From Alphaproteobacteria bacterium (lineage in GTDB: Bacteria; Pseudomonadota; Alphaproteobacteria; VGEJ01): a stretch of 64,000 nucleotides of DNA. Positions 1 to 64,000 of the stretch are shown here, one piece after another (positions within the stretch are counted from its first letter, which is position 1; each line of letters starts with the position of its first letter). Both the position numbers and the translations under genes were made by a program. The stretch lies in the NCBI GenBank assembly GCA_965226045.1, contig CBDDBU010000024.1, positions 68,425-132,424 on the forward strand, read 5' to 3'. The notes under the pieces are model-generated. The model was not told the origin of the DNA. It saw only the letters and a list, made by a program, of their open reading frames with translations, and did no database searches.

Positions 1-2
1 TG

Positions 3-347
3 GTCGCTCACGCCAAGGTCGCCGAGGCGGCTGTCGTGGGCTATCCCCACGACATCAAAGGTCAGGGCATCTACGCCTATGTGACCCTGAATGTCGGCGA
101 CGAGCCGAACGATGACCTGCGCCAGGAACTCGTGCGCTGGGTGCGCAAGGAAATCGGCCCGATCGCCACGCCCGATCTGATTCAGTGGGCGCCCGGGCTG
201 CCCAAGACCCGCTCGGGCAAGATCATGCGCCGCATCCTGCGCAAGATCGCCGAGGACGATGCCGCTAACCTCGGCGACATCTCGACGCTCGCCGATCCGA
301 GCGTGGTCGGCGATCTCGTCGACAACCGAATGAACCGGGCCGCCTGA
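3..347 (+). CDS. acs: Acetyl-CoA synthetase, C-terminal part (runs off the left edge)
   Basis: Frame open from base 3: [27 protein letters not shown]...[18 protein letters not shown]...[12 protein letters not shown], the Acs C-terminal signature. Confidence 0.95.
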
Positions 348-377
348 GGTCTCAGGCCAAGCTTTCGGGCCGAGCCG

Positions 378-743
378 TCAGGCTGAGGGTTCAGGCCCCC
401 GCGCGCACCAGCGCGGTCGCGGCCCCCGGCCCTGGTAGGCACGGGCGAATCCCTCGGACAGCAGGGCGGTGGCGAGATCGAGGCCGGTGGCGGTGTGGAC
501 GCGGGCGATGACGCGGCCGGCGAGATCACGATCGGCCGCGCAGTGGCCCCTCAGTTCCGGCGCGTCGATTCCGGCGATGCGGGCCCGCACCGTCAATTCC
601 TGGCCCAGCCAAACCCGCGCGCGGGCCGCGAGCGTGTCGCCATCGATGACCTCGACGACCTCGGCCGAGATGGGTCCTGGCAGCGCCTCGCCGGCGACGA
701 CAGGGGCAACCGCGACGAAGGCGATCGCGAGGATCATAACCAT
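378..743 (-). CDS. Thermonuclease (SNase-like) family protein, apparently with an internal deletion
   Basis: Hydrophobic signal-like N-terminus, VIDGDTL and RIAGIDAPEL motifs, GRVIARV and LLSEGFARAY; the segment usually between ELRGHC and GRV is short. Confidence 0.7.
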   Translation of the reverse strand: MVMILAIAFVAVAPVVAGEALPGPISAEVVEVIDGDTLAARARVWLGQELTVRARIAGIDAPELRGHCAADRDLAGRVIARVHTATGLDLATALLSEGFARAYQGRGPRPRWCARGPEPSA

Positions 744-759
744 GACGGCCCCCACGTCC

Positions 760-1887
760 CGCGATCTCGATCTCCCTGATGGGTGGAACATATCCGAAGC
801 GCCCGAGCGGTGGTACGTGGTGGAGCAGGCCGGCCGGGTATTGAGCTTCGCGGATGGCGAGGACGCCAGCCGTGCGGCCGTGGCCATCGACATCTGCGGC
901 CGAGTCGATGACGGATCCAACGAGGCCGGCCTGCTCGGTCTCGCCTTCCACCCCGACTAACCCCGCCAATCGCGCGTGTTCCTGTCGTACACACGGGACG
1001 GATCGCCACTGGTCTCGGTGATCTCCGAGTTCGCCGTCGGGCCGGGCGGGACCAGCTTCGATCCCGACTCCGAGCGGATAATCCTCACGCTCGATCAGCC
1101 CTACGGAAATCATAACGGCGGCAAGATCGTCTTCGGGCCCGACGGCTATCTCTACATCGGCTTTGGCGATGGCTGCGCGGGCGGCGACCCTCAGGGCAAC
1201 GGTCAGAGCACGCGAACGCTGCTGGGCGCGCTGTTGCGGATCGACGTCGATAGCGGTGCGCCGTACGCGATCCCGGCCGACAATCCGTTCGCGACTGGCG
1301 GCGGCGCGCCCGAGATTTACGCCTGGGGCCTGCGCAATCCGTGGCGCTTCAGCTTCGATTCGGCGACCGGGGCGCTATGGCTGGCCGATGTCGGGCAGGA
1401 CAGGTGGGAGGAGATCGATATCGTCGAGCGGGGCAGCAACTACGGCTGGAACCTGCGCGAGGGCGCCCACCGCTACGCGCGAGGGACCGCGCCGCGGCCG
1501 CTCGTCGATCCGGTCTTCGACTATGGCCACGACCAGGGCTGCTCGATCACCGGGGGCTATGTCTATCGCGGCCGCGCCATCCCGGCGCTCGGTGGCATCT
1601 ACGTCTTCGGCGCTGTTTTTAGCGGCCGCGTCTGGGGCCTGTTTGCCGAGGTCAACGGCTACGTCGCGCCGCGGTTGCTCGATGCCGACATCAACATCTC
1701 ATCGTTTGGCGAGGGCCTGGATGGCGAGCTCTACGTGGTCGATCTGGGGGGCGGCGGTATCTACACGCTGGTGCCGGCCGAGGAGGCGCATCCGCCTAAA
1801 AGTCGCGGCAGATGCCGTTACGCTCCCAATCGCCGTAGCGAGTTGGCTCCGGCCCTTTGGGCCCGCCGATCTCGTGCTCGCGAATAG
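760..1887 (+). pseudogene. PQQ-dependent sugar (glucose/sorbosone) dehydrogenase, interrupted
   Basis: YVVEQAGRV..EAGLLGLAFHPD, then in-frame TAA at 958-960, then VFLSYT..NHNGGKIVFGPDGYLYIGFGDG..YAWGLRNPWRFSFD in the same frame; no signal peptide or clear start. Confidence 0.8.
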
Positions 1888-1966
1888 CGGGCGGCGTCGG
1901 TTTCGACTCGGGCTGGGATCGCGTCGGGGGGCGCGGCGCACGCGTCGGCTCGTCCATGGCCGTCAT
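1796..1966 (-). CDS. DUF1674 family small protein (SDH assembly factor 4-like)
   Basis: 56 aa ending EIGGPKGPEPTRYGDWERNGICRDF, the family hallmark; divergent from rsmB. Confidence 0.9.
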   Translation of the reverse strand: MTAMDEPTRAPRPPTRSQPESKPTPPAIREHEIGGPKGPEPTRYGDWERNGICRDF

Positions 1967-2050
1967 TCTAGTACGAAACCGCGCCGGTTGGGCGCCCTCA
2001 TAGCGCCCGGGAGCTGTGCACTCGAGGGTGGCCGTGCTAAGGCCATCGCC

Positions 2051-3355
2051 ATGGCGGACGCCGCGATTCCGGGTCTGGCCGCGCGCGAGGCCGCGCGGGT
2101 GCTGCTCGGCGAGGTGTTGATCAGCCGCCGACGGCTCGACGAGGTGTTCAGCGCCGCCGTCGCGCCGTTGCCCCCGCGCGATCGTGCCTTCGCACGCCTG
2201 TTGGTCGCCACCGTGCTGCGGCGCCTGGGGCAGATCGACGCAGTGCTCGCCGCGCGCCTCGAACGGCCGCTTTCCAAGAAGAATCGTTGGGTGCAGGACG
2301 TGCTGCGCCTTGGCGCGGCTCAGCTTTTGTTTATCGGCGCGTCGGCCCATGCCGCCGTGGCCTGCGCCGTCAGCCAATGCGAGGGCGCGCCGCCGCTCAA
2401 AGGCCTCGTCAACGCGGTGCTCCGGCGGATCGCTAGCGACGGCGCGGCCCTGACCGAGGCCCAAGACGCGGCGCGGCTCAACACGCCAGCGTGGTTGTGG
2501 CAGAGCTGGGAGGAGGCCCATGGAGCGGCGGCGGCGCGGGCGATCGCCGAGGCCCATCTCGGCGAACCGCCGCGCGACCTCACCGTCGCCCGCGAGCCGA
2601 GCAAATGGGCCGACCGGCTCGGCGCGCGCCAGCTGCCGTGGGGTAACCTTAGGATCGATCGCCCGACCGGCGCCGTCGAGGATTTGCCCGGCTACGCGGA
2701 AGGGGCGTGGTGGGTCCAAGACGCTGCGGCGGCCCTGCCCGCGACGCTGCTGTTGGCCGCGCACACCGGCGCCGGCACGCGGGTCCTCGATCTGTGCGCG
2801 GCGCCGGGCGGCAAGACCGCGCAGCTCGCCGCCGCCGGGGCGCGGGTGACGGCGCTCGACAGGGCGCCGGGGCGGATCGAGCGCCTGGGCACGAATTTGC
2901 GCCGCTTGAAGCTCGACGCCGAGGTGGTCACGGCGGACGCGGCGACCTGGCGGCCGCCCGAGCCATACCCGGCGGTGCTGCTGGACGCGCCCTGCACCGC
3001 GACCGGGACGGTCCGCCGCCATCCTGACATCCCGCGCTTGAAGCGGGCGGACGATGTGGCGCGTATGAGTGGCGTGCAGGACAAGCTGCTCGACGCGGCG
3101 GCCGCGATGCTCGCGCCGGGCGGAACGCTGGTGTATTGCGTCTGCTCGCTGGAGCCCGAGGAGTGCGAGCCGCGGATCGCGCGGCTGCTCGACGCCAGAG
3201 CGGGCCTGCGGCGAGCGCCCATCAGCGCCGCCGAACTCGGGGGTCACGGCGAACTGCTCACAGCGGCCGGCGATCTACGCACCCTGCCCTGTCATCTCGC
3301 CGGCGAGGGCGGGCTCGACGGTTTCTACGCCGCGCGGCTGCGGCGCGAGACCTAG
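2051..3355 (+). CDS. rsmB: RsmB/NOP family rRNA m5C methyltransferase
   Basis: NusB-like N-terminus (GLVNAVLRR), WWVQDAAA, VLDLCAAPGGKT, LLDAPCTATG, DGFYAARL. Confidence 0.92.
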   Translation: MADAAIPGLAAREAARVLLGEVLISRRRLDEVFSAAVAPLPPRDRAFARLLVATVLRRLGQIDAVLAARLERPLSKKNRWVQDVLRLGAAQLLFIGASAHAAVACAVSQCEGAPPLKGLVNAVLRRIASDGAALTEAQDAARLNTPAWLWQSWEEAHGAAAARAIAEAHLGEPPRDLTVAREPSKWADRLGARQLPWGNLRIDRPTGAVEDLPGYAEGAWWVQDAAAALPATLLLAAHTGAGTRVLDLCAAPGGKTAQLAAAGARVTALDRAPGRIERLGTNLRRLKLDAEVVTADAATWRPPEPYPAVLLDAPCTATGTVRRHPDIPRLKRADDVARMSGVQDKLLDAAAAMLAPGGTLVYCVCSLEPEECEPRIARLLDARAGLRRAPISAAELGGHGELLTAAGDLRTLPCHLAGEGGLDGFYAARLRRET

Positions 3356-4123
3356 TCGCCCCCCCCCCAAGTCTTGGCTATCCGTGGCCACGAAAAGATA
3401 ATCGCCATCGCCCACGAATCCGGGTGCCGGGCGGCCGTCGGCGAGGCGGACGGCCGTGTAGCCGAGCGGGGCAAGGATGTCCCACGCCTCGGTGGCGTCG
3501 GTCCCGGCACGGGCGAGGTGAGCCGCGACCAGCTCGACCATGACGGCGGGGCGGTGGCGGGCCAGGCTCTCGCGGCCACCGCACAAGAGCCGCACCTCCC
3601 AACCCTCAATGTCGGCCTTGACGAAGTCGAGCCGCTCAAGCGCGGTCTCACGCACGAAGTTATCGAGGGTGGTTGCCCGCACGGTCTCCTGGGTGACGGC
3701 CCGGCCCCGATCATTCCCCACAGGTGGGCCAAGGTGCGCCAGCCCAAAGCCGAGGCTACCACTGGGCTTGATTGGCATCGCCAAGCGGGCCGTGCCCGCC
3801 GCGTCCGAAAGCGCCAGGGGCACCAGCGTGACTTGGCGTAGCCGACGCCAGCGCACCACCCGCGCGAGTATGCTCAAGGCATAGGCGCCCGGCTCGAAAG
3901 CATAGACCTGTCCCGATGGCGCAAGCGCCGCGAACAGCTTGGCGAACTGCCCGGCGTGGGCGCCGGCGTCGATCACCACCCCGTCGGGTGGCACATGGGC
4001 GCGAAGCAGATTCCACAGCTGGCGGTGATGCTGGCGAGCGAGCGCCTTGTACAGATGCGCGAGGTACGTCAGGCGCTGGCGCGGAGTCAGATTAGGGCGC
4101 GGCGTAAGAAAGGGGCCCGGCAT
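3275..4123 (-). CDS. FkbM family methyltransferase
   Basis: VIDAGAHAGQF, VYAFEPG, TTLD, FVKADIEGWE motifs. Confidence 0.88.
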   Translation of the reverse strand: MPGPFLTPRPNLTPRQRLTYLAHLYKALARQHHRQLWNLLRAHVPPDGVVIDAGAHAGQFAKLFAALAPSGQVYAFEPGAYALSILARVVRWRRLRQVTLVPLALSDAAGTARLAMPIKPSGSLGFGLAHLGPPVGNDRGRAVTQETVRATTLDNFVRETALERLDFVKADIEGWEVRLLCGGRESLARHRPAVMVELVAAHLARAGTDATEAWDILAPLGYTAVRLADGRPAPGFVGDGDYLFVATDSQDLGGGRLGLAPQPRGVETVEPALAGEMTGQGA

Positions 4124-4199
4124 GGGCCCGGATCGTCGCATATCGCGACGCGGCAAGGCCACCACTTGCCGGGGTCGCGTGAAGCTGGTAACTCAAGCC

Positions 4200-4915
<716 letters not shown>

Positions 4916-4919
<4 letters not shown>

Positions 4920-6535
4920 CGAACCTGGCCTGGTCCGAGCGCCTGGTCGACCGGTTGAAGGGCACGGTCGGCTTCGGCTCGCCGGGCGGCGCCAGCACGG
5001 GCGGTCGGCCTGCGCGGCTGATCGCGAGCATTGAGGACCCCTACCCCGGCGAGGCGGCGCGCGCCGATGAGCTGTTGCACGGCCAGTATTGTTTCCTCGG
5101 CGAGGAGCGGGGCGCGCGCGGCGCCTCGCCCTGGCAGGTCGTCGACGCCTCGCCGGCGTGGTGGGCCGAGGCCGAAGCGTTCGACTGGCTGCGCGACTTT
5201 CGCGCCAACGGGGGCACAGCGGCCGGGCACAAGGCGCGCGAGCTGTGTCAAGGCTGGTTCCAGGCGCGCCATCCCGACGTCGCGTGGCGGCCGGATGTCG
5301 TGGGCCGCCGGGTGGCGGCCTGGCTGGCGCACGCCGGGTTCTTGTTGCGTGACGCCGACGCCAGGTTTCACGGCGCCTTTCTCGCCAGCCTGGGCGCCCA
5401 AGTTCGCCGCTTGGAGCGGACAGCGCATCGGGCGCCCGATGGGGCTGGCCGACTCGCCGCAGGCGCCGCGCTGGTCCTCGCCGGGCTCGCCCTGGCGCGC
5501 GCCGAGCGTCCGCGGGCCCGCGGGCTACGGTTGCTTGAAACCGAGGTCCGCCGCCAAATCCTCAGCGATGGCGGCCACGTCTCGCGCAACCCCTCGACCC
5601 TGTTGTTCGCGTTCGCCCAGTTGATTCGCGCCCAATCCACGCATCGCGCGCTGAATCGCGAGGCCCCGTCGTTTCTCGGTCACGCCGTGGAGCGCATCGC
5701 GCCAATGTTACGTCTGCTGCGTCATGGCGACGGCGGTCTCGCGCTGTTCAACGGTGGGGCCGAGGAATCAGCTCTGGTCATCGATACCCTGCTCGGCGAG
5801 GCCAAGGTCGACAGAGCCCCCTTGGTCTCGGCGCCCCACGGCGGCTACGAACGTCTGCGCGCCGAGCGCCTGGTCCTGTGCCTCGATGCCGGCGCGCCAC
5901 CGCCCCGGCCCTTCGATCACGACGCCCACGCCGGCGTCGCGAGCTTCGAGCTCAGCGTCGGGCGCGAGCGCCTGGTGGTGAACTGCGGCGCCGCGCCCGT
6001 TCACAACGTCGATTGGTGGGCGGCGAGCCGCGCCTCGGCCGCGCATTCGACCCTGGTGATCGATGATACCAACGCCGTTGGCCTGGCCCCCGGCGGCGGC
6101 GTGAACCGCCGGCCGCCGCCGCCGCGCGTCCAGCGCCGCGACACCGAGGACGGCTCGGCGATCGAGATCGATCACGACGGCTATCGTGAGCTCTTCGATA
6201 TCCAGCATTCGCGCGCGCTGGCGCTCGCCGCCGACGGCGCCAGCATCGAGGGCGAGGACCGGCTGAACGGCGGCCGCCCCACGCCCTATGCGGTGCGCTT
6301 CCACCTCCACCCCCGGGTAAGCGCCTCGCTGGTTCAGGATGGACGAGCGGCGCTCTTGCGTCTGGCCGAGGGCGCGGGCTGGGTATTCGCGACCGAGGGC
6401 GGACGGCTTGCCCTCGAGGGCAGCGTCTACCTTGGCGAGCGCGGCGAGACGCGGCGCGGCGAACAGCTCGTCATCAACGCCACTCACGCCGGTCGCGAGA
6501 GCCGAATCCGCTGGCGCTTCGACCGCTCGGCCTGA
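4916..6535 (+). CDS. Heparinase II/III family protein
   Basis: QILSDGGHVSRNP, RHGDGGLALFNG, HAGVASFELS, LVVNCG, AAHSTL, HDGY, RFHLHP; ATGA overlap with rpe. Confidence 0.88.
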
Positions 6536-6557
6536 CCGGGACGACTGGCCCCGCCCC

Positions 6558-6944
6558 ATGCTCAGCTCTGATCGACTCAGCGATTATGAACGCGACGGCT
6601 TTCTGGTCATCAAGGGCTTCGCCCCACCCGCGACCTGCGCCACCCTGAGGGCGGCAGCCGACGCGCTGGTCGCCGACTTCGAGCCTGACGGGGCCGCCTT
6701 GATCTTCTCGACCCGTGATCAGGCGCACGTCACCGACGCGTACTTTCTCGACTCCGGCGACAAGGTGCGCTTCTTTTTCGAGGAAGAGGCGTTCGACGCG
6801 GCCGGCCGACCGCGCCAGCCCACGGCGCGCTCGATCAACAAGATCGGCCACGCGCTGCACGATCTCGATCTCATCTGCGCGGGGCCCGCGCGGCGTTACT
6901 TCAAGGATGGAGGCATTCTACAGCCGTCCCACAAGCCGGGATAG
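6558..6944 (+). pseudogene. Phytanoyl-CoA dioxygenase (PhyH) family, N-terminal fragment
   Basis: YERDGFLVI..YFLDSGDKVRFFFEEEAF..SINKIGHALHDLD; similarity ends at about 6870, before the Fe-binding HxD motif. Confidence 0.75.
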
Positions 6945-7027
6945 CGGGCCGGGCCCGGTGGGCTTCCAAAAACAATCCCCCTTGCTGAGGAGGCGCCAAG
7001 CATCGCCGCGAAGCCCGGCCCCGCGCC

Positions 7028-8638
7028 CTAGATCTCGCCCCCGCCCATGGCTTCGGCGATGTGCCCGGCTTGGCGCACCGCCAGGGCGACGATCGTCAGC
7101 GTCGGGTTGCCGGCCATCGCCGAGGCGAATTGGCTGCCATCGGAGACGAATAGGTTGGCCACCTCGTGGGCCCGGCCCCAGCTATCGACCACGCCATGGG
7201 CCGGATCGGCGCTCATGCGGCAGGTGCCCATGTGGTGGGCCGAGGGCCAGGCGCCGGGCGCCTCGTAGGTCCGCCGGGCGCCGATCGCCTCGTACAGCGC
7301 GCGCGATTTCTTGATGCCGTGATTCTTGATCGCGAGCTCGTTGGGGTGATCGTCGAGGTTGAGGCTGGGGATCGGCAGGCCGTGGTGGTCCTTCTCGCTT
7401 CCGTGCAAGGTGAGCCGGTTGGTCGCCAGCGCCAGGTCCTCGCCCATGATGACCAGACACGCGATGTGGTCGTAGGCCTCGATCCAGCGGGTGTGCGCCC
7501 GGCCCCAGAGCTTGTAGTCAAAGTAGGAGGCGAAGTAGGGCAGCCCATAGGCGAAGAGCGAGGTGTAATAGCCGCCGGCGAAGCCACGGGCCGGGTCGTG
7601 GCGGCACTCGTCGCGGATAAGCCCGGCGCACGGGTTGCCCCGGTGCATGTTCACCGGCTGCTCGAACTCGCCATAGACGAAGGCGAAGGTGTGGCGCATG
7701 TAGTGTTTGCCGACCATGCCTGAGCCGTTGGCGAGACCGTCTGGAAACAGGCTCGTCTCCGAGTTCAACAGCAGCCGCGGGCTCTGGATCGCGTTGCCGG
7801 CGACGCATACCACGCGGGCTTTTTGCAGGTGGTGGTGGCCGTGGCGGTCGGCATACAGCACCCCGCTCGCCCGCCCGGCCCGGTCGTGCTCGATCCGGAG
7901 CGCCATGCACGAGGAGCGAATCTCGCAGCGCCCGGTCGCCTCCGCCTTGGGCAGTTCGGCGTTCATCGTCGACCACTTGGCGCCCGACTTGCAGCCCTCG
8001 CGACAAAAGCCAATCTGGTCGCAGCCGTTGCGGCCATCGCGCGGCACGATGTTGATCGCCATGTGGTTGGTGTCGACCTGGGTGTAGCCGATCCGCCGGG
8101 CACCGGCGGCCATCACCTTGTAGTTGTTGTTGGCCTGGGGCCACGGCATGCCGTGGGTGCCGGTGACCCCCATCTTGTCCTCGGCGCGGTCGTAGTAGGG
8201 CGCGAGCTCGTCCAGCCGCAGCGGCCAGTCGGCGAGGTTGGCGCCCGCCACCTCGCCGTAGAGGGTCCGGGTCCGAAGCTCGTAGTCCTGGAAGCGCACG
8301 CTGGTGCCGGCCCAGTGCAGCGTCGTGCCGCCGACCCCCTTGCACGTCCACACCGGTGCCTCGGGGAAGTTTTCCGCCACCAGCGAGGACCCGGTCGCGG
8401 CGCACTTGTCGTGCCATGTGAGCTTGGCATGCATCGCAAACTCGTCGTTCTCGAAGTCGGCTTCCGCGAAGCGCGGTCCGGCCTCGATCACCACCACGTC
8501 GATGCCTTTGGCCGTGAGTTCACACGCGAGCGTGCCGCCGCCGGCGCCCGAACCGACGATCACCACCACGCTCCCGTCGTCGCGATCGAATGTAACGGTG
8601 GCGAGCTCGTCGCGGTCGCCGTCGGGCGGGCCGGTCAT
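7028..8638 (-). CDS. GMC family FAD oxidoreductase
   Basis: VGSGAGG..IEAG, GVGGTTLHWAG, LLLNS, HHMGTCRM..GVVD..NLFVSDGS..NPTLTI. Confidence 0.92.
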   Translation of the reverse strand: MTGPPDGDRDELATVTFDRDDGSVVVIVGSGAGGGTLACELTAKGIDVVVIEAGPRFAEADFENDEFAMHAKLTWHDKCAATGSSLVAENFPEAPVWTCKGVGGTTLHWAGTSVRFQDYELRTRTLYGEVAGANLADWPLRLDELAPYYDRAEDKMGVTGTHGMPWPQANNNYKVMAAGARRIGYTQVDTNHMAINIVPRDGRNGCDQIGFCREGCKSGAKWSTMNAELPKAEATGRCEIRSSCMALRIEHDRAGRASGVLYADRHGHHHLQKARVVCVAGNAIQSPRLLLNSETSLFPDGLANGSGMVGKHYMRHTFAFVYGEFEQPVNMHRGNPCAGLIRDECRHDPARGFAGGYYTSLFAYGLPYFASYFDYKLWGRAHTRWIEAYDHIACLVIMGEDLALATNRLTLHGSEKDHHGLPIPSLNLDDHPNELAIKNHGIKKSRALYEAIGARRTYEAPGAWPSAHHMGTCRMSADPAHGVVDSWGRAHEVANLFVSDGSQFASAMAGNPTLTIVALAVRQAGHIAEAMGGGEI

Positions 8639-8645
8639 GGTCGGC

Positions 8646-8762
8646 TCACCCGGCCGCCGCGATCACAGTCGCGAATTTGCCGTGGATGCAGCAGTTGCCG
8701 AGCACGGCGACGCGATAGCGGCCGGCCTCGCCCATCAATCCGCCCCCTCGCGCAAAACTCAT
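8646..8762 (-). pseudogene. Possible N-terminal remnant of a Gfo/Idh/MocA-type oxidoreductase
   Basis: Short frame MSFARGGGLMGEAGRYRVAVLGNCCIHGKFATVIAAAG*; the YRVAVLG start resembles a Rossmann first strand. Confidence 0.3.
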
Positions 8763-8971
8763 AGCTGCACGGCCTCCAGGATACGGCCTCGCGCCCGCCG
8801 ACGAAAGTGCGCGGCTTGTTCAGCCGGTTTGCCGCGCGCGTGATTGACGCGCCTTTGCGTGATTACCGGCGGAGCAAAGATGCCCCACGCGAGGCGGCCG
8901 GGCGGTCCGGTCGCGGCGGCGCAAAAATGCGCCAGCTATGGTCCCTTGTCTGTTTTGGCGAGGGGCGGGGG

Positions 8972-10468
8972 ATGTACGGCGTGGAGCTCTATGCGGCGGT
9001 TCGGCTGGCGGTTGTCGATGAGGGGTTGAGCCACCACGAGGCGGGGCGGCGGTTCGGCATCGACCGCCGGACTGTGAAGAAGATGCTGAGCTATGCGGCG
9101 CCGCCGGGATATCGCCGGACGAAGCCGGTACGGCGGCCGAAGCTGGACGGGTTCACCGGCATCGTCGACGCGATCCTGGAGGCGGACACGGATCCGGACG
9201 TGCCGCGCAAGCAGCGGCACACGGCGCATCGGATTTTCGAGCGTCTGCGGGACGAGCACGGGTTTTCCGGCGGCTACACGATCGTGAAGGACTATGTCCG
9301 TTCCCGGCGGCAGTCGACGCGCGAGGCCTTCGTGCCGCTGCATCACCCGCCGGGCCATGCCCAGGTCGACTTCGGCGAGGCGGTGGTCGAGCTGCGGGGC
9401 TGTCGGGAGAAGGTCGCCTTCTTCTGCCTGATCCTGCCCCATTCGAACGTCTGGTTCGTCAAGGCCTATCCGAGGGAGACGACGGAGGCCTTCCTGGACG
9501 GTCATGTCAGCGCCTTCGCCTTCCTCGGCGGTATCCCCCGATCGATCCTGTACGACAACACCACCCTTGCGGTGGCGCGGATCCTGGGCGACGGCACGCG
9601 GCGGCGCACCCAGGCGTTTTCGCATCTGCAATCGCATTATCTGTTCCGCGACCGCTTCGGCCGGCCCGGCAAGGGCAACGACAAGGGCAAGGTCGAGGCC
9701 CTGGTGAAGACGGCGCGGCGCAAGTTCATGGTGCCGATCCCGAAGCTGCACGACCTCGATACTCTGAACGAGCGGCTGATGGCGCGCTGCCTGGAGCGCC
9801 TCGATGCGCTGGAGGAAGGCGAGCAGGCGGTGGCGCTGCTGGCCGACCTGGAAGCCCTACGCACGCTGCCGGCTTCTCCCTTCGAGGCCTGCGAGCACAT
9901 GCCCGGCCAGGTCTCGTCGACGGCCCTGGTGCGCTACCGGCTGGTGGATTACTCGGCGCCGACGATGCACGCCCACAAGAAGGTCATGGTCAAGGGCTAT
10001 GTCGATCGGGTCGAGATCGCGCTCGGCGCCGAGATCGTCGCTCGCCATCGGCGCTCCTATGTCCGCGGCGACGTCGTCTACGACCCATTGCACTATCTTT
10101 CGCTGCTGGAGAAGAAGCCGGGCGCCCTGGACCAGGCGGCGCCGCTGCGCGGATGGAAGCTCGATCCGGCCTTCGATACGTTGCGCCGTCTCCTCGAAGC
10201 GCGCTTGGGCCCGCGCGGCAAGCGCGACTACATCCAGGTGCTGCGCCTGCTGGAGGACTTTCCGGAACGCCAGGTGACGGAAGCGGTGCGTGACGCGGTG
10301 AAGCGGCGCGTGATCGGCTTCGACGCCGTCAAGCACCTGCTGCTGGCCCGCATCGAGAAGCGGCCGGCGCATCTGGATCTGTCGCGCTATCCGCATTTGC
10401 CCCAGCCCTTCGTCGCCGCCACCCGCAGCGCCGACTACGCCACCCTGCTGGCCGCCGGCCATGGCTGA
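8972..10468 (+). CDS. istA: IS21 transposase
   Basis: N-terminal HTH, HTAHRIFERL, AQVDFGE, ILYDN, KGKVE (DDE), YDPLHYL. Confidence 0.95.
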   Translation: MYGVELYAAVRLAVVDEGLSHHEAGRRFGIDRRTVKKMLSYAAPPGYRRTKPVRRPKLDGFTGIVDAILEADTDPDVPRKQRHTAHRIFERLRDEHGFSGGYTIVKDYVRSRRQSTREAFVPLHHPPGHAQVDFGEAVVELRGCREKVAFFCLILPHSNVWFVKAYPRETTEAFLDGHVSAFAFLGGIPRSILYDNTTLAVARILGDGTRRRTQAFSHLQSHYLFRDRFGRPGKGNDKGKVEALVKTARRKFMVPIPKLHDLDTLNERLMARCLERLDALEEGEQAVALLADLEALRTLPASPFEACEHMPGQVSSTALVRYRLVDYSAPTMHAHKKVMVKGYVDRVEIALGAEIVARHRRSYVRGDVVYDPLHYLSLLEKKPGALDQAAPLRGWKLDPAFDTLRRLLEARLGPRGKRDYIQVLRLLEDFPERQVTEAVRDAVKRRVIGFDAVKHLLLARIEKRPAHLDLSRYPHLPQPFVAATRSADYATLLAAGHG

Positions 10469-11222
10469 GGCCCCCCGCATCCTGCTCGAGCATCACCTGA
10501 AGAGGCTGAAGCTGCCCACCTTCCTGCGGGAATACGAGAAAGTCGCCCAACAGTGCGCGGCCGAGGGCCTGGATCATGTCCAGTTCCTGGCCCGTCTGGT
10601 GGAGCTGGAGCTGATCGACCGCGAGCGCCGGCTGGTCGAGCGGCGCATCAGGCAAGCCGGGTTCCCCGTCGTCAAACAGCTCGAGAGCTTCGACTTCAAG
10701 GCCATCCCCAGCCTCAACAAGATGTTGGTGCTGGATCTCGCGCGCGGCGATTACATCGACCGTCGCGAGAACGTGATCCTGTTGGGCCCATCAGGCGTCG
10801 GCAAGACTCATATCGCCCTCGCCCTCGGCCTCGCCGCCTGCCAGAAGGGCCTCAGCGTCCGCTTCGCCACCGCCTCCCAGCTGGTCCACGAGCTGATCGA
10901 GGCGCGCGACGAGAAGAGACTGCTCCGCCTCCAGGCCCAGCTCGCCAAGGTCAGCCTCCTGATCGTCGACGAACTCGGATACGTGCCCCTGTCGCAGACC
11001 GGAAGCGAGCTGCTGTTCGACGTCTTCAGCCGGCGCTACGAAAACGGCGCCACAATCGTCACCTCGAACCTGCCCTTCCAGGAATGGACCTCCGTCTTCG
11101 CCAGCGAGCGCCTCACCGGCGCCCTGCTCGACCGCATCACCCACCATGTTCATATCCTGGAGATGAACGCCGAGAGCTATCGGCTCAAGCAGAGCCGATC
11201 CCGACGACGCCCGTCCGAATAA
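10461..11222 (+). CDS. istB: IS21 helper ATPase
   Basis: GPSGVGKT, LLIVDELGY, IVTSN, ALLDRITHH..ESYR. Confidence 0.96.
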   Translation: MAEAPRILLEHHLKRLKLPTFLREYEKVAQQCAAEGLDHVQFLARLVELELIDRERRLVERRIRQAGFPVVKQLESFDFKAIPSLNKMLVLDLARGDYIDRRENVILLGPSGVGKTHIALALGLAACQKGLSVRFATASQLVHELIEARDEKRLLRLQAQLAKVSLLIVDELGYVPLSQTGSELLFDVFSRRYENGATIVTSNLPFQEWTSVFASERLTGALLDRITHHVHILEMNAESYRLKQSRSRRRPSE

Positions 11223-11446
11223 CCCCCCGCTTGCCCCCGTGGGCCCACAGGGACCTCCCACGCGCGGGCCGCCGCCAGCCGCGCGGAGGGGCGTCGCCCC
11301 GCGCGCGGGTCCCTCCTGTGGGCTACCGGGACAAGCTACCGCCGAAGCCCTTGGTGCAATTTTACGCCGCCGCGCCGGTACATTCTCTCCGCCGTTGACA
11401 TTTGCGTGATAACTTCCCGCGTACCGCTACCGGAGGGATTGTATTG

Positions 11447-11493
11447 ATGCCCAGCCCCAAGCTCCTCGACGCCTCGTTCGGCGCTCTCGCTAG
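11447..11493 (+). pseudogene. N-terminal remnant of an ArsR/SdpR-type regulator, cut by an IS21 end
   Basis: GGAGG upstream, then ATG CCC AGC.. = MPSPKLLDASFGALA, which resembles the LDxxFxALADPTR start of ArsR proteins; TGTCAACGGCGGAG begins at 11494. Confidence 0.5.
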
Positions 11494-11645
11494 TGTCAAC
11501 GGCGGAGCAAAAAGGGGCCATGTGGCGGCGTAAGAAGGGGCCACTTAGCGCGGCTGGGGCTTGTCCCCCCGTAGTCCACGGGCGGGGCCCCGCGCGTGGG
11601 TGGGACCTGTGGGCCCACGGGGGCAAGTGATGCGAGGTGGTGGGA

Positions 11646-11782
11646 TCAGGCGGCGTTCGGTTTCTGGCGCCCTCGGCTCTGATTGAGTCGGTAGCTTTCG
11701 CCGTTCATCTCGAGGATGTGGGCGTGATGGGTGAGCCGGTCCAGAGGTGATGCTCCAACAGCACCTGCGGCGTATCGGTCAT
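11646..11782 (-). pseudogene. istB: istB remnant with a large internal deletion
   Basis: MTDTPQVLLEHHL joined directly to LDRLTHHAHILEMNGESYRLNQSR in a shifted frame. Confidence 0.85.
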
Positions 11783-13279
11783 GTACCGGCTCCAGACAGC
11801 AGGCTCATGTAGCTCCGGGCCGAGGTGGTCGCCACCATGGCCTTGGGCAGGTAGGGATAGACGTCGAGGTTGAGCCGCGGCGGCCGGCGCTCGATCCGGC
11901 ACAGCATCAGGTGCTTGACCGCATCGAAGCCGATCGCGCCCAATCGCAAGGCATCGCGGGCCGCAGCTTCGACATCCTTGAGCCGGAATGTCTCCAGTAG
12001 CCGAAGGACCTGGACGTACTCGCGCTTTCCCGCCTTGCCCATGCGCGCCTCCATCAAGCGGCGCAGCGTGGCGAAGACCTCGGGCAGGTCCCAGGCCTGG
12101 AGTGGCGCGGCCTGGTCCAGCGCCGCGGTCTTTTGTTCGATCAGCGGCAGGTAATGCAGCGGACCGAACATCAGGTCCTCGCGCTCATAGGAGCGCGAGG
12201 TGCCGGGCTATCGTCTCCGCGCCGCAGCTGATGACCACCGCGTCGACATAACCCCGGATCAGCACCCCACGATGGCCATAAGCAACCGGCACGGAGTAGT
12301 CGTTGCTCTTGTAGCGGACCAAGGACAGTGAGCTCACCCGGTCGGAACGCCGGTCGCAGGCGTCATAGGGTCCCGGCGGCAAATCCTGGAACGCCGCGCA
12401 GTCGCGGATAAGCCGTTCGCCGATCGTCTCTGTGTGACGGCGCAGCCGATCGCCGAGCCGGCGAAGGCTGTGCCCCTCGAGCCGGGCATTGAGCGTCTCG
12501 AAGCTCTCCGCATGCGGGATCGGCACCAGGAAGTTGCGACGGGCATAACCCACCAGCCCCTCGACCTTACCCTTGTCGTTGCCCTTGCCAGGACGACCGA
12601 AGCGATCCTCGAACAGATAATGGGATTGCAGCTCCGAGAAGGTCCTGGTCCGTTGTCGCATGCCGTCACCGAGGATCCGCGCCACGGCGAGCTTGGTATT
12701 ATCGTACAGGATCGAGAGCAAAACTTTGCCGAAGAAGGCGAATGCGGCGACATGGCCGCCGCAGAACGCCTCGGATGTCTCAGCCGGGTAGGCCTTCACG
12801 AAGAGCGCATCGCTGTGCGGCAGGTCGAAAGCGAAGAAGTGTGCCTTGCGCTCAGTGCCGCCGATCACCGCCAGCGCCTCGCCAAAGTCCACTTGGGCAT
12901 GCCCCGGCGGATGAGCCAGTGGCACGAACATCTCCCGTGACCGGACACGCCGCTCGCGCACGTAGTCCTTCATGATCGTGTAGCTGCCCGTGAACCCATG
13001 CTCGTCGCGCAGTCGCTCGAGGATCCGCTTCGCCGTATGACGCTGCTTGCGCGGCGTCGTCCGGGCCTCCTCCAGGATCCGATCGATGATCCCGGCGAAC
13101 CCATCCAGCTTCGGACGACTTGGCGGACCGCTTCGCTGGTAGCCCGGAGGCACCGAGAACATCAACATCTTCGCGACCGTCTTCCGGTCGATCCCGAAAC
13201 GCCGCGCCGCTTCCCTCCGGCTCAGCCCTTCATGATGGCATGCAAGCCGCACTCGACGATCAAGGTCCACCCCGTACAT
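11779..13279 (-). pseudogene. istA: istA with a frameshift
   Basis: MYGVDLDRRVRL..AQVDFGE..ILYDN..KGKVE; frameshift near 12200 before MFGPLHYL. Confidence 0.88.
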
Positions 13280-13621
13280 CCCCCTGCCCTCAATCCAGTC
13301 GCTCCAGATCAAAGGCTAAACGCGGCCCACTTTCGCGCCGCCGCAGCCGGCCCAAACCAGCCGCTTCAATGGGGGATTATTCCGCCGCCGTTCTCAGTTC
13401 GCGCCCTTGAGCACGCCCCGGCGAGATGTGCCCGTCAGAAGTGTGGATTCCGGTTTGATCGGCATGATGTAACTTCGCGCCTCCCCTGCTGCGCCGTCCG
13501 CTCCATTCGCGCCGGCACGGTTACGGGTTTTATTGCACGGCCAAGCGCCGCGCACGTTGGGAAAACGCTGACGCCTCCGACTTGCGTTGTCAATCTCGCG
13601 CCGTCGATTGCGGGCGCCGAT

Positions 13622-14674
13622 TCAGTCGTCGAAGCCGACGCGATCGACCAGCATCGTGGCCGCCGGACCGTAGGCGGCGATGGCGTCAAGGCCCAGCCGG
13701 TCGGCCTCGAACCCGCCCCAAGATTCGACCTCTGGATGCCATGGCACCCCAGCCTTGACCGGGTACTCGAGATTCCGCTCGGCGTAGATCCGCTGCCCCT
13801 CATCACCGCTTAGAAATTCGACGAACGCGACGGCGGCAGCCAGGTTCTTGGCGCTCTTGGCGACGGCCACGCCGCTGATGTTGACGTGGGTGCCCCACCC
13901 CCCCCGATCGGAGTCACCTTGGTTCGGGAAGAATATAGCGACGGCTTCCGCCCAATGGCGCTGCTCCTCGTCTTGCTTCATCAGGCCCATGTAGTAGGTG
14001 TTGCCGATGCTGAGATCGCACAGCCCCTCGGTGATCGCCTTGATCTGGGCGCGGTCGTTGCCCTGGGGCCGGCGCGCGAGGTTCGCCTTCACGCCGCGCA
14101 GCCACGTCTCGGTGGTCGCTTCGCCGTGATGGGCAATCATGGCCGCGATCAGTCCCCGATTGTAGATGTGGTGGCCCGAGCGCATACAGATACGGCCGCG
14201 CCAGCGCGGGTCAGCAAGATCCTCGTAGGTCGAGAGTTCGCCAGGTTCGATCCGGTCTCGGGCGTAGTAGACCACGCGCGCCCGCGTTGTCAGGCCGAAC
14301 CACAGCCCGTCGGGACCGTGGTACGGGGCGGGAATATCGCGATCCAAGAGCGGCGACGAGACGGCGCGCAGAAGGCCGGCCTCGGCCAAGGCATCGAGGC
14401 GAGCGACATCGGCCGTGAGCACGACGTCGGCCGGGCTGTTGGGGCCTTCCGCCTTGAGCCGTTCGAGCAGCCCCTCCTTGATGTAGACGATGTTAACGGT
14501 GACGCCCTGGCGCTCGGTGAACCGCTCGATCAAGGGCTGGACGAGGTATTCCTGACGATAGGAGTAGACGTTGAGCTCGGTGCTCGCGGCCGCCCCAATC
14601 GCCGTCAGAAACGCCAGTCCGGATAGCGCCAATGCCGCCGGACTCGATAGCTTCATCCCGGTGATGGTGCCCAT
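13622..14674 (-). CDS. Fe(III) ABC transporter substrate-binding protein (FutA/FbpA-like)
   Basis: Signal peptide, NVYSYRQ, SPADVVLTAD, GLTTRARV, GNDRAQI, IGNTYY, NLEYPV. Confidence 0.92.
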   Translation of the reverse strand: MGTITGMKLSSPAALALSGLAFLTAIGAAASTELNVYSYRQEYLVQPLIERFTERQGVTVNIVYIKEGLLERLKAEGPNSPADVVLTADVARLDALAEAGLLRAVSSPLLDRDIPAPYHGPDGLWFGLTTRARVVYYARDRIEPGELSTYEDLADPRWRGRICMRSGHHIYNRGLIAAMIAHHGEATTETWLRGVKANLARRPQGNDRAQIKAITEGLCDLSIGNTYYMGLMKQDEEQRHWAEAVAIFFPNQGDSDRGGWGTHVNISGVAVAKSAKNLAAAVAFVEFLSGDEGQRIYAERNLEYPVKAGVPWHPEVESWGGFEADRLGLDAIAAYGPAATMLVDRVGFDD

Positions 14675-14735
14675 TGAACCTTTCTGATCTTTGTTGGGCC
14701 TCCCCTGCGCACGTACGTGGCTCTCGTCCCCTCTT

Positions 14736-14815
14736 ATGCGATTGCCACTCAGTCGCATTCGCACTCGACCATCACAACGCCCGATTGTCAATTGCGAATG
14801 CGACTTATTCTCGTT
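14736..14815. promoter_or_regulatory. Candidate Fur operator and promoter between the iron-binding protein gene and fur
   Basis: Perfect 13-bp inverted repeat TGCGAATGCGACT (14751-14763, 14793-14805), dyad ATGCGA-N11-TCGCAT (14736-14758), minus-strand TTGACA at 14786-14791. Confidence 0.65.
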
Positions 14816-14966
14816 GGTGACGAGCGAGATGGCCGCCGCGTAGCGGCGGCAGGGTGGGCCGGTCGCCGCGACCGACCCTCGTGCCGCGATTGCACCGTCT
14901 GGAACGTTATGCTACTGCGGCTCTCGGGCTGGGAGACCGTCGTCGAACCGTCGTCTTGGGAGCGGC

Positions 14967-15395
14967 ATGACCTCTCGCATCGAGAAGCTCTGCGAGGATA
15001 AAGGCATCCTGATGACCGAGCAGAGACGCGTGATCGCGCGCGTCCTGGCCGGTGCCAGCGATCATCCAAGCGTCAAGGAGGTCTACAGCCGTGCGTCCGC
15101 GCTGGACCCCAGCATCAGCATCGCGACGGTCTATCGGACCCTGAAGCTGTTCGAGGAAGCCGGCATTCTGGAGCGCCACGCGTTCGGCGGCGGTGAGGCG
15201 CGCTACGAGGAGGCCCCAACCGAGCACCACGATCATCTGATCGATATCGAGACGGGACAGGTGATGGAGTTTCAAAACGAGGAGATCGAGCGACTACAAC
15301 ACGCCATGGCGGCGCGATTGGGCTACGAGCTGGTCGGCCATCGGCTCGAGCTGTACGGCCGCCGCCGCGACAACGGGGAGGACCAAGACCAATGA
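14967..15395 (+). CDS. fur: Ferric uptake regulator
   Basis: MTEQRRVIARVL..DHPS..ISIATVYRTLKLFEEAGILERH..HHDHLID. Confidence 0.93.
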   Translation: MTSRIEKLCEDKGILMTEQRRVIARVLAGASDHPSVKEVYSRASALDPSISIATVYRTLKLFEEAGILERHAFGGGEARYEEAPTEHHDHLIDIETGQVMEFQNEEIERLQHAMAARLGYELVGHRLELYGRRRDNGEDQDQ

Positions 15396-16327
15396 GCCGA
15401 TTCGTGACCGTCGGCGGCGCCCAACTCGGGCCGATCGCGCGCTCGGAGTCCCGTCAGATCGTGGTCGCCCGGCTGCTGGAGCTGATGCGCGAGGCCGCCG
15501 CCCGGGGCTGCGATCTGGTCGTCTTCCCGGAACTGGCGCTAACCACGTTCTTTCCGCGCTGGTGGATGGAGGACGAGGCCGAGATCGACGCCTTCTTCGA
15601 GCGCGAGATGCCGAACGCGGCGACCGCGCCCCTGTTCGAGGAAGCCGCCCGGCGCGGCATCGGCTTTCATCTCGGCTATGCCGAACTGGCCACCGAGGGC
15701 AGCGCCACCAGGCACTTCAACACCGCGATCCTGGTCGACAAATCAGGTGCCATCGTCGGCAAGTATCGCAAGGTGCACCTGCCCGGCCACGCCGACGATC
15801 GCTCCCACTTCCCGTTCCAGCACCTCGAGAAGCGCTACTTCGATGTCGGCGATCTCGGCTTCGAGACCTGGCGGACCCTGGGCGGCGTGATGGGCATGTG
15901 CATCTGCAACGATCGGCGCTGGCCCGAGACCTACCGGGTGTTGGGCCTGAAGGGCGCCGAGATGATAGTGCTCGGCTACAACACGCCGGTGCACTTGCCG
16001 TGGGAGCCGATCTACGACCACCTCACCGACTTCCACAATCACCTCAGTATGCAGGCCGGCGCCTATCAGAACTCGACTTTCGTGGTCGGCGTGGCCAAAG
16101 CCGGCAACGAGGAGGGCAGCGTGCTGGTCGGCGGCAGCTGCATCATCGCGCCGTCAGGCGAAATCGTCGCCCAGGCGGCAACGATGGACGACGAACTCAT
16201 CACCTATCGCTGCGACCTCGATCTGTGCGCTCACAACAAGCAGGCGATGTTCAATTTCGCCGAGCACCGGCGCATCGAGCACTACGGCATCATCACTAGC
16301 CAGACCGGCGCCACCCCGCCCGACTGA
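15392..16327 (+). CDS. N-carbamoyl-D-amino acid amidohydrolase (nitrilase fold)
   Basis: VFPELALTTFFPRW, YRKVHLPGH, CICNDRRWPE (E-K-C triad), GYNTP. Confidence 0.9.
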   Translation: MSRFVTVGGAQLGPIARSESRQIVVARLLELMREAAARGCDLVVFPELALTTFFPRWWMEDEAEIDAFFEREMPNAATAPLFEEAARRGIGFHLGYAELATEGSATRHFNTAILVDKSGAIVGKYRKVHLPGHADDRSHFPFQHLEKRYFDVGDLGFETWRTLGGVMGMCICNDRRWPETYRVLGLKGAEMIVLGYNTPVHLPWEPIYDHLTDFHNHLSMQAGAYQNSTFVVGVAKAGNEEGSVLVGGSCIIAPSGEIVAQAATMDDELITYRCDLDLCAHNKQAMFNFAEHRRIEHYGIITSQTGATPPD

Positions 16328-16357
16328 GCGGCGGCCGCGAAAGTTCCGGGCAGGCCG

Positions 16358-16388
16358 AAAAAAAGCCCGGCCTCGTTTGAGGCCGGGC
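16358..16388 (-). terminator. Rho-independent terminator
   Basis: 10-bp perfect stem GCCCGGCCTC-GTTT-GAGGCCGGGC with an A7 run (U7 on the minus strand), 20 bp after the stop of 16409..17812. Confidence 0.85.
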
Positions 16389-16408
16389 TCGATGCGGCGC
16401 GCCGCTTC

Positions 16409-17812
16409 TTAGCCGTAGTAGCCGGCGTCCTCCAGGACCCGGGTGATACCCGCCTGCATCTTCTTGAGCGCGTCCTCGATGCTCTGCTCACCATTGACGG
16501 CATCGGCCACTTCGATTCCGTTTTGCGAAGAGATCGAAAATCCCTCGGGAATCATGAGGGCGTTGGTGATGCCGTATGGCATGCTGGCCATAAGTCCCCT
16601 AAAAAACAGCTTTTCGTCCTTGTGCCGATCGAGAATAGAGATCCTCCCCGGTTGTCCCCCGGCGGCGACTACTGCTTCGCCAATAGCGGGATCCACCGAG
16701 TCTCCGGACGCCAAAAACTTCGCAAATGCAATTCCTGCCTCTTTGTTGGTCGAATAGGTCGAGATAAAGGCGCCAAACCCGCCGGTACTCACCCGATGCG
16801 CGCCTTTTTCATTGTCTCCTTTAGGAGGTAGGTCTGCGTTAAAAACATGGCAGTATTCGGTGAAGCTACAATCGTTCAACGTGGCAGTACCCCAAGTTAA
16901 CGGGCCGAATACGGCGCTCCCATTGCCGAAGGCCTTATTACACTCATCCTCCGACGCGTTGGCAGTCACAGGGTGGGCGTACTTCTGAATGTCGACCAGT
17001 GCCTTCAAGGCCAAGTACCCTTCCTCGGACTCGACGGTTGCATTCCAATAACCGGGCTCCTGGCGGTCCACCAAGTGGCCGCCAAAAGCGCGCAGTATCC
17101 CGAAAAACTGATAACCGGCCCAGAAGCTCCGCTGCATTGCACCTACGTAACCGTACTGTTCTGTGTTTGGCGAGTGCAGTTCTTTAGCTGTCTCGATCGC
17201 ATCGGCCCAATTTCCCGGGACCGAGAGGCCGGCCTTGTCAAAAATGTCCTTACGGTAGAACGTCATCTGACAATTAGCATCATGGCATAAGCCGTAGAGC
17301 GTCCCGGTCTCAGTAGCCAACGGGATGCGGTAGAGGTTCTGCAATGCCTCCGGCACATCGCTCTGGTAGTCCGCAAACCATTCCGGGTCGGCGTCCATGT
17401 ATGATTGTAGCGGTACCATCGCATCCATTGATTCGAGCGTTGGGTACTGACCATAATCCTGTGTTATCGAATCGAATGCATCTGATTCTGATTGCATAAC
17501 GACGTTGATTTTCGGCAGCATCTCCGAAGCTGGAACCGTGACTATATTGAGTTTGACGTTCGGAAAGGCTTTCTCGAACAGCGGCTTTAGGGCACGCGCT
17601 ACGCCGTCAAATCGCTTGCCACTGGCGGTTAGGTGGACTACCTCGCCGCTGACCTCGGCGTTGACTTCGCGCGGGCAAAAGTTTGCCGCGATGGCGGCGA
17701 TCGCGGCCGCCGAACTCGCCTGCAGCATACGTCGGCGCGTCAGCGCGCCGCGCCGGTGTTGGGCTGCGTCGGCCATCGTCCTTACCAGAGTGTCGTGAGA
17801 TCGGTCGTCCAT
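16409..17812 (-). CDS. Tat-exported sugar-type ABC substrate-binding protein, no permease adjacent
   Basis: TRRRMLQ Tat motif, FYRKDIFDKAGL..P.NW, FGPLTW, GGFG. Confidence 0.85.
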   Translation of the reverse strand: MDDRSHDTLVRTMADAAQHRRGALTRRRMLQASSAAAIAAIAANFCPREVNAEVSGEVVHLTASGKRFDGVARALKPLFEKAFPNVKLNIVTVPASEMLPKINVVMQSESDAFDSITQDYGQYPTLESMDAMVPLQSYMDADPEWFADYQSDVPEALQNLYRIPLATETGTLYGLCHDANCQMTFYRKDIFDKAGLSVPGNWADAIETAKELHSPNTEQYGYVGAMQRSFWAGYQFFGILRAFGGHLVDRQEPGYWNATVESEEGYLALKALVDIQKYAHPVTANASEDECNKAFGNGSAVFGPLTWGTATLNDCSFTEYCHVFNADLPPKGDNEKGAHRVSTGGFGAFISTYSTNKEAGIAFAKFLASGDSVDPAIGEAVVAAGGQPGRISILDRHKDEKLFFRGLMASMPYGITNALMIPEGFSISSQNGIEVADAVNGEQSIEDALKKMQAGITRVLEDAGYYG

Positions 17813-17970
17813 CGGTTTCCTCCCGCCGGCGCGAGGGCCGGCCCATTGATTTCCTGGAACGCAATAGACCAAGGCATACGAACGCGGCGGCGACTCTAGC
17901 AGAGTTTGAGCCGATGCACCGGCCGGGACGGAGCTGTATGGTGGGGCGCGACGTTATGTGAGGAGCAGGG

Positions 17971-19134
17971 ATGGCTGGCGGACCGCGCCCCTTTTGGGCC
18001 CACATCGACCTCGACGCCCTACGCCATAACTACGCCGAGGTGTGCCGGCTTGCCGGGCCCGACATCAAGATCATGCCGGCGGTCAAGGCGGACGGCTATG
18101 GCCATGGCGCGGTTGGCGTCGCGCGCGCCCTCTCCGACTTGGGCGCCTTCGCGTTGGTCACCGGCGCTTTCGAGGAGGCCTTGGCGATTAGGCAGGCCGG
18201 CGTCAAGACGCCGATCTTGATGCTCGGCCATTGCCCGTCTGAGGCGCTGCCCGAGGTGACGGCGGCCGGCTTCATCCCGACGATCGTCGACATGGCCGGG
18301 GCGGCGGCGGTCGCTACGTCCTCCGGCCCACCGGGGGCCGTCTATATCAAAGTCGACTGCGGGTTGCGGCGGCTCGGCGTCGCATTGGAAGCGGCCGATG
18401 CATTCGTCCGCGCGGTCGCCGCGATGCCTGGCGTGAAGATCGAAGGTCTCTACACCCACGTGCCATTTCACGACAACGCCGGGGCCGAGTGGTCGCGCGC
18501 GCGGCTGGCGGCGTTCGATGGCCTGGTGAGGCGGCTCGCGGCGGCCGGTATCGAGATCCCTGTGACGCAGGCCATGGCCAGCGCCAACCTGCTGGCCGGG
18601 CACAGCGACGCCAGCAACGCAGTGTGCGTCGGCCACCTTCTGTACGGGCTGCCGTGCGCCGACGCGGAAATCGGCGATGCGTCCGCCTTCAGGCCGGTCC
18701 TCGCGGCGGTCAGCACCCGCCTCATTCACGTCTCCACCTGTGCCGGCGCCCCCGCCGGCTCCGCGGCGGAACCAAGCCCCTATGGCCGGCGCAACGCGAC
18801 CACCATCGGCGTGATCCCGGTCGGGCTCTCCGATGGGCTCAGGAACCCGCGCGAGGGCCAGACCATGGAGATGCTGGTGCGAGGCCGCCGGGTTCCGGTG
18901 CTTGGCGTTTCGCTCGAGCACTGTGTGCTCGATTTGGGCGCGGTGACAAATGTTGGCGCGGCGACGCCTGAGGTCGGTGATGAGGTCGTGGTCATCGGCG
19001 CTGAGCGGAATGAGCGCATCGACCTCGCGGACCTGGCGACGTGGCATGGCTGCAGCGAGCGCGAGGTCATGATGCTGTTCGCAGGTCGCCTGCCGCTCGA
19101 CCACGACGGCCCACGACCTGCGCCGAGGCGGTGA
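17971..19134 (+). CDS. alr: Alanine racemase-family PLP enzyme (divergent)
   Basis: AHIDLDALRHN, VKADGYGHG (PLP Lys), KVDCGLRRLG, GLYTH, SPYG. Confidence 0.8.
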   Translation: MAGGPRPFWAHIDLDALRHNYAEVCRLAGPDIKIMPAVKADGYGHGAVGVARALSDLGAFALVTGAFEEALAIRQAGVKTPILMLGHCPSEALPEVTAAGFIPTIVDMAGAAAVATSSGPPGAVYIKVDCGLRRLGVALEAADAFVRAVAAMPGVKIEGLYTHVPFHDNAGAEWSRARLAAFDGLVRRLAAAGIEIPVTQAMASANLLAGHSDASNAVCVGHLLYGLPCADAEIGDASAFRPVLAAVSTRLIHVSTCAGAPAGSAAEPSPYGRRNATTIGVIPVGLSDGLRNPREGQTMEMLVRGRRVPVLGVSLEHCVLDLGAVTNVGAATPEVGDEVVVIGAERNERIDLADLATWHGCSEREVMMLFAGRLPLDHDGPRPAPRR

Positions 19135-19308
19135 AACCCCTTGCAACAGCGCACCTCATGTGTGCAAGGTTGAGGGCGCCGGAGGTGCCGCGCGAAGGCC
19201 TATTTTGGTTTGTTGGTCGCGCCACGCCGCCGGTTTTGGTGCCGTCGTGACCAGCGGGTGGGTGGCGACAACCCGCGAAGCGTGATGAGTGGAGCGAGGT
19301 AGAGCCGG

Positions 19309-19545
19309 TTGGCGGGACGACCAAACTACCGGGGCAAACGCCTTGACCGAGAGCGGAAAAAGGCGGCGAAGAGGGCCGCCAAGCAGGCCGACAGGGTGGA
19401 GCGCACGGCGCTTCGCCAAGAGGGTCCTGATGGAATGATGCCCGACGACACCAGGCCCGACGACATTAGGCCCGACGACACGCCGCCGGAGTCGGCGCTT
19501 GATACACAGCCTCGGTCGGCGGGCGGCGAGAGCTCTGCGGAGTAG
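19309..19545 (+). CDS. Small basic hypothetical protein
   Basis: TTG start after GAGGTAG; RPNYRGKRLDRERKKAAKRAAK; 15-bp unit repeated three times (PDDTR/PDDIR/PDDTP). Confidence 0.55.
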   Translation: MAGRPNYRGKRLDRERKKAAKRAAKQADRVERTALRQEGPDGMMPDDTRPDDIRPDDTPPESALDTQPRSAGGESSAE

Positions 19546-19604
19546 CTCTCGGACGTCCGCACGGTGGCCGTAACGGCCACGCGCCGTTGAGGGACGGGAG
19601 CAAG

Positions 19605-20844
19605 ATGAAACGCGAGACCGCTGGCGGTGATCGCTGCCAGGTCTTTCAGCCCGGCGAGTTGATATTCGCTGAAGGCATGCCAGGCGATGCTGCGTTCATC
19701 ATTGAACGCGGCGAGGTCGATATTAGTCGCCTGCGCAACGGACAGCAGATGCGCCTCGGGCTGTTGGGCGAGGGCGAGATTTTCGGCGAGATGGCCCTCA
19801 TCGACGACAGCCCGCGCACCGCCACGGCGCGTGCGGTCGAGGAGACCGAGGTCATCACGATCTCACCCGAACAGATTCAAAGTAAACTGCAGAGCGCTGA
19901 TACCACAACCTCGATGCTTCTGCGCCTGCTCTTGAAGCGCTTCTGCGGAGTCCAAGAATTGATGGGCGGCACGCTCGCGCCGAGCGCGGCCCAAGCGCCT
20001 GGCCGGCCCGCCGACGAGGCCGATGAGTACGACCGCCAGTACGAAGGCGTTTCGCCACCATCTGAGGCTCGAGCAGGAACTTACCGATGGCATTTCGTGG
20101 GGCGAACTGCGGCTGGTCATGCAGCCCGTCATGTGGCTCGAGGGCCGCAGCGTCGCCGGTTACGAGGCGCTGATCCGCTGGCAACATCCCCGCCGGGGCT
20201 TGGTTTCGCCCGGCGAGTTCGTTCCCATCGCCGAAGCCGGCGGACTGATCCCCGACCTCGACCGGTGGCTGTTCCCCGCCGCCTTCCAGGCCCTGGCCCA
20301 AATTCACGAGCGTTGGGCGGACAGCGAGCGACCGTTTCTTAGCGTCAATCTCTCGGGCCTGCGCTTCGCCGACCTTAGCGTGGTGACGGATCTCCGCGAC
20401 GCCATGTCCGCCAGCGGCATCGGGGCACAAGACGTCAAGGTCAAACTCACCGAGGGCGCGCTGATCGGTAACCCGCAGGTCGCGTCCGCCGTGCTCGATG
20501 GACTGAAGGAACTCGGACTGGGCATCGCCATCGACCATTTTGGAACCGGCTATTCGAGCCTCAGCGACCTCCACCGCGTCCCCATCGACACGCTCAAGAT
20601 CGACCGAAGTTTCGTCACCACGATGTTGGGCAGCGACACCAGCCTGCGCATCGTCCAAAGCATCGTCGGCCTCGCCAAGGCGCTCGACATGACCATCGTC
20701 GCCGAGGGCATCGAGAACGAGCCGGAGGTTGGCGCCCTTGCGGGGCTCGAGTGCGAATACGGTCGGGGCTACCTGTTCAGCAAACCCCTTTCGCCCGATA
20801 CGGCCACCGACTTCGCGGTGCGGGGGCGGCCGAACACCGCTTAG
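19605..20844 (+). pseudogene. Cyclic-nucleotide-binding plus EAL domain protein, frameshifted
   Basis: cNMP domain (GEIFGEMALIDDSPRTATARA) in 19587..20342 and EAL domain (YEALIRW, KIDRSF, VAEGIE) in 20023..20844; frames switch near 20030. Confidence 0.85.
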
Positions 20845-20889
20845 CAGCCGCGCCTCGACAGGGTAGTATGGGAAGACCGGCGTCGAGGC

Positions 20890-21874
20890 ATGACTCAACA
20901 CATTCGAACAACGGCAAAGCGCCTGTTACCGGCGGCCACTACGCGAAAGATTTAAGAATTATGAATGGCGCGTTCGTCAGGCTACGGTACCACTTGTACG
21001 GCGATTGGTTGGAGTACTTCCAAGACGGGTCCAGCTAGCGCTTTTGTCTGCGGCTGCAGAGGCACTAGAAGTTCGACGGATTGGCGTCAATGGGTTGAAT
21101 GGTCCCGTGCTTGGAAATCCGCGGGACCATGGGGTCTTCCTGCCCTATGCCCAGAGTGACCGTTACAGCTGGCATCTCGTCGAAGTGATTCTCGAGCTCT
21201 TTGGCCGCGGGAAGGGCGGTACATTCGTCGATATTGGGGCGAATATTGGCCTCATGACCTTGCCAATAGCCGCTCAAGGGATCGACTGTGAAGCCTTTGA
21301 GGCTGATCCGGACGTGTTCATGTTGTTGGCGGACAACATCGCCCTCAGCGGGGTTGCAGACCGGGTGCGGGTACACAATACAGTGCTTTACGACACCGAA
21401 AGAAGCGTCGAGTTTTAGAGAGGCCCGACGAATCGTGGGGACAATCGAATCGCCGCGACGAACCACCGAGGCAAGGACGCCATGGGAGAGCATCGCAGAG
21501 AAAAGATCAAACTGACGACTTGTCGTCTCGATGACCTGATTTCCGCCGACAGCCTCTCACGACCCATTTTCGTCAAGATGTATACCCAGGGCGCTGAAGC
21601 GAGAATTGTTGGTGGCGGCCCTGTCTTTTTTGAGGGAGTCGATGCAATCTTGTTTGAGTTTTGGCCTTATGGTCTTGTCCGTCATGGCGAATACATGAGC
21701 GTTCTGTCTAAATATCTGAGCGCAAACTACAGCAAAGGAGTTGTTCTCCCTCCAACTTCAAGCTCGGTGAACGAGCACGACTTTAGGTCAATCGATGAAG
21801 TGGTCAGCCGAATGAAAATATTTGCGGAGACACTGCATCCCCACCGTCAAGTGGATGTCCTCGCTGTGCGCTGA
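20890..21874 (+). pseudogene. FkbM family methyltransferase, multiple lesions, lower GC
   Basis: FVDIGANIG, AFEADP, stop/frameshift at 21416-21421, NRGDNRI, CRLDD, VKMYTQGAE, FEFWPYGL. Confidence 0.8.
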
Positions 21875-21951
21875 ACACAACGCGGGGGAGACGGCGAGGC
21901 CACGGGGGCGGGTACGCGGCCTGAGCGTGCGAGCGACGCAGGGTTAGTTAG

Positions 21952-22740
21952 ATGCGATCGAGCACCGAACCCGGACCGGAACGTGGCCGGCACGCCACCG
22001 ATGCGGAGATCGTCGATCTACTCTACGCGGCGTATCCGGCTTGGAAAGTAGATTGGGAGCGCGACGAGCCAAGGCGCCGTGCAGCGCAGTTCTCGACCGA
22101 AATGAGGCGAGCCGGTTTGGCGCCCGGCGCGCGGATCATAGAAATCGGATTTGGCGGTGGGGTCTTTCTCGACTGGGCACGGTCCGCGGGATTCGAGGTA
22201 TTCGGTGTTGAGCGGAACGAAGCCTTCTGTCTCTCAGCCCGTGAGCGGGGGCACGATGTCGAGCGCAGAACACTCGCGACGCTTGAAGATAAGGATCGCG
22301 GACAAGCCGATCTCCCGGTTTGCTTCGATGTCCTGGAGCACCTTACCCTCGGCGAGATCACCGACCTCCTTACCGATGCGCGGGCTTTCCTCCGTACCAA
22401 CGGCAGAGTGGTCGCGCGATTTCCGAACGGGGCGAGTCCATTCGGACGAGTGTGGCAGCACGGCGACCTTACGCACAAGACGACGCTGAGCGCAGATAGT
22501 ATCGGACAACTTGGAGCCCTTGCAGGATATCGGCTGGTGTCGACCCACAATGCCGCGCGACCGATGGGAAGCTCCAAGCGCTGGCGCGGCCGTGCGGCTC
22601 TCCGAAGGTGCATCTATGGCCTTAGAGATATCGTGAATGTCGCGATTTGCGGCCTCTATTTTGGCAAGCTAATGCCCGTTGATGCGAATGTGACGGTAGT
22701 ATTGGAGAAGACGGTGAAACCGCGAACGGACGGCGATTAG
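21952..22740 (+). CDS. Class I SAM-dependent methyltransferase
   Basis: IIEIGFGGG, FGVE, FDVLEHL, FPNG.SPFG..HGDLTH. Confidence 0.85.
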   Translation: MRSSTEPGPERGRHATDAEIVDLLYAAYPAWKVDWERDEPRRRAAQFSTEMRRAGLAPGARIIEIGFGGGVFLDWARSAGFEVFGVERNEAFCLSARERGHDVERRTLATLEDKDRGQADLPVCFDVLEHLTLGEITDLLTDARAFLRTNGRVVARFPNGASPFGRVWQHGDLTHKTTLSADSIGQLGALAGYRLVSTHNAARPMGSSKRWRGRAALRRCIYGLRDIVNVAICGLYFGKLMPVDANVTVVLEKTVKPRTDGD

Positions 22741-22816
22741 ATCGTGGACACATGATGGACTTCTCTGTTGTCGGGGACGTTGGGCGGGCCTCGCCACCCG
22801 AGAGGGAACCGGCCAG

Positions 22817-24463
22817 ATGATCGAGCTACCCAAGGGCGGCGGTTACGAACGGATGCGCTCCGCCGTGCGGCTCGCCATCCCCGAGTTCTACAATTTTGGC
22901 TTCGACGAGATCGATCGGCGCGCGCGTGAGGCCGACAAGACCGCGTTCATCCATGTCACGCGCAGCGGCGAGACGATGTCGCACCACAGCTTCTCCGACC
23001 TCGCCGCGGCGTCCAACCGCTTCGCCCGCGTGCTCATGGATCTCGGCGCCGCTAAAAGCGACTTCGCCTTCGTCATGATCCCGCGCGTGCCGGCATGGTA
23101 CGAGGTCATGATCGGCTGCATCAAGGCCGGCGTGGTCGCGATGCCTGGCACCAATCTGCTGACGGCCAAGGACATCGAGTACCGCATCAACAAATCGCGG
23201 GCGAAGATCGCCGTCGTCAGCGCGGATGGGGCCGATAGGATCGAGGCGATTCGAGCCCGCTGTCCAAGCCTCGAACACTTGATTCTGATCGGTGAGAACA
23301 GGCCCGACTGGGTTACCTACGAGGACGCCTGCGCGGCCGCTTCCAACCGCCTCGAACGGGCCGACGCGCCGCCCTCGCGCGCTGCGGATATGATGCTCGC
23401 CTACTTCACGTCCGGCACCACCGCCTTCGCCAAGATGGTGCCGCGCGACCACGGCTATGCCCTCGCCCACGCCATCACGGGGCGCTATTGGATGGACCTC
23501 GGCGAGGACGATATCCACTGGACCCTGTCGGATACCGGTTGGGCCAAGGCGGCCTGGGGCATGTTGTTCCCGCCCTGGCTGATGGGGGCCACGGTGGTGC
23601 TCTATGACGGCGATCCCCGCTTCGATGCCGATGCCCACCTGCGCCTGATTGGTCGGCTGGGCGTGACCACGTTCTGCGCGCCGCCGACCGTCTACCGGGT
23701 CTTCGCCCAGGCCGCGCTCGGCGACTACGACCTCGGCTCGATCCGCCACTCGATCGGCGCTGGGGAGCCGCTCAACCCCGAGGTGATGCGGGTCTGGAAG
23801 GACGCCACCGGCACTGAGATCCACGACGGCTATGGCCAGACCGAGACCATCAATATCGTCGCCAATATGCCAGGCCTTACCGTCCGGCCCGGCTCAATGG
23901 GTCGGCCGGTGCCGGGCGTCGACGTCGATGTCGTCGACGACGAGGGCGCACCGGTCGCGGACGGCGAGATCGGCCACATCGCGGTGCGGATGACCGATCC
24001 TCATCCCCTAGGGCTCTTCCACGGCTACTACGCGGACGCGGCGGCCAACCAGCAGTGCTTCCGCCACGGCTGGTATTTCACCGGCGACACCGCGACCCGC
24101 GACGCGGATGGTTATATCTGGTTCGTCGGGCGCTCGGACGACATCATCGCATCGGCCGGCTATCGGATCAGCCCGTTCGAGGTGGAGAGCGCGCTGCAAG
24201 AGCATCCGGCGGTGGCCGAATCGGCGGTGGTCGGCAAGCCCGATGCGCTGCGCGGCGCCATCGTCAAGGCCTACGTGATCGCGGCGCCGGGCTATGAGCC
24301 CTCGGCAGCGCTCGAAAAAGAAATCCAGGACTTCGTCAAGGGCCAGACCGCGCCCTACAAGTATCCGCGCGAGATCGAATTTCGCGACGCCCTGCCCAAG
24401 ACCGTGTCCGGCAAGATCCGCCGCGTCGAGCTGCGCGCCGAGGCTGAGGCCGAAACGCGCTGA
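22817..24463 (+). CDS. Acyl-CoA synthetase (medium-chain, ACSM-like)
   Basis: YFTSGTTAFAK, GAGEPLN, GYGQTET, TGD..FVGRSDD, PYKYPR..LPKTVSGKIRR. Confidence 0.92.
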   Translation: MIELPKGGGYERMRSAVRLAIPEFYNFGFDEIDRRAREADKTAFIHVTRSGETMSHHSFSDLAAASNRFARVLMDLGAAKSDFAFVMIPRVPAWYEVMIGCIKAGVVAMPGTNLLTAKDIEYRINKSRAKIAVVSADGADRIEAIRARCPSLEHLILIGENRPDWVTYEDACAAASNRLERADAPPSRAADMMLAYFTSGTTAFAKMVPRDHGYALAHAITGRYWMDLGEDDIHWTLSDTGWAKAAWGMLFPPWLMGATVVLYDGDPRFDADAHLRLIGRLGVTTFCAPPTVYRVFAQAALGDYDLGSIRHSIGAGEPLNPEVMRVWKDATGTEIHDGYGQTETINIVANMPGLTVRPGSMGRPVPGVDVDVVDDEGAPVADGEIGHIAVRMTDPHPLGLFHGYYADAAANQQCFRHGWYFTGDTATRDADGYIWFVGRSDDIIASAGYRISPFEVESALQEHPAVAESAVVGKPDALRGAIVKAYVIAAPGYEPSAALEKEIQDFVKGQTAPYKYPREIEFRDALPKTVSGKIRRVELRAEAEAETR

Positions 24464-24499
24464 GCCTCTCGCGATGCCGCGACTCAGACCACTGTGAAA

Positions 24500-26371
24500 T
24501 CAGTTGAAGTCGGTGACCCCGGTCCAGGCCGCGCGCGGCGGCCGCGCCTTCAGTGTCCAGCAGCGATCGAGGAATATCTGAGTCGGGCGATCGTTCGGAT
24601 TGCCGCGCAGCGCCTCGGCGAAATGGGCGGCGCCCTCGTCCCACTCTTGGGCGCGATAGTGCGCCAAGCCCTGCTCGTAGGCCGCTAGGACATTCTCGAT
24701 GTTGGGGAACGAGTCATCGTCGTGGTAGTCGAGAATCTCGAACAGAGTCACCGGACCATCCCGGCCGATTACCCGCGCCTTGTCGATTTCGCGGATCCGA
24801 TGGTCCTTGCGCAAGCGTTTCCGGGTGTCCTCGGTGACGAGAATTCGGGTGCCGTAGTATTTGTTCGCCGACTCCACGCGCGACGCGACGTTCACATGAT
24901 CGCCGATCACGGTGTAGTCCATGCGCCGGGGTGAGCCGATCGTCCCGGCGACGACTTCGCCGGTGTCGATGCCAACGCCGATCTTGAGGGTGGATCTGCC
25001 TTCGGACTCCTGCCGCTGATTGAACTCGCGCAGCCGTGCCAGCATCTCGATCGCTGTCGCCACGGCATCGTCGGTATCATCCGCCGCGACGAACGGTGCG
25101 CCGAACACGGCCATGATCGCGTCGCCGATGAACTTGTCCAGGGTCCCGCCGTGCTTGAAGATGACATCCACCATGAGGGCGAAATAGTCGTTCAGGACAG
25201 CTACCATCTCGCGCGCGCCCAGCCGTTCGGACAGACCGGTGAAGTTGCGAATGTCGGCGAACAAGATGGTGACCTCTTGAGCGGCGCCCCCTAGCAGGGT
25301 CTCGTCGAGATCGAGCAGCTGCTCGACGACGCGGTCCGACATGAAACGGACCATCGTCCCCTTGATCCGCTTTTCCCGGGTGATGTCCTCCAGAACCAGC
25401 ATGTACTCCTTGGCATGCCGGTCGAGACTGGCGAGCGGGGCCGACGTGACATTGACCGAGACCCGTCCCGAGTCGCCCAGGTCGATCTCGCGGTCGAGCT
25501 GCACGTGCGGCTGTCCGTCGTCGTCCGCCTCGGCGAGGCTGTCTAGCACCCATTGGTTCGCGGGCCCAAGCAGATCCGAGACCACGACGCCGACCAGATC
25601 GTCGACGTTGTCGCGCCCAAGAATGCGGAGCGCCGCGCGGTTGACCTTGGTAATGCGTTGCGCGCTATCAAGGGTGATGACCCCGTTCGAGAGGTTTTGC
25701 AGGACGTTCTCGTTGAAGTTCTTGACCGCAACGATCTCCGCGTGCGCCCGTCGCTCTGCCGTGACATCGCGCCCGTAGACGTTGACGTACTGTTCGCCCG
25801 GCACCGGCATGAAGACCAGCGCATAGGTCCGCTCGCCGCTCTCCAGGTCGGCCGTCACTGACTCAACGGTCGTGAAGGCGCGCGCGACCGAGGCCACGAG
25901 TCCGGCGGTCAGCATCTCTTGAGCATCTCCGCGCTCGAGCAAACCGACCAGCCGTTGGGCCGCGTCATTGGCATAGAGAGCCCGCCCCTGGGGATCGACC
26001 CGCAGTACCGGGTTGGGATTCTCGGACGGAAATTTCGCCAGCTCGCGCGAGCGCGCCTGGGCCCGGCGCTCCTCGGTGACCTCACGCCCGTAGACGTTGA
26101 TGTACTGCTCGCCCGGAACCGGCGTGAAGGCCATCGCGAAAAGCCGCTGTCCGGCCGTGAAGTCGAGCTCCTGGGTCTCGCCGGTTCGGAAGGTTTCGGC
26201 GACAGCCTCGACCAGCGGGTGCGCAACGATGCGGCCGTCGGCCTCGGCGAGCAGCCCGCCGAGCGCCTCGGCCGCCGCGTTCGCATAGAGAACCGCCCCG
26301 GCGGCGTCGAGCCGGAGGACTGGATTTGGGTTCTCCGATGGGAACTTGCCCAGATCCTCGATCGTTTGCAT
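24500..26371 (-). CDS. Class III adenylate cyclase with tandem PAS-like modules and a TPR-like tail
   Basis: KFPSENPNPVLR twice, a third PAS, FADIRNFT, LDKFIGDAIMA, DYTVIGDHVNVASRVES. Confidence 0.9.
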   Translation of the reverse strand: MQTIEDLGKFPSENPNPVLRLDAAGAVLYANAAAEALGGLLAEADGRIVAHPLVEAVAETFRTGETQELDFTAGQRLFAMAFTPVPGEQYINVYGREVTEERRAQARSRELAKFPSENPNPVLRVDPQGRALYANDAAQRLVGLLERGDAQEMLTAGLVASVARAFTTVESVTADLESGERTYALVFMPVPGEQYVNVYGRDVTAERRAHAEIVAVKNFNENVLQNLSNGVITLDSAQRITKVNRAALRILGRDNVDDLVGVVVSDLLGPANQWVLDSLAEADDDGQPHVQLDREIDLGDSGRVSVNVTSAPLASLDRHAKEYMLVLEDITREKRIKGTMVRFMSDRVVEQLLDLDETLLGGAAQEVTILFADIRNFTGLSERLGAREMVAVLNDYFALMVDVIFKHGGTLDKFIGDAIMAVFGAPFVAADDTDDAVATAIEMLARLREFNQRQESEGRSTLKIGVGIDTGEVVAGTIGSPRRMDYTVIGDHVNVASRVESANKYYGTRILVTEDTRKRLRKDHRIREIDKARVIGRDGPVTLFEILDYHDDDSFPNIENVLAAYEQGLAHYRAQEWDEGAAHFAEALRGNPNDRPTQIFLDRCWTLKARPPRAAWTGVTDFN

Positions 26372-26532
26372 CTCGGGTTCGTTTACCTCTGGGCGCGCCG
26401 GCCCTGTGCGGACCAATAAGGACGAGCGCCGCTGCCCTCGGAGTCCCAGAATCACCGGGCGGCCTTGGCCCGCCGCCGCTCTGGGTCATAATACGGCATG
26501 GGCGGTGGCGAGGAAACGCATCGAGGAGACAG

Positions 26533-27963
26533 ATGAGCCGCGCGGCCGCGATCGCGCGCGCGGAGGCCCATTTCGATGGTGGCGGGTACATAGACGACCT
26601 GGCCCGTCGGGTCGCGATCCGCACCGAGAGCCAGGTACCCGAAAGCCGGCCCCATTTGTTCGCATACCTGCAGGACGAGATCGGCCCCAGGCTCGAGGAG
26701 ATGGGATACACGGTCGAAATCCTTGTCAATCCGGTGGCGGCAGGCGGGCCGTTCCTCGTCGCCCGTCGGGTCGAGACTCCGGCCCTGGCCACGGTGCTGA
26801 CCTATGGCCATGGCGATGTCGTGCGGGGCCTGGAGCGCGAGTGGCTCGACGGCCTCTCGCCGTGGACGCTGACGGCCCGCGGCGACAGGCTCTACGGGCG
26901 CGGCGTCGCCGACAACAAGGGCCAGCACTCGATCAACCTCGCCGCCCTAGCGCTGGTGCTCGCCGAGCGTGGGCACCTCGGATTCAACTCGACGATCCTG
27001 ATTGAAACCGGCGAGGAGATCGGTTCGCCGGGCCTGCGCGAGTTGTGCGACCAGAACGGCGAGCAGCTCGGCGCCGATCTCCTGCTGGCGTCGGACGGAC
27101 CTCGGCTCAGCGCCGATCGGCCGACGCTGTTCATGGGCAGCCGCGGCGCGCTCGATTTCGAGCTCAAGGTCGAGCTGCGCGAGGGCGGCCACCATTCGGG
27201 CAATTGGGGCGGCCTCCTCGCCAACCCCGGCATCATCCTCGCCAACGCCATCGCCTCGATCGTCTCGGCCACCGGGCGGGTGAACGCGCGCGATCTCGTG
27301 CCCCAAGCCATACCCGACTCGGTGCGCGAGGCGCTGGCCGATTGCGCGGTCGAACCCAGCGAGTCCGATCCAACGATCGACCCCGACTGGGGCGAGCCCG
27401 GCCTGACGCCGGCCGAGAAGGTGTTCGGGTGGAATACCTTCGAGGTGCTGGCGTTCAAGACCGGCAACCCGGAGAACCCGGTCAACGCGATACCGCCGCG
27501 CGCCAACGCCCATTGCCAGATTCGCTACACCGTGGACACCGAACCCGACGCGTTCATGCCCGCCCTACGGCGCCATCTCGACCGACACGGATTTGAGACG
27601 GTGAGGGTCGAGCTCTCGTCTGGTAGCCTCTTCCGCGCGACCCGGCTCGATCCCGACCATCCCTGGGTGCGCTGGGCGGCGCGCTCGATTGAGCGGACCG
27701 TCGGACGGCGGCCGGCGCTGTTGCCGAACCTCGGCGGCTCGCTGCCCAACGATTGCTTCTCCGAAGGGCTGGGCCTACCGACCGTCTGGGTCCCCCACTC
27801 CTACGCAGGCTGTGCGCAACACGCGGCCAATGAACACGGCCTCAAATCGATCCTGCGCGAAGGCCTCTCGATAGCTACCGGCCTATTCTGGGACCTCGGC
27901 GACGGCGAGGTTCCCGTCGAGCGCCCCCGAACCACGCCGCCACGGGATGGAGGAGGACCATGA
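26533..27963 (+). CDS. M20 family metallopeptidase/amidohydrolase
   Basis: YGHGDVV, GRGVADNKGQH, ETGEEIGS, SDG, QHAANEH. Confidence 0.9.
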   Translation: MSRAAAIARAEAHFDGGGYIDDLARRVAIRTESQVPESRPHLFAYLQDEIGPRLEEMGYTVEILVNPVAAGGPFLVARRVETPALATVLTYGHGDVVRGLEREWLDGLSPWTLTARGDRLYGRGVADNKGQHSINLAALALVLAERGHLGFNSTILIETGEEIGSPGLRELCDQNGEQLGADLLLASDGPRLSADRPTLFMGSRGALDFELKVELREGGHHSGNWGGLLANPGIILANAIASIVSATGRVNARDLVPQAIPDSVREALADCAVEPSESDPTIDPDWGEPGLTPAEKVFGWNTFEVLAFKTGNPENPVNAIPPRANAHCQIRYTVDTEPDAFMPALRRHLDRHGFETVRVELSSGSLFRATRLDPDHPWVRWAARSIERTVGRRPALLPNLGGSLPNDCFSEGLGLPTVWVPHSYAGCAQHAANEHGLKSILREGLSIATGLFWDLGDGEVPVERPRTTPPRDGGGP

Positions 27964-28988
27964 TGTCCAATGCCTGCGCCAGACTTGGCGTCTTGTTGGC
28001 CACACTGTTGGCCGTCGCGAGTCTGTGGCTGTCAGGGGGCGCCACCGCTCAGGAGCGCACCTACATTCTCAGTACGGCGACCACGGGTGGCACTTACTAT
28101 CCGGTCGGCGTGGCGATCGCGACGCTCGTCAAGGTCAAGCTGGCACCGCGTGAAGACATCGCCATGGCGGCGATCAGTTCGGCCGGTTCCGGCGAGAACG
28201 TCAAGCTGTTGCGCGAAGACCAGGCGCAGTTCGCGATCCTACAGGGTCTGTTCGGGCGCTGGGCGTGGACGGGGACCGGCAAGGTCGCGGCGGACGGCCC
28301 GCAGGAATATCTGCGCTCGGTCACCATGTTGTGGCGGAACGTCGAACACTTCGCGGTCCGCTCGGAACACGCCGCGTCAGGGACGATCGCGGATCTGGCG
28401 AACCTCACGGGCCGGAAGTTCTCGATCGGCAAACGGAACTCGGGCACCGAGGGCTCCGGCCTCGAGATCTTGACCAATCTTGGCCTCGATCCCGAGGCGA
28501 CGTTCGACATCGTGAACCTCGGCTACGGGCCAAGCGCCGATGCGCTACAAAACGGCACCATCGAGGGCTTCAACATGCCTGGCGGTGTGCCCATCGGCGC
28601 CGTGACGCGGGTGTTCGCCTCGGTTGGCGACGGTCTCGTCGTCCTCGATTTCACCGACGACCAACTTGATCAGGCCAACGGCGGCGGCGAGCTATGGACC
28701 CGCTACGTGATCGCGGCCGGCACGTATCCCGGCCAGGGCGCGGAGATCAGGACCATCGCGCAACCCAACTTCCTGGCCGTGCGGACCGACGTGGACGCCG
28801 ACGCGGTCTACCTGATCACCAAGACGATCTACGAGAACCTCCCGTTCCTCCACAGCATCCACAAAGCGACCAAAGCGATGTCCCTCGACCAGGCCTTGGC
28901 GGGCTTGCCCGCGCCGCTACATCCGGGCGCCGCGCGGTACTATCGCGAGGTCGGCATCGAGATTCCCGCCGCGCTGATCGCGCCGTAG
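27960..28988 (+). CDS. TAXI-type TRAP transporter solute-binding protein
   Basis: TATTGGTYYPVG, SAGSGENV, SIGKRNSGT, PLHPGAARYYRE. Confidence 0.93.
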   Translation: MMSNACARLGVLLATLLAVASLWLSGGATAQERTYILSTATTGGTYYPVGVAIATLVKVKLAPREDIAMAAISSAGSGENVKLLREDQAQFAILQGLFGRWAWTGTGKVAADGPQEYLRSVTMLWRNVEHFAVRSEHAASGTIADLANLTGRKFSIGKRNSGTEGSGLEILTNLGLDPEATFDIVNLGYGPSADALQNGTIEGFNMPGGVPIGAVTRVFASVGDGLVVLDFTDDQLDQANGGGELWTRYVIAAGTYPGQGAEIRTIAQPNFLAVRTDVDADAVYLITKTIYENLPFLHSIHKATKAMSLDQALAGLPAPLHPGAARYYREVGIEIPAALIAP

Positions 28989-28997
28989 TCGGCGCCG

Positions 28998-31067
28998 ATG
29001 GCGATGCGCGGTGACGGCCTCCTGGGCGGGGTGGTCTTTTGGTTCGGCGTCGTCGTTTCGGTCTTCCACTTGTATGCCAACACGTTCGGCACGCTGCCTG
29101 AACTGTGGCTCTCGGCGCTGCATTGGGGTGGTCTCGCGTTTCTCTGTGCCCTAACCGTTCCTATCTCGGCGCGCTGGTCCGCGCGGCGTCCCGGCGCGGT
29201 GATGGCGATCGACGCCGGTCTCGGCGTCCTGGCGATGCTGTGCGCCGTCTACGTCATCCTCGGCCTCGATCCGCTCTACGATCGCGGAGTCACGTTCAAC
29301 GCAAGCGACTGGGTGTTCGCGATCCTCGCGGTGCTTCTGGGGCTCGAGTTCGCACGCCGTACGGCGGGCTGGTTGATCCCGGCGCTGTGCGTAGTAGGGC
29401 TCGCCTATGTGTTCTGGTGGGGTCATCTGATCGGCGGGATGTTCCGCTTTCCTGGTCTGACATTTGAGACCACCCTGTTCCGCAGCTATTTCGAGGTCTC
29501 GGGCATGTTCGGGCCGATCGCCCGCATCTCCTCGACCTTCGTCTTCATGTTCATCCTGTTTGGCGCCTTCCTGGTCCGTTCGGGCGCTGGCGATTTCGTG
29601 GTCGACATGGCGCGCGGCGTGGCCGGGCGCGTAGCGGGGGGACCGGGGTTGGTCGCCGTCATCGCATCGGCGCTGACCGGGACTGTTTCCGGCTCGGCCA
29701 TCGCCAACACCGTGTCGACCGGCGTCATCACCATTCCGCTGATGAAGAAAGCGGGTTTTCCACCCCGCTTCGCGGCCGGGGTCGAGGCATCGGCCTCGAC
29801 TGGCGGCCAGATCATGCCGCCGATCATGGGGGCGGGCGCGTTCGTGATGGCGAGCTACACCCAGATCCCTTATTTCACCATCGTCGCCGTCTCGGTCCTG
29901 CCGGCGCTGATGTACTTCCTGTCGGTGGCCTTCCTGGTGCGGATCGAGGCCAAGAAGCACCGCCTTCGTGGCCTCGACGACGATGCGCTGCCGTTCATGG
30001 CGGTCATGCGCCGGGGCGGCCTGACGTTTCTGGCGCCGATCGGCGTCCTGATCGCCATGCTCGCCTACGGCTTCACCCCGACCTACGCGGCGGCCGCAGG
30101 TATCGTCGCGGTGATCGTCTCGAGCTGGCTCACGCCGAACCGGATGGGACCACGCGCGATCCTGGAGGCGCTGGCGCTGGGCGCGCGCAACATGGCTGGC
30201 ACCGCGATGCTGCTGGTCGCGGTCGGCCTGATCGTGATGGTCGTCGCGGCGACGGGCATCGGCAACACCATCTCGCTCCTGATGGCCGACTGGGCCGGCG
30301 GCAGCCTGATCCTCGCGATCATCCTGATCGCGCTGGCCTCCCTGATCCTCGGCATGGGGCTGCCGGTCACCGCAGCCTACATCCTGGTCGGCACACTGTC
30401 GGCGCCCGCGCTCTACGGGCTGATAGCCGAGGCCCACCTGATCGAGGCGGTCGCCAGCGGCGCGCTGCCCGACGGGGCCAGGGCCATTCTCGCGTTGGCG
30501 GCGCCCGACCGGACGGCGCTCCTGGGCCAGCCGATGGGCTCAGCAGACGCGGCCGCGCTGGTCGCGCTAGTACCCCCCGACCTCGTGCTAGTGCTTGTGG
30601 AGCAGGCGCTCGATCCGGCGCTGCTGACGACCGCGCTGTTGTCGGCGCACATGATCATCTTTTGGCTGAGCCAGGACAGCAACGTCACCCCGCCGGTCTG
30701 CCTCACCGCCTTCGCGGCGGCGGCGATCGCCGGGACCCGGCCGATGGCGACGGGTTTCACGGCCTGGCGGATCGCCAAGGGGCTCTACGTGATTCCACTG
30801 CTGTTCGCCTACACGCCGTTCCTGTCAGGCGACTGGGCGGTGGCGATAGAGATCTTCATTTTCGGCACCACCGGCATCTATTCCTTGTCGGCCGCCTATG
30901 AGGGCCATGGCGAGGCCCCTGTCGCGCTCGCTTGGCGGCCGGTCTTGGCGGCGCTTGGGATCGCTCTGCTGTGGCCGCTCGACCTATACTGGCACCTCGG
31001 TGCGCTCGCGAGCGCGGTCGCCGTACTAGCCTTCACCCATGTATCGGAACGCCGGCGCGCGGCGTGA
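28998..31067 (+). CDS. TRAP transporter fused permease (4TM/12TM)
   Basis: Multiple hydrophobic segments, GSAIANTVSTG, ASTGGQIMPPIMGAGAF, LGMGLP, SNVTPPVCL. Confidence 0.93.
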   Translation: MAMRGDGLLGGVVFWFGVVVSVFHLYANTFGTLPELWLSALHWGGLAFLCALTVPISARWSARRPGAVMAIDAGLGVLAMLCAVYVILGLDPLYDRGVTFNASDWVFAILAVLLGLEFARRTAGWLIPALCVVGLAYVFWWGHLIGGMFRFPGLTFETTLFRSYFEVSGMFGPIARISSTFVFMFILFGAFLVRSGAGDFVVDMARGVAGRVAGGPGLVAVIASALTGTVSGSAIANTVSTGVITIPLMKKAGFPPRFAAGVEASASTGGQIMPPIMGAGAFVMASYTQIPYFTIVAVSVLPALMYFLSVAFLVRIEAKKHRLRGLDDDALPFMAVMRRGGLTFLAPIGVLIAMLAYGFTPTYAAAAGIVAVIVSSWLTPNRMGPRAILEALALGARNMAGTAMLLVAVGLIVMVVAATGIGNTISLLMADWAGGSLILAIILIALASLILGMGLPVTAAYILVGTLSAPALYGLIAEAHLIEAVASGALPDGARAILALAAPDRTALLGQPMGSADAAALVALVPPDLVLVLVEQALDPALLTTALLSAHMIIFWLSQDSNVTPPVCLTAFAAAAIAGTRPMATGFTAWRIAKGLYVIPLLFAYTPFLSGDWAVAIEIFIFGTTGIYSLSAAYEGHGEAPVALAWRPVLAALGIALLWPLDLYWHLGALASAVAVLAFTHVSERRRAA

Positions 31068-31152
31068 AATTAGCGCGTCGCGCGCGATGGGTTGAACCTG
31101 CCGTGCCAGGGCTGGCACAGTCTCCCGAGTGCCCCCTCAAACACCGGTTCCG

Positions 31153-32325
31153 ATGACGCATTCCGACCCCAGCGGCCGCCACTTCCTGCAGATCCCCGGC
31201 CCGACCAACGTGCCCGACCGGGTGCTGCGAGCCATCGCGCGCCCGTCCATCGACCATCGGGGGGCTGAATTTCAGACGATGACGCTGGAGGTGCTCGACG
31301 GGCTCAAGCAGGTCTTCCGCACCGTTGAGCCGGTGGTGGTCTTTCCGTCCTCGGGCACTGGCGCCTGGGAGGCCGCCCTGGTCAACACGCTCGCGCCCGG
31401 CGACCGGGTGCTGATGTACGAGACTGGCCACTTCGCCACCCTATGGCGCGCCATGGCGGCGCGCTTGGGCCTCGATGTCGTGTTAATGCAGGCCGATTGG
31501 CGCTCGGGCGTCGACGCGGCGGCGATCGAGGCGGCGCTGGTCGACGATTGGCGGCATCTGATTCGAGCGGTGTGCGTCGTCCACAACGAGACCTCGACCG
31601 GTGTCACCAGCGACATCCCGGCGATCCGCGCCGCCCTTGACGACGCCGGTCATCCGGCGCTGTTGCTCGTCGATACCGTCTCCTCGCTCGGGTCGATCGA
31701 ATACCGGCACGGGGAGTGGGGCGTGGACGTGACCGTCTGTGGCTCCCAGAAGGGCCTGATGCTGCCGCCGGGGCTCGGCTTCAACGCCATCAGCGGCAAG
31801 GCCCTGGCCGCCTCCCACGACGCTGGGACGCCACGGTCCTATTGGGACTGGCAGGACATGCTGAGTGCCAATGAACGCGGCTTTTTTCCCTACACGCCGG
31901 CCACCAACCTGCTGTTCGGTCTCCGCGAGGCCCTCGCCATGCTACTCGAGGCGGGCCTCGACTCGGTGATCGCCCGGCACGCCCGTCACGGCGCGGCGGC
32001 GCGGAACGCCGTCGGCGCCTGGGGATTGGAGCTGGTCTGCCGCGATCCGGCCCAGGGCTCCAACGCGCTCACGGCCGTGCTGATGCCCGAGGGCCACGAC
32101 GCTGACGCCTTCCGCCAGGTGGTGCTCGAAAACTTCGACATGGCGCTCGGCAATGGCCTCGGCCGGCTCGCCGGCAAGGTCTTCCGCATCGGTCACCTTG
32201 GCGACTTCAACGACCTGATGCTGATCGGCACCTTGGCAGGCGTCGAAATGGGACTCGCGCGCGCCGGCGTTCCCCATCGGCCCGCCGGCGCGCAGGCCGC
32301 GCTGGATTACCTCGCCGCAGTATGA
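31153..32325 (+). CDS. Class V aminotransferase (serine/alanine-glyoxylate type)
   Basis: GRHFLQIPGPTN, VHNETSTG, GSQKGLMLPPG, FFPYTP, FRIGHLG. Confidence 0.92.
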   Translation: MTHSDPSGRHFLQIPGPTNVPDRVLRAIARPSIDHRGAEFQTMTLEVLDGLKQVFRTVEPVVVFPSSGTGAWEAALVNTLAPGDRVLMYETGHFATLWRAMAARLGLDVVLMQADWRSGVDAAAIEAALVDDWRHLIRAVCVVHNETSTGVTSDIPAIRAALDDAGHPALLLVDTVSSLGSIEYRHGEWGVDVTVCGSQKGLMLPPGLGFNAISGKALAASHDAGTPRSYWDWQDMLSANERGFFPYTPATNLLFGLREALAMLLEAGLDSVIARHARHGAAARNAVGAWGLELVCRDPAQGSNALTAVLMPEGHDADAFRQVVLENFDMALGNGLGRLAGKVFRIGHLGDFNDLMLIGTLAGVEMGLARAGVPHRPAGAQAALDYLAAV

Positions 32326-32345
32326 TCCCGCCGGCCGGACCCACG

Positions 32346-33800
32346 TCAACTGGGTGGTGCGGCCATCGGCCACCAGCTGCCATGGAACGTCAGCGGAATC
32401 GCCTGGGTTAACTGCACGCGGACCCGAGGTGTGAGCGTCCGCGCATCCAACACGGCCACGTGGCTGCGCGCCGTGTGGCTGTCGTAGACCAGGGTGAGCA
32501 CCGAGCCACCGTTTTCGCGCCCGGTCTGGCTTTGCGCCAGCACCGGCTCCGAGCAGAGTTCTCCGGGCGCGAAGGTGTGGTGGCGCACGGCGCCGTCTTC
32601 GTCGATGCGGCTGATCTGGAAGTGCATCACGCCATCGACATAGCGGCTGCTTTGCCGCCAGATGTGCTGGTGGCGACCGCCCGCGACCTGCTCCGCGATT
32701 CGCGGGTACTCGCAATGCCCGTCCCATAGCGGAGCCGAGCGCAGCTTCTTCTTCGCGAGATCGATCCGGGCCCGGTGCAGCTCGCCGTGGACATGGGCGC
32801 TGGGGTCCGTCCACGACAGTTCGGTGCCGTCTCCGAGCGCCCCCAACAAGCGGCTGTCCGGGTAGCGGACATAGTCGACGACGATCTCTCCCCGGTCTTC
32901 AAAGGCGCCGGCAAAGTGAAACTGGCAGAAGGGATCGGTGCGAAAGCGGATCGGACGGTCGGGGGTGTTGATCGGCACCACGATGACCTCGGTTCCATCG
33001 GACGGGGTCCACTTGAAATTGTCAGTGAACGACCGCAGCGCCATCATCATCCGCCACACGACCAGGCGCACCGGTGAGACGAAGAGCACCAGATGCTTGT
33101 CGGTGGCGATTGAAGTCATGCAGCAGCACCGGGCGGGACAACGGGATCCGGCCCAGAAACCGGGCCGGCCCGTCGTCGGGCAGCGCGAACAACGTCAGTG
33201 TGGTCTGCTTCCCGTAGGACATGCCGAAGTTGTAAAGCGTGCGGCGACGGGCCACCCGATGTGGATGGGCCGAGAATGTCGTCGCAACGACGCCGCCCAG
33301 ATCGGACTCGCCGATTGTGCGCAAGGAGTCAGGGTCGAGTTGAGTGGGCCTGCCGCCCTCGTTCAACGCTTACAACGCCCCCCGCCACTCGACCACGTGG
33401 GTGTTGGCGGTGTTCTTGAGCCGACCGGTGAGCATCCGGCGCACCCGGGTGGGCCAGGGCGCCGCGAAGCTGCTGAGGTGTCGGCCCGCCGCGCGCTCTC
33501 CCCGCAATCCGGCGCTCTCGATCACCCGTGCCGCCGCGAGCGCGCCACCATCGGCGAACCAGATCGCCGTGATCGCGCCGTCGCCCTCGAACAGGTGGTC
33601 ATAGTGGCGTGCGAATTGTTCGAGGATGCCCGGACCGTTCCGGTACAGCGTGCCGCGAAGATGTACGGGGAGGGTGCCCTCGACCTGGACGGGCTCGAAG
33701 CCGTGCTCGCGGGGGGCGGTGCGGGCGCGTTCATCGCGACGTGTTGGGGGGGCGTGGCGCGGGCGCCGTTTGCTCGCCAGGCGGAACACTGGCACCCGAC
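32346..33800 (-). pseudogene. Carotenoid/lignostilbene cleavage dioxygenase family, two frameshifts
   Basis: GTLYRNGPG..GDG / SAHPH..LLHDF / FHFAGAF..CSEPV..TFHGSW across three frames, with breaks near 33370 and 33115; start not resolved. Confidence 0.85.
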
Positions 33801-34396
33801 GGGTCGCTGTGCCGCGCCCGCTTCGTGAACCGTTCCAGTTGTTCGCGGATACCAATGGGCCACCCTGAGACGAGTTGAGCGAAGGTGTCGAAATCCTGAG
33901 CGAAAAGCGCGCGCGTGGCCTCTTCGAAGTCCGGTTGGTCACCGGCGATATCCCACATGAAACAGTGCGCGGCATCGATCGCCTGGCGGGTCTCCTCGTG
34001 GGGCGCGCCCTCTTTTCGGGCCGCGTCGACCAGTTTGCGCAGGGTCGCCGAAGTGCCGCCGCGCTTTGCGGCGAGCCAACGCCACTGGTGCGGCAGGAGC
34101 GACACCTCGCGCGAGACGACCCCGAGTTTGGGCCTGCCCGGCCCCCTTCGTTTGGCGGATTCTTGGGGTGGCGGCGCGACCATGGGGTGGGCCGCGAGCT
34201 TGGCCAAGACCGCCGCCTCGTCGCCAGTGAAATCAATGTCCACCGGACGCCCGGTCTCATGGTCGAACACCGCCACGCGCTCTTGCTCGCCCTGATCGAG
34301 CCGAGCCTTGCAGCGGCGCGCAACGTCGGCCGGCGCGCCTCGTGCGATGACGACGGTGCCGGCGAAGGCCACGAATATTTTAGGTGTGGTGCTCAT
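33731..34396 (-). CDS. DUF2239 family protein
   Basis: FDHETGRPVDID, RGPGRPKLGVVSREVSLLP..W.WL..GGTSATLRKLV, EEATRALFA. Confidence 0.88.
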   Translation of the reverse strand: MSTTPKIFVAFAGTVVIARGAPADVARRCKARLDQGEQERVAVFDHETGRPVDIDFTGDEAAVLAKLAAHPMVAPPPQESAKRRGPGRPKLGVVSREVSLLPHQWRWLAAKRGGTSATLRKLVDAARKEGAPHEETRQAIDAAHCFMWDIAGDQPDFEEATRALFAQDFDTFAQLVSGWPIGIREQLERFTKRARHSDPSGASVPPGEQTAPAPRPPNTSR

Positions 34397-34455
34397 CCGG
34401 CTAGTATTAGCCGGGTAAAATAGGATGTCAATATTACCCGGCTAATAATAGCCGG
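34397..34455 (-). promoter_or_regulatory. Promoter with a double-palindrome operator upstream of the DUF2239 gene
   Basis: Two CCGGCTA-N4-TAGCCGG boxes (34397-34414, 34438-34455); minus strand TTGACA-17 bp-AATACT-6 bp-ATG. Confidence 0.8.
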
Positions 34456-34468
34456 GGTCGCCCGTGGC

Positions 34469-34900
34469 CTATGCCGCCACCGTGACCTTGTCGCCGGCCT
34501 CGATGACCTCCCGCGGCCTCTCCACACCCTCGAAAGTCACTTCGATCTCGATTCCCTGGGGATCGTGAAAGAAGATTTGGTAGAGCTCGATATCCGGCAA
34601 GTTGGCCTCCCGGTAGGCCACCCCGAGCTTCTCCAGGTGAGCCTTGAAGCCGTCGCCCCCGCGCGCGGTGAAGGCGAAGTGATTGAACGCGGCGCTGCCT
34701 TCGCCAACATCCTCCTCAAAGGCAATGACATGGACGCGCGGCTTGCCATCGGCGGGATAGAGCCATATCCCCTTGACCCGGTCCGCGATCGACGGGGGTC
34801 GAAAGCCCACTTCAAGCCCGAGAACATCGCAATAGAACTTACGGGTCGCCTCCAGATCGTTGGTCGAGATCGTTACATGATCGAGCGTGTTCATTTCCAT
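34469..34900 (-). CDS. VOC (glyoxalase-like) family protein
   Basis: LDHVTI..DLEATRKFYCDVLGL, NHFAF, QIFFHDPQGIEIE. Confidence 0.9.
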   Translation of the reverse strand: MEMNTLDHVTISTNDLEATRKFYCDVLGLEVGFRPPSIADRVKGIWLYPADGKPRVHVIAFEEDVGEGSAAFNHFAFTARGGDGFKAHLEKLGVAYREANLPDIELYQIFFHDPQGIEIEVTFEGVERPREVIEAGDKVTVAA

Positions 34901-35081
34901 TGCCGCCTCCTAACCGCTTGGCCTTGGGATATCGAGCGATGGTAGGGAGGAGCGAGCGGCGCGGCAATGATCCAGGTTAGAAGGCGCGTCAAGGAAACCC
35001 GAATAGCGCTGACGAGCGTCTCGTCATGGCCTAGGCTCCGCTGTCGTCCCCGCCATTGGCGGCACACCTGGGAGCCAGCAC

Positions 35082-35567
35082 ATGACCGAGACCACTTTGC
35101 AACAGCAAGTCGAGCGCCTCACGTCCATCGAGGCGATCAAGGACCTCAAGGCCCGGTACTGCGCCTTCTGCGACGACGGCTACGATGCCGATGGAATCTG
35201 TTCGGTGTTCGTGCCCGACGGCGTGTTCGACGGCGGCGAGGAGTTCGGGGTCCACCAGGGACACGCCGCGATTCACACGTTTTTCAGCGGCGTCTCGAGC
35301 CAGATCACGTTCGCCGCGCACTTGGTGCTGAACCCGGTCATCTCGGTCGATGGCGATCGCGCGAACGCCAAGTGGTGGCTGTTGATGCCCTGTACCCTTC
35401 GCGACGAGGGCGGGCAGTCGGAAGGGCGTTGGCTGGTATCTCAGTACAACGACGACATGGTGCGCCGCGACGGGGTGTGGCGGTTTCAGGCGGTGCGCGC
35501 GGTCGTCCGGTTTTTCGTCCCCCATCTCGAAGACTGGGCCGAGCGGACCATCGCCCGCGACGGCTAA
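35082..35567 (+). CDS. SnoaL/NTF2-like protein (scytalone dehydratase/LinA/BaiE-like)
   Basis: EAIKDLKARYC..CDD, HLVLNPVI, YNDD..RRDG.WRF. Confidence 0.85.
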   Translation: MTETTLQQQVERLTSIEAIKDLKARYCAFCDDGYDADGICSVFVPDGVFDGGEEFGVHQGHAAIHTFFSGVSSQITFAAHLVLNPVISVDGDRANAKWWLLMPCTLRDEGGQSEGRWLVSQYNDDMVRRDGVWRFQAVRAVVRFFVPHLEDWAERTIARDG

Positions 35568-35588
35568 GCGCCTGAGCGAGGGACGACA

Positions 35589-36551
35589 ATGGACTGCCAG
35601 CAGACCACCATCCACTTCGCCCATGCCGCCTATCAACTGTCGACGACGTTCTCGCGTCGCGACGCGGGCGTGCCGCACTTCCAGACTTGGACGCCTGAGG
35701 ATACGCGCGCCCGGGTCGCCGAGGCCGAGGTCCTGGTCATCTCGGGCTTATGGCACAACGATCTGCTCGCGGACGCCCACCGGCTGCGCTTTATCCAGTC
35801 ATGCGCCGCTGGTTTCGACCAGTTCGACCAGGACGCGATCCGGGCGAACGGCGTGCGCCTCGCCCATGCCGGCGGCGCCAACGTCAATGCGGTGAGCGAT
35901 CACGCCCTGGCGCTGGTCTTGGCGCTCACCCGCCAGCTCCATACCGGGCGCGACAATCAGCGCGCACAACACTGGCGGGGCATGATCTCCGAGGTAGCGC
36001 GGCGCGAGGAAGAGCTCCCCGGCAAGATCATGCTCATCATTGGCCTCGGCAAGATTGGCGGGCGCATCGCCCGGCTCGCGAGCGCGTTCGGCATGACGGT
36101 GATCGGCGTGAAGCGGGACACGGCGGCGCCGATCGACCATGTCGACGAGCTTCATACGCCGGACGCTCTGCTAGAGCTGCTGCCCCGCGCTGATTTCACC
36201 GTGCTCGCCTGCCCCCTCACGCCAGCGACCCGCGATATCATCGATGCCGACGCATTGGCGGCGCTGGGGCCCTCGTCGTACCTGGTCAACGTCGCCCGTG
36301 GCGGCTGCGTCGATGAGCAGGCGTTGATCGACGCCTTGCGCAGCCGATCCATTGCTGGCGCCGGCATCGACGTTGTGGGGGAGGAGCCGCTTGGCCCCGA
36401 TTCGCCGCTGTGGTCGCTCGAGAACTGCCTCCTCACGCCGCACACCGCCGGCGAGACCCGCAAGTACGAGGACAACGTCCTCGATATTCTGACCGAGAAC
36501 CTCGACCGCCTGTCGCGGCGCGCCGACCCGCTGCGCAATCAGGTCGTTTGA
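35589..36551 (+). CDS. D-2-hydroxyacid dehydrogenase
   Basis: AGFD, IIGLGKIG, CPLT, VNVARG, GIDV..EEPL, TPHTAG. Confidence 0.92.
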   Translation: MDCQQTTIHFAHAAYQLSTTFSRRDAGVPHFQTWTPEDTRARVAEAEVLVISGLWHNDLLADAHRLRFIQSCAAGFDQFDQDAIRANGVRLAHAGGANVNAVSDHALALVLALTRQLHTGRDNQRAQHWRGMISEVARREEELPGKIMLIIGLGKIGGRIARLASAFGMTVIGVKRDTAAPIDHVDELHTPDALLELLPRADFTVLACPLTPATRDIIDADALAALGPSSYLVNVARGGCVDEQALIDALRSRSIAGAGIDVVGEEPLGPDSPLWSLENCLLTPHTAGETRKYEDNVLDILTENLDRLSRRADPLRNQVV

Positions 36552-36638
36552 GAATGCCCTGACATCACGCTCGAAGGTCGCCGACACGTCGCGCCCCAGG
36601 GTTCGCAGGTGGACGTAGAGCGGAAAGCCGGGGCAACA

Positions 36639-36927
36639 TCACGAAGTTATGCCGCCGAGCTCCTGCCGAATGGTTAGTTCTTCTCCCTCTTCATACTGAA
36701 GAGAATCTCCTGCGATGATATGTGCAGAACCCTTAAGGCATTCCAGCAAGGACGGGTGGGGGAAGATCGACTCTAATATGTAGTTATAAGGGAGGTTCCG
36801 TTCGATCATGATCGCCGCAGCGCCAACAATCGCATCCGCGTTCGGGCCCACCGCGCGAACGCCGAGAATTAGATCGTCACCCGGAGGGCCGACAATAAGC
36901 TTCACGAATCCGATCGGCGGCTGAATG
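36639..36927 (-). pseudogene. C-terminal dimerisation-domain fragment of a dihydrolipoamide dehydrogenase-like oxidoreductase
   Basis: GFVKLIV..ILGVRAVGPNA..IFPHPSLLE (HPxxxE); truncated by IS6; lower GC. Confidence 0.75.
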
Positions 36928-37736
36928 GGCATTGTCAGAGTAAGCCATGTTGGCCTGCGAAGGCCGCCGTGCTGAGGTCATCAGGCCGCCAGGTGTCGAC
37001 ACTCAGCCAGCGCGGCGGAGCGGTTTTGCTTGAAAGTGTCACGGCGGTTCAGGTGACGGTCTTGACTGAAGTGATTGTGGATCGAGGCGTGGACGGCGGC
37101 GAGCTTTTGAAGAGTCTTGGCGTCCCGGAATTTTGCCATTGCTCGCTCTCGTCGTCGGAAGGGTTGATGCGAGTTTTCGGCTCTGTTGTTGAGCCACCGC
37201 CCACACTCCTGAGACGAGGCATTCCCGATCAACACCATCGCGGCCCGGTATGAGGGCAGCCGGTCGGCCACGATGGCCTTCGGCCGCCCGTAGCGCTTCA
37301 TCGTCCGCTTCAAGAACTTCAGCGCGGCCCCACGATCTCGACGTTTTGTCGCGAAGGCATCGAGCACCTCGCCTTCGTGATCCACCGCGCGCCAGAGGTA
37401 GTGCGCCTCCCCGTTTATCTTCACAAACACCTCATCGAGGTGCCAGCGCCAACGGGAGTAGCATTGATCCGGCTTCACTCGGCGCCTCCTGATCTCCGCA
37501 GCGAACATTGGACCGAACCGGTTCCACCAGAACCGCACGGTTTCGTGACAGATATCGATACCGCGCTCGAACAAGAGATCCTCTACCTGCCTGAGCGACA
37601 ACGGATAGCGGACATACATCATCACCGCCAGGCGGATCACCTCGGGCGAGCTGTTGAAGTATCGGAAGGGATTCTTCATCGGCCGACACTACGGATCGCC
37701 CCCGCCCGGCTCAAGCCGATTTTCTCTGACAGTGCT
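36928..37736 (-). mobile_element. Complete IS6-family element (~809 bp)
   Basis: Terminal IRs GGCATTGTCAGA and reverse-complement AGCACTGTCAGA; a single transposase; no target duplication. Confidence 0.9.
36981..37679 (-). CDS. IS6 family transposase
   Basis: WHLDEVFVKING..YLWRAVD, IVAD, LNNRAENSHQP. Confidence 0.95.
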   Translation of the reverse strand: MKNPFRYFNSSPEVIRLAVMMYVRYPLSLRQVEDLLFERGIDICHETVRFWWNRFGPMFAAEIRRRRVKPDQCYSRWRWHLDEVFVKINGEAHYLWRAVDHEGEVLDAFATKRRDRGAALKFLKRTMKRYGRPKAIVADRLPSYRAAMVLIGNASSQECGRWLNNRAENSHQPFRRRERAMAKFRDAKTLQKLAAVHASIHNHFSQDRHLNRRDTFKQNRSAALAECRHLAA

Positions 37737-37926
37737 CCACGGCGGTCGCGGCGCTGGCGATGCCGGTCATGTTGTGATGCTCGGCCAGCCAGTAGCGGGT
37801 GAAGCCCCATCTCTCGGCGTGGCGCGCCAGATCCAGCGTATTCGCGAGCGCGAGGGCGGCGTTTCCCTCCTCGTTGATGGGCGAAAGATCGAGAACGGAC
37901 AGCGGTGGCAGGTGCGGCTCGGTCAT
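37737..37926 (-). pseudogene. LLM-class flavin oxidoreductase N-terminal fragment
   Basis: [30 protein letters not shown], then the IS6 IR; close paralogue of 57014..58045. Confidence 0.9.
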
Positions 37927-38011
37927 TGGGCTTCACACCTGTGTCCAATTTCCTCGACGGCGTCGGGCCGGCGCGGCCGATAGTAGCCCGTCGCCATGCC
38001 GCGCGGCCGGC

Positions 38012-38167
38012 TCAATCTGGTCCCGGCGGGCCGAAGCCCTCGTCCTCGCCCGCGACCTCGCGCGCCAGCTCCGCGATGCTGCGGGCGAGCCGTTCGCCGT
38101 AGCCGCGATGATAGGCGGCGACGAAGCTGAGCCGTGGTAGCGGGCGGTCGGTCGGGATCCAGATCAT
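38012..38167 (-). pseudogene. Possible LysR-type regulator C-terminal remnant
   Basis: Frame MIWIPTDRPLPRLSFVAAYHRGYGERLARSIAELAREVAG.. has host-like codon use; the family guess is weak. Confidence 0.3.
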
Positions 38168-38383
38168 TGGCGGGCTGAGGGAGTTCGCAGCCCGTTGGTG
38201 AGGGGCGCCGCCTCAGGGCCGGGCTGCCGCCCTTGCGCCCTGGCCCTTGGTGCGGGCAGTGTAAGCGCTCCGCCGCCGTCGCTCCGAAGGGGTTGACGGC
38301 CACGGGGTCGGCACTGCTTGGGATGATTGGCCATGGCGGAAAGACGCGCGTCCACGCTGGGTGGAACAAACGATCCGCTGCCC

Positions 38384-39604
38384 ATGAACGACCTACCGGC
38401 TGTTACGCCGGGTCACGGGCTCGATCTGCTCGGCGGCGTCTTGGTGGTCGACATGACCACTTCGATCGCGGGACCCTACGCCACGATGCTGCTCGCGGAT
38501 TTTGGCGCTCGGGTGGTGAAGATCGAGCGGCCTTCCGGCGGAGACGATTCGCGCGGTTGGGGACCGCCGTTTCTTGGCGATCAGTCCCTCTGGTTTTTGT
38601 CGGTGAACCGCAACAAGGAGAGTGTGGCGCTCGACATCGCCAGCCCCGAGGGATACGCAGTCCTGCTGGAACTCATAGAGCACGCCGACGTGGTCGTAAC
38701 CAATCAGCCGCCGCGCGTCCAGGCCAAGTTGGGGACCGACTTTCAGACGCTCAAGGCGGTAAAGGACGATCTCGTATTCGCATCGATCACGGGCTTCGGA
38801 TTGACCGGCTCTCGGGCCGACGGTGTCTGCTACGACCTCATCGCCGAGGGATACTCGGGCGTCATGGATCTTACCGGCGGGCCGGACTCCGAGCCGCAAA
38901 AGCTGGCCGTGCCGGCGGCCGACATGCTGGCGGGGCAGGACGCTGCCATGGCAGTCATGGCTGCCTTGGTCGAGCGTGGGCGCGGCAGGCGGCAACGGCT
39001 GATCGATGTCTCGCTCGTGGAGAGCATGACCCGGTTCTTATCCTGCCGTATCGTTCCTTATCTTGGCTCGGGCGAGGTGCCGCGCCGTTCCGGCGGCAAG
39101 AACAGTCCCATCGCGATCTACCAGGCTTTCGAGACGACCGATGAGCCCATCACCCTGGGCCTTGGAACGGACGCGATCTGGCATCGGTTCTGGAAGGCCG
39201 TCGGCAAACCGGAATACGGACTATCCGAGACGTACGCGACAAACACCGGTCGACGCGCTGGTCGTGAGGCGATCATCACCGAGATCCAGGCGGTTCTGCG
39301 GCGCCGCTCGCGGAAGTATTGGCTCAGGGTCTTCGCTGAGAACCGAATCCCAGCAGGGCCCATCAATCGAGTCGACGAAGCGGTCGAGGATGCCACTCTG
39401 CGTGAGCGCGGCCTCTTCTTCCGGCTCCGTGACGCCAGCGGGGCGGTGCCTCAGGTGGGGTTGGGGATCCATATCAACGGCCACGCCGCCGTGCCGCGCT
39501 CGCTGCCGCCCAGACTCGGGCAACATACCCGCCGCGTGTGCCGTGAATTGCTGGGATACTCTGAAGAACGAGTCTCTGAGCTTGAGCAAGCCGGCGTGAT
39601 CTGA
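38384..39604 (+). CDS. CaiB/BaiF family III CoA transferase
   Basis: AGPYATMLLADFGARVVKIE..GDD, NRNKESV..D, GYSG, R.LPPRLGQHT; the usual catalytic Asp site reads VCYDLIAEG. Confidence 0.92.
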   Translation: MNDLPAVTPGHGLDLLGGVLVVDMTTSIAGPYATMLLADFGARVVKIERPSGGDDSRGWGPPFLGDQSLWFLSVNRNKESVALDIASPEGYAVLLELIEHADVVVTNQPPRVQAKLGTDFQTLKAVKDDLVFASITGFGLTGSRADGVCYDLIAEGYSGVMDLTGGPDSEPQKLAVPAADMLAGQDAAMAVMAALVERGRGRRQRLIDVSLVESMTRFLSCRIVPYLGSGEVPRRSGGKNSPIAIYQAFETTDEPITLGLGTDAIWHRFWKAVGKPEYGLSETYATNTGRRAGREAIITEIQAVLRRRSRKYWLRVFAENRIPAGPINRVDEAVEDATLRERGLFFRLRDASGAVPQVGLGIHINGHAAVPRSLPPRLGQHTRRVCRELLGYSEERVSELEQAGVI

Positions 39605-39620
39605 ACGGAGGCCGGGAGCG

Positions 39621-40400
39621 GTGTCGTTCAATACCATCCTCTACGAAGAGCGCGGCCCTGTCGCCACGCTGACCCTGAACCGGCCCGACGACGGCAACAT
39701 GTTCACGGCCGACATGTGTCACGAGATCCGTAATTGTATCAACGAGATCCGGCGCGAGACGCGGACTCGCGTCCTCGTCATTACCGGTGCGGGCGAAAAG
39801 TTCTTCTGCATCGGCGGGCGCAAGGGGGGTCTGGAGGACACCCGCCTCTACGCCGGCGTTCTTCCCACGCTCGAGATGTACGAGGCGATCGACCGTCTAC
39901 AGAAGCCGGTGATCGCCAGCGTCAACGGCTCCGCCGTCGGCGGGGGCAATGTCCTGCAGATGGTCTGCGATCTGACGATCGCGAAGGCGAGCGCGATCTT
40001 TCGCCAAGTCGGCCCGATGATGGGGTCGTTCGATGCCGGCTACGGTACTTGGTACCTTGAGGATCTCGTCGGCAAGAAGAAGGCGAAGGAGATGTGGTAT
40101 TGCAACCATAAAATCCCCGCCGAGGAGGCGCTGCGTATCGGGCTCATCAACCGCGTCGTGCCGGATGATCTGCTGCGACAGGAGACCAGGAACTTCGCCT
40201 TCGAGGTGGCCGCGCGCGGAAGCTTCGCTCTGGCCTCGGTCAAGGCTGCCTTCAACGCGCGCCACGGAGGGGTCTCCGGCCTGGCGCGAATGGCGCACGA
40301 CCTTTTGTTGCGCGGTTATCTGGACGGCAGCGAGTCGAAGGAGCTGGGGGCGGCCTTCGCGGACCGCCGGGAGCCCGATCCGACGAAGTTTGGAAAATAG
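39621..40400 (+). CDS. MenB/BadI-type crotonase (C-C bond cleaving or forming hydrolase)
   Basis: GGGNVL..CDLTIA, QVGPMMGSFDAGYG, VGKKKAKEMWY. Confidence 0.85.
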   Translation: MSFNTILYEERGPVATLTLNRPDDGNMFTADMCHEIRNCINEIRRETRTRVLVITGAGEKFFCIGGRKGGLEDTRLYAGVLPTLEMYEAIDRLQKPVIASVNGSAVGGGNVLQMVCDLTIAKASAIFRQVGPMMGSFDAGYGTWYLEDLVGKKKAKEMWYCNHKIPAEEALRIGLINRVVPDDLLRQETRNFAFEVAARGSFALASVKAAFNARHGGVSGLARMAHDLLLRGYLDGSESKELGAAFADRREPDPTKFGK

Positions 40401-40406
40401 GAGCCG

Positions 40407-42077
40407 GTGCCCGCGTTTCTGACGTTGCATGATCCAAAGCGGGCCCGGGCCTATTACGACTCGGGCCTGTGGACGAGCGACACCTTCTACAGTTTGATGG
40501 TCGCGCACGCGGCTCGGGCGGGCGATGCCGTCGCTTTGCGGAGCGGTCGCGCGAGCTTGACCTGGGTGGAACTATTGCGCTGGGTCGAGAGCGTGGCGGC
40601 GGCCCTTCGCGCCGCAGGACTGACGATGGGTGATCGGGTATCGATGTGGTTGTCAAACCGCGTCGAGGCGGTGGTCACCTTTCTTGCCTGCTCGCGTGAG
40701 GGCTTCGCCTGCAATCCGTCGCTTCACCGCGCCTACGCCTGCCCCGAGGTCGCCGCGCTGCTGGCGCGGCTGAGGGCGGCAGCGCTCGTGACGGAGCCAG
40801 GTTGGGGGGCCGACCGTGACGAGCGCCAGCTCGATCGATTGCTTGCCGATCTCCCGTCCTTGCGTGTGGTCTGGCAGCCCGATGACTTCCCGAGGCGCGG
40901 CACCGGGTCGGATCGCGAGCCGTCGGATGACCCGGACAAGATCGTCTACCTGGCGTTCACGTCGGGGACCACCGGGGCACCGAAATGCGTCATGCACTCC
41001 GATAACACGCTGCTTGCGAATGCGCGCGATCTCGTCGCGGATTGGAAATTCGATGCCGAGACGCGCCTCCTCACCCTGAGCCCCCTCTCCCACCACATCG
41101 CCTGGGTGGCCGTCGGACAGTGGTTGGTCTCGGGCTGCCAACTGATCACCGACGATCCGCCTGCGGGCCACGGCAGGCTCGACTGGATCGTGGAAACGGG
41201 CGCGACCTACGTGATGGGGGTCCCAACCCACGCGATCGATGTTCTCGCGGAACAGAAGGCGCGCGGGGCGGATCGGATCGGCCAAGTGGAGGTTTTCTAC
41301 ATGGCGGGCGCCCCGATCCCGCCGTCGGTCGCCGAGACGTTGGCTCGCCAGGGCATCACACCGCAGAACGTCTACGGCATGACGGAGAACTCATCGCACC
41401 AGTACACCCATCGCGACGATGCGCCCGAGGTCGTCGTTGGCACCTGCGGTCGCGGAGGGCGCGCCTATCAGGTGCGCATCTTCGATCCTGACGATCCCGA
41501 CAAGCCACTGGGGCCGGGACAAGTCGGTGAAATCGGGGGTCGCGGGGCGACGCTGATGCTGGGGTACTTCGGCAACCAGGATGCCACCGAAGCGAGCTTC
41601 AACCGTGAAGGCTGGTTCCTCTCGGGCGACCTCGGTTCGCTCGATGCGCACGGCAATCTTAAGATCGAGGGACGCCTCAAGGATCTCATCATTCGCGGCG
41701 GCCACAACATCCATCCTGCTCGTATTGAAGCGATTGCCCTGCGGCATCCCGGCGTGCACAAGGCAGCCGCGTTTCCGGTGCCCGATGATCGGCTGGGAGA
41801 GAAGGCCTGCCTTGCAGTAACCGGCGTGGCGGACGGCCAGGCGCTTTTGGCGTTCCTTCTCGCCGAGGGGCTGTCGAAATACGATATGCCGGAGTACTTC
41901 GTTGCCATGGAGGCTTTGCCGTTGACGGCCAGCGGCAAGATCCTCAAGCGCGAGCTGGTCGAGATGCTGAACCGCGGCGATATCGCGCCGGAACCGTTGT
42001 TCTTCCGACCGGGTCGGGCGGCGGAAGGCATGGACGGGTTCGAGGAGAAACGCAAGTCTCAGTTCAAGGATGTCTGA
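40407..42077 (+). CDS. Acyl-CoA ligase (AliA/cyclohexanecarboxylate-CoA ligase-like)
   Basis: FTSGTTGAPK..MHS, YGMTE, SGDLG..GRLKDLIIRGG, LPLTASGKILK. Confidence 0.88.
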   Translation: MPAFLTLHDPKRARAYYDSGLWTSDTFYSLMVAHAARAGDAVALRSGRASLTWVELLRWVESVAAALRAAGLTMGDRVSMWLSNRVEAVVTFLACSREGFACNPSLHRAYACPEVAALLARLRAAALVTEPGWGADRDERQLDRLLADLPSLRVVWQPDDFPRRGTGSDREPSDDPDKIVYLAFTSGTTGAPKCVMHSDNTLLANARDLVADWKFDAETRLLTLSPLSHHIAWVAVGQWLVSGCQLITDDPPAGHGRLDWIVETGATYVMGVPTHAIDVLAEQKARGADRIGQVEVFYMAGAPIPPSVAETLARQGITPQNVYGMTENSSHQYTHRDDAPEVVVGTCGRGGRAYQVRIFDPDDPDKPLGPGQVGEIGGRGATLMLGYFGNQDATEASFNREGWFLSGDLGSLDAHGNLKIEGRLKDLIIRGGHNIHPARIEAIALRHPGVHKAAAFPVPDDRLGEKACLAVTGVADGQALLAFLLAEGLSKYDMPEYFVAMEALPLTASGKILKRELVEMLNRGDIAPEPLFFRPGRAAEGMDGFEEKRKSQFKDV

Positions 42078-42780
42078 CGGTCAGATCATCGTGACCGGCG
42101 GCAGCAGGGGCATTGGCGCCGCGATCGCGTCCGAGCTCGCCGGCCGTGGCCGTGCGGTGGTATGCCTGTCGCGCTCAGGGGTGGCGCCCGCCGGCCACAG
42201 CATCGCCTGCGACATGACCGATGAGATGACCGTGCGGGCGGCGTTGGCCGAGGTGGCGCGTTCAGGTCCCATCACCGGTCTGATCAACAATGCCGGCCTC
42301 CATTTGCGCGGGCCGGCCGCTGAGCTCTCGACCACCGATTACGAGCAGGTCATGGCGCTGAACGCGACCGCGGTCATGGTCGCATCGCGCGAGGCCTACC
42401 CTCATCTGAGGGCGGCAGGCGGCGGGATCATCGTCAATATCGGCTCGTTCTTCGACAAGTTGGGAGTTCGCGACAACCTCGCCTATAGCGCCTCGAAGGC
42501 CGCCGTGGGAGCGATCACGCGATGCTTGGCGGCCGAATGGGCCCGGGAGGGAATCGCGGTCGTGAACGTGGCGCCCGGCTACATCGAGACCGATCTCAAC
42601 CGTGATTTCTTGGTTTGCGAAGGCGTCAGGCGGTGGACCGAGAAGCGCATTCCGGTCGGGCGGGTCGGGCGGCCCCAGGAGGTGGCGCGCCTTGTCGCCG
42701 CATTGGTCATTGAGAACATCTCGTTCCTCACCGGCGAGACCATCTATCTCGACGGCGGCCAGGGGATGAGCCACGGGTGA
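42070..42780 (+). CDS. Short-chain dehydrogenase/reductase
   Basis: TGGSRGIG, NNAG, YSASK, APGYIETD. Confidence 0.92.
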   Translation: MSDGQIIVTGGSRGIGAAIASELAGRGRAVVCLSRSGVAPAGHSIACDMTDEMTVRAALAEVARSGPITGLINNAGLHLRGPAAELSTTDYEQVMALNATAVMVASREAYPHLRAAGGGIIVNIGSFFDKLGVRDNLAYSASKAAVGAITRCLAAEWAREGIAVVNVAPGYIETDLNRDFLVCEGVRRWTEKRIPVGRVGRPQEVARLVAALVIENISFLTGETIYLDGGQGMSHG

Positions 42781-43943
42781 AAATCTTCGAGCAACTCGAT
42801 CGCTGGCGGAACTGGGAGGGTACAGAGCGCATCGTCCTCGATCAGGTCCGGCGCGTCGCCGACGAGATCATCGGCCCGAACGCCGCGCCCCACGACCAAA
42901 GCGGGGGGTTCCCTTGGGACAATATCCGTGCTCTCAACGAGCTCGGACTGAACGCCATCTTCGTGCCCGAGGCCTATGGCGGCGCTCCGGCGCGGTATCG
43001 GCTGTACCTTGAGTGCGTGTCGATCATCTCCGAGGCCTGTGCGTCGACTGGCATCACCTACGCGACCAGCTTCCACGGCATGACGCCGCTGATCGAGTTC
43101 GGCACGGCGGATCAAAAATCTCGACTGCTGCCCCGCATTGCCCAGGGCGGACTGGCTTCCCTGGCGATCACCGAAACTGCGGCGGGATCCGATGCCACAG
43201 CGATGAAGACCCGGTTCGAGCCCGAAGACGATGCGATCGTGGTGACCGGGTCCAAGCTCTTCATTACCAGCGGCGACGTGGCTGATCTGATCCTCCTGTT
43301 CGGCAAGTGGTCCGAGATAGACGATGCCAGAGGCGCGCTCTCTGCATTGGTATTTGAGAAGGGGACTGAAGGTTTCGAGGTCGCGCGCAGGGAAAACAAG
43401 ATGGGGCACCGCGCGTCCTCGACGGCCGCCATCTCGTTTGACGGTTGCCGCGTTCCCCGCGCCAATCTGCTGGGCGCGCCGGGTGATGGACTGGAGATTC
43501 TGCTCGCCTCGCTGAACAGGTCGCGCCCCAGCATCGCCGCCCATGCCGTCGGTATCGCACGGGCCGCGTTCAAGGACATGGTCGCCTACATGAATGAACG
43601 TGCCCAGTCGGGTCGCAGCATAATCGAGTTCCAGGGCAACCAGTTCATGCTCGCCGACCTCGCCAGCGAGCTCGCGTTGGTGGAGAGCTGGCTCGACCAC
43701 GTCGCGGACCTGGTCGACGGCGCCGAGCCCGATTTCGGCATCGCCGCTTCTATCGCCAAGCTGCGTGCTTCCGACCTCGCCATGCGCATGACCACTGAGG
43801 CGGTCCAGATGCATGGCGGATACGGCTACTGCGCCGACTACCGTGTCGAGCGCCTCATGCGGGATGCCAAGATCACGCAGATCTGGGAGGGGACCAATCA
43901 GGTACACCGCCAGCTCATCGGCAGGAGCTTCAGGGCCAAATGA
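42777..43943 (+). CDS. Acyl-CoA dehydrogenase
   Basis: AITETAAGSD, GSKLFIT, KMG.R.S.T, HGGYGY..RDAKITQIWEGTNQV. Confidence 0.93.
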   Translation: MKIFEQLDRWRNWEGTERIVLDQVRRVADEIIGPNAAPHDQSGGFPWDNIRALNELGLNAIFVPEAYGGAPARYRLYLECVSIISEACASTGITYATSFHGMTPLIEFGTADQKSRLLPRIAQGGLASLAITETAAGSDATAMKTRFEPEDDAIVVTGSKLFITSGDVADLILLFGKWSEIDDARGALSALVFEKGTEGFEVARRENKMGHRASSTAAISFDGCRVPRANLLGAPGDGLEILLASLNRSRPSIAAHAVGIARAAFKDMVAYMNERAQSGRSIIEFQGNQFMLADLASELALVESWLDHVADLVDGAEPDFGIAASIAKLRASDLAMRMTTEAVQMHGGYGYCADYRVERLMRDAKITQIWEGTNQVHRQLIGRSFRAK

Positions 43944-44821
43944 CGACGGACGTCAGGACCGTTGGGGTATGTGGGGCCGGCGGGACGATGGGGGCGGGCA
44001 TAGCCATCGTGGCCGCACGGGCGGGCTTCGCGACCGTATGCTTCGACATCTCAAGTGAAGCGTTGAACCGCGTCCGCAGTCAGACTGAGGGTTTTTTCGA
44101 GAAATCGGTGGAGCGCGGCAAAATGAGCGCCGAGGCGAGAGCGGCTGCCCTTGCCCGAATGACGCCGACGACCGAGCTCGAAGGGCTCGGCGAGTGCGAT
44201 CTGATCGTCGAGGCGGTGGTCGAGGACCTCGGCGCCAAGCAGGGGCTGTTCGCTCGGTTGAACGCGGTTTGCCCCGCGCACGCCATTTTCGCGTCGAACA
44301 CCTCGACCCTGTCCATCACCGAGATCGCCTCGGGCTGCGGGCGCGAGGACAGGGTGGTTGGCATGCACTTCTGTTTGCCGGCGCCGCTGATGAAGCTGAT
44401 CGAGATGTCCTCTGGCCTGAACACCTCGCAGGAGGCGATGGCGGCGGCCTGGGCCTGGACGGAGGCCGCCGGCCAAAGACCCGTCAGAACCCAGGATCGG
44501 CCCGGCTTCATCCTCAACGCGCTTGTGGTCCCCTTCAACAACGACGCCATCCGCGCCGTCGAGGCCGGTGTCGCCACGCCCGGCGACATCGACAAGGCGA
44601 TGAAGGTCGGCCTCGGCTACAGGATGGGGCCGCTTGAACTGGTCGACCTGATCGGCCTCGACACGCAAATCCGCTTATGCGAGGCGTTCTATTCCACAAC
44701 TTTGGATCCGCGCGCCGCGACGCCGCCCCTGTTGCGCCGTATGGTGGCGGCGGGCCGGCTCGGCCGCAAATCGGGCCGCGGTTTCTATGCCTATGAAGGC
44801 AACGCGATGTACGGAGGATAG
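43940..44821 (+). CDS. 3-hydroxyacyl-CoA dehydrogenase
   Basis: GAGGTMGAGIA, EAVVE, ASNTS, GMHF..P..LIE, GFILN, GPLEL.D.IGLD, GRKSGRGFY. Confidence 0.92.
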   Translation: MTTDVRTVGVCGAGGTMGAGIAIVAARAGFATVCFDISSEALNRVRSQTEGFFEKSVERGKMSAEARAAALARMTPTTELEGLGECDLIVEAVVEDLGAKQGLFARLNAVCPAHAIFASNTSTLSITEIASGCGREDRVVGMHFCLPAPLMKLIEMSSGLNTSQEAMAAAWAWTEAAGQRPVRTQDRPGFILNALVVPFNNDAIRAVEAGVATPGDIDKAMKVGLGYRMGPLELVDLIGLDTQIRLCEAFYSTTLDPRAATPPLLRRMVAAGRLGRKSGRGFYAYEGNAMYGG

Positions 44822-44826
44822 GCCCA

Positions 44827-45453
44827 ATGCACTACCAGATCGTCAGACGGGGCCAAAGCCGCTCCTTCCCCGATGGCGATCCGTTCCTCGCGGCGGCGGT
44901 CGAGACGGCTGCGGTCGTGCTCTACCTCGGCGTGGCGCCGGTCGCCGACCGAACCAGAGCGGCCATCCTGGTCGAGCTTGGGATGGAGTGCCTGGGCGTC
45001 CACACAAACGAGGAGGCTGGCGAGGAAGGTTCCAACATGTTGGGGTTCGGGCGCTATCGTAACGGCGACGACGACCCGTCCAGGCTTATCGAGCTGGTCC
45101 GCCAGCCGCGTTCGCGATCCTCAGCCATCGAGGCGGCGACCGCGGTGTTCGAGGCCGCCGGATTCGAGGTCGTTTTGTGCGGCGACCAGGCCGGCCGCAT
45201 CGTTGATCGCCTGGTACGCCCCAAATACAACACGGTCCTGCGCTTCCTCGATGAAGGGCTGGCGACCGCCGAGGACTTGGACCTGACCTGCCGACTGGGG
45301 CTCGGCTATCCAGATGGCCTCATCGAACGCGTAGAACGTGGCGGTTTGATCCACCACTACGAGGCCACCCGGGCTCTGTTCGAGGTTTACGGAACGTCGG
45401 CCTATGCGCCGGCCCGTCGCGCCGTGGTCGCCAAGGCGCGGGAGCGGCGGTGA
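44827..45453 (+). CDS. 3-hydroxyacyl-CoA dehydrogenase-like protein lacking the Rossmann motif
   Basis: C-terminal domain (GRIVDRLV..N..LRFLDEGLATAEDLD..LGLGYP); no GxGxxG or HF motif. Confidence 0.75.
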   Translation: MHYQIVRRGQSRSFPDGDPFLAAAVETAAVVLYLGVAPVADRTRAAILVELGMECLGVHTNEEAGEEGSNMLGFGRYRNGDDDPSRLIELVRQPRSRSSAIEAATAVFEAAGFEVVLCGDQAGRIVDRLVRPKYNTVLRFLDEGLATAEDLDLTCRLGLGYPDGLIERVERGGLIHHYEATRALFEVYGTSAYAPARRAVVAKARERR

Positions 45454-46574
45454 TGGCTGGGCCGCTCTCCGGGACGCGCATCCTCGATTTTACGACCCTG
45501 TTGCCAGGGCCCGTCGCCACTTTGCTTCTGGCCGAGGCGGGGGCCGAAGTGATCAAGATCGAGCGCCCCGGCCGCGGCGAGGAGATGCGGTCTTACACCC
45601 CAAAATGGGGATCGGACAGCGTGAACTTCGCCATGTTGAACAGGGGCAAGCGCAGCCTTGCGCTCGATCTCAAGGATCCGGCGACGCGGGCGCGGCTGAG
45701 GGGGTTAATCAAGACCGCCGATGTCTTGGTCGAGCAATTCCGGCCCGGGGTCATGGCGCGGCTGGAGCTCGGCTACGAATCAGTCGCCGAGATCAATCCC
45801 CGAATGATCTACTGCTCGATCAGCGGGTATGGCCAGACTGGCGCGAAGAGCGATGTCGCAGGACACGACCTCAACTACATTGGCGATGCCGGCCTGCTCT
45901 CGCTCAGCATGGGATCGGCGGAGCATCCGGTCATTCCGCCGGTGCTGATCGCCGACATTGCCGGTGGCGCCTACCCCGCGGTCATGAACATCCTGCTAGC
46001 GCTGCGCGAACGCGATCGGACCGGCAGGGGTTGCTGGCTCGATATCGCCATGGCCGACAACGTATTCCCCTTCCTCTACTGGGCGATTGGCAATAGCCGT
46101 GTCGCCGGACAGTGGCCCCGCAACGGCGATGAGCTGGTGACGGGAGGCTCGCCGAGGTATCAGCTCTACCCGACCTCCGACCATCGGTTTGTCGCCGCAG
46201 CGCCGCTTGAGCAGAAGTTCTGGGAGGCGTTCGCGGACGCGATCGGGCTCGAGGCCGAGCGGCGCGACGATGCGCGCGATCCGTCCGCGACCAGGCGACA
46301 CGTCGCCCACATCATACGGGGCCGAACGGCCGATCATTGGGAGCCGCGGTTGAGGGCGGCCGACTGCTGCTGCTCGATTGTGCGGACATTGGCGGAAGCG
46401 CTCGCCGATCCGCACTTCGCCGGGCGTGGCATCCACGCCGAGACGCTTCTGAACGATGCCGGCGAAGAAATACCGGCGCTCCCGGTTCCCATCGTCCCCG
46501 GCTTTCGTGCCCGCCGAGGAGAGGCGCTGTCGGCCCCGGCGCTCGGCGCCGACAACAAGGAGCTGCTCTCATAA
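45450..46574 (+). CDS. CaiB/BaiF family III CoA transferase
   Basis: LPGPVATLLLAEAGAEVIKIE, NRGKRS, FRPGV, GHDLNY. Confidence 0.92.
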   Translation: MMAGPLSGTRILDFTTLLPGPVATLLLAEAGAEVIKIERPGRGEEMRSYTPKWGSDSVNFAMLNRGKRSLALDLKDPATRARLRGLIKTADVLVEQFRPGVMARLELGYESVAEINPRMIYCSISGYGQTGAKSDVAGHDLNYIGDAGLLSLSMGSAEHPVIPPVLIADIAGGAYPAVMNILLALRERDRTGRGCWLDIAMADNVFPFLYWAIGNSRVAGQWPRNGDELVTGGSPRYQLYPTSDHRFVAAAPLEQKFWEAFADAIGLEAERRDDARDPSATRRHVAHIIRGRTADHWEPRLRAADCCCSIVRTLAEALADPHFAGRGIHAETLLNDAGEEIPALPVPIVPGFRARRGEALSAPALGADNKELLS

Positions 46575-47632
46575 GGGCCGTCGTCGTCGACGAGTTCACG
46601 CGGTTTGATCGCGCGTCCTTTCGCGACCTGCCCGATCCGGTGCCGGGTGCTGGCGAGGTCGTCGTCGCGGTCAGCGCCGCGGAGGTGAATTATCCGGACA
46701 TCCTGGTGATCGAAGGCAAATACCAAGTCAGGCCGCCGCTTCCCTTCTCGCCCGGCAAGGCCGCCGCGGGGGTTGTCGAGGCGGTCGGGGATGGCGTTCG
46801 CGGCGTGAAGCCGGGCGACCGGGTCGCGGTCCAGGTGGAGTACGGTGCCTATGCCGAAAAGCTGCGCGCGCCGGCGGCGAATTGCTACCCCTTGCCAGAG
46901 GCCCTGAGCTTCGACCAGGGGGCGGCGTTAGGGCTCGTGTATCAGACGGCCCACTTCGCGCTGCTCGACCGCGCTCGTCTCAAGGCGGGTGAATCCGTCC
47001 TCGTGCTCGGCGCTTCGGGCGGGATCGGCACGGCGAGCACGCAACTGGCGAAAGCTCTCGGTGCGGGCCAGGTGATCGCGGGCGTGTTGGGCAGCAAAAA
47101 CGCGCGGGTGGCCCTGCAGATCGGTGCCGATTGCGTCGTCGATCTCGAGATCGACGATCTACGGGATGGACTACGTGACGAGGTTCGGAAACTCACCGAT
47201 GGCCGCGGCGTCGATATCGTCATCGATCCGGTCGGCGGGCCGGCGACCGAAGCGGCGCTGCGCTGTCTAGCCTGGCGCGGCCGCATCGTGATCATCGGCT
47301 TCGCCGCCGGCTTCATACCGCGCATCGCGGCGAACTACCTGCTGGTCAAGAACATATCGGTGGTCGGCCTTCAGTGGTCAGACTACCGCGAGCGCGACCC
47401 GGGCTGGGTCGCCCGTGTCCAGGACCAGATTTTCGCCCTCGCCAGTGCCGGCCAGATCGATCCTTACATCAGCAGGATCATGCCGCTCGAACGATACGCC
47501 GATGCGTTGAGTCTTCTCCGTGACGGCAGGGCGCAGGGGAAGATCATCCTCTCAGTCGAATCTTCCGGGCCGGGCCCGGGGCGCGAACGAGAGACCGAGC
47601 CAGCGCGCCATCGGACGGAGCAAAAGCCATGA
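46571..47632 (+). CDS. NADPH:quinone oxidoreductase (zeta-crystallin) family, with an apparent ATA start
   Basis: VNYPD..YQVRPPLPFSPG, LVLGASGGIG, DPVGG, LLVKNI; AAGGAG 8 nt before ATA at 46571. Confidence 0.82.
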   Translation: MRAVVVDEFTRFDRASFRDLPDPVPGAGEVVVAVSAAEVNYPDILVIEGKYQVRPPLPFSPGKAAAGVVEAVGDGVRGVKPGDRVAVQVEYGAYAEKLRAPAANCYPLPEALSFDQGAALGLVYQTAHFALLDRARLKAGESVLVLGASGGIGTASTQLAKALGAGQVIAGVLGSKNARVALQIGADCVVDLEIDDLRDGLRDEVRKLTDGRGVDIVIDPVGGPATEAALRCLAWRGRIVIIGFAAGFIPRIAANYLLVKNISVVGLQWSDYRERDPGWVARVQDQIFALASAGQIDPYISRIMPLERYADALSLLRDGRAQGKIILSVESSGPGPGRERETEPARHRTEQKP

Positions 47633-48072
47633 ACATCCTTCTGATTCAGGGCGCCAACATGGAGTATCTCGGCAGGCGCGAGCCCGAGCATTACGGGACC
47701 ACGACGGCCGAGGATCTCGACCGCATGCTGATGGACGAGGCGGGTCGACGCGAGATGAGACTCGACATCCGCTACACCAACCTCGAGGGAGAAGCGATCG
47801 GTTGGATCTATCAGGCGGATCGCGGTGACGGCGCCGGATTGGTGATGAACCCCGGTGGCTTCGTCTACGCCGCATACGCCCTGCGTGACTGCCTCAAAGG
47901 CGTGTCTTTGCCGTATGTCGAGGTGCACATGACCAACCTCGATCGACGGGGGATGCGCTCGGCCACGGCGGGCGAGGCCGACGGCATGATCATGGGCCTC
48001 GGTATCCGCTCCTATGTTCTGGCGCTTGACGCGATCAAAGCGATCATCGCTGGCGACTCCGCCACGAGCTGA
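47629..48072 (+). CDS. Type II 3-dehydroquinate dehydratase-like protein (divergent AroQ)
   Basis: GANMEYLGRREPEHYG, NPGG, ALRD, YVEVHMTN. Confidence 0.8.
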   Translation: MNILLIQGANMEYLGRREPEHYGTTTAEDLDRMLMDEAGRREMRLDIRYTNLEGEAIGWIYQADRGDGAGLVMNPGGFVYAAYALRDCLKGVSLPYVEVHMTNLDRRGMRSATAGEADGMIMGLGIRSYVLALDAIKAIIAGDSATS

Positions 48073-48127
48073 GCCTCATCGGTCAGACGTTGGAAAGATC
48101 CGTCCAGTCGTAGCGGTTGCGGGCGAA

Positions 48128-48485
48128 GGCTTTGTCAGAGTAAGCCAGGTTGGCCTGCGAAGGCCGCCGTGCTGAGGTAATCAGGCCGCCAAGTGTCGCC
48201 ACTCAGCCAGCGCGGCGGAGCGGTTTCTCTTGAAGGTGTCACGGCGGTTCAGGTGACGGTCTTGACTGAAGTGATTGTGGATCGAGGCGTGGACGGCGGC
48301 GAACTTTTGAAGAGTCTTGGCGTCCCGGAATCTTGCCATTGCTCGCTCTCGTCGTCGGAAGGGTTGATGCGAGTTTTCGGCTCTGTTGTTGAGCCAGCGC
48401 CCGCACTCCTGAGACGACGCATTCCCGATCAACACCATCGCGGCCCGGTATGAGGGCAGCCGGTCGGTCACAATGGCCTTCGGCG
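48128..48485 (-). mobile_element. Truncated IS6 copy (3' half plus one IR)
   Basis: GGCTTTGTCAGAGTAAGCC end; near-identical to 36928-37280; homology stops near 48485. Confidence 0.9.
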
Positions 48486-48859
48486 CTACACGCCCGAGGC
48501 CCAGGGCGCCGCCTTGGCCGTCGAGGGGACCGGGAACGATGTGGCGATGCCCTTGAGGAAGGGGATCAGTGACCCCGAACTCTTCGACACATACCCCGAG
48601 ATTGCTGATCGCGGCGTTCTCGATCTCATGCTTGGGGAGGGCGGGTTCGCTGCCCACGGCGAGGACGGCTCCCCCTGGCTCGGGGTTGGAGTGACAGCGG
48701 AGTACAAGGCCGGCGGCGGGCGCGGCGAGCCACATCGGCTAGGCGGGTACCGGAGCCAAGGTCGAAGAACGAGCCAGTTTCATCCGCTTCTGGTGGTTAG
48801 CCAATAATTTTCTCAGATCACGTGGTGAATACCGATGAAAGGCTAGCGGGTATGGCCCG

Positions 48860-48943
48860 CGACCGGCCCCCGGGCCTTTGTCCCCGGCGCTCCGAGCACG
48901 GGATCCCTCAGGGCCCGACCTGCCCCAGGGGGGTGTGCCGAAC
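48860..48943. repeat. Copy 1 of an ~84-bp degenerate direct repeat
   Basis: CGACCGG..CCTTTGTCCCC..GCGCT..CGGGATCCCTCAGGGCCC..GGGGTGTGCCGAAC. Confidence 0.75.
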
Positions 48944-49166
48944 GCCGCACGCGGGTCCATCCCGATAATCCGGTGGGCGACGAAGTGGATCGGCTCGGAT
49001 CGTCGTGATCACACAGCCTGCTTCGCCCAGATGGACTCAAGGTGGGAGTAGGGCACGATGATGGTCTGAGCAGCGCTGCCTGCGCGCCTACTCTTCAGCA
49101 TCTTTGATCCTGACCGGGGCGGCGATGAACTCAGGCCCCGCACTCTGTTCGGCGATGGTGTTGCCC

Positions 49167-50036
49167 CTATCCTTCCTCCGTGGCGACATGGTCGGCGATG
49201 GCGACGATGCGGTACATCGAGCGCAGCACAGGTTTCTCGATCAACTTGCCGTCGACGACAACGAGGCCGCTGTCGCCCGCCTCGAATGCCGCGATGACCC
49301 GCCGGGCGCGGGCGATCGTCTCCGCGTCAGGCGTGAAACAGTCATTGATAACCGGGATCTGCTTGGGGTGGATGGCGGCCTTTCCAGTCATGCCTAGCGC
49401 CGCGCTGGCTGCCGCTTCGACCGCTAAGCCTTCCATGTCGTCGAGATCAAGGAAGGGAACGTCGATCAGATCGAGAGCCGAGCCGGCGGCTGCATGGACC
49501 ATCCGCGAACGGGCATAGACGAGAGTACTCCAGGTCGGTTCGACCCGAAGCTCGGCGGCCATGTCGACGGCGCCGAAGAGCAGCGAATCGATACGCGCAC
49601 TTGCCCGGGCGATCTCATGGCACGCCTCAAGCCCTTCGTTGGTCTCGATGATGACGTGGAAGCGGATCGCCGCGTGGGCTCCGTCGAGCAGCTCCTCGAT
49701 CAGGCGCACCTCGTCGGGCGACTTCACTTTGGGCAACATCAACGCGAGCGGTGCCTTAGGCGCGGTGAGGATGGCGAGCACGTCGGCGAGGCCATCCGCC
49801 GTGCGCAGGCTGTTGATCCGCACCATGCGCTCAATGCCATCCCCGCCCGGAGAACCAGCGACCGTCGGCAGAGTCTTGTCTCGCGCCTCGTTCTTGTGCT
49901 CAGGGGCGATGGCGTCCTCGAGATCGACGCACACAATGTCGGCGCCGGACTTCAGCGCTTTGGCGAACATGTCGGGCCGCGTGCCTGGTGTGAAGATCAG
50001 GCTGCGGCGCGACTGGTACGTCGCTTTGTCTATCAT
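49167..50036 (-). CDS. HpcH/CitE family (citrate lyase beta / CoA ester lyase-like)
   Basis: RRSLIFTPG, VDLEDAI, RINS, MLPKV, IIET, FGAVD, GKAAIHP.QI, GKLIE. Confidence 0.9.
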   Translation of the reverse strand: MIDKATYQSRRSLIFTPGTRPDMFAKALKSGADIVCVDLEDAIAPEHKNEARDKTLPTVAGSPGGDGIERMVRINSLRTADGLADVLAILTAPKAPLALMLPKVKSPDEVRLIEELLDGAHAAIRFHVIIETNEGLEACHEIARASARIDSLLFGAVDMAAELRVEPTWSTLVYARSRMVHAAAGSALDLIDVPFLDLDDMEGLAVEAAASAALGMTGKAAIHPKQIPVINDCFTPDAETIARARRVIAAFEAGDSGLVVVDGKLIEKPVLRSMYRIVAIADHVATEEG

Positions 50037-50230
50037 CCTGCCATGGTCTTCAAGTTGGCCGTTGAGAGCCAAGCGCACAATGGCGCAGCTTGGGTGGGTC
50101 GTACCACCTCGACGAGGTCACCGAGCGAATGTCGTTTGAGGGACGGGATCAAACCAATCCAACACGCCGCCTGATCAGCTCGGCGCCAACTTTCGGCCAT
50201 AGCTCGCGGCGTCCTGCGAAGGGACCCTGG

Positions 50231-50313
50231 CGACCGGAAAAGTACCCTTTTGTTCCCAGCGCTGGGTGCGCGGGATCTCTCAGGGCCCAAGGGTCCCCCG
50301 GGGGTGTGCCGAA
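50231..50313. repeat. Copy 2 of the ~84-bp degenerate direct repeat
   Basis: CGACCGG..CCTTTTGTTCCC..GCGCT..CGGGATCTCTCAGGGCCC..GGGGTGTGCCGAAC. Confidence 0.75.
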
Positions 50314-50477
50314 CCGGCACTAGAGGCCATGCGGGAGGCCTCTTCGTGGGTGCCTCGCGCCTCCGGTCATGATGGGCAACCAGGCCATGTGTTGCCGAGC
50401 TTAGCACGCCTCAGCTAGGCAGCTAACGACACCAGGCGGACCTCCAAGCGACCTTAGAAGCGCGCTGCAGACGATAG

Positions 50478-50700
50478 TCAGACCATGACCTCCAGTGCCG
50501 CCACCCTCTCCTTGATCTCGACGATCTCTAACACGCGCCGATAGTCGTCCAACAGATCGCTAGCGGCCCTCGCCTCGTTGGGCGCGACCTCGCCCTTCGC
50601 GACGGTTTGAAGGAGCGCTCTCTGAAACGTCGAGGAGAACCGCTCGCGGACCTTCGCGCACCACGCCGGTATGAGATCGGCGCTGGTACCCGAATGTCTG
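50478..50700 (-). pseudogene. Startless remnant resembling the C-terminus of phage/mobile-element DUF5681-type proteins
   Basis: Frame not in the ORF track: ALLQTVAKGEVAPNEARAASDLLDDYRRVLEIVEIKERVAALEVMV*. Confidence 0.4.
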
Positions 50701-50908
50701 CCTACAACCTACGCCGTCATGACAGCTCCTCCAGCAGCGCCTTCGCTTCGGATCAGGTTGCGTGTCTTGAAAGCCTGAGAGCTGATCGCCCTACGACTGG
50801 TCCACCAGGGACTTCGAGCCAAAGCGGCTAGCTCCCTGACGTCTCCCCCCCCCCCCCCCGCACGCGCGTTTTTGGGCAACGCCGCGCCCCGGAACGCCGC
50901 GCGGGTCC

Positions 50909-51140
50909 TCAGCCTGCCTTCGCGTTCAACTCTGAATGGACGGCCTCCAGCGTCTCGAAGATTTCCTCGATGACATTCTCCTTGCCGTCAAAGAGCGCAT
51001 CCGGACCTCCGGCATGCAGGCTGTTGAACGGTGGCTCGTAGAGCGCGGACGCGTCCATGACGCCTCGGGCGGTGAGCTGGTCGATGACCAATTCGACGAA
51101 GCGGATACCAGCAAGCGTAAATGAACTGGTTTGAGAGAAC
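50909..51140 (-). pseudogene. hsdR: Type I restriction enzyme R subunit (EcoEI-like) C-terminal fragment
   Basis: IRFVELVIDQLTARGVMDASALYEPPFNSLHAGGPDALF. Confidence 0.7.
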
Positions 51141-51289
51141 GTCAGAGCAGCCGTCACCATATGTTCCGCGATTTCGAGCTCTCCCGAGACGAGAAAGACG
51201 AAATTCGTGACCGTGGTGTTGGTAGCCACCAGTGATCGTGAGCGCATTCCCGGCAAGCGTGAATGGGCCCATTCCCACAAACGTTTGGG

Positions 51290-51489
51290 GCGAACGTCAG
51301 AGCGTTGGCATCTATCTCGAGGATTTCCGAGATCATGTTGAAGCCATCATCATCGACCGGCATCGCATCCGTGTTCAGATCGTAGGTACCCTGTAGATTC
51401 CCGACCGTGAGCGCGTTCGGTTTCTTATCACCGACGCCAGCACACCCGATCACCACGAGCGAAAACACCGCGACGCTGCACAACCGCAA
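51290..51489 (-). pseudogene. Possible lipoprotein N-terminal fragment
   Basis: RLCSVAVFSLVVIGC lipobox-like; merges into the hsdR relic. Confidence 0.35.
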
Positions 51490-51505
51490 GACCGACGCTT
51501 TTATT

Positions 51506-52264
51506 TTAGTGCTGCCATACCGTGAGGCCGCCATCGACGAGGATGGTCTGGCCGGTCATGTAGCGCGCCTTGTCAGAGGCCAGGAAAACCACGACATCGG
51601 CGATGTCGTCGGGCTCGCCCACGCGCCCGAGCGGGATACGGTCCGCCGCCGCCGCGACCCCCTCGGGCCCGAGCGAGTGCTCCGCCGAAAGCGACTGGGC
51701 GGTGCGGATCAGGCCCGGCGCGATGCCCATGACACGGATGCCATCCTTGGCGAGTTCGATCGCGAGTCCACGCACCAGCCCCAAGACGCCGGCCTTGGCG
51801 GCGTTGTACTGCACGTGCTCATCCCAGCCGTAACATAGGCCCGAAATTGACGAGATGCACACGATGGTGCCGCTGCCGCGATCGCGCATCGCCGGCGCCA
51901 GCGGCCTGACCATGCGCATTATCCCCTTGAGATCGACCTCGAAGGTGTGATCCCACTTCTCGTCGGTCATCTCGGCCAGCGGTACGCGGTGGGCGATGCC
52001 AGCGTTGGCGACGACGCAGTCGGGCGGTCCATGCGCCGCTAGCACCGCCGCCGCCACCCGGTCCGCGTTCTCGGTGCTTGTGACGTCGAGGTGGTGGAAT
52101 TCGGCCGAGCCGCCGTCCTGGGCGATCTCGTCGGCCGCCGCTGTCCCCTCCGCCGCCAGGATATCGGTGACAATGACGTGGTAGCCCGCGCCGGCGAACG
52201 CCGTGGCGGTAGCGCGGCCGATGCCGATACCGGCGCCGGTGATGAGAACCGTTGGTTTTGTCAT
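51506..52264 (-). CDS. Short-chain dehydrogenase/reductase
   Basis: TGAGIGIG, ANAG, SS, YNAAK, PGLIRT, GQTILVDGG. Confidence 0.92.
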   Translation of the reverse strand: MTKPTVLITGAGIGIGRATATAFAGAGYHVIVTDILAAEGTAAADEIAQDGGSAEFHHLDVTSTENADRVAAAVLAAHGPPDCVVANAGIAHRVPLAEMTDEKWDHTFEVDLKGIMRMVRPLAPAMRDRGSGTIVCISSISGLCYGWDEHVQYNAAKAGVLGLVRGLAIELAKDGIRVMGIAPGLIRTAQSLSAEHSLGPEGVAAAADRIPLGRVGEPDDIADVVVFLASDKARYMTGQTILVDGGLTVWQH

Positions 52265-52349
52265 CTCTTCACTCCGCTTGATCCGCTGATGGCCCCGACG
52301 TCGACAGCCCCGGGGCCAGTATACAAATTTGGCGACCGCGACGCCGTCG

Positions 52350-53096
52350 CTAGGCCCCGCCCCGATCGAGCCGGTGGTGACGCAATGCGGGATCGAGGAA
52401 GCGACCCAATTCGGACAACGACGCGGCGTCCTCGCGCAGCGGAAAATCGAAAAAGGCGCGCAACACGGACACCGTTGCCTCCATTTCATCGAGGAGAGAG
52501 CCATAATCGATGCGCAGTCGCCGCCCCCCCCCGGGGGTGTCACGATCGATGTGCATTTCGTATTTGTCGTAGAGGCGCGCCACTCGCTCAACCGAGAATG
52601 CACCGGAGAGGTATGGCGTCTCGCGGATCGATGCGGTCGCGTCCTCTCAAACTCGGCGCGTTGCCACCAACCACGGTCTGATCGCGAGTCGATCGAACAC
52701 CGGCGGATAGATAGGGAGCAGCAGTGTGAGACGCGGATCTTTGATCCCGAACACCGGCAGCGTGCCAAAGTCACGCTAACTTATCTTCGCTATGCCCTCG
52801 GAGATCGCCCGCACATCCCTCCGCTTGGCCCATTTCCCAGGCAACGGCGATTCGTCCGACCAGTCAGAATCGAGGGCGCGGAGAATCCGCTTGTTGGCAT
52901 CGGAAAGGTCGGCATGCTCGTAGTTCCCTTTCGCGTTCCAGCTATCCAGGAGCTTGAGCCGACCGGCGAACGGGACGCCCAGGATGTTGAGAGCACCAGA
53001 AAGGGCCGAGGTTTCGGAGCGGGCGATTCCGACCACGACGACCGCATTTCGCGGGGCCGGGCGCCGAGTCCCGACGCCAACGCAACCGGCACTCAT
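52350..53096 (-). pseudogene. Sulfotransferase-family protein with two in-frame stops
   Basis: One frame: VVVGIARSETSAL..N.KGNYE..W / TAG 52776-78 / KDPRLTLLLP / TGA 52647-49 / FLDPALRHH. Confidence 0.75.
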
Positions 53097-53179
53097 GTGA
53101 TGTCCGTCAACTCGCCGGTGGCACGAAGCATATACCGTTGTTACCCGAAGGCGTCAGAAAGCAACAAGACCAAAACTGG

Positions 53180-54367
53180 ATGGCACACGGGGACGTCTCG
53201 CCGAGGATCGGTGTCGTGGGTACCGGTTACATTGGCCAACATTTCGCGGCGGCGGCGAGCCGCCAACAAGGGTTCGAACTCTCTCGAGTCCTTGCGCGCG
53301 GTCCTCTCCGGCAGGGCCGCGACTTCCCCTGGCCGTGCCAGCTGACGACATCGGTCGACGATCTTCTCGATAATTGGATCTGCTATTCGAGTGCGCGGGC
53401 GACGTGATCCATGCCACCAACGTGATCGATCGCGCACTCACTCACGGTCTCCCGGTCGTCACATTCGGTTCCGGGTTTCACGTGACGGTTGGGTCCTATT
53501 TCGTCGGCCGCGGCATGCCTCACCGAGGCGGAGGGCGACCAGCCCGGGAGCATGGCGGCCCTCGCGGAGGACATCGAAGCGATGGGCCTTCGGCCGCTTG
53601 TTTACGGCAACATGAAGGGCTTCCTCAATCGCAATCCAAGCCGCCGTGACATGAAAATCTGGGCGCGCCGTCAGGGCATCAGCTTGCGCATGGTCACCGC
53701 CTTCACGGACGGCACCAAGCTGCAGCTCGAACAGGCGTTGGTGGTGAATGGGCTAGGGGCGACGATCGCCGAGCTCGGACTCATCGGTCCGGAGAGCGAT
53801 GATCTTGGGGTGGCGGGCTGCGAACTTGCGATACGGGCGAAGGCCATCGGGCACCCGATTAGCGACTATGTGCTCTCTTCCGAGAGCAGTCACGGCGTGT
53901 TCATCGTTGCCGAGCACGAGGACAACGAGCGCGACGCGTTGCGCTACCTCAAACTCGGCAGCGGCCCGTTCTACGTGCTGACCAAGCCGAACGTGCTCAG
54001 CTACCTTGAGGCCCTAAAGACGGTCAGGCGGGCGGCTCTGGGCGGACCGGTGCTTCTCGACAACTCGGAGTGTCCGATCATTAGCGTCGCCGCGGTCGCC
54101 AAGCACAACCTCGCCGCCGGCACCCATATCCCTTATGGCATCGGCAGCTTCGAGGTCTACGGGACCAGTGTATTCTTTCGTGGCAACGCGGGACACTTGC
54201 CGATCGGCCTCGTCCAAGACGCGACCCTGCGGCGCGACGTCGCGGCGGGCTAAACGCTGGCGATCGATGACGTTGAGCTGCCGGAGAGTCTCGCGCTCAC
54301 GGCGTGGCGCGCGGTCGAGGCCAAAGCGCTCGCCACGGACTCCCAACGCGCCGTCCTCACCGGCTGA
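53180..54367 (+). pseudogene. NAD(P)-dependent oxidoreductase with a C-terminal SAF domain (homoserine dehydrogenase-like)
   Basis: IGVVGTGYIG / DLLFECAGD / AEGDQPG..FTDGTK..AVAKHNL..HLPIGL; frameshifts near 53390 and 53510, in-frame TAA at 54251-53. Confidence 0.8.
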
Positions 54368-54941
54368 GCGGCGATCTCGGTGGTTGCAGGGCGTAGCGCG
54401 GCAGGCGCTCGTCGTCGATCGCGGTCAGACGGAGGCCGGCTGCGTCCCGCAGTGACAGCACCACGTCTTCGCGGGGCCACCGGATATCGATGTCCGGGTC
54501 GTTCCAGGCAATCGTGATTTCCGCTTCGGGCGCATAAAAGGCGGTGCATTTGTATGCGAACAGAGCCTGATCGCTGAGCACGCAAAAGCCGTGCGCAAAG
54601 CCCGCGGGGAGGTACACCTGCTTCTTGTTTTCATCCGAAATTTCAAGGCCGTGCCACAGCCCGTAGGAGGGTGAGCCGCGCCGCACATCCACCGCCACGT
54701 CGAAGACCGTGCCCGATAATGCGGTGACGAGCTTTGCCTGTGGTGAGGAATTCTGAAGATGAAGCCCCCGCAACGTTCCGCGACGCGAGAACGACACATT
54801 GTCTTGGGCAAACGGATCTAGAATGCCAGCTGCCGCGTAACGTTCGGCGTGATACGCCTCGAAGAAGTGGCCGCGCTCGTCGCCAACGACGTCGGGCTCG
54901 ACAACAAGCACACCCGGCAGCGATGTCTCCGACACCCTCAA
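54357..54941 (-). CDS. rmlC: dTDP-4-dehydrorhamnose 3,5-epimerase
   Basis: DERGHFFE, QDNVSFSRRGTLRGLH, VFDVAVDVRRGSP, FAHGF, YKCT, WNDPDIDIRWP; TTG start. Confidence 0.95.
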   Translation of the reverse strand: MRVSETSLPGVLVVEPDVVGDERGHFFEAYHAERYAAAGILDPFAQDNVSFSRRGTLRGLHLQNSSPQAKLVTALSGTVFDVAVDVRRGSPSYGLWHGLEISDENKKQVYLPAGFAHGFCVLSDQALFAYKCTAFYAPEAEITIAWNDPDIDIRWPREDVVLSLRDAAGLRLTAIDDERLPRYALQPPRSPLSR

Positions 54942-55128
54942 TAGTGCGCGCCTCCGTAAAGATTGTTGTGCGGCTCGGGGCCATTCGCCGTCGGCCGGGA
55001 GATGCGCGTGGGCGCTCGGGCCGAGGTATTTCCTCCATCGCCCACACGCCATCATAAGCCGATTGGGTGCCGCGGTGAATGCATGGGCTATCTCGCGTTC
55101 TGGACGGGAAACAGTAAGATACTGTCCA

Positions 55129-56970
55129 ATGCAGCCGCCGGAGAATGATCACGACCAAAAGCGCCAGGTCTTGCAGGAAGTCTTCGGCTTCGACGAATTC
55201 CGTCCCGGCCAGGAGCAGGCGGTGGATGCGCTGCTAGCTGGACGCAGCTTACTGGCGGTCATGCCGACCGGGTCTGGCAAGTCGCTCTGCTTTCAGGTGC
55301 CGGCGTTGGTGCGCGGCGGGGTCACCATCGTCGTCTCGCCGCTGGTGGCGCTCATGCACGATCAGGTGGCGGCATTGCGTCTCGCTGGGATCGCCGCGGA
55401 TACCATCAATTCTTCGCGCGACCGTGACGACAACGTCGCGGCCTGGCGGCGCACCACCACCGGCGAACTGCGGCTGCTCTATATGTCGCCCGAGCGGCTG
55501 ATGACCGGCCAGATGCTGGCGGCGCTCGGACGGCTCGATGTCCGCCTGATCGCGATCGACGAGGCCCACTGCATTTCGCAATGGGGGCCTGCATTCCGCC
55601 CGGAGTATCAGGACCTCTCGCGCCTGCGAGATATTTTCCCCGGCGTTCCCATCGCCGCCCTGACGGCGACGGCCGATCAGGTCACCCGCGAGGACATCGC
55701 CGCTCAGTTGTTCGCGGGCGATGCGGAGACCATCGTTCTTGGCTTCGATCGCCCGAACATCAAGCTCGTGGTGGAGATGAAGCGCGAGTGGAAATCGCAG
55801 CTGCTCTCGTTCGTCGAACGGCACGGCGGCGAAAGCGGAATCATTTATTGCCTATCACGCAAGAAGACCGAAGAGACCGCCGCCTTGCTCAGTCAGAAAG
55901 GCGTTCTCGCCCTGCCCTATCACGCCGGCATGGACAAGGCGGTGCGCGACGCCCACCAGAACGCCTTCATGACCGAGCCCGGCGTTGTCATCGTGGCGAC
56001 CATCGCCTTTGGCATGGGAATCGATAAATCCGATGTCCGGTTCGTCTTCCACGCCGACCTGCCCGGCAGTATCGAAGCGTATTACCAGGAAATTGGCCGC
56101 GCCGGCCGCGACGACCAGCCGGCCGAGGCGCACATGCTATTCGGGCTCGGCGACATCCGCATGCGGCGAATGTTCATCGCCCAGGAAGAGGCCGGCGAGG
56201 AGCGCAAGCGTCGCGAGTATCAACGCCTCGACGCGCTGCTTGGCTATTGCGAGGCGGCGACCTGCCGCCGCCGCGACTTGCTCGCCTATTTCGGGGAACG
56301 GATCGAGCCGTGCGGGAACTGCGATGCCTGTCTTGACCCGGTCGAGATCGTGGACGGCACGACGGAGGGGCAATGGGCGCTCGCGGCGGTCGAACGGACC
56401 GGGCAACGCTTCGGCGCGGCTCACATCATCGATGTCTTGCGAGGGTCGCTGACGGAGAAGGTGGTCAAGGCCGGCCACGACCGCTTGGCCCCCTTCGGGG
56501 TCGGCGCTGGACACAAGAAGGAGGCGTGGCGGTCCCTGATGCGACAGCTTGTGGCCGGCGAATTCCTCCGCCTCGACGCCGAGGGCTTTGGCGGGCTGAC
56601 GATCACCGACAAGGGCCGGATGCTCATGCGGGGCGAGGCCAGCTTCCAATGTCGCCAGGAGACCATGCACCCCACCCCACCCGCGCGGCGCGCAGCCCAA
56701 AGCGCCGCGGCCGCCGTGGAGCTGTCGGATGCCCAGGCAACGCTGTTTGGCCGGCTCAAGGAACTGCGCCTGCGCCTCGCCAAGGCGCGGGGCGTGCCGG
56801 CTTATGTTGTCTTTTCGGACCGATCGCTCGCCGACATGGCCCGGCGCCAGCCACGGAATACCGATGAATTCGGTGCGGTCAACGGGGTCGGCGCGGCCAA
56901 GCTGAAGAATTTCGCGGCGCCCTTCCTGGCGGCTATCGCTGCGAACGGAGGGCTCGCAGCCGACGAGTAG
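55129..56970 (+). CDS. recQ: ATP-dependent DNA helicase RecQ
   Basis: MPTGSGKSLC, DEAHCISQWG..FRP, ATIAFGMGID, YQEIGRAGRD, Zn Cys cluster, RQC and HRDC domains. Confidence 0.97.
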   Translation: MQPPENDHDQKRQVLQEVFGFDEFRPGQEQAVDALLAGRSLLAVMPTGSGKSLCFQVPALVRGGVTIVVSPLVALMHDQVAALRLAGIAADTINSSRDRDDNVAAWRRTTTGELRLLYMSPERLMTGQMLAALGRLDVRLIAIDEAHCISQWGPAFRPEYQDLSRLRDIFPGVPIAALTATADQVTREDIAAQLFAGDAETIVLGFDRPNIKLVVEMKREWKSQLLSFVERHGGESGIIYCLSRKKTEETAALLSQKGVLALPYHAGMDKAVRDAHQNAFMTEPGVVIVATIAFGMGIDKSDVRFVFHADLPGSIEAYYQEIGRAGRDDQPAEAHMLFGLGDIRMRRMFIAQEEAGEERKRREYQRLDALLGYCEAATCRRRDLLAYFGERIEPCGNCDACLDPVEIVDGTTEGQWALAAVERTGQRFGAAHIIDVLRGSLTEKVVKAGHDRLAPFGVGAGHKKEAWRSLMRQLVAGEFLRLDAEGFGGLTITDKGRMLMRGEASFQCRQETMHPTPPARRAAQSAAAAVELSDAQATLFGRLKELRLRLAKARGVPAYVVFSDRSLADMARRQPRNTDEFGAVNGVGAAKLKNFAAPFLAAIAANGGLAADE

Positions 56971-57013
56971 CCCACCGGTTCCCACTACGCCGATCGGGCC
57001 GTCACGCCGCCGC

Positions 57014-58045
57014 TTAGGGCGTTGCGGCAGTCCAGGTGCTTGGCACGCCGCAGCCCACCTCCGCCACGATTTCGAAGGAGCGCAGGCGGTTGGCGTGGTC
57101 GTAGATGTGCGAGGTGATGAGGAGTTCATCGGCTTGGGTGAGTGCGGCGAAGTCCGCCATCGCGGCCCGCACCGCTTCGGGCGGACCCGCGACCGAGCAC
57201 GACAGGCTGTTGTCGAGCATCTGCTTTTCCTGTGGCGTGAGCGTTTCCTCGAACCCCTCCACAGGGGGTGGCAAAGGGCCGGGCCGTCCCTGCCGGAGAC
57301 TGAGAAAGCTCTGTTGATGGGAACTGCGCAAGACTTTCGCCTCTTCAACGGTATCGGCCGCGAACACGTTGAGGCCGACCATCAGATACGGCGCCGCTAG
57401 CTGCTCCGAGGGCCGAAATTCGGACCGGTAGAGCTTGATCGCCTGCATCAGCGCGGCGGGCGCGAAATGCGAGGCAAACGCATAGGGCAGGCCGGCCAAG
57501 GCCGCGAGCTGGGCACCAAACAGGCTCGATCCCAAGATCCAGAGGGGCACCCCAAGGCCAGCGCCCGGCACCGCCTGAACGGCCTGACCTGGCTCGGTCG
57601 CGCAAAAATAGTGCTGAAGTTCCATAACATCGCGCGGAAACTCGTCGGGGTCGCTCTGCAGCGTGCGGCGGAGCGCCCGCGAGGTGAGCTGATCGGTGCC
57701 CGGCGCCCGGCCGAGACCAAGATCGATACGGCCAGGATATAGCGCTTCTAGGGTCCCAAACTGCTCGGCGATCACGAGCGGAGCATGGTTAGGAAGCATC
57801 ACCCCGCCCGCACCGACGCGGATCGTTGACGTGCCCCCCGCGACATGGCCGATGACGACGGCGGTCGCGGCGCTGGCGATGCCGGTCATGTTGTGATGTT
57901 CGGCCAACCAATAGCGGTTGAAGCCCCATTTCTCGGCGTGGCGCGCGAGATCCAGAGTATTCGCGAGTGCCAGCGAGGCGCTGCCCTCCTCGGTGATGGG
58001 CGACAGATCGAGAACCGACAGCGGCGGTAGGTGCGGCATGGTCAT
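57014..58045 (-). CDS. LLM-class flavin-dependent oxidoreductase (YhbW-like)
   Basis: [40 protein letters not shown]. Confidence 0.93.
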
Positions 58046-58094
58046 CAGGATTCACGCCTATCTTCGATTTGCTTGGGGGCGTTTGTGAGCCGCC

Positions 58095-59622
58095 TCAGCA
58101 TATGAAAGTCGAGGTCGACGCGGTCGATACTAGCCGCCTCGCCACGCCGCAACCACGGCGACGCCCACGGTTCAAATCGGCAAGGGATGCGGCTTTAGCG
58201 TATGCCCGGCGAGCGCCGTCGTGCTCATCCAGGCCGTCGAGCGCACGCGCGGTCAGCTTCCAATTCGTCGGACTGGTCGGTTTCAGCGCGGTGCGTTCGT
58301 TGGCCAACGCAAGGGCTAGCTTGTAGCGCTTGGCGCGCAGCGCCGCCTCCAGCAGAGTCCACGCGATGAGGTCTCGCTGAGCATGACTGCCTCCAAGGCG
58401 GTCGGTACGGTGTCGGATCGGCAGCAATAGCTCGACCACTTGGTCATAGTCACCGGTCGCGAAAGCCTGGGCCGCGCGGCAGAACGGAATGCCGATCTCG
58501 CGAGTCATCCCGACATTGGGTCGCTCGCGTGGTCGGCGTAGCGCTCGGTCGCGTTGGGCATTGACCGCGCCGTCTCGTCACGACCATCGCACACAAAGGT
58601 CATCATGGCGTGCACGTCATTGAACGCGTAGAGCGTGTCCTTGGCTGAACGTTCCCATTTTTCGGCCAATCCATGCCACCGGTCGCCGCTTCCCATTTTT
58701 CGGCCAATCCATGCCACGGTCGCCGACGTCGACGTTGAGTTTGAGACGCCAAAGAAGTGCGGAAGCGTCCAGCTCCTCGCGCTTATCGCCTTCCGGGTCA
58801 GCGGAGTTCAGGTGATCGTCGAAGATCTCGAGGGCCCTGTCATGCTGCTCCAAGTCGATGTGGAATAGCGCCAGATGCCACCACAAGTGGTTGGCAAAAT
58901 TGCTGGTCGCCTAGTCGGTTTGGCGGGTCATCAGCCAGCCGATGCCCCCCTGCTGGCGTCCCTGCATTTCCATGACGTGAGCGACCGCATGACTGGCGTA
59001 GACGTCGTTCGGGTTCATGGCGACCGCCCGCCGGCCCAGTTCCTCGGCGCGTGGGAAGTCGCGGCACTCCTCTAGGCCAAAGGCATAGAACCCAAGGACA
59101 AAGCCATAGACCGGTAGGCCTTCGTCCCAGGCGGGCCAAACCCGGGCCACCACGTCGCGCTCATCCACGATATCGCCTAGCAGCACGTCGGTCAGGTGGA
59201 CCAGCTGTAGGGCGAGCAGGTCACGCGGGTATTCCACGAGAACGGCCCGCCAGCGCTGCACCGCGCCATAGAAATCGCCATCCCCAGGCACGCAGGGCGG
59301 CGATGTGGCCGCGTTCCCGGTCGTTCGCCTGGTCCGCCAGAGCCTCCGCGGCGACCAAGCTGGCGCGCATGTCCTCGTAGATTCGAGGCTCCATGGTCTG
59401 GGTCAGCAATCCCGCCTTGAAGCAGTGCCCCATGACGAAGTCGGGATTCCGTCGCAGTGTCTTGTCGATCTCGGCGACAGCATCGCTCCGGAACGACAAA
59501 CTCAGCTCGTGCGCTGCCTCCAGCTCGTCGATGAGGCCGCGTTGGGCGGTCGAAACCGGCATACCCCTCGAATCCGCGAGGCCGCTGGAATCTGCGGGGC
59601 TGCCGGAATCGGCAAGGCTCAT
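58095..59622 (-). pseudogene. TTC38-like tetratricopeptide protein, several frameshifts
   Basis: YAFGLEE..AVA.NPNDVYASHAVAHVMEMQG, HLWWHLALF, DASALLWRL, GGSHAQRD, split over several frames. Confidence 0.85.
58652..58725. repeat. 38-bp tandem duplication inside the TTC38-like pseudogene
   Basis: TTCCCATTTTTCGGCCAATCCATGCCAC(C)GGTCGCCG occurs twice; the second copy lacks one C. Confidence 0.92.
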
Positions 59623-59638
59623 GGCTGACGCCCTCGGG

Positions 59639-60518
59639 TCAAAAGCGCCCGTCGTAGGCTTGCGGGCCGATCTTGGCCGCGACCAGAGTGAAGGTCTCCG
59701 ACCTCAAGCCGTCGAGGACCGCCCGATGAAGTTCCTTGCGATGGTCGACCGCGACACCCACCCCGCCCCGCGCCGCCAAGCGCCAGCGCCTCGTCCTCCG
59801 AAAACACGCCTTTCGCCTTGTAGGTCGTCAGGACCGGGATGTGGAACGTCCTGGCGAAGTCCGCGACGGCCGCCTCCGCGCGCTGGGCCAGGACCTCCAG
59901 ACCGGCGATCAAGATCGGCCGTTCGGCTCGGGCCAGCGCCCGGCGAGCGGCGTCCAACGCCGGGCCTGGCGCCGGCGCCATCGCGCCTCGGCGCGTCGGA
60001 AGAAAGTCCCTCGCCGCCGGCTGTTCGGCGCCAGCGAGCGACATCGGCACGTCGATATGAACCGGCCCGGGCCGGCCTTCCATGGCGATCGCCAGCGCTT
60101 TGTCGACCAGGATATCGACCGCGCCGTCGACCAAGGTCAAGCTCGCCTTGGCTACGGGTCGCAAGACTGCGGTGTGATCGAAGACCTGGTGGGTGTATCC
60201 GGCAGCCTCCGCCGCGTCGACGCGGCCGGTGAGAAAAATCAAAGGCACCCGATCCTGAGCCGCGTTGGCCACCACGTTCACCGCATTGGCGACCCCGGGT
60301 CCCAGTGTCGCCAGTAGGATGCCAGGAGCGCCGGTCACATGGTAGGAACCCTCGGCCATGAAGCCGGCGGCGTTTTCGTGTTTGGCGAGATGGAAGGCGA
60401 TGCCGGCGGCCGACAAGGCGTCCAAAACCGTTAGGACTTCGCCGCCAGGGATGCCGAACGCATGCCGGCAGCCGGCTTTGTACAGGCGCTCGGCCAGGAT
60501 CCGTGCGGCGGTGGGCAT
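59639..60518 (-). pseudogene. Thiamine-diphosphate enzyme (acetolactate synthase-like) with a large internal deletion
   Basis: AFGIPGG..HENAAGFMAEG..GPG, PGPVHID, TTYKAKG..ALGGAG joined out of frame to the C-terminus ..TLVAAKIGPQAYDGRF*. Confidence 0.85.
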
Positions 60519-60720
60519 GGCGCGTCCGGGAACCACGGTCACGACGCTAGATTCTCATACATTCGATGCCGACACGACCCCAGACGTGACTCGGCACCCT
60601 TCTGGGCTCCAACAGTGCTGCGTAGCGAGAGGTGCGTGAGCCAAGCGTGCTCCGGATTCCGCTATACCCCCGACGCGAGAAGGCCTCGCTCAACCACGTC
60701 GCCGCGACACGAACTCAGGG

Positions 60721-62040
60721 TCACACGGATTGTGCGCGATCGAGCACCTCCGCGCGGTTGTCGAGAAATGCGGTGGCAGCCATGACAAACCGGTCGAGGT
60801 CGGCTTGTTCGAGGGCGAGCGAGAGGCTCATGAAGCCGCGCCGGGCGAGATGCTGGCCCTGGGCGAGCATGTCGAGATGAAAGAGCGTCAGCGCGTCCTT
60901 GTTGGCGGAGGCGACGTCTTCCGGGCGGGTGATGGGCGCGCGCCGAACGTGCACGTTCATCATCGAGCCATAGCCTGTCACCTGGAACGGCAGGTCGCGT
61001 TCCCGCGCGGCGGCGTTGAGCGCTGTCCGAAGATCCTCGCCGCGGTCGTTGAGGGTTTGGGCCGCCTCGGCGGTGTAGACCTTGCTCAAGCCGGCGAGTC
61101 CAGCGGCCATGCTCAGGACGTTGTTGTTGAACGTGCCCGCGTGCTGAAAAGCACCCTCCCGGGTCAAGTCGAAGCGTCCCATGATGTCGGCGCGACCGCC
61201 GAACGCCCCGAACGTCATGCCGCCGCCGACGTACTTCCCGAACACGGTGAGGTCGGGGAGGATGTCGAGGGCCGCCTGCATCCCCCCGGGCGACAGCCGC
61301 GAGGTCATCACTTCGTCGAACACGAGGACGATGCCGTGCCGGGTTGCCGCCGCCCGCAGCGCCTCGAGGAACTCGCGATCCGCCGGGATGCACCCGCCGC
61401 CGCCCATCACCGGCTCGATCACGATCGCCGCCAGCACCTCGGCGTGAGCCTCGATGGTCGCGAGCGTGCGCTCCGCGTCGTTGAAGTGACCCATGACGTA
61501 GTCGAGGGGCACGTTCAGCTCCGAGTGGGGCGGGGCGAACATGAACACCCCGCCGTGGTAGCCGTACTCGAACACCATGACATGGGTGCGCCCTGTGAAC
61601 GCGCGGGCGGCAAGCACCGACATCAGGCTTCCTTCGGTGCCCGAGTTGGTGAAGCGGACCAGCTCCACCGACGGGAAACGTGCGCACATCGTCGCGGCGA
61701 GACCCGTCTCGTAGACGTTGTTGGCGCCGAGCGAAACGCCGTCGTCGAGCGCCTCTTTCACCGCCGCGCGGATCACCGGGTCCGAGTGGCCGAACAGGCC
61801 GGCGGTGAAGTCGTTGAGGAAATCAGTGTAGTGGTGGTCGTCGACGTCCCACAGGTTGGCCCCTTCGGCGCGGCGCACGGTCAGAGGGAACGGCGTGTAG
61901 AAGAGGGAGGTGCGGGTGCTGCCGCCGGGGATCAAGGCCCGAGCCTCCTGCCAGCGCGCCTCGCTTCGCGGGTTGGCCGCCACATACGCGCGCTCGGCCT
62001 CGTAGATCGCATCGTGCAGTGTGAAGTTCGGGTCCGCCAT
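60721..62040 (-). CDS. Class III PLP aminotransferase (GSA aminomutase-like)
   Basis: PGG.TR, RFTNSGTE, YHG, IEP, FDEVMT, FGKYVGGG, AGTFNNN. Confidence 0.9.
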   Translation of the reverse strand: MADPNFTLHDAIYEAERAYVAANPRSEARWQEARALIPGGSTRTSLFYTPFPLTVRRAEGANLWDVDDHHYTDFLNDFTAGLFGHSDPVIRAAVKEALDDGVSLGANNVYETGLAATMCARFPSVELVRFTNSGTEGSLMSVLAARAFTGRTHVMVFEYGYHGGVFMFAPPHSELNVPLDYVMGHFNDAERTLATIEAHAEVLAAIVIEPVMGGGGCIPADREFLEALRAAATRHGIVLVFDEVMTSRLSPGGMQAALDILPDLTVFGKYVGGGMTFGAFGGRADIMGRFDLTREGAFQHAGTFNNNVLSMAAGLAGLSKVYTAEAAQTLNDRGEDLRTALNAAARERDLPFQVTGYGSMMNVHVRRAPITRPEDVASANKDALTLFHLDMLAQGQHLARRGFMSLSLALEQADLDRFVMAATAFLDNRAEVLDRAQSV

Positions 62041-62072
62041 GATTCGCTGAAGCCTCCGGCTATCAGTACCGT

Positions 62073-63185
62073 TCACTCCGGTACGACGATGCAATCCTCC
62101 TTGGGCCACCACAGGTGCGTGACCTGGGAGATATCGAGGGTACGATCCCAGATCCGCGCGCTCACCGTGCCGAGCTTGGTGTCCGCTGGCTGATCGAGAT
62201 ACTTGCCTTTGTAGATCGTGTTTCCGGGCCGGCAAGCGACGAGGTTGGGTCGATCGTTCCCGGCCGCATCGCCCAGCTCCAAACGTACCCGCTCGGCTCG
62301 AACGCCAACACACACGCGATCGCCCGGCGCCGGCTCGGCCCCTCCGCACCACATTCCCTGCACGGACACCTCGCCGAGGCTGACCACCGCGCTGATCCCG
62401 TTCTGGCGCTCCAAAACGCCCGAGAAGAGATTCTCGACGCCCATGAAATCGGCGACGAACCGGCTCGCTGGGCGATCGAACAGATCGCGCGGCGGCCCCT
62501 CCTGGACGATCCGCCCCCGGCTCATCAGGATCACCCGGTCGCTCATGGTGAGCGCTTCTTCCTGGCTGTGGGTCACGTAGATGAAGGTCATGCCGAGTCG
62601 GCGGTGGAGATCGAGCAGTTCAACCTGCATCTCGAGCCGCAGCTTCTCGTCGAGGGCACCGAGGGGCTCGTCCAGAAGTAGAATGGCCGGCTGCGTGACG
62701 AGCGAGCGCGCGAGAGCAATGCGCTGGCGCTCTCCGCCGCTCAGCTGATGGACACGGCGCTCGTATTTGTCAGACAGCCGGACGAGCTGTAGTGCCTCCA
62801 TCGCCCGCCGTCGGCGTTCCGGCTGCGGCACCTTCCGTACCCGCAAGCCATACGCGACGTTCTCGCCGACCGACATATGGGGAAACAGTGCGTAGTGCTG
62901 GAACACTGTCGTGCAGTTGCGATCCGATGCCGGAACGTTTGAGACGTCCTGATCCGCGATCGACAGACGTGCGATCTCGCTTGGTGTCTCCAAGCCTGAG
63001 ACGATGCGCAAGAGTGTGGTCTTGCCCGAACCGCTCTCGCCCAGCAGGGTCAGGAACTCACCGGGAGCGGCCGTCACCGAGACGCCGTCGAGCGCGACCA
63101 CGTCGCCAAAACGATGGGTCGCGTTGACCACTTCCAAGATGGGCGGTGAGGTGGATTGGCTGATTTCTCGATCGGGCGTGCTCAT
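62073..63185 (-). CDS. ABC transporter ATP-binding protein (PotA-like)
   Basis: GESGSGKT, VFQHYALFPH, LSGGERQR, LLLDEPLGALD, YVTHSQEEA, TOBE-like tail. Confidence 0.93.
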   Translation of the reverse strand: MSTPDREISQSTSPPILEVVNATHRFGDVVALDGVSVTAAPGEFLTLLGESGSGKTTLLRIVSGLETPSEIARLSIADQDVSNVPASDRNCTTVFQHYALFPHMSVGENVAYGLRVRKVPQPERRRRAMEALQLVRLSDKYERRVHQLSGGERQRIALARSLVTQPAILLLDEPLGALDEKLRLEMQVELLDLHRRLGMTFIYVTHSQEEALTMSDRVILMSRGRIVQEGPPRDLFDRPASRFVADFMGVENLFSGVLERQNGISAVVSLGEVSVQGMWCGGAEPAPGDRVCVGVRAERVRLELGDAAGNDRPNLVACRPGNTIYKGKYLDQPADTKLGTVSARIWDRTLDISQVTHLWWPKEDCIVVPE

Positions 63186-63421
63186 GCTCTCCCCTTTGCC
63201 CCCTGTCGGCCTTTGCATGGGCCCTCTTCCGGACGGCGATACCGAGGCTCTGCGACTCCCGAGAAAGGCTAGCCGCCGGGAGCTGTCGCCGCAACGTGGC
63301 TTGCCACGCGCCGGAGAGGGGCCATGACAACGTCGGTCGCCGAGCGTAGTCTTTTCTACACGGCCTCCTTGGAACGACCGATATGGCTGTTCGCTGGGGC
63401 CTAACAAAGGAAGGCAATGTC

Positions 63422-64000
63422 ATGGATGTACCGACCGAACATCGGCAGTCCGGTGCGACGCGTAGAAACGTGCTCAAAGGCGCGGCGGCGACCGGTGCGG
63501 CGCTCGCCGCGAGCAGCATCCCCGGTGCCGCAAAGGCGGCTGACAACGTGATCCGCGGGTATGGTGTGAACACCGGCGCACTCAAGGACTGGGGCCTGTT
63601 CGCCAATTCGACGGGCCTTGTCATGGACTATACCGAGACCAACACCGATCCGGGCGTCTTCATCCGCGATGTGGTCGCCAACGAGATCGGCGAGGACTAC
63701 GACTTCTTCGTCTTTGATGGTGGCATGGAAGACGTGCTCGGTCCTCAGGGTATATTTCTAGAGGTCGACCAGAGTCACCCCGAGCTCACCTTGTGGGATC
63801 GCACGTCGAAGGACTTCAAGTACGCCGGCATCACCCAGGACGACGAGGGTCGGCAGTGGGGCTTCCCCATGGTCAACAACGCCGACAGCTTCGGCTTCTG
63901 GCCGGAGGACCTCGACATCGCCGATCCGCTCGCGCCCACGACCTGGGAGTTCGTCTTCGAGAGCGAAAAGACACGCGGTCGCGTCGCCGTCGACAAGGAA
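63422..64000 (+). CDS. Tat-exported ABC substrate-binding protein (PotD-like), runs off the right edge
   Basis: AAAGGAAGG upstream; open frame MDVPTEHRQSGATRRNVLKGAAATGAALAA..WGFPMVNNADSFGF; absent from the ORF track because it has no stop. Confidence 0.8.
   Translation, partial: MDVPTEHRQSGATRRNVLKGAAATGAALAASSIPGAAKAADNVIRGYGVNTGALKDWGLFANSTGLVMDYTETNTDPGVFIRDVVANEIGEDYDFFVFDGGMEDVLGPQGIFLEVDQSHPELTLWDRTSKDFKYAGITQDDEGRQWGFPMVNNADSFGFWPEDLDIADPLAPTTWEFVFESEKTRGRVAVDKE

Follow-up and report, generated by a model that had tools for sequence, protein, structure and literature searches.

Does the DUF2239 protein control its own gene from the nested palindromes that end at its start codon? The question arises from a 59-bp element in a 64,000-nucleotide stretch of alphaproteobacterial DNA, which is referred to here as the window. 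The original prediction took this element to be the operator of a probably leaderless promoter and DUF2239 to be the protein that binds it. The architecture of the element, its distribution across bacterial genomes and the predicted fold of the protein each bear on the answer.

The DUF2239 promoter region

The DUF2239 gene occupies positions 33731-34396 on the minus strand and encodes a protein of 221 amino acids. This protein matches PF09998 with E = 5e-63 and 212.6 bits (gathering cut-off 25) over profile positions 2-180 of 182, which places it in the DUF2239 family. Upstream and in the same orientation is a VOC/glyoxalase-family gene (34469-34900, minus strand), and the same synteny is present in the related loci L014 and L016. 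The VOC stop codon (34469) lies 72 bp upstream of DUF2239, and the minus-strand text of the spacer between the two genes is ccCCGGCTATTATTAGCCGGGTAATATTGACATCCTATTTTACCCGGCTAATACTAGCCGGATG. The operator patch has a G+C content of 46%, versus 66% for the whole window.

A sequence search bears out the presence of two exact CCGGCTA-N4-TAGCCGG boxes in this spacer. The proximal box (CCGGCTAGTATTAGCCGG, 34397-34414) and the distal box (CCGGCTAATAATAGCCGG, 34438-34455) are 41 bp apart, measured start to start. They are the only two exact copies in the whole 3.23-Mb assembly, and 0.32 matches would be expected by chance in the window even when up to two mismatches are allowed. The boxes were also described as the arms of a larger dyad. 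The dyad is indeed present, but its arms (34397-34421 and 34431-34455, 25 nt each) are complementary at 23 of 25 positions (92%) rather than at 22 of 24. The dyad is centered on 34426, where the minus-strand TTGACA (34431-34426) ends.

The arrangement originally proposed for the promoter, in which TTGACA, a 17-bp spacer, AATACT and 6 bp precede an ATG that lacks a ribosome binding site, is reproduced by a promoter consensus scan. The -35 hexamer TTGACA (34426-34431, minus strand) lies beside site A, defined below, across phyla. The -10 region is TAATACT (34403-34409, minus strand), which is read as AATACT after a 17-nt spacer by the scan and as TAATAC after a 16-nt spacer by homology with relatives. 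TTGACA-17-AATACT scores 10/12 and is the sole sigma-70-like site in 1.5 kb, where 0.3 would be expected. The ATG (34396-34394, minus strand) is located 6 nt past AATACT or 7 nt past TAATAC, with no Shine-Dalgarno sequence.

A CCGG-centered palindrome conserved across phyla

DUF2239 loci were gathered from related genomes, from the contigs of the three closest proteins and from bacteria at large, with one genome taken for each species. Caulobacter vibrioides, among the control genomes, also has a match to the family. The last of these sets covers Alpha-, Beta- and Gammaproteobacteria, Myxococcota, Planctomycetota, Acidobacteriota, Verrucomicrobiota, Sericytochromatia, Desulfobacterota, Bdellovibrionota, Hydrogenedentota, Chlorobiaceae, Gemmatimonadota and Limnochordia. 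Reading of the upstream regions reveals a recurrent palindrome that is centered on CCGG and has the consensus aTATTACCCGGGTAATATTGACA-N9-aTTACCCGGGTAAtAT. Matches to TTACCCGGGTAA with up to two mismatches occur within 250 nt upstream of the gene in 86 of the 93 DUF2239 loci, usually in two copies, and these loci represent about 12 phyla. There are 141 such matches in 24.2 kb of upstream sequence versus 4 in the other 306 kb of the same loci, an enrichment of ~450-fold. Conservation of an operator motif upstream of DUF2239 genes across taxa, as originally anticipated, is therefore observed, but the conserved unit is TTACCCGGGTAA and not the box first noted. CCGGCTA-N4-TAGCCGG cannot be kept as the binding unit, since the conserved palindrome centers on CCGG rather than on N4 and the outer arms of the boxes are restricted to a genus-level clade.

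A pair of sites, A and B, can be defined in 83 loci, and in these the CCGG core is conserved at 96-100% in both sites. The sites overlap the core promoter elements. In 58 of the 83 loci, TTGACA begins 14 nt downstream from the first base of site A, such that site A abuts the -35 element, while the -10 element (TAAtAT) is the right arm of site B. The family-wide promoter reads TTGACA-17-TAAtAT and is near consensus.

In the window, both sites are apparent in the minus-strand reading and differ from TTACCCGGGTAA by one mismatch each, in both cases a rare substitution. Site A (TTAGCCGGGTAA, 34434-34445) has a right flank that enters the -35 hexamer, and site B (TTACCCGGCTAA, 34407-34418) has a right arm that forms the -10 element. 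Site A is the reverse complement of site B. The promoter (TTGACA, 16-17 nt, TAATAC) is consequently bracketed by two TTA(C/G)CCGG(G/C)TAA palindromes. The proximal box takes in the right half of site B, which supplies the -10 element, and the earlier observation that one box covers the -10 is accurate. From these sequence comparisons, the 59-bp element is probably the promoter-operator of the DUF2239 gene.

Sites A and B are spaced 27 or 28 bp apart in 64 of the 83 loci. Cooperative binding had been predicted, and site spacing was considered as evidence for it and rejected. A spacing of 27-28 bp is already imposed by the attachment of site A to the -35 element and of site B to the -10 element, and cooperativity is not inferable from it.

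Some relatives carry a third, CCCGGG-centered site, which in L010 (G011:C1, about 3286740-3286810) is 16 bp downstream from site B. L086 and L089 also have three sites each, and a locus can therefore have more than two.

Association of the motif with DUF2239 genes

A composite of site A and the -35 element, TACCCGGGTAATATTGAC, was searched with up to two mismatches in 61 genomes of the same class. The composite is found in seven of the ten genomes that carry DUF2239, and each match is directly beside the DUF2239 gene. None of the 51 related genomes without DUF2239 contains it (Fisher p = 2.8e-7 for co-occurrence), and the reversed control of the composite has no matches in the 61 genomes. Elsewhere in the window's own genome and nine relatives, TTACCCGGGTAA with up to one mismatch occurs at about the rate of its reversed control, with no sign of a wider regulon. 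An exact TTACCCGGGTAA at G046:C2:1232007-1232018, far from the DUF2239 gene of that genome, could be a secondary target or a chance occurrence.

Some protein other than RNA polymerase must be invoked to explain the conserved cores. The CCGG cores are located at about -45 and -17 and are not part of sigma-70 recognition, so their conservation calls for a dedicated factor. This factor might be a different transcription factor, in which case DUF2239 would merely be the regulated gene, and the lack of a match between DUF2239 and any recognized DNA-binding fold is in keeping with such an arrangement. However, in the genomes examined the motif resides only beside DUF2239 genes. It is missing from all 51 of the relatives in which DUF2239 is absent, and the window's own genome contains no further copy. 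Flanking genes differ between loci, leaving DUF2239 as the sole constant partner of the motif across about 12 phyla, the pattern that marks an autoregulator. We consider control by a different factor unlikely.

No covariation between protein and operator is seen, and both are nearly invariant. The loci with altered cores (CCTTGG/CCGTGG in L040, and CCAGGG in L086 and L096) are paired with essentially canonical binding segments, and covariation is uninformative for this reason.

Predicted mechanism of gene control

A near-consensus promoter with a site placed over its -10 element is the classic layout of a repressor target. The best-supported reading of the locus, and in our judgment a likely one given the sequence evidence, is that DUF2239 is an autorepressor that binds its own promoter-operator. 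Conservation in the two proposed partners runs in parallel, as the GRP-adjacent segment of the protein is the most conserved of the family and the operator is likewise invariant.

DUF2239 would bind both palindromes, probably with one dimer per site. Binding would occur via the segment GRPKLGVVSREVSLLPxxWxWL...GGASxxLRxLV, whose AT-hook-like GRP arm could contact the AT-rich flanks and whose extended-helix-turn-helix unit would suit the CCGG core. Bound DUF2239 is predicted to exclude RNA polymerase from a strong promoter, yielding negative autoregulation, and repression would be lifted by a signal that the N- or C-terminal domain senses. In the window's clade the leader appears to have been lost, which would place the transcription start on the ATG or immediately beside it.

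DUF2239 might instead use these sites as an activator or dual regulator. Site A resides just upstream of the -35 element, a position also exploited by class I/II activators. The promoter, however, is already near consensus in the family and matches at 10 of 12 positions in the window. Site B covers the -10 element and, in the window's clade, the start point too, which is established as a polymerase-blocking layout. Activation is for these reasons improbable.

A clade-specific elaboration of the operator

Sequence comparison indicates that the boxes first noted are a genus-level elaboration of the canonical form, in which each inner palindrome gained an outer CCGGCTA arm. The distal box joins a clade-specific outer CCGG arm to the left half of site A, and the proximal box joins the right half of site B to a second outer CCGG arm, likewise clade-specific and directly adjoining the ATG. 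The operator of this clade has four CCGG cores with spacings of 14, 27 and 14 bp. L014/L015 (92% protein identity) and L016 (82%) share the VOC-DUF2239-RPE65 synteny of the window and keep the entire nested 59-bp arrangement, with the ATG directly past the outer CCGG. L017 (72%) and L010 (67%) have the canonical two-site form with a leader of 31-46 nt and a Shine-Dalgarno sequence. Beyond the window's genus-level clade, no enrichment of CCGG is seen 13-16 bp outward from the sites, and the outer arms are represented by three closely related sequences only.

The operators of L016 and the window are identical at 57 of 59 positions, and the remaining spacer carries a 14-nt indel. When third codon positions of DUF2239 (73% identical to L016) are used for calibration, the probability of two or fewer differences in 59 is p = 2e-6. 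With the third positions of the VOC gene (91% identical) as the neutral rate, operator conservation in L016 is marginal (p = 0.09). The jump in third-position identity at the operator, between the VOC and DUF2239 genes, may mark a recombination boundary.

The outer arms may be extra half-sites or may form RNA hairpins on VOC read-through transcripts. If the latter were their function, the CCGGCTA-N4-TAGCCGG hairpins would act in this RNA as a terminator, attenuator or stabilizer and not as extra half-sites for a protein. The distal box, 13 nt past the VOC stop codon, can form an 8-bp stem of -19.9 kcal/mol (z = -2.5), the second box folds at -12.6 kcal/mol, and for the element as a whole the folding energy is -45.6 kcal/mol (z = -7.0). 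Absence of the outer arms from other lineages is also compatible with a separate role in RNA. Against this, the distal hairpin is not followed by a U-tract (no T-run in the DNA) and the terminator scan makes no call there, and it does not qualify as an intrinsic terminator. Moreover, the inner halves of the boxes belong to phylum-wide DNA palindromes, and transcripts from the element's own promoter would exclude the boxes. An RNA-level role for the boxes in place of protein binding is consequently quite unlikely. Palindromy alone might suggest a sequence that arose by chance or a REP/MITE-like dispersed repeat, in either case without any part in regulation. Such an origin is hardly credible for an element that is unique in its genome and keeps its place beside a single gene family across phyla, and it is contradicted by the enrichment and presence/absence tests.

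Leaderless geometry

Loci divide into two classes by the distance between the -10 element and the start codon, which is 6-8 nt in one and 17-37 nt in the other. Most DUF2239 genes belong to the longer class, mostly with a Shine-Dalgarno sequence, so leaderlessness is, as judged by these distances, the derived state of a few lineages. Members of the shorter class always use ATG and never have a Shine-Dalgarno sequence. They include the window's clade, the Myxococcota loci L023, L038, L053, L069, L074 and L087, and the Planctomycetota locus L096.

In the window there is no room for a purine-rich Shine-Dalgarno sequence between the -10 element and the ATG. The protein has 8 codons ahead of the conserved FxAFxG block, which is the family mode, and ATG 34396 is therefore the homologous start. 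An ATG without a Shine-Dalgarno sequence and with a -10 element 6-8 nt upstream is found in the window, L014 and L016. The leaderless geometry originally proposed is thus kept in the closest relatives, and it has arisen independently in Myxococcota and Planctomycetota, in each case as a matter of sequence geometry. The same spacing and the same lack of a Shine-Dalgarno sequence characterize leaderless mRNAs such as lambda cI and those of many Caulobacter and actinobacterial genes. Unlike these examples, most DUF2239 genes carry a leader, and leaderlessness in the window is predicted from geometry.

The DUF2239 protein

Alignments identify residues 87-123 (GRPKLGVVSREVSLLPxxWxWL...GGxSxxLRxLV) as the most conserved segment of the family. 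Its variants are described by GRPKLGVV(S/A)REV(S/T)LLPRHWxWL..Q.GGAS..LR.LV. GRP is invariant, and is embedded in RGRGRPK in some members and in PGRPK in most. The AF2 model (mean pLDDT 85) has an N-terminal beta-alpha domain (residues 8-68) and then an extended linker, modeled with low confidence, in which the GRP arm lies. Next come a short helix (102-109) and a long one (115-150), separated by a GG(A/T)S turn of five residues, and three further helices complete the model. When the 55-residue segment is modeled alone, it adopts the same extended-helix-turn-helix layout. In the models, this layout fits a ribbon-helix-helix (RHH) monomer.

The resemblance to ribbon-helix-helix proteins that was first proposed for this segment does not extend to any family match. 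No RHH or HTH family in Pfam matches DUF2239, and no RHH family appears even at E up to 10. RHH_1 has no match in the window's own genome when searched in six frames. An hhalign comparison with 24 RHH_1 domains from related genomes gives the expected register, with a probability of 3.4% and E = 0.013 over 16 columns, which is barely better than the E = 0.045-0.05 of control segments. Foldseek returns no PDB match at E < 1 for the full model and no PDB match at all for the 55-residue segment, and PDB profile searches with the full protein and the segment give nothing significant. There is no NCBIfam family for DUF2239. Membership in the RHH superfamily is thus supported neither by Pfam nor by hhalign against the RHH_1 domains of related genomes.

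Likenesses to the RHH repressors Arc, Mnt, CopG, MetJ, omega and the ParD-type antitoxins exist nonetheless. These proteins also use a small segment composed of a strand, a short helix, a G-x-S turn and a helix. Their operators, like those of DUF2239, are palindromic or repeated and lie over the regulator's own promoter, and a dimer per site would be expected. Unlike the RHH families, to which it has no sequence, profile or fold match, DUF2239 has a helix A of just 8 residues. Its module is located in the middle of a three-part protein of 200 amino acids, between the beta-alpha N-domain and a helical C-domain, and is preceded by the invariant GRP arm.

This arm recalls the AT-hook (HMGA-type R-G-R-P core). 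DUF2239 is similar in its invariant G-R-P with basic flanks and in the AT-rich flanks of its operator (TAATATT). It differs in that it falls below the Pfam threshold and that most members read PGRPK. The Pfam AT_hook model gives E = 1.5 and 9.4 bits, against a cut-off of 17.4, for the RGRGRP variant only. A sequence-specific bacterial regulator is, in addition, an unusual setting for an AT-hook. The modeled segment may work like an RHH or HTH unit with a minor-groove arm, and it is assignable to neither family.

Neighboring genes and candidate signals

Genes found repeatedly beside DUF2239 may share a detoxification theme that points to the inducing signal. In loci L020-L099 and L004-L013, a MATE efflux pump is encoded downstream of DUF2239 in 9 of 60 cases and a DSBA-like thioredoxin-fold protein in 7 of 60. 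A divergent glutathione S-transferase (GST) gene adjoins DUF2239 in 11 of 63 loci. In the window itself, the VOC-family gene on the upstream side and the RPE65-type oxygenase on the downstream side belong to the same suggested theme.

In these respects, DUF2239 is similar to the TetR and MarR-like repressors that control detoxification and efflux locally. Both have two palindromes on their own promoter, with operators over the -35 and -10 elements. DUF2239 neighbors (MATE pumps, DSBA-like/GST-kappa-like proteins and GSTs) are of the kind controlled by such repressors, and there is no sign of a large regulon. Unlike TetR and MarR-like proteins, DUF2239 belongs to an unrelated family without a known ligand, and its cassette hardly varies between phyla, an unusual trait in a local repressor.

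A candidate family of transcription factors

Autoregulated repressors with palindromic operators over their own promoters are a well-known kind of system. What is not well known is this protein family, its putative DNA-binding module and the invariance of the cassette across phyla. A literature search recovered no paper on DUF2239 (PF09998, IPR018715, COG4929) or on its motif as an operator, and motif strings appeared in the literature only in cloning primers with SmaI sites.

A wider interpretation that joins these observations is offered tentatively, as a possibility somewhat short of an even chance. DUF2239 would found an unrecognized transcription-factor family with a new or highly divergent module, made up of an AT-hook-like GRP arm and a short extended-helix-turn-helix unit. 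A near-invariant cassette, with TTACCCGGGTAA twice, TTGACA and a -10 element in the second palindrome, would travel self-contained through a dozen phyla, switching on variable detoxification cargo such as GSTs, MATE pumps, DSBA-like proteins and oxygenases. The form found in the window's clade would be derived, its four CCGG cores lying on a lattice of roughly 14 bp, its transcript leaderless and its operator, promoter and start codon fused in 62 bp.

If this is true, a family whose detected relatives exceed 2,000 and span many phyla gains a testable role as a transcription factor, together with a site of 12-20 bp and a defined promoter. A single gel-shift would speak for the whole DUF2239 family, as the operator is nearly identical everywhere. 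The GST, MATE and DSBA-like neighbors point the search for an inducer to electrophiles and xenobiotics. Should the conserved segment not be a ribbon-helix-helix, it would constitute a new DNA-recognition module. The cassette would also be a compact natural fusion of an operator, a near-consensus promoter and, by its geometry, a leaderless start.

The downstream oxygenase and other features of the loci

An RPE65-type carotenoid/stilbene oxygenase pseudogene (32346-33734, minus strand) lies downstream of DUF2239 in the window. Relative to the intact gene of L014, it has lost 31 nt near 33716, acquired an in-frame stop near 33370 and gained 1 nt near 33111. The L014 oxygenase has 472 amino acids and its gene overlaps the DUF2239 stop codon by 4 nt, so the oxygenase was probably the original cargo of the operon. 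Under autorepression by DUF2239, the regulated operon would once have continued into this gene.

A 232-aa ORF located ~2.5 kb from the locus (36981-37679, minus strand) has the look, by eye only, of an IS6-family transposase. In L017-L019 (L017 being the 72% relative), a MazE-like/PIN (VapC-type) toxin-antitoxin pair at 2169-2793 is divergent from DUF2239, and its PIN gene is truncated in L019.

Follow-up and report, generated by a model that had tools for sequence, protein, structure and literature searches.

The locus

The window is a stretch of 64,000 nt from an Alphaproteobacteria bacterium (contig CBDDBU010000024.1). Its + strand carries ten co-oriented ORFs between 38333 and 48072, all found when the window was checked for ORFs, with tight junctions, five being overlaps of 1-8 nt and four being gaps of 5-16 nt. 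None of the ten has an internal stop or frameshift, and on these points a preliminary description made from the sequence alone was accurate. Families were assigned with Pfam domains and with NCBIfam equivalog models and their cut-offs. The genes and flanking features are:

36639-36932: Pyr_redox_dim gene fragment, cut off by the left IS6 element
36929-37735, - strand: complete IS6-family element, ~808 bp (DDE_Tnp_IS240, 143.5 bits; transposase ORF 36981-37679, 232 aa)
37711-37926, - strand: luciferase-like gene fragment (PF00296), 71 aa, between left IS6 and operon
g1, 38333-39604, + strand: family III CoA transferase (CoA_transf_3, PF02515, 362.7 bits); alternative start 38384
g2, 39621-40400, + strand: MenB/BadI-type crotonase (ECH_1)
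g3, 40407-42077, + strand: acyl-CoA ligase (AMP-binding, 217.8 bits)
g4, 42070-42780, + strand: classical SDR (adh_short, 145.7 bits)
g5, 42777-43943, + strand: acyl-CoA dehydrogenase, all three ACAD domains
g6, 43940-44821, + strand: one half of a split PaaH-like 3-hydroxyacyl-CoA dehydrogenase (3HCDH_N + 3HCDH)
g7, 44827-45453, + strand: the other half (3HCDH C-domain only)
g8, 45453-46574, + strand: family III fold, alpha-methylacyl-CoA racemase type (CoA_transf_3)
g9, 46571-47632, + strand: PIG3-type NADPH:quinone oxidoreductase (MDR quinone oxidoreductase)
g10, 47629-48072, + strand: AroQ-like type II dehydroquinase paralogue (DHquinase_II, PF01220, 126.7 bits)
48128-48484, - strand: IS6 relic, 357 bp (transposase residues 133-232; 96% identical to 36928-37284)

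The families first given to these genes stand, except that g8, then called a second CoA transferase, is of racemase type, and that g6 and g7, then counted as two HCDH genes, are halves of one. All ten ORFs are full length relative to their orthologs, barring fusion tails added on g3 and g9, and the catalytic motifs inspected by eye in the translations are present. IS6 sequences do lie on both sides, as had been said of relics, but only the right copy is a relic; the left is complete, with 15 nt terminal inverted repeats (36929-36943 / 37721-37735, 87% complementary). The relic is oriented like the left copy, starts 56 nt past g10 and stands where relatives have a PRISE-like reductase gene, while the luciferase-like fragment holds the position of a sigma-54 activator in many relatives. 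Gene fragments are present within 10 kb of the operon.

A widespread parent operon

The cluster conservation search that the preliminary description had called for reveals an operon widespread in Alpha- and Betaproteobacteria, its synteny being kept in 80 species-representative genomes and on 12 plasmids; gene presence was counted in the 50 related genomes or loci whose flanking sequence suffices for comparison. The canonical order is CoA transferase, MenB/BadI-type crotonase, ligase, enoyl-CoA hydratase (ECH2), SDR, acyl-CoA dehydrogenase, split PaaH-like dehydrogenase and MCR-like epimerase, with a quinone-oxidoreductase-type reductase often closing it. Present among the 50 are g3, g5 and g6 (43 each), g7 (42), ECH2 (41, between ligase and SDR), g4 and g8 (37 each), g1 (27) and g9 (15), and all seven core genes occur together in 32. 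Two betaproteobacterial loci are without ECH2 and bear no fusion scar, so the hydratase is not always cluster-encoded.

At least 19 loci have a sigma-54 activator gene adjoining the operon, and seven of nine relatives checked have a TGGCA(C/T)-N5-TTGC promoter 50-160 bp upstream of g1, the window having none; judged by these signals, the parent operon is under sigma-54 control in many relatives. Genes for DUF4286, AroQ-like and PRISE-like proteins follow g9 in L039, L044, L050 and L052; L098 has the first two there, and in Cupriavidus basilensis pRK1-1 the group is just upstream of the operon. Among the neighbours in Alcaligenaceae are a PRISE-like reductase, an FAA-hydrolase-family protein and an FAD_binding_2 oxidoreductase, of a family which we take to include KstD-type dehydrogenases. 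The lack of a thiolase remarked on earlier holds for the window, but some relatives have one linked: in Paraburkholderia fungorum a 3-oxoadipyl-CoA thiolase (PcaF), over its equivalog cut-off, adjoins the g8 ortholog. A downstream MFS gene there has its top score, 423 bits, on a general metabolite/H+ symporter model, and the shikimate transporter model comes next (369 bits vs a cut-off of 538). A literature search found no paper characterising the parent operon or naming its substrate, in keeping with the earlier inability to match the block to a characterised pathway.

Deletions that trimmed the block

The block had been taken as intact, and in this it had been misjudged. The g3 ORF ends '...FFRPGR' and then AAEGMDGFEEKRKSQFKDV, its final 19 codons (42018-42074) specifying a tail that matches the ECH2 C-termini of L004, L039, L044 and L050 and that blastn joins to the 3' end of L039 ECH2 and the start of the SDR gene. 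From this comparison the ECH2 gene is concluded to have been deleted in frame between ligase and SDR, with its last 19 codons fused to g3. The ligase/ECH2-remnant junction is shared by three independent assemblies and a sister lineage, L095. The g9 tail, SSGPGPGRERETEPARHRTEQKP (last 23 codons, 47561-47629), is missing from g9 orthologs, and a DUF4286 gene sits at its position in L039, L044, L050, L052 and L098. Given the remnant on g3 and the unique tail at the DUF4286 position, the overlaps of g3 with g4 and of g9 with g10 are scars of deletion.

Measured against its closest AroQ-bearing relatives, the window is also without the DUF4286 gene, PRISE-like reductase, sigma-54 activator and sigma-54 promoter. 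The activator has no tblastn match anywhere in the window, neither a sigma-70-like nor a sigma-54 promoter was found for the window operon, and no regulator, transporter, hydratase or thiolase is recognisable in the window. With ECH2 in 41 of the 50 comparable genomes and its remnant in the window, absence of a hydratase is a lineage-specific loss and not a design in which AroQ is a replacement. By gene content, then, the block is a cut-down copy of the operon common in the two classes.

Enzymes and their closest characterised counterparts

NCBIfam equivalog scores of the operon proteins are all far under cut-off, those for AliA, AliB, BadI and MenB included, so that only by analogy can the chemistry be assigned; the enzyme types do match those of CoA-dependent alicyclic-acid ring cleavage, the likeness that was first noticed. 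The nearest solved structure to g1 is succinate-hydroxymethylglutarate CoA transferase (9br7, 237 bits), and with the transferase-type 'YD' motif in 57/57 orthologs g1 probably serves succinyl-CoA-dependent acid activation. The ligase g3 has 233 bits on the AliA model (cut-off 792). For g5 the best NCBIfam models are AcrC (317 bits) and then cyclohexane-1-carbonyl-CoA dehydrogenase NF043006 (278 bits), with AliB at 124 bits, all under cut-off. ECH2 of the relatives is an ordinary short-chain hydratase (PaaF model, 197 bits), and its fusion with the g4 ortholog in a single 505-aa ORF of Achromobacter denitrificans suggests consecutive steps, g4 being the likely 2-hydroxyacyl-CoA dehydrogenase that follows the hydratase. 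Since g7 aligns to PRK08268 positions 377-490, and g6 and g7 both map within one 504-aa CDS of Celeribacter pP73A, the two are, by alignment, halves of one PaaH-like 3-hydroxyacyl-CoA dehydrogenase. On TIGR02824 g9 has 212.7 bits (cut-off 296.8); it would be an enoyl or enone reductase.

The best sequence and structure match of g2 is MenB, 1,4-dihydroxy-2-naphthoyl-CoA synthase (2iex, 194 bits). Both have the catalytic GSFDxGYG motif (GSFDAGYG in g2), the C-terminal Tyr, the Ser-Asp-Tyr set of MenB and BadI, and one Gly that we take to be the bicarbonate-binding position of type I MenB. Yet g2 is under both MenB equivalog cut-offs (223 vs 380 and 194 vs 342.7 bits) and that of BadI (212 vs 467.6), and it lies in a catabolic operon from which other men genes are absent, where ring opening, not closure, is expected. 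Its family is a discrete clade, orthologs being 77-84% identical across two classes. Some homologs outside the operon are solitary, beside a metallo-beta-lactamase-fold gene, and others have an arylmalonate-decarboxylase-like gene on one side and an FMO-like gene on the other; such settings mean that g2 may have a role other than ring opening. Within the operon its predicted role is that of a retro-Claisen hydrolase opening 2-oxocycloalkane-carboxyl-CoA.

Structures nearest to g8 are those of the alpha-methylacyl-CoA racemase MCR (8rmw and 1x74, 181-184 bits), the best CoA transferase having 159 bits. Its 'AGHDLNY' (the racemase His-Asp motif) and 'ADIAGG' can be aligned with MCR, all 53 orthologs carry 'HDxN(Y/F)' and the catalytic His126/Asp156 pair, and the score with 1x74, the best structural-database match, is modest (182 bits, residues 1-331). 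On these alignments the alpha-methylacyl-CoA racemases are nearer to g8 than the CoA transferases are, and g8 is a probable epimerase of 2-substituted acyl-CoA; alternatively it may be an intramolecular CoA transferase like family III Mct and IaaL (PMC11659651).

The logic of the operon is that of the Bad/Ali cyclohexanecarboxylate pathway of Rhodopseudomonas palustris and Aromatoleum sp. CIB, in which the BadK/BadH/BadI reactions are established (PMC9795900). The parent operon has all five shared types (ligase, acyl-CoA dehydrogenase, crotonase hydratase, SDR and MenB-type ring hydrolase), whereas the window copy is without the hydratase. The operon differs in being under the AliA, AliB and BadI scores, in having in many relatives a sigma-54 activator where Bad/Ali has the MarR-type BadR, and in its extra CoA transferase, MCR-like epimerase, split PaaH-like dehydrogenase, QOR-type reductase and AroQ-like group. 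That Bad-like modules process ring-substituted acids is known from mrcABCDEFGH of Castellaniella defragrans, where perillyl-CoA is opened by hydratase, dehydrogenase and BadI-type hydrolase (PMC4109377). However, gene content and order differ, and MrcE is a true BadI (reportedly 88% identical to that of Azoarcus; PMC4109377), whereas g2 is in a separate clade and ~40-45% identical to MenB-type proteins. CoA transferase activation, together with the better score of g5 on NF043006 than on AliB, recalls the succinyl-CoA:cyclohexanecarboxylate CoA transferase and cyclohexanecarboxyl-CoA dehydrogenase of Geobacter/Syntrophus; that route involves 1,4-dehydrogenation to dienoyl-CoA and then the benzoyl-CoA pathway (PMC9795900), while the window operon is without a second such dehydrogenase and its scores are all under cut-off. 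The PaaF, PaaH and PaaJ/PcaF steps of the lower phenylacetate and beta-ketoadipate routes also have counterparts: g6 and g7 reproduce the PaaH/PRK08268 architecture, ECH2 resembles PaaF, and a true PcaF is next to the g8 ortholog in P. fungorum. Unlike PaaH, g6/g7 are split in two genes (277 vs 669 bits), and the window has no thiolase.

The AroQ-like protein

What of g10? It belongs to the fold family of AroQ, the type II 3-dehydroquinate dehydratase, but is under the TIGR01088 cut-off (124.6 vs 169.85 bits). Catalytic Arg19, Tyr24, Glu99 and His101 are retained, as are Asn75 and Asp88. The subfamily has QGAN for NGPN and Thr for Ser103, and in every member His81 is replaced by Tyr and a 3-residue deletion removes Arg112; from published structures we take His81 and Arg112 to bind the C4/C5 hydroxyls of dehydroquinate. 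Genes linked to the AroQ-like ones encode a PRISE-like reductase, DUF4286 or SnoaL_4, and L039 and L044 carry canonical aroQ copies as well. The catalytic residues being kept and His81/Arg112 lost argues against quinate or shikimate as substrate; g10 probably dehydrates some beta-hydroxy ketone that is not 3-dehydroquinate.

Weighing the alternatives

Could the block simply be a non-functional remnant, stranded between IS elements en route to loss? At least four components are gone relative to the nearest intact relatives, no promoter was found, and IS copies and gene fragments surround it. L095, at 87% nucleotide identity, has decayed further, with IS1595 within g1, g8 deleted and the g10 C-terminus replaced. 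Against this, besides the full-length ORFs and their catalytic motifs, both scars are common to window and L095, whose split is thus later than the ECH2 and DUF4286 deletions, and dN/dS between them is 0.12-0.26 in all nine shared genes (dS 0.30-0.48), an average over both lineages since the split rather than proof of present-day use. Shared scars and low dN/dS point to a trimmed operon that stayed under purifying selection; within-population SNPs (22 synonymous, 18 non-synonymous) also count against a remnant, which we regard as distinctly unlikely.

Less credible still, and in our view improbable, is the reading first offered, a pathway purpose-built for a hydroxylated cyclohexane carboxylate of the quinate/shikimate kind in which the AroQ-like enzyme stands in for a BadK-type hydratase and a thiolase is unneeded. 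The gene is translationally coupled to the operon, recurs alongside it in both classes and keeps its catalytic Arg, Tyr, Glu and His, and there is the second-best shikimate transporter match in P. fungorum. But the hydratase coexists with the AroQ-like gene in relatives, that gene is within 9.5 kb downstream of g2 in only 3/50 comparable loci (a fourth, L039, being just past the limit), and the loss of His81 and Arg112 and the accompanying canonical aroQ genes weaken the quinate/shikimate part. More broadly, some substituted or hydroxylated alicyclic acid is still plausible as substrate. Deserving somewhat more weight, though we doubt it, is degradation of an acyclic acid, for instance an alpha-branched or dicarboxylic one. 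In that case g2 would hydrolyse or decarboxylate beta-ketoacyl-CoA independently of a thiolase, while the MCR-like protein would act on 2-methyl stereocentres. The racemase type of g8, the closeness of g1 to succinate-glutarate and succinate-hydroxymethylglutarate transferases, the ordinariness of ECH2 and the occurrence of g2 homologs outside the operon suit it, and the crotonase superfamily includes acyl-CoA decarboxylases. However, two distinct alcohol-oxidation modules, ECH2-SDR and PaaH-like, are better fitted by ring opening and then a linear round; MenB and BadI, the closest characterised relatives of g2, both act by forming or cleaving a C-C bond of a ring, and some neighbours (PRISE-like, FAD_binding_2, FMO-like) are in families including cyclic-ketone enzymes.

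A proposed pathway

On balance it is probable, by analogy, that the block descends, in trimmed form, from a widespread, uncharacterised operon for CoA-dependent ring opening of an alicyclic acid. The acid, probably ring-substituted, would become a CoA ester through ligase g3 or succinyl-CoA-dependent transferase g1, be desaturated at alpha,beta by g5, hydrated by ECH2 and oxidised by g4 to the 2-oxo ester, whose ring g2 would open hydrolytically. The resulting dicarboxylyl-CoA would enter a further beta-oxidation round with g6 and g7, the thiolase being encoded elsewhere. The MCR-like g8 would convert C-alpha epimers, cis/trans ring isomers for example, into one another, and the DUF4286, AroQ-like and PRISE-like (enone reductase) group, perhaps with g9, may remove a ring hydroxyl by dehydration and then reduction. 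In the window lineage, deletions and IS6 activity have taken away ECH2, DUF4286, the PRISE-like gene and both sigma-54 elements, activator and promoter, and if the pathway still runs there, hydration must come from elsewhere.

The ten-gene block and its relation to known pathways

Ten tightly packed plus-strand ORFs span 38333-48072 of the window, with overlaps of 1-8 nt at five of their junctions and gaps of 5-16 nt at the other four. Their Pfam families are as follows.

38333-39604, +, g1, CoA_transf_3 (PF02515, 362.7 bits)
39621-40400, +, g2, ECH_1 crotonase
40407-42077, +, g3, AMP-binding ligase
42070-42780, +, g4, SDR
42777-43943, +, g5, acyl-CoA dehydrogenase
43940-44821, +, g6, 3HCDH_N and 3HCDH
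44827-45453, +, g7, 3HCDH C-domain only
45453-46574, +, g8, CoA_transf_3
46571-47632, +, g9, MDR quinone oxidoreductase
47629-48072, +, g10, DHquinase_II (PF01220, 126.7 bits against a cut-off of 23.3)

The families, their co-orientation and the IS6-bounded flanks are largely as given in the preliminary description, which had also seen in the block a likeness to the cyclohexanecarboxylate (Bad/Ali) pathway with no match to a characterised one. Curated models and the literature bear this out. Across the block just one curated NCBI model reaches its cut-off, the type II dehydroquinase subfamily model with g10, by a margin of 0.4 bits (130.4 versus 130). The ligase g3 scores 233.1 bits on the AliA model (TIGR03208, equivalog cut-off 792.3), and the dehydrogenase g5 scores 124.3 on the AliB model (TIGR03207, cut-off 575.35) and 278 on that for cyclohexane-1-carbonyl-CoA dehydrogenase (NF043006, cut-off 650). 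The crotonase g2 reaches 212 bits on the model for BadI, the 2-ketocyclohexanecarboxyl-CoA hydrolase (TIGR03210, cut-off 467.6), and is below both equivalog cut-offs for MenB (DHNA-CoA synthase), with 223.1 versus 380 on NF005637 and 194.4 versus 342.7 on TIGR01929. On the PaaH equivalog (TIGR02279, cut-off 669.4) g6 and g7 score 277.4 and 37.4 bits, g1 reaches no equivalog cut-off, and for g4, a classical SDR, the best 25 of 221 NCBIfam matches include no BadH model, all those listed being below cut-off. With the AliA, AliB, BadI and MenB models all falling short and the Pfam families as earlier named, the family-level description is correct and the block is no copy of Bad/Ali. A full-text literature search found no description of the operon; the papers retrieved on related clusters deal with true Bad/Ali or with the Castellaniella mrc cluster (Mrc), or offer in-silico assignments alone (PMC4547698). 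ThnP of anaerobic naphthalene degradation was considered as a family III analogue and dropped, the paper giving it as family I.

A widespread parent operon

A conservation search, for which the preliminary description had asked, places the block in a large family. Homologs of the g2 protein number in the thousands, at ~77-84% identity, and a scan of one genome per species gave 310 confirmed loci, 80 of which were fetched. Carriers span the Alpha- and Betaproteobacteria (Rhodospirillales, Xanthobacteraceae, Mesorhizobium, Hoeflea, Defluviicoccus, Alcaligenaceae, Comamonas and Burkholderiaceae), and the operon is also on 12 plasmids of cultured strains, four of them typed conjugative. By tblastn synteny the shared canonical order is g1, g2, g3, ECH2, g4, g5, g6, g7, g8 and, in some, g9, where ECH2, between ligase and SDR, encodes a crotonase-type enoyl-CoA hydratase of 253-256 aa. 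For the 50 loci with sufficient flank to be comparable, the tally is 43 for each of g3, g5 and g6, 42 for g7, 41 for ECH2, 37 for each of g4 and g8, 27 for g1, 15 for g9 and three for g10; 32 have all seven core genes. Since antisense ORFs contaminate automated ORF-family clustering of flanks in high-GC DNA, such clustering served solely to choose candidates for Pfam scans.

The GSFDAGYG motif and C-terminal Tyr (LRGY) of the ring-opening candidate g2, presumably the catalytic Ser, Asp and Tyr of MenB and BadI, align with MenB structures 2iex, 2uzf, 4eml and 4els. When a library is clustered at 50% identity, a single full-length sequence stands for the g2 family (64% identical, 367 bits) and no other full-length protein exceeds 42% identity, so that the family forms a discrete third clade beside MenB and BadI. 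Mrc, which uses a true BadI, therefore belongs to a different family. What emerges from the comparison is a second family of CoA-dependent, putatively ring-opening operons, discrete and very widespread, with its own MenB-type hydrolase clade. The more interesting object is this parent family, which appears to be uncharacterised; the window copy is an eroded member of it.

Close g2 homologs also occur outside the operon, in one locus beside a metallo-beta-lactamase-fold gene (L090 9195-10780) and in another flanked on one side by RidA and an arylmalonate-decarboxylase-like gene and on the other by an FMO-like monooxygenase (L035 8763-12437).

The lost hydratase

The block had been taken as intact, and its want of a hydratase as part of its design. 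Neither view survives comparison with relatives. The window lacks ECH2, and its ligase g3, at 556 aa, is longer than the 535-538 aa of close relatives (L004, L038, L039, L044 and L050). The g3 C-terminus reads '...FFRPGR|AAEGMDGFEEKRKSQFKDV'; its final 19 residues correspond to the ends of ECH2 proteins, for example '...DAEEGMAAFEEKREARFQDA' in L039. In that locus, a blastn match links window 42023-42123 with the 3' end of ECH2 and the start of the SDR gene. At the ligase/SDR junction, ~236 codons have been removed in frame, and the identical ligase-ECH2 junction is present in three independent metagenome assemblies. In place of a BadK-type hydratase the window thus has just a 19-codon remnant fused to g3. 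The relatives' ECH2 is itself a generic short-chain hydratase (best model 238 bits against a cut-off of 394). Judged from these alignments, the seemingly non-canonical design of the window is a product of deletion.

The earlier remark that hydratase and thiolase are both lacking stands in so far as tblastn finds no ECH2-type hydratase, thiolase or sigma-54 activator anywhere in the 64 kb; it needs amending for the ECH2 remnant, and for relatives in which a thiolase is linked to the operon. In Paraburkholderia fungorum a PcaF above its equivalog cut-off (724.7 versus 597) is found upstream of the operon, adjoining the g8 ortholog, and a thiolase is the last gene of the Aminobacter cluster. ECH2 is missing without a scar in two betaproteobacterial loci, L043 and L058, from which it follows that a cluster-encoded hydratase is dispensable in some backgrounds.

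Further losses

The hydratase was not the only casualty. In the closest AroQ-bearing relatives (L039, L044, L050 and L052) g9 is followed by DUF4286, AroQ-like and PRISE-like reductase genes, in L098 by DUF4286 and AroQ-like genes, and in Cupriavidus basilensis pRK1-1 the series MFS, DUF4286, AroQ-like, SDR, PRISE-like is directly upstream of the operon. The window g9 instead has a unique 23-residue tail reaching into the g10 start codon, and an IS6 relic starts 56 nt past g10, at the expected PRISE-like position. Remnants of DUF4286 and PRISE-like genes, sought at the g9/g10 junction and after g10, gave chance-level matches only, and tblastn found no PRISE-like, LivK-type binding protein or FAD_binding_2 gene in the whole 64 kb.

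Regulation has fared no better. A sigma-54 activator adjoins the operon in at least 19 relatives, and TGGCA(C/T)-N5-TTGC is present 50-160 bp upstream of g1 in seven of nine relatives checked. Upstream of the window g1 no such promoter was matched with up to one mismatch allowed, nor is one preserved in the short upstream stretch homologous between the window and L095, a related metagenomic lineage. Rather than the MarR-type repressor BadR that controls Bad/Ali (PMC9795900), relatives have a divergent sigma-54 activator and promoter, and the window is without either regulator. A sigma-70 scan of 37600-48300 returned no promoters and is uninformative at 65% G+C; an Rfam scan of the window gave no RNA family matches.

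Reassigned genes

Though the families named in the preliminary description stand, two of its labels do not. The supposed second CoA transferase, g8, is closest to alpha-methylacyl-CoA racemases (8rmw and 1x74, 181-184 bits; the best transferase scores 159). Two g8 motifs, 'AGHDLNY' and 'ADIAGG', align with a stretch of MCR that we take to be the site of the His126/Asp156 catalytic pair, and 'HDxN(Y/F)' and the Asp are kept in all 53 g8 orthologs. Closest to MCR and with the His/Asp pair conserved, g8 is a predicted racemase-type enzyme, which the label 'CaiB/BaiF CoA transferase' hides. In the g1 orthologs a Tyr stands where racemases have His, and the motifs 'YD' and 'AAD(M/L)' are present (57/57 for each); with its PF02515 fold, catalytic Asp, no racemase His and a succinate-hydroxymethylglutarate CoA transferase as nearest structure, g1 is a family III CoA transferase. 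The two HCDH-like genes together reproduce a single PaaH/PRK08268 architecture, g7 matching its C-terminal extension: both g6 and g7 map within one 504-aa CDS on Celeribacter indicus pP73A (L094 18057-19571). ECH2 and the SDR are likewise a single 505-aa ORF on an Achromobacter denitrificans plasmid (L101 15494-17011), a Rosetta-stone hint that they may catalyse consecutive steps, as do BadK and BadH.

The AroQ-like subfamily to which g10 belongs has >120 homologs at ~59-73% identity, and g10 is below the AroQ equivalog TIGR01088 (124.6 versus 169.85 bits). In an alignment of 17 subfamily members with two canonical aroQ copies from loci L039 and L044 and two PDB sequences, all 17 keep Arg19, Tyr24, Asn75, Asp88, Glu99 and His101 (numbering taken as that of M. 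tuberculosis). All 17 also have QGAN for NGPN, Tyr for His81, 'HM(T/S)N' (Thr, with Ser in one member) for canonical 'H(L/I)SN', and a 3-residue deletion that removes Arg112. His81 and Arg112, which we assume hold the C4/C5 hydroxyls of dehydroquinate, are retained by both canonical in-genome copies and both PDB sequences. Their loss in all 17 aligned members weakens the earlier suggestion of a quinate/shikimate-like substrate. The label 'Type II dehydroquinase' would hide a paralogue for which dehydroquinate is an improbable substrate. Elsewhere AroQ-like genes have as neighbours PRISE-like reductases, SDRs, and DUF4286 or SnoaL_4 proteins, whether or not the CoA operon is also there. The most economical reading is that g10 would dehydrate another cyclic beta-hydroxy ketone and work with an enone reductase; it would not be a housekeeping dehydroquinase, nor would it stand in for the enoyl-CoA hydratase.

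One subfamily member, in a Burkholderiaceae MAG, is directly upstream of hydantoinase A/B-type genes, a setting unlike that of the CoA operon (L099 10001-14553). The window's SnoaL_4 gene (35082-35567) was considered as an AroQ-like partner and rejected: it is 31% identical to a Thalassobaculum copy beside an AroQ-like gene (L097), no such gene is near the operon in relatives, and the likeness may be coincidence.

Decay under selection

Is what remains mere debris? Both scars, the ECH2 tail fused to the ligase and the g9/g10 junction, recur in the sister lineage L095, which is 87% identical to the window in nucleotides; the two deletions therefore happened before the lineages split. With dS of 0.30-0.48, dN/dS between the two is 0.12 for g2 and the N-terminal part of g1, 0.13 for g10, 0.14 for g5, 0.16 for g6, 0.18 for g3 and g4, 0.24 for g9, and 0.26 for g7 and for the C-terminal part of g1, after an IS1595 insertion, these ratios averaging both branches and being no proof of present-day activity in the window's organism. 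Such values, together with deletions older than the split, mean that the hydratase-less operon was under purifying selection for much of that time. In L095 decay has gone further (786-3043, 8881-10531): IS1595 splits g1, g8 is deleted, and the g10 C-terminus is replaced (176 aa); IS3 copies are downstream. From the near-identical assembly L002 the window differs by 40 SNPs over 13.7 kb, all inside the operon (window 40535-47380), with 27 in g9 (17 synonymous, 10 non-synonymous) and none in IS6 or flanks, which looks like a recombination patch from a related allele.

The left IS6 element, upstream of g1 along with a luciferase-like fragment, is complete (IS240-type DDE transposase, 143.5 bits; 807 bp; 15-nt inverted repeats), and the right copy is a 357-bp fragment. 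Other features of the surroundings are:

32346-33119, -, and 33370-33789, -, two ORFs (257 aa and 139 aa) of a split RPE65-family (carotenoid oxygenase) gene
34397-34455, near-perfect intergenic hairpin (25-nt arms, 92% complementary, 9-nt loop)
35082-35567, +, SnoaL_4 protein, left of IS6
35589-36551, +, D-2-hydroxyacid dehydrogenase, left of IS6
36639-36932, -, pyridine-nucleotide disulphide oxidoreductase C-terminal dimerisation domain (97 aa), abutting the complete IS6
37711-37926, -, the luciferase-like fragment (71 aa), also abutting it
37739-37963, 225-bp stretch directly outside IS6, repeated 20 kb downstream at 57858-58082 (86% identity)
49167-50078, -, HpcH/HpaI-type acyl-CoA lyase or aldolase, right of the IS6 relic
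51506-52774, -, unusually long SDR (422 aa, SDR domain at residues 175-418), farther right

The two fragments abutting IS6 are signs of IS-mediated gene destruction; the split RPE65-family gene is either a real pseudogene or a long-read assembly error. Elsewhere the window encodes a transposase whose C-terminal domain is of Mu-transposase type and, besides g3, another AMP-binding acyl-CoA ligase (8807-10468 and 22817-24463, both +), and the housekeeping genes for RsmB, RecQ and alanine racemase mark the window as chromosomal.

A possible pathway and its meaning

By analogy, the acid would be activated by g3 (ATP-dependent) or g1 (succinyl-CoA-dependent) and desaturated at the alpha,beta position by g5; ECH2, which in the window's case would have to come from elsewhere, would hydrate the product, g4 would oxidise it and g2 would open the ring hydrolytically. 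A second round of beta-oxidation would employ g6/g7 and an external thiolase, g8 may be an alpha-carbon epimerase, and g9 with the accessory group (DUF4286, AroQ-like and PRISE-like) may handle ring unsaturation or hydroxyls. Established precedent comes from Bad/Ali (PMC9795900) and, for perillyl-CoA, from the Mrc cluster (PMC4109377). In some lineages PRISE-like, FAD_binding_2, FAA-hydrolase-family and FMO-like genes neighbour the operon, and are compatible with cyclic-ketone chemistry without proving it.

Alicyclic and hydroaromatic acids (naphthenic, terpenoid and quinate-type plant acids) are abundant carbon sources and pollutants. To our knowledge, no CoA-dependent modules for ring opening are well defined apart from Bad/Ali and its near copies, Mrc among them. 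With several cultured, sequenced carriers, some having plasmid copies, the substrate of the parent operon is directly testable. For those reading operons from sequence, the window also illustrates that tidy overlapping stop/start codons can be deletion scars and not signs of an intact operon.

One bolder proposal, which we consider rather improbable, is that the parent operon encodes an undescribed route, independent of oxygen, for alicyclic (hydroaromatic) acids that bear hydroxyl or other substituents, and that it is present in several hundred species-level Alpha- and Betaproteobacterial genomes and on conjugative megaplasmids. A type II dehydroquinase paralogue, neofunctionalised, would then act with a PRISE-like enone reductase (and DUF4286) to remove hydroxyls from the ring through dehydration and reduction, ring stereochemistry would be corrected by an MCR-like epimerase, and the third MenB/BadI clade would open the ring. 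Were this so, the window would be evidence that the core is able to persist under selection without its own hydratase, regulator and accessory genes.

Follow-up and report, generated by a model that had tools for sequence, protein, structure and literature searches.

Why should a protein of the type II dehydroquinase family be encoded at the end of a catabolic operon, when the familiar members of that family serve the shikimate pathway, and does it still act on 3-dehydroquinate? The question is raised by a gene, referred to below as AroQL, in the window analysed here, a stretch of 64,000 nucleotides from the genome of an alphaproteobacterium.

The operon and its last gene

The features of the locus, in coordinates of the window, are these:

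39621..46574, + strand, bad/ali-like CoA operon, co-oriented with AroQL (Pfam and NCBIfam matches)
46337..47632, + strand, MDR/quinone-oxidoreductase-like reductase, the gene before AroQL (ADH_N and ADH_zinc_N; TIGR02824, PIG3 family, 211.8 bits from residue 80)
47617..47620, + strand, GGAG ribosome-binding site, 8 nt upstream of the AroQL ATG (read from the sequence)
47629..47632, + strand, ATGA overlap of the AroQL start with the MDR stop, translational coupling (sequence and ORF ends)
47629..48072, + strand, coding sequence of AroQL (P0001), 147 amino acids (open reading frame; whole-length PF01220 match)
48181..48735, - strand, IS6-family transposase fragment directly downstream of AroQL (partial PF13610 and NF033587 matches)

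The CoA operon encodes a BadI/MenB-like crotonase, an acyl-CoA ligase, an SDR, an acyl-CoA dehydrogenase, a 3-hydroxyacyl-CoA dehydrogenase, a partner made of the HCDH C-domain only and a family III CoA-transferase. Homology of the MDR gene begins near 46574, and AroQL follows this reductase as the last gene of the co-oriented operon. A preliminary description of the locus had called the context catabolic and free of aro genes, and so it is: the operon holds none, and the canonical aroQ of the genome lies on another contig (C25).

AroQL matches the DHquinase_II profile (PF01220) with 126.2-126.7 bits (E 6.6e-37, cut-off 23.3; residues 2-136 on profile positions 1-137), and 39 distinct solved type II dehydroquinases match it by sequence (best E 3.8e-26). 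An AlphaFold (AF2) model, for which 33 relatives served as input, has a mean pLDDT of 92.2, and Foldseek pairs it with solved type II dehydroquinases at a probability of 1.00 and TM values of 0.83-0.89. The open reading frame is real, and its product is predicted to take the type II dehydroquinase fold. Comparison with the ortholog at locus L096, which comes from the same family and is 91% identical, gives a dN/dS of 0.18 at a dS of 0.29; judged by this pair of sequences, AroQL is under purifying selection. A pseudogene or a copy in decay was also considered, and is ruled out by this ratio and the invariance of the catalytic residues.

Kept and lost active-site residues

All AroQL motifs quoted in the preliminary description are found in the 147-residue translation. 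The lid GRREPEHYG, with Arg17 and Tyr22, is present. GANME stands where canonical enzymes read GPNLN, and within GPN only Pro has become Ala, the Asn (Asn12) being retained. The HTS motif is altered (NPGGFVYAAYALRDC against the canonical ..YTHTS..), and the segment after EVH is reduced (EVHMTNLDRRGMRS against the canonical EVH.SN.HAREEFRHxS), with three residues fewer than in the genome's own AroQ. The Ser of EVHxS is Thr in AroQL, a change compatible with a canonical enzyme since that of H. pylori also has Thr at this position (Thr104; PMC6011038). The three segments map as follows:

47677..47694, + strand, codons of the lid loop Arg17-Tyr22, corresponding to M. tuberculosis Arg19 and Tyr24 (conservation in the clade; roles from PMC6011038 and PMC7144000)
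47848..47892, + strand, NPGGFVYAAYALRDC: Asn74 and Asp87 kept, Tyr80 in place of His81, clade-specific Cys88 (alignment)
47920..47961, + strand, EVHMTNLDRRGMRS: Glu98, His100 and Arg107 kept, the equivalent of Phe111-Arg112 lost, the loop shorter by 3 residues (alignment)

What each position does is known from the M. tuberculosis enzyme (PMC6011038). There the base is Tyr24, helped by Arg19, Arg108 and Arg112 (for the lid pair Arg19/Tyr24 see also PMC7144000). The substrate carboxylate is held by the main-chain NH of residues 102/103, by the side chain of Ser103 (Thr104 in H. pylori) and by Asn75; the C1-hydroxyl is contacted by Asn75 and the proton donor His101, the C4-hydroxyl by Asp88 of the neighbouring subunit and the C3 carbonyl through a water (W1) held by Pro11, Asn12 and Gly78, while the C5-hydroxyl of dehydroquinate is bound by His81 and Arg112. 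We transferred this numbering by motif spacing to the genome's own canonical AroQ and to AroQL. The lid Arg19 and Tyr24 and the Asp88 of functional AroQ all have their equivalents in AroQL (Arg17, Tyr22, Asp87), and so do His101/Glu99, Arg108, Asn12, Asn75 and Ser/Thr103 (His100, Glu98, Arg107, Asn10, Asn74, Thr102). The pair that binds the C5-hydroxyl is absent: Tyr80 replaces His81, and the position of Arg112 is deleted, as it is in all 150 members of the clade described below. On this alignment the residues of the chemistry and of free-carboxylate binding are all kept, and it is specifically the two C5-hydroxyl contacts that are lost.

The pattern extends well beyond this genome. In a search of 5.8 billion proteins more than 100 clusters at 59-73% identity share the AroQL motifs QGANM..LG, NPAGF.YAGYALRDC and EVHMTN..RRG.HS, and a tree computed for 95 AroQ sequences unites the 30 paralog rows in a single group (SH-aLRT 99), just outside which a single long-branch canonical row branches. 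Residues were compared between 150 clade members and 65 canonical sequences. The loop from Arg107 to Ser111 has 5 residues in every clade member (150/150) and 8-9 in every canonical sequence (65/65). Position 80 is Tyr in 112, His in 21 and Phe in 14 of the 150. Arg17 is found in 150/150, Tyr22 in 149/150 and Asp87 in 146/150; Asn10, Asn74, Glu98, His100 and Arg107 are kept in 149-150 of the 150. The remodelling is a family trait of a supported clade and not private decay.

Canonical AroQ/DHQ2 enzymes of solved structure (M. tuberculosis, H. pylori, S. coelicolor, T. thermophilus) have the same fold as AroQL at 31-40% identity, and share with it the lid Arg/Tyr, Asp88', Glu99/His101, Arg108, Asn12 and the clamp of Asn75 and Ser/Thr103. 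AroQL differs from them in its shorter loop without Arg112 and in Tyr for His81, and also in Gln for Asn before GxN (Gln7, 148/150 clade members), Ala for Pro11 (Ala9, 140/150), Cys for Ala after Asp88 (Cys88, 147/150; canonical Ala in 61/65) and Glu or Asp for His after EVHxSN (Glu/Asp105, 141/150). It differs further in not standing beside accBC, and in that a canonical copy is always also present.

Because Arg112 is lost by the loop deletion and His81 by substitution, a substrate that differs at the C5 side seems the most likely consequence. The same alignment leaves room for a more conservative reading, in which AroQL continues to dehydrate 3-dehydroquinate as a second isoenzyme, be it catabolic, stress-specific or of low affinity, and the altered loop tunes kinetics or regulation only. 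Every catalytic residue and every residue that contacts the carboxylate, C1 or C4 is kept; Thr is tolerated at the His81 position in canonical enzymes (12 of 65); Arg or Lys at position 106, present in 122 of the 150 clade members, might stand in, at least partly, for Arg112; the cut-off of the NCBIfam subfamily NF003807 is passed, barely, by 0.4 bits (130.4 versus 130); and public databases label the relatives type II dehydroquinase. The variability of His81, the candidate substitute at position 106 and the NF003807 score also count against altered substrate recognition, as do the 21 of 150 clade members that keep His, the heterogeneous gene context and a CoA-operon link at only 4 of 30 loci. 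It should be noted, however, that every clade member has the deletion that takes away Arg112, that clade-specific pocket changes (Gln7, Ala9, Cys88, Glu/Asp105) go with it, and that with 124.6 bits AroQL stays far under the cut-off of the aroQ equivalog model (TIGR01088, 169.85). We regard a second dehydroquinase as possible but doubtful, also in view of the genomic data that follow.

Genomic company of the clade

PF01220 is matched twice in the host genome, which comprises 3.23 Mb in 28 contigs at 91% completeness: by AroQL at ~126 bits and by a copy on contig C25 at 200.5 bits. The latter, at positions 716-1156 and followed by accB and accC, reads GPNLN, YTHTS and HAREPFRHRS, and from these sequence features it is evidently the shikimate-pathway enzyme of the host. 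A search for a canonical aroQ elsewhere in the genome, proposed in the preliminary description, is answered by this aroQ-accB-accC arrangement. AroQL is 38% identical to the C25 protein and, apart from the 3-residue deletion after Arg107, of similar length. All 16 AroQL genomes that were tested hold a canonical aroQ (188-210 bits, against 119-143 bits for AroQL), and no type I dehydroquinase was found in the six AroQL genomes tested, the host included. Neither as a sole copy nor by a shikimate or accBC context does AroQL qualify as the dehydroquinase of its genome.

That AroQL is never the sole copy in these 16 genomes argues against a further 3-dehydroquinate dehydratase. This explanation is weakened again since the host genome, at 91% completeness, shows one shikimate dehydrogenase but no intradiol dioxygenase (PF00775), hence no evident quinate route, and since no gene for quinate or shikimate turned up in the AroQL neighbourhoods examined. 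The clade is uncommon, with 12 carriers among 400 genomes sampled from the class and 1 among 400 from the phylum; it is spread across many families of Alpha- and Betaproteobacteria, and isolates of Thalassobaculum and Reyranella are among its cultured carriers. Our literature search found no paper on this clade or on dehydroquinase-like or AroQ-like proteins (a search for paralogs gave drug-target reviews only), none joining dehydroquinase with BadI or cyclohexanecarboxylate and none on DUF6306, a domain to which we return below.

Neighbourhoods were compared at 30 genome loci and ~21 mostly short metagenome loci. A CoA operon is linked to AroQL at the four genome loci mentioned: the host, L096, L004 and L014. 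L096 has the operon and AroQL in the same gene order as the host. At L004 AroQL belongs to a divergent unit (MDR, SDR, an unknown protein cl22, AroQL) that adjoins the CoA operon, and at L014 it is divergent from that operon. As the L014 protein falls in a different subclade from those of the host, L096 and L004, and as the arrangements at L004 and L014 differ, the link has outlasted rearrangement, an indication that it reflects function and not just synteny.

Reductases form a second theme. MDR homologs lie near AroQL at six loci, L100 has the arrangement PRISE-AroQL-OYE, and an SDR adjoins AroQL at L004 and at L016, which also has a CMD protein. This association with MDR, OYE, PRISE and SDR reductases is a weak, minority pattern with no background rate for comparison. 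Other neighbours are more scattered. A single subclade accounts for all cases of the order gltB-gltD-AroQL with its convergent PPOX-type protein, and these cases are worth roughly one observation; the RecG, esterase and TRAP transporter genes beside AroQL are likewise limited to one subclade. A class I/II aminotransferase is translationally coupled with AroQL at L102 and L103; PNPOx is found at L010, MarR and a cupin at L011, and DinB, kinases and hemerythrin also occur. Among 36 neighbours from the metagenome loci, Pfam families tally as PNPOx 4, SDR 3 and every other family at most 2. No operon partner conserved across the whole clade was found in the loci examined.

The protein cl22 recurs beside AroQL; it has no sequence match in Pfam, NCBIfam or PDB, and only a weak hint from an atlas likens it to ABM proteins. 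AroQL-DUF6306 is the sole type of fusion found, and it tells little about the role of AroQL. A 547-residue open frame at L100 and another at L119, which look like fusions, were rejected as read-through artefacts of high GC.

The variety of these contexts, stress-type genes (MarR, DinB, CMD, OYE, hemerythrin) among them, would fit a scaffold put to other uses, either different enolate chemistry (double-bond isomerisation, epimerisation or tautomerisation, possibly via Cys88) or a role without catalysis, for instance in sensing a ligand or in oligomers mixed with the canonical AroQ. Cys88 beside the catalytic Asp, where canonical enzymes have Ala, the existence of DUF6306 fusions and the recurrence of the ABM-like protein point the same way. 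We nevertheless consider such uses improbable: the base (Tyr/Arg/Asp) and the acid for the leaving hydroxyl (His/Glu) are fully kept and fit dehydration or hydration best, and invariant catalytic residues speak against a dead protein.

The BadK-like step and the possible substrate

The preliminary description had gone further and suggested that AroQL may fill a missing BadK-like step; it would then take over from the absent BadK the hydration of cyclohex-1-ene-1-carbonyl-CoA or of a similar enoyl-CoA. The idea has its attraction. BadK of the bad-ali pathway (PMC9795900) and AroQL would both hydrate or dehydrate a derivative of an acid with a six-membered ring; AroQL is the last, translationally coupled gene of a bad/ali-like operon; and in the host and at L096 this operon has no crotonase hydratase apart from the BadI-like gene. 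BadK, however, has the crotonase fold, with a thioester oxyanion hole, and a CoA thioester as substrate, whereas AroQL has the flavodoxin-like dehydroquinase fold with a conserved free-carboxylate site, and no crotonase match (ECH, PF00378) was obtained for it in Pfam or NCBIfam. Because the carboxylate clamp (roles from PMC6011038) is kept, with Asn74 in 149/150 and Thr/Ser102 in 150/150 clade members, we argue that the substrate would be a free acid and not a CoA thioester.

Gene content speaks against the BadK role as well. The CoA operons at L004 and L014 hold a crotonase-type enoyl-CoA hydratase in the BadK position, between dehydrogenase and ligase, with AroQL adjacent; the two occur together and are therefore not alternatives, and AroQL is not restricted to operons in which the crotonase hydratase is absent. 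A homolog 47% identical to the L004/L014 hydratase lies on host contig C28, and four further crotonases are encoded in the host genome outside the window. Many bad-ali clusters are without badK, the badK-like gene usually being located elsewhere (PMC9795900). The majority of clade members, moreover, are not near any CoA operon. Taken with the kept clamp and the lack of crotonase homology, these points make a BadK substitute very unlikely, and this part of the earlier proposal falls. Its broader part, a repurposed dehydratase or hydratase, stands to this extent: the paralog is conserved, its substrate pocket is remodelled, its catalytic residues are intact, and it lies beside a CoA operon.

The reading we prefer, although it could go either way, is that AroQL is an active dehydratase paralog of type II dehydroquinase with altered substrate recognition, and not the housekeeping shikimate enzyme. 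It would retain the E1cB machinery, namely the lid Arg/Tyr base, the Asp of the neighbouring subunit, the His/Glu acid, Arg108, the Asn of the enolate water and the carboxylate clamp. With these it would dehydrate or hydrate a cyclic beta-hydroxy-ketone with a free acid group, similar to dehydroquinate except on the C5 side. In the host this might be a peripheral step: AroQL would make an enone acid, the MDR reductase would saturate it, and the saturated product would enter CoA-dependent ring cleavage. Such a path from AroQL through the reductase to the CoA operon is plausible, and we rate it below the altered substrate recognition itself.

A still more specific proposal can be put forward only tentatively. 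The clade may represent a new activity, a (de)hydratase for a dehydroquinate-like ring acid altered at C5, for example a deoxy or amino compound, whose enone product would be passed to ene-reductases (MDR, OYE, PRISE); in the host lineage it would form a peripheral route feeding oxygenated alicyclic acids to bad/ali ring cleavage. Reuse of the scaffold on a substrate changed at C5 has a precedent. The aminodehydroquinate dehydratase of the AHBA pathway (RifJ type), an actinobacterial enzyme, is a type II dehydroquinase homolog with a C5-amino substrate. The AroQL neighbours examined included no genes of the AHBA pathway.

Type II dehydroquinase has been studied intensively as a drug target, and its active site is well mapped. 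A clade that loses exactly the C5-hydroxyl contacts and keeps the catalytic residues is a natural experiment in how the specificity of this scaffold changes. The stakes are moderate, as no long-standing question depends on AroQL. If its activity does differ, the dehydroquinase label on the entries of the clade is wrong, and metabolic reconstructions would include a shikimate step that is redundant; and if the link with the reductases and the bad/ali operon holds, it would point to a new way in for substituted alicyclic acids.

Variable operon slot and reductase genes around AroQL

One slot of the CoA operon linked to the divergent type II dehydroquinase paralog (AroQL) is filled by an SDR gene in the window and in the related locus L096, whereas L004 and L014 carry a crotonase enoyl-CoA hydratase gene there.

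window 42070-42780, SDR gene in the slot
L004:3354-4121, crotonase enoyl-CoA hydratase gene in the slot
L014:4685-5440, crotonase enoyl-CoA hydratase gene in the slot

The SDR of L004 is located instead in a divergent unit of the order MDR-SDR-cl22-AroQL, where MDR is the quinone-oxidoreductase-like reductase. For the MDR gene of the window, which directly precedes AroQL, homology begins at ATA AGG GCC GTC (window 46557-46600), and the equivalent site of L096 reads ATA AAA GCC GTC. This ATA is common to two genera, hence conserved and no fresh mutation.

Other reductases flank AroQL in L100, on the same strand:

L100:3601-6443, minus strand, PRISE-type reductase, AroQL and Old Yellow Enzyme family flavin reductase

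The former is progesterone 5-beta-reductase/iridoid synthase-like. Enone reductases are known within both the PRISE and the Old Yellow Enzyme families.

Neighbouring proteins and fused domains

In three distinct gene contexts AroQL is directly adjoined by a member of cl22, a protein family of about 240 aa.

L004:9249-9998, plus strand, cl22 gene
L014:9152-9868, minus strand, cl22 gene
L104:9019-9744, plus strand, cl22 gene

cl22 gave no match to Pfam, NCBIfam or PDB sequences; its protein-atlas neighbours are labelled 'hypothetical', with ABM on 16% of the members in one cluster. Across the class sample it is present in 10 of 12 AroQL-positive genomes versus 40 of 388 others, a co-occurrence that is a lead only, because the sampled genomes are related. 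A fused partner is found in three metagenome proteins (P0131, P0132 and P0134; about 297-299 aa in total), in which an AroQL-clade domain is followed by a C-terminal DUF6306 domain. We found no literature on DUF6306.

Active-site residues in AroQL and canonical AroQ

Directly after the catalytic Asp87, the window paralog has a cysteine.

window 47890-47892, Cys88 codon

Cys occupies this position in 147 of 150 AroQL clade members; among the 65 canonical sequences, 61 have Ala there.

A further AroQ variant occurs in sphingomonads (L026, L037, L046, L077). It has the motifs NPAAFSYAGYP.. and REEAWR.., its loop contains one extra residue, and Tyr takes the place of His81 (M. tuberculosis numbering); in L037 it coexists with a canonical copy. 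Separately, the 7.8-Mb genome of L013 holds four PF01220 genes (200, 192, 143 and 109 bits), the weakest being a divergent paralog.

C7:2065462-2065863, weakest PF01220 gene of that genome (109 bits)

Among the canonical rows, 12 of 65 read YTTTS, with Thr at the expected His81 (L021, L022, L024, L025, L029, L031, L034, L035, L039, L042, L043 and L055); the source genomes of these canonical-type enzymes are Acetobacteraceae-like and Bradyrhizobiaceae-like. His81 is therefore not invariant even among ordinary enzymes.
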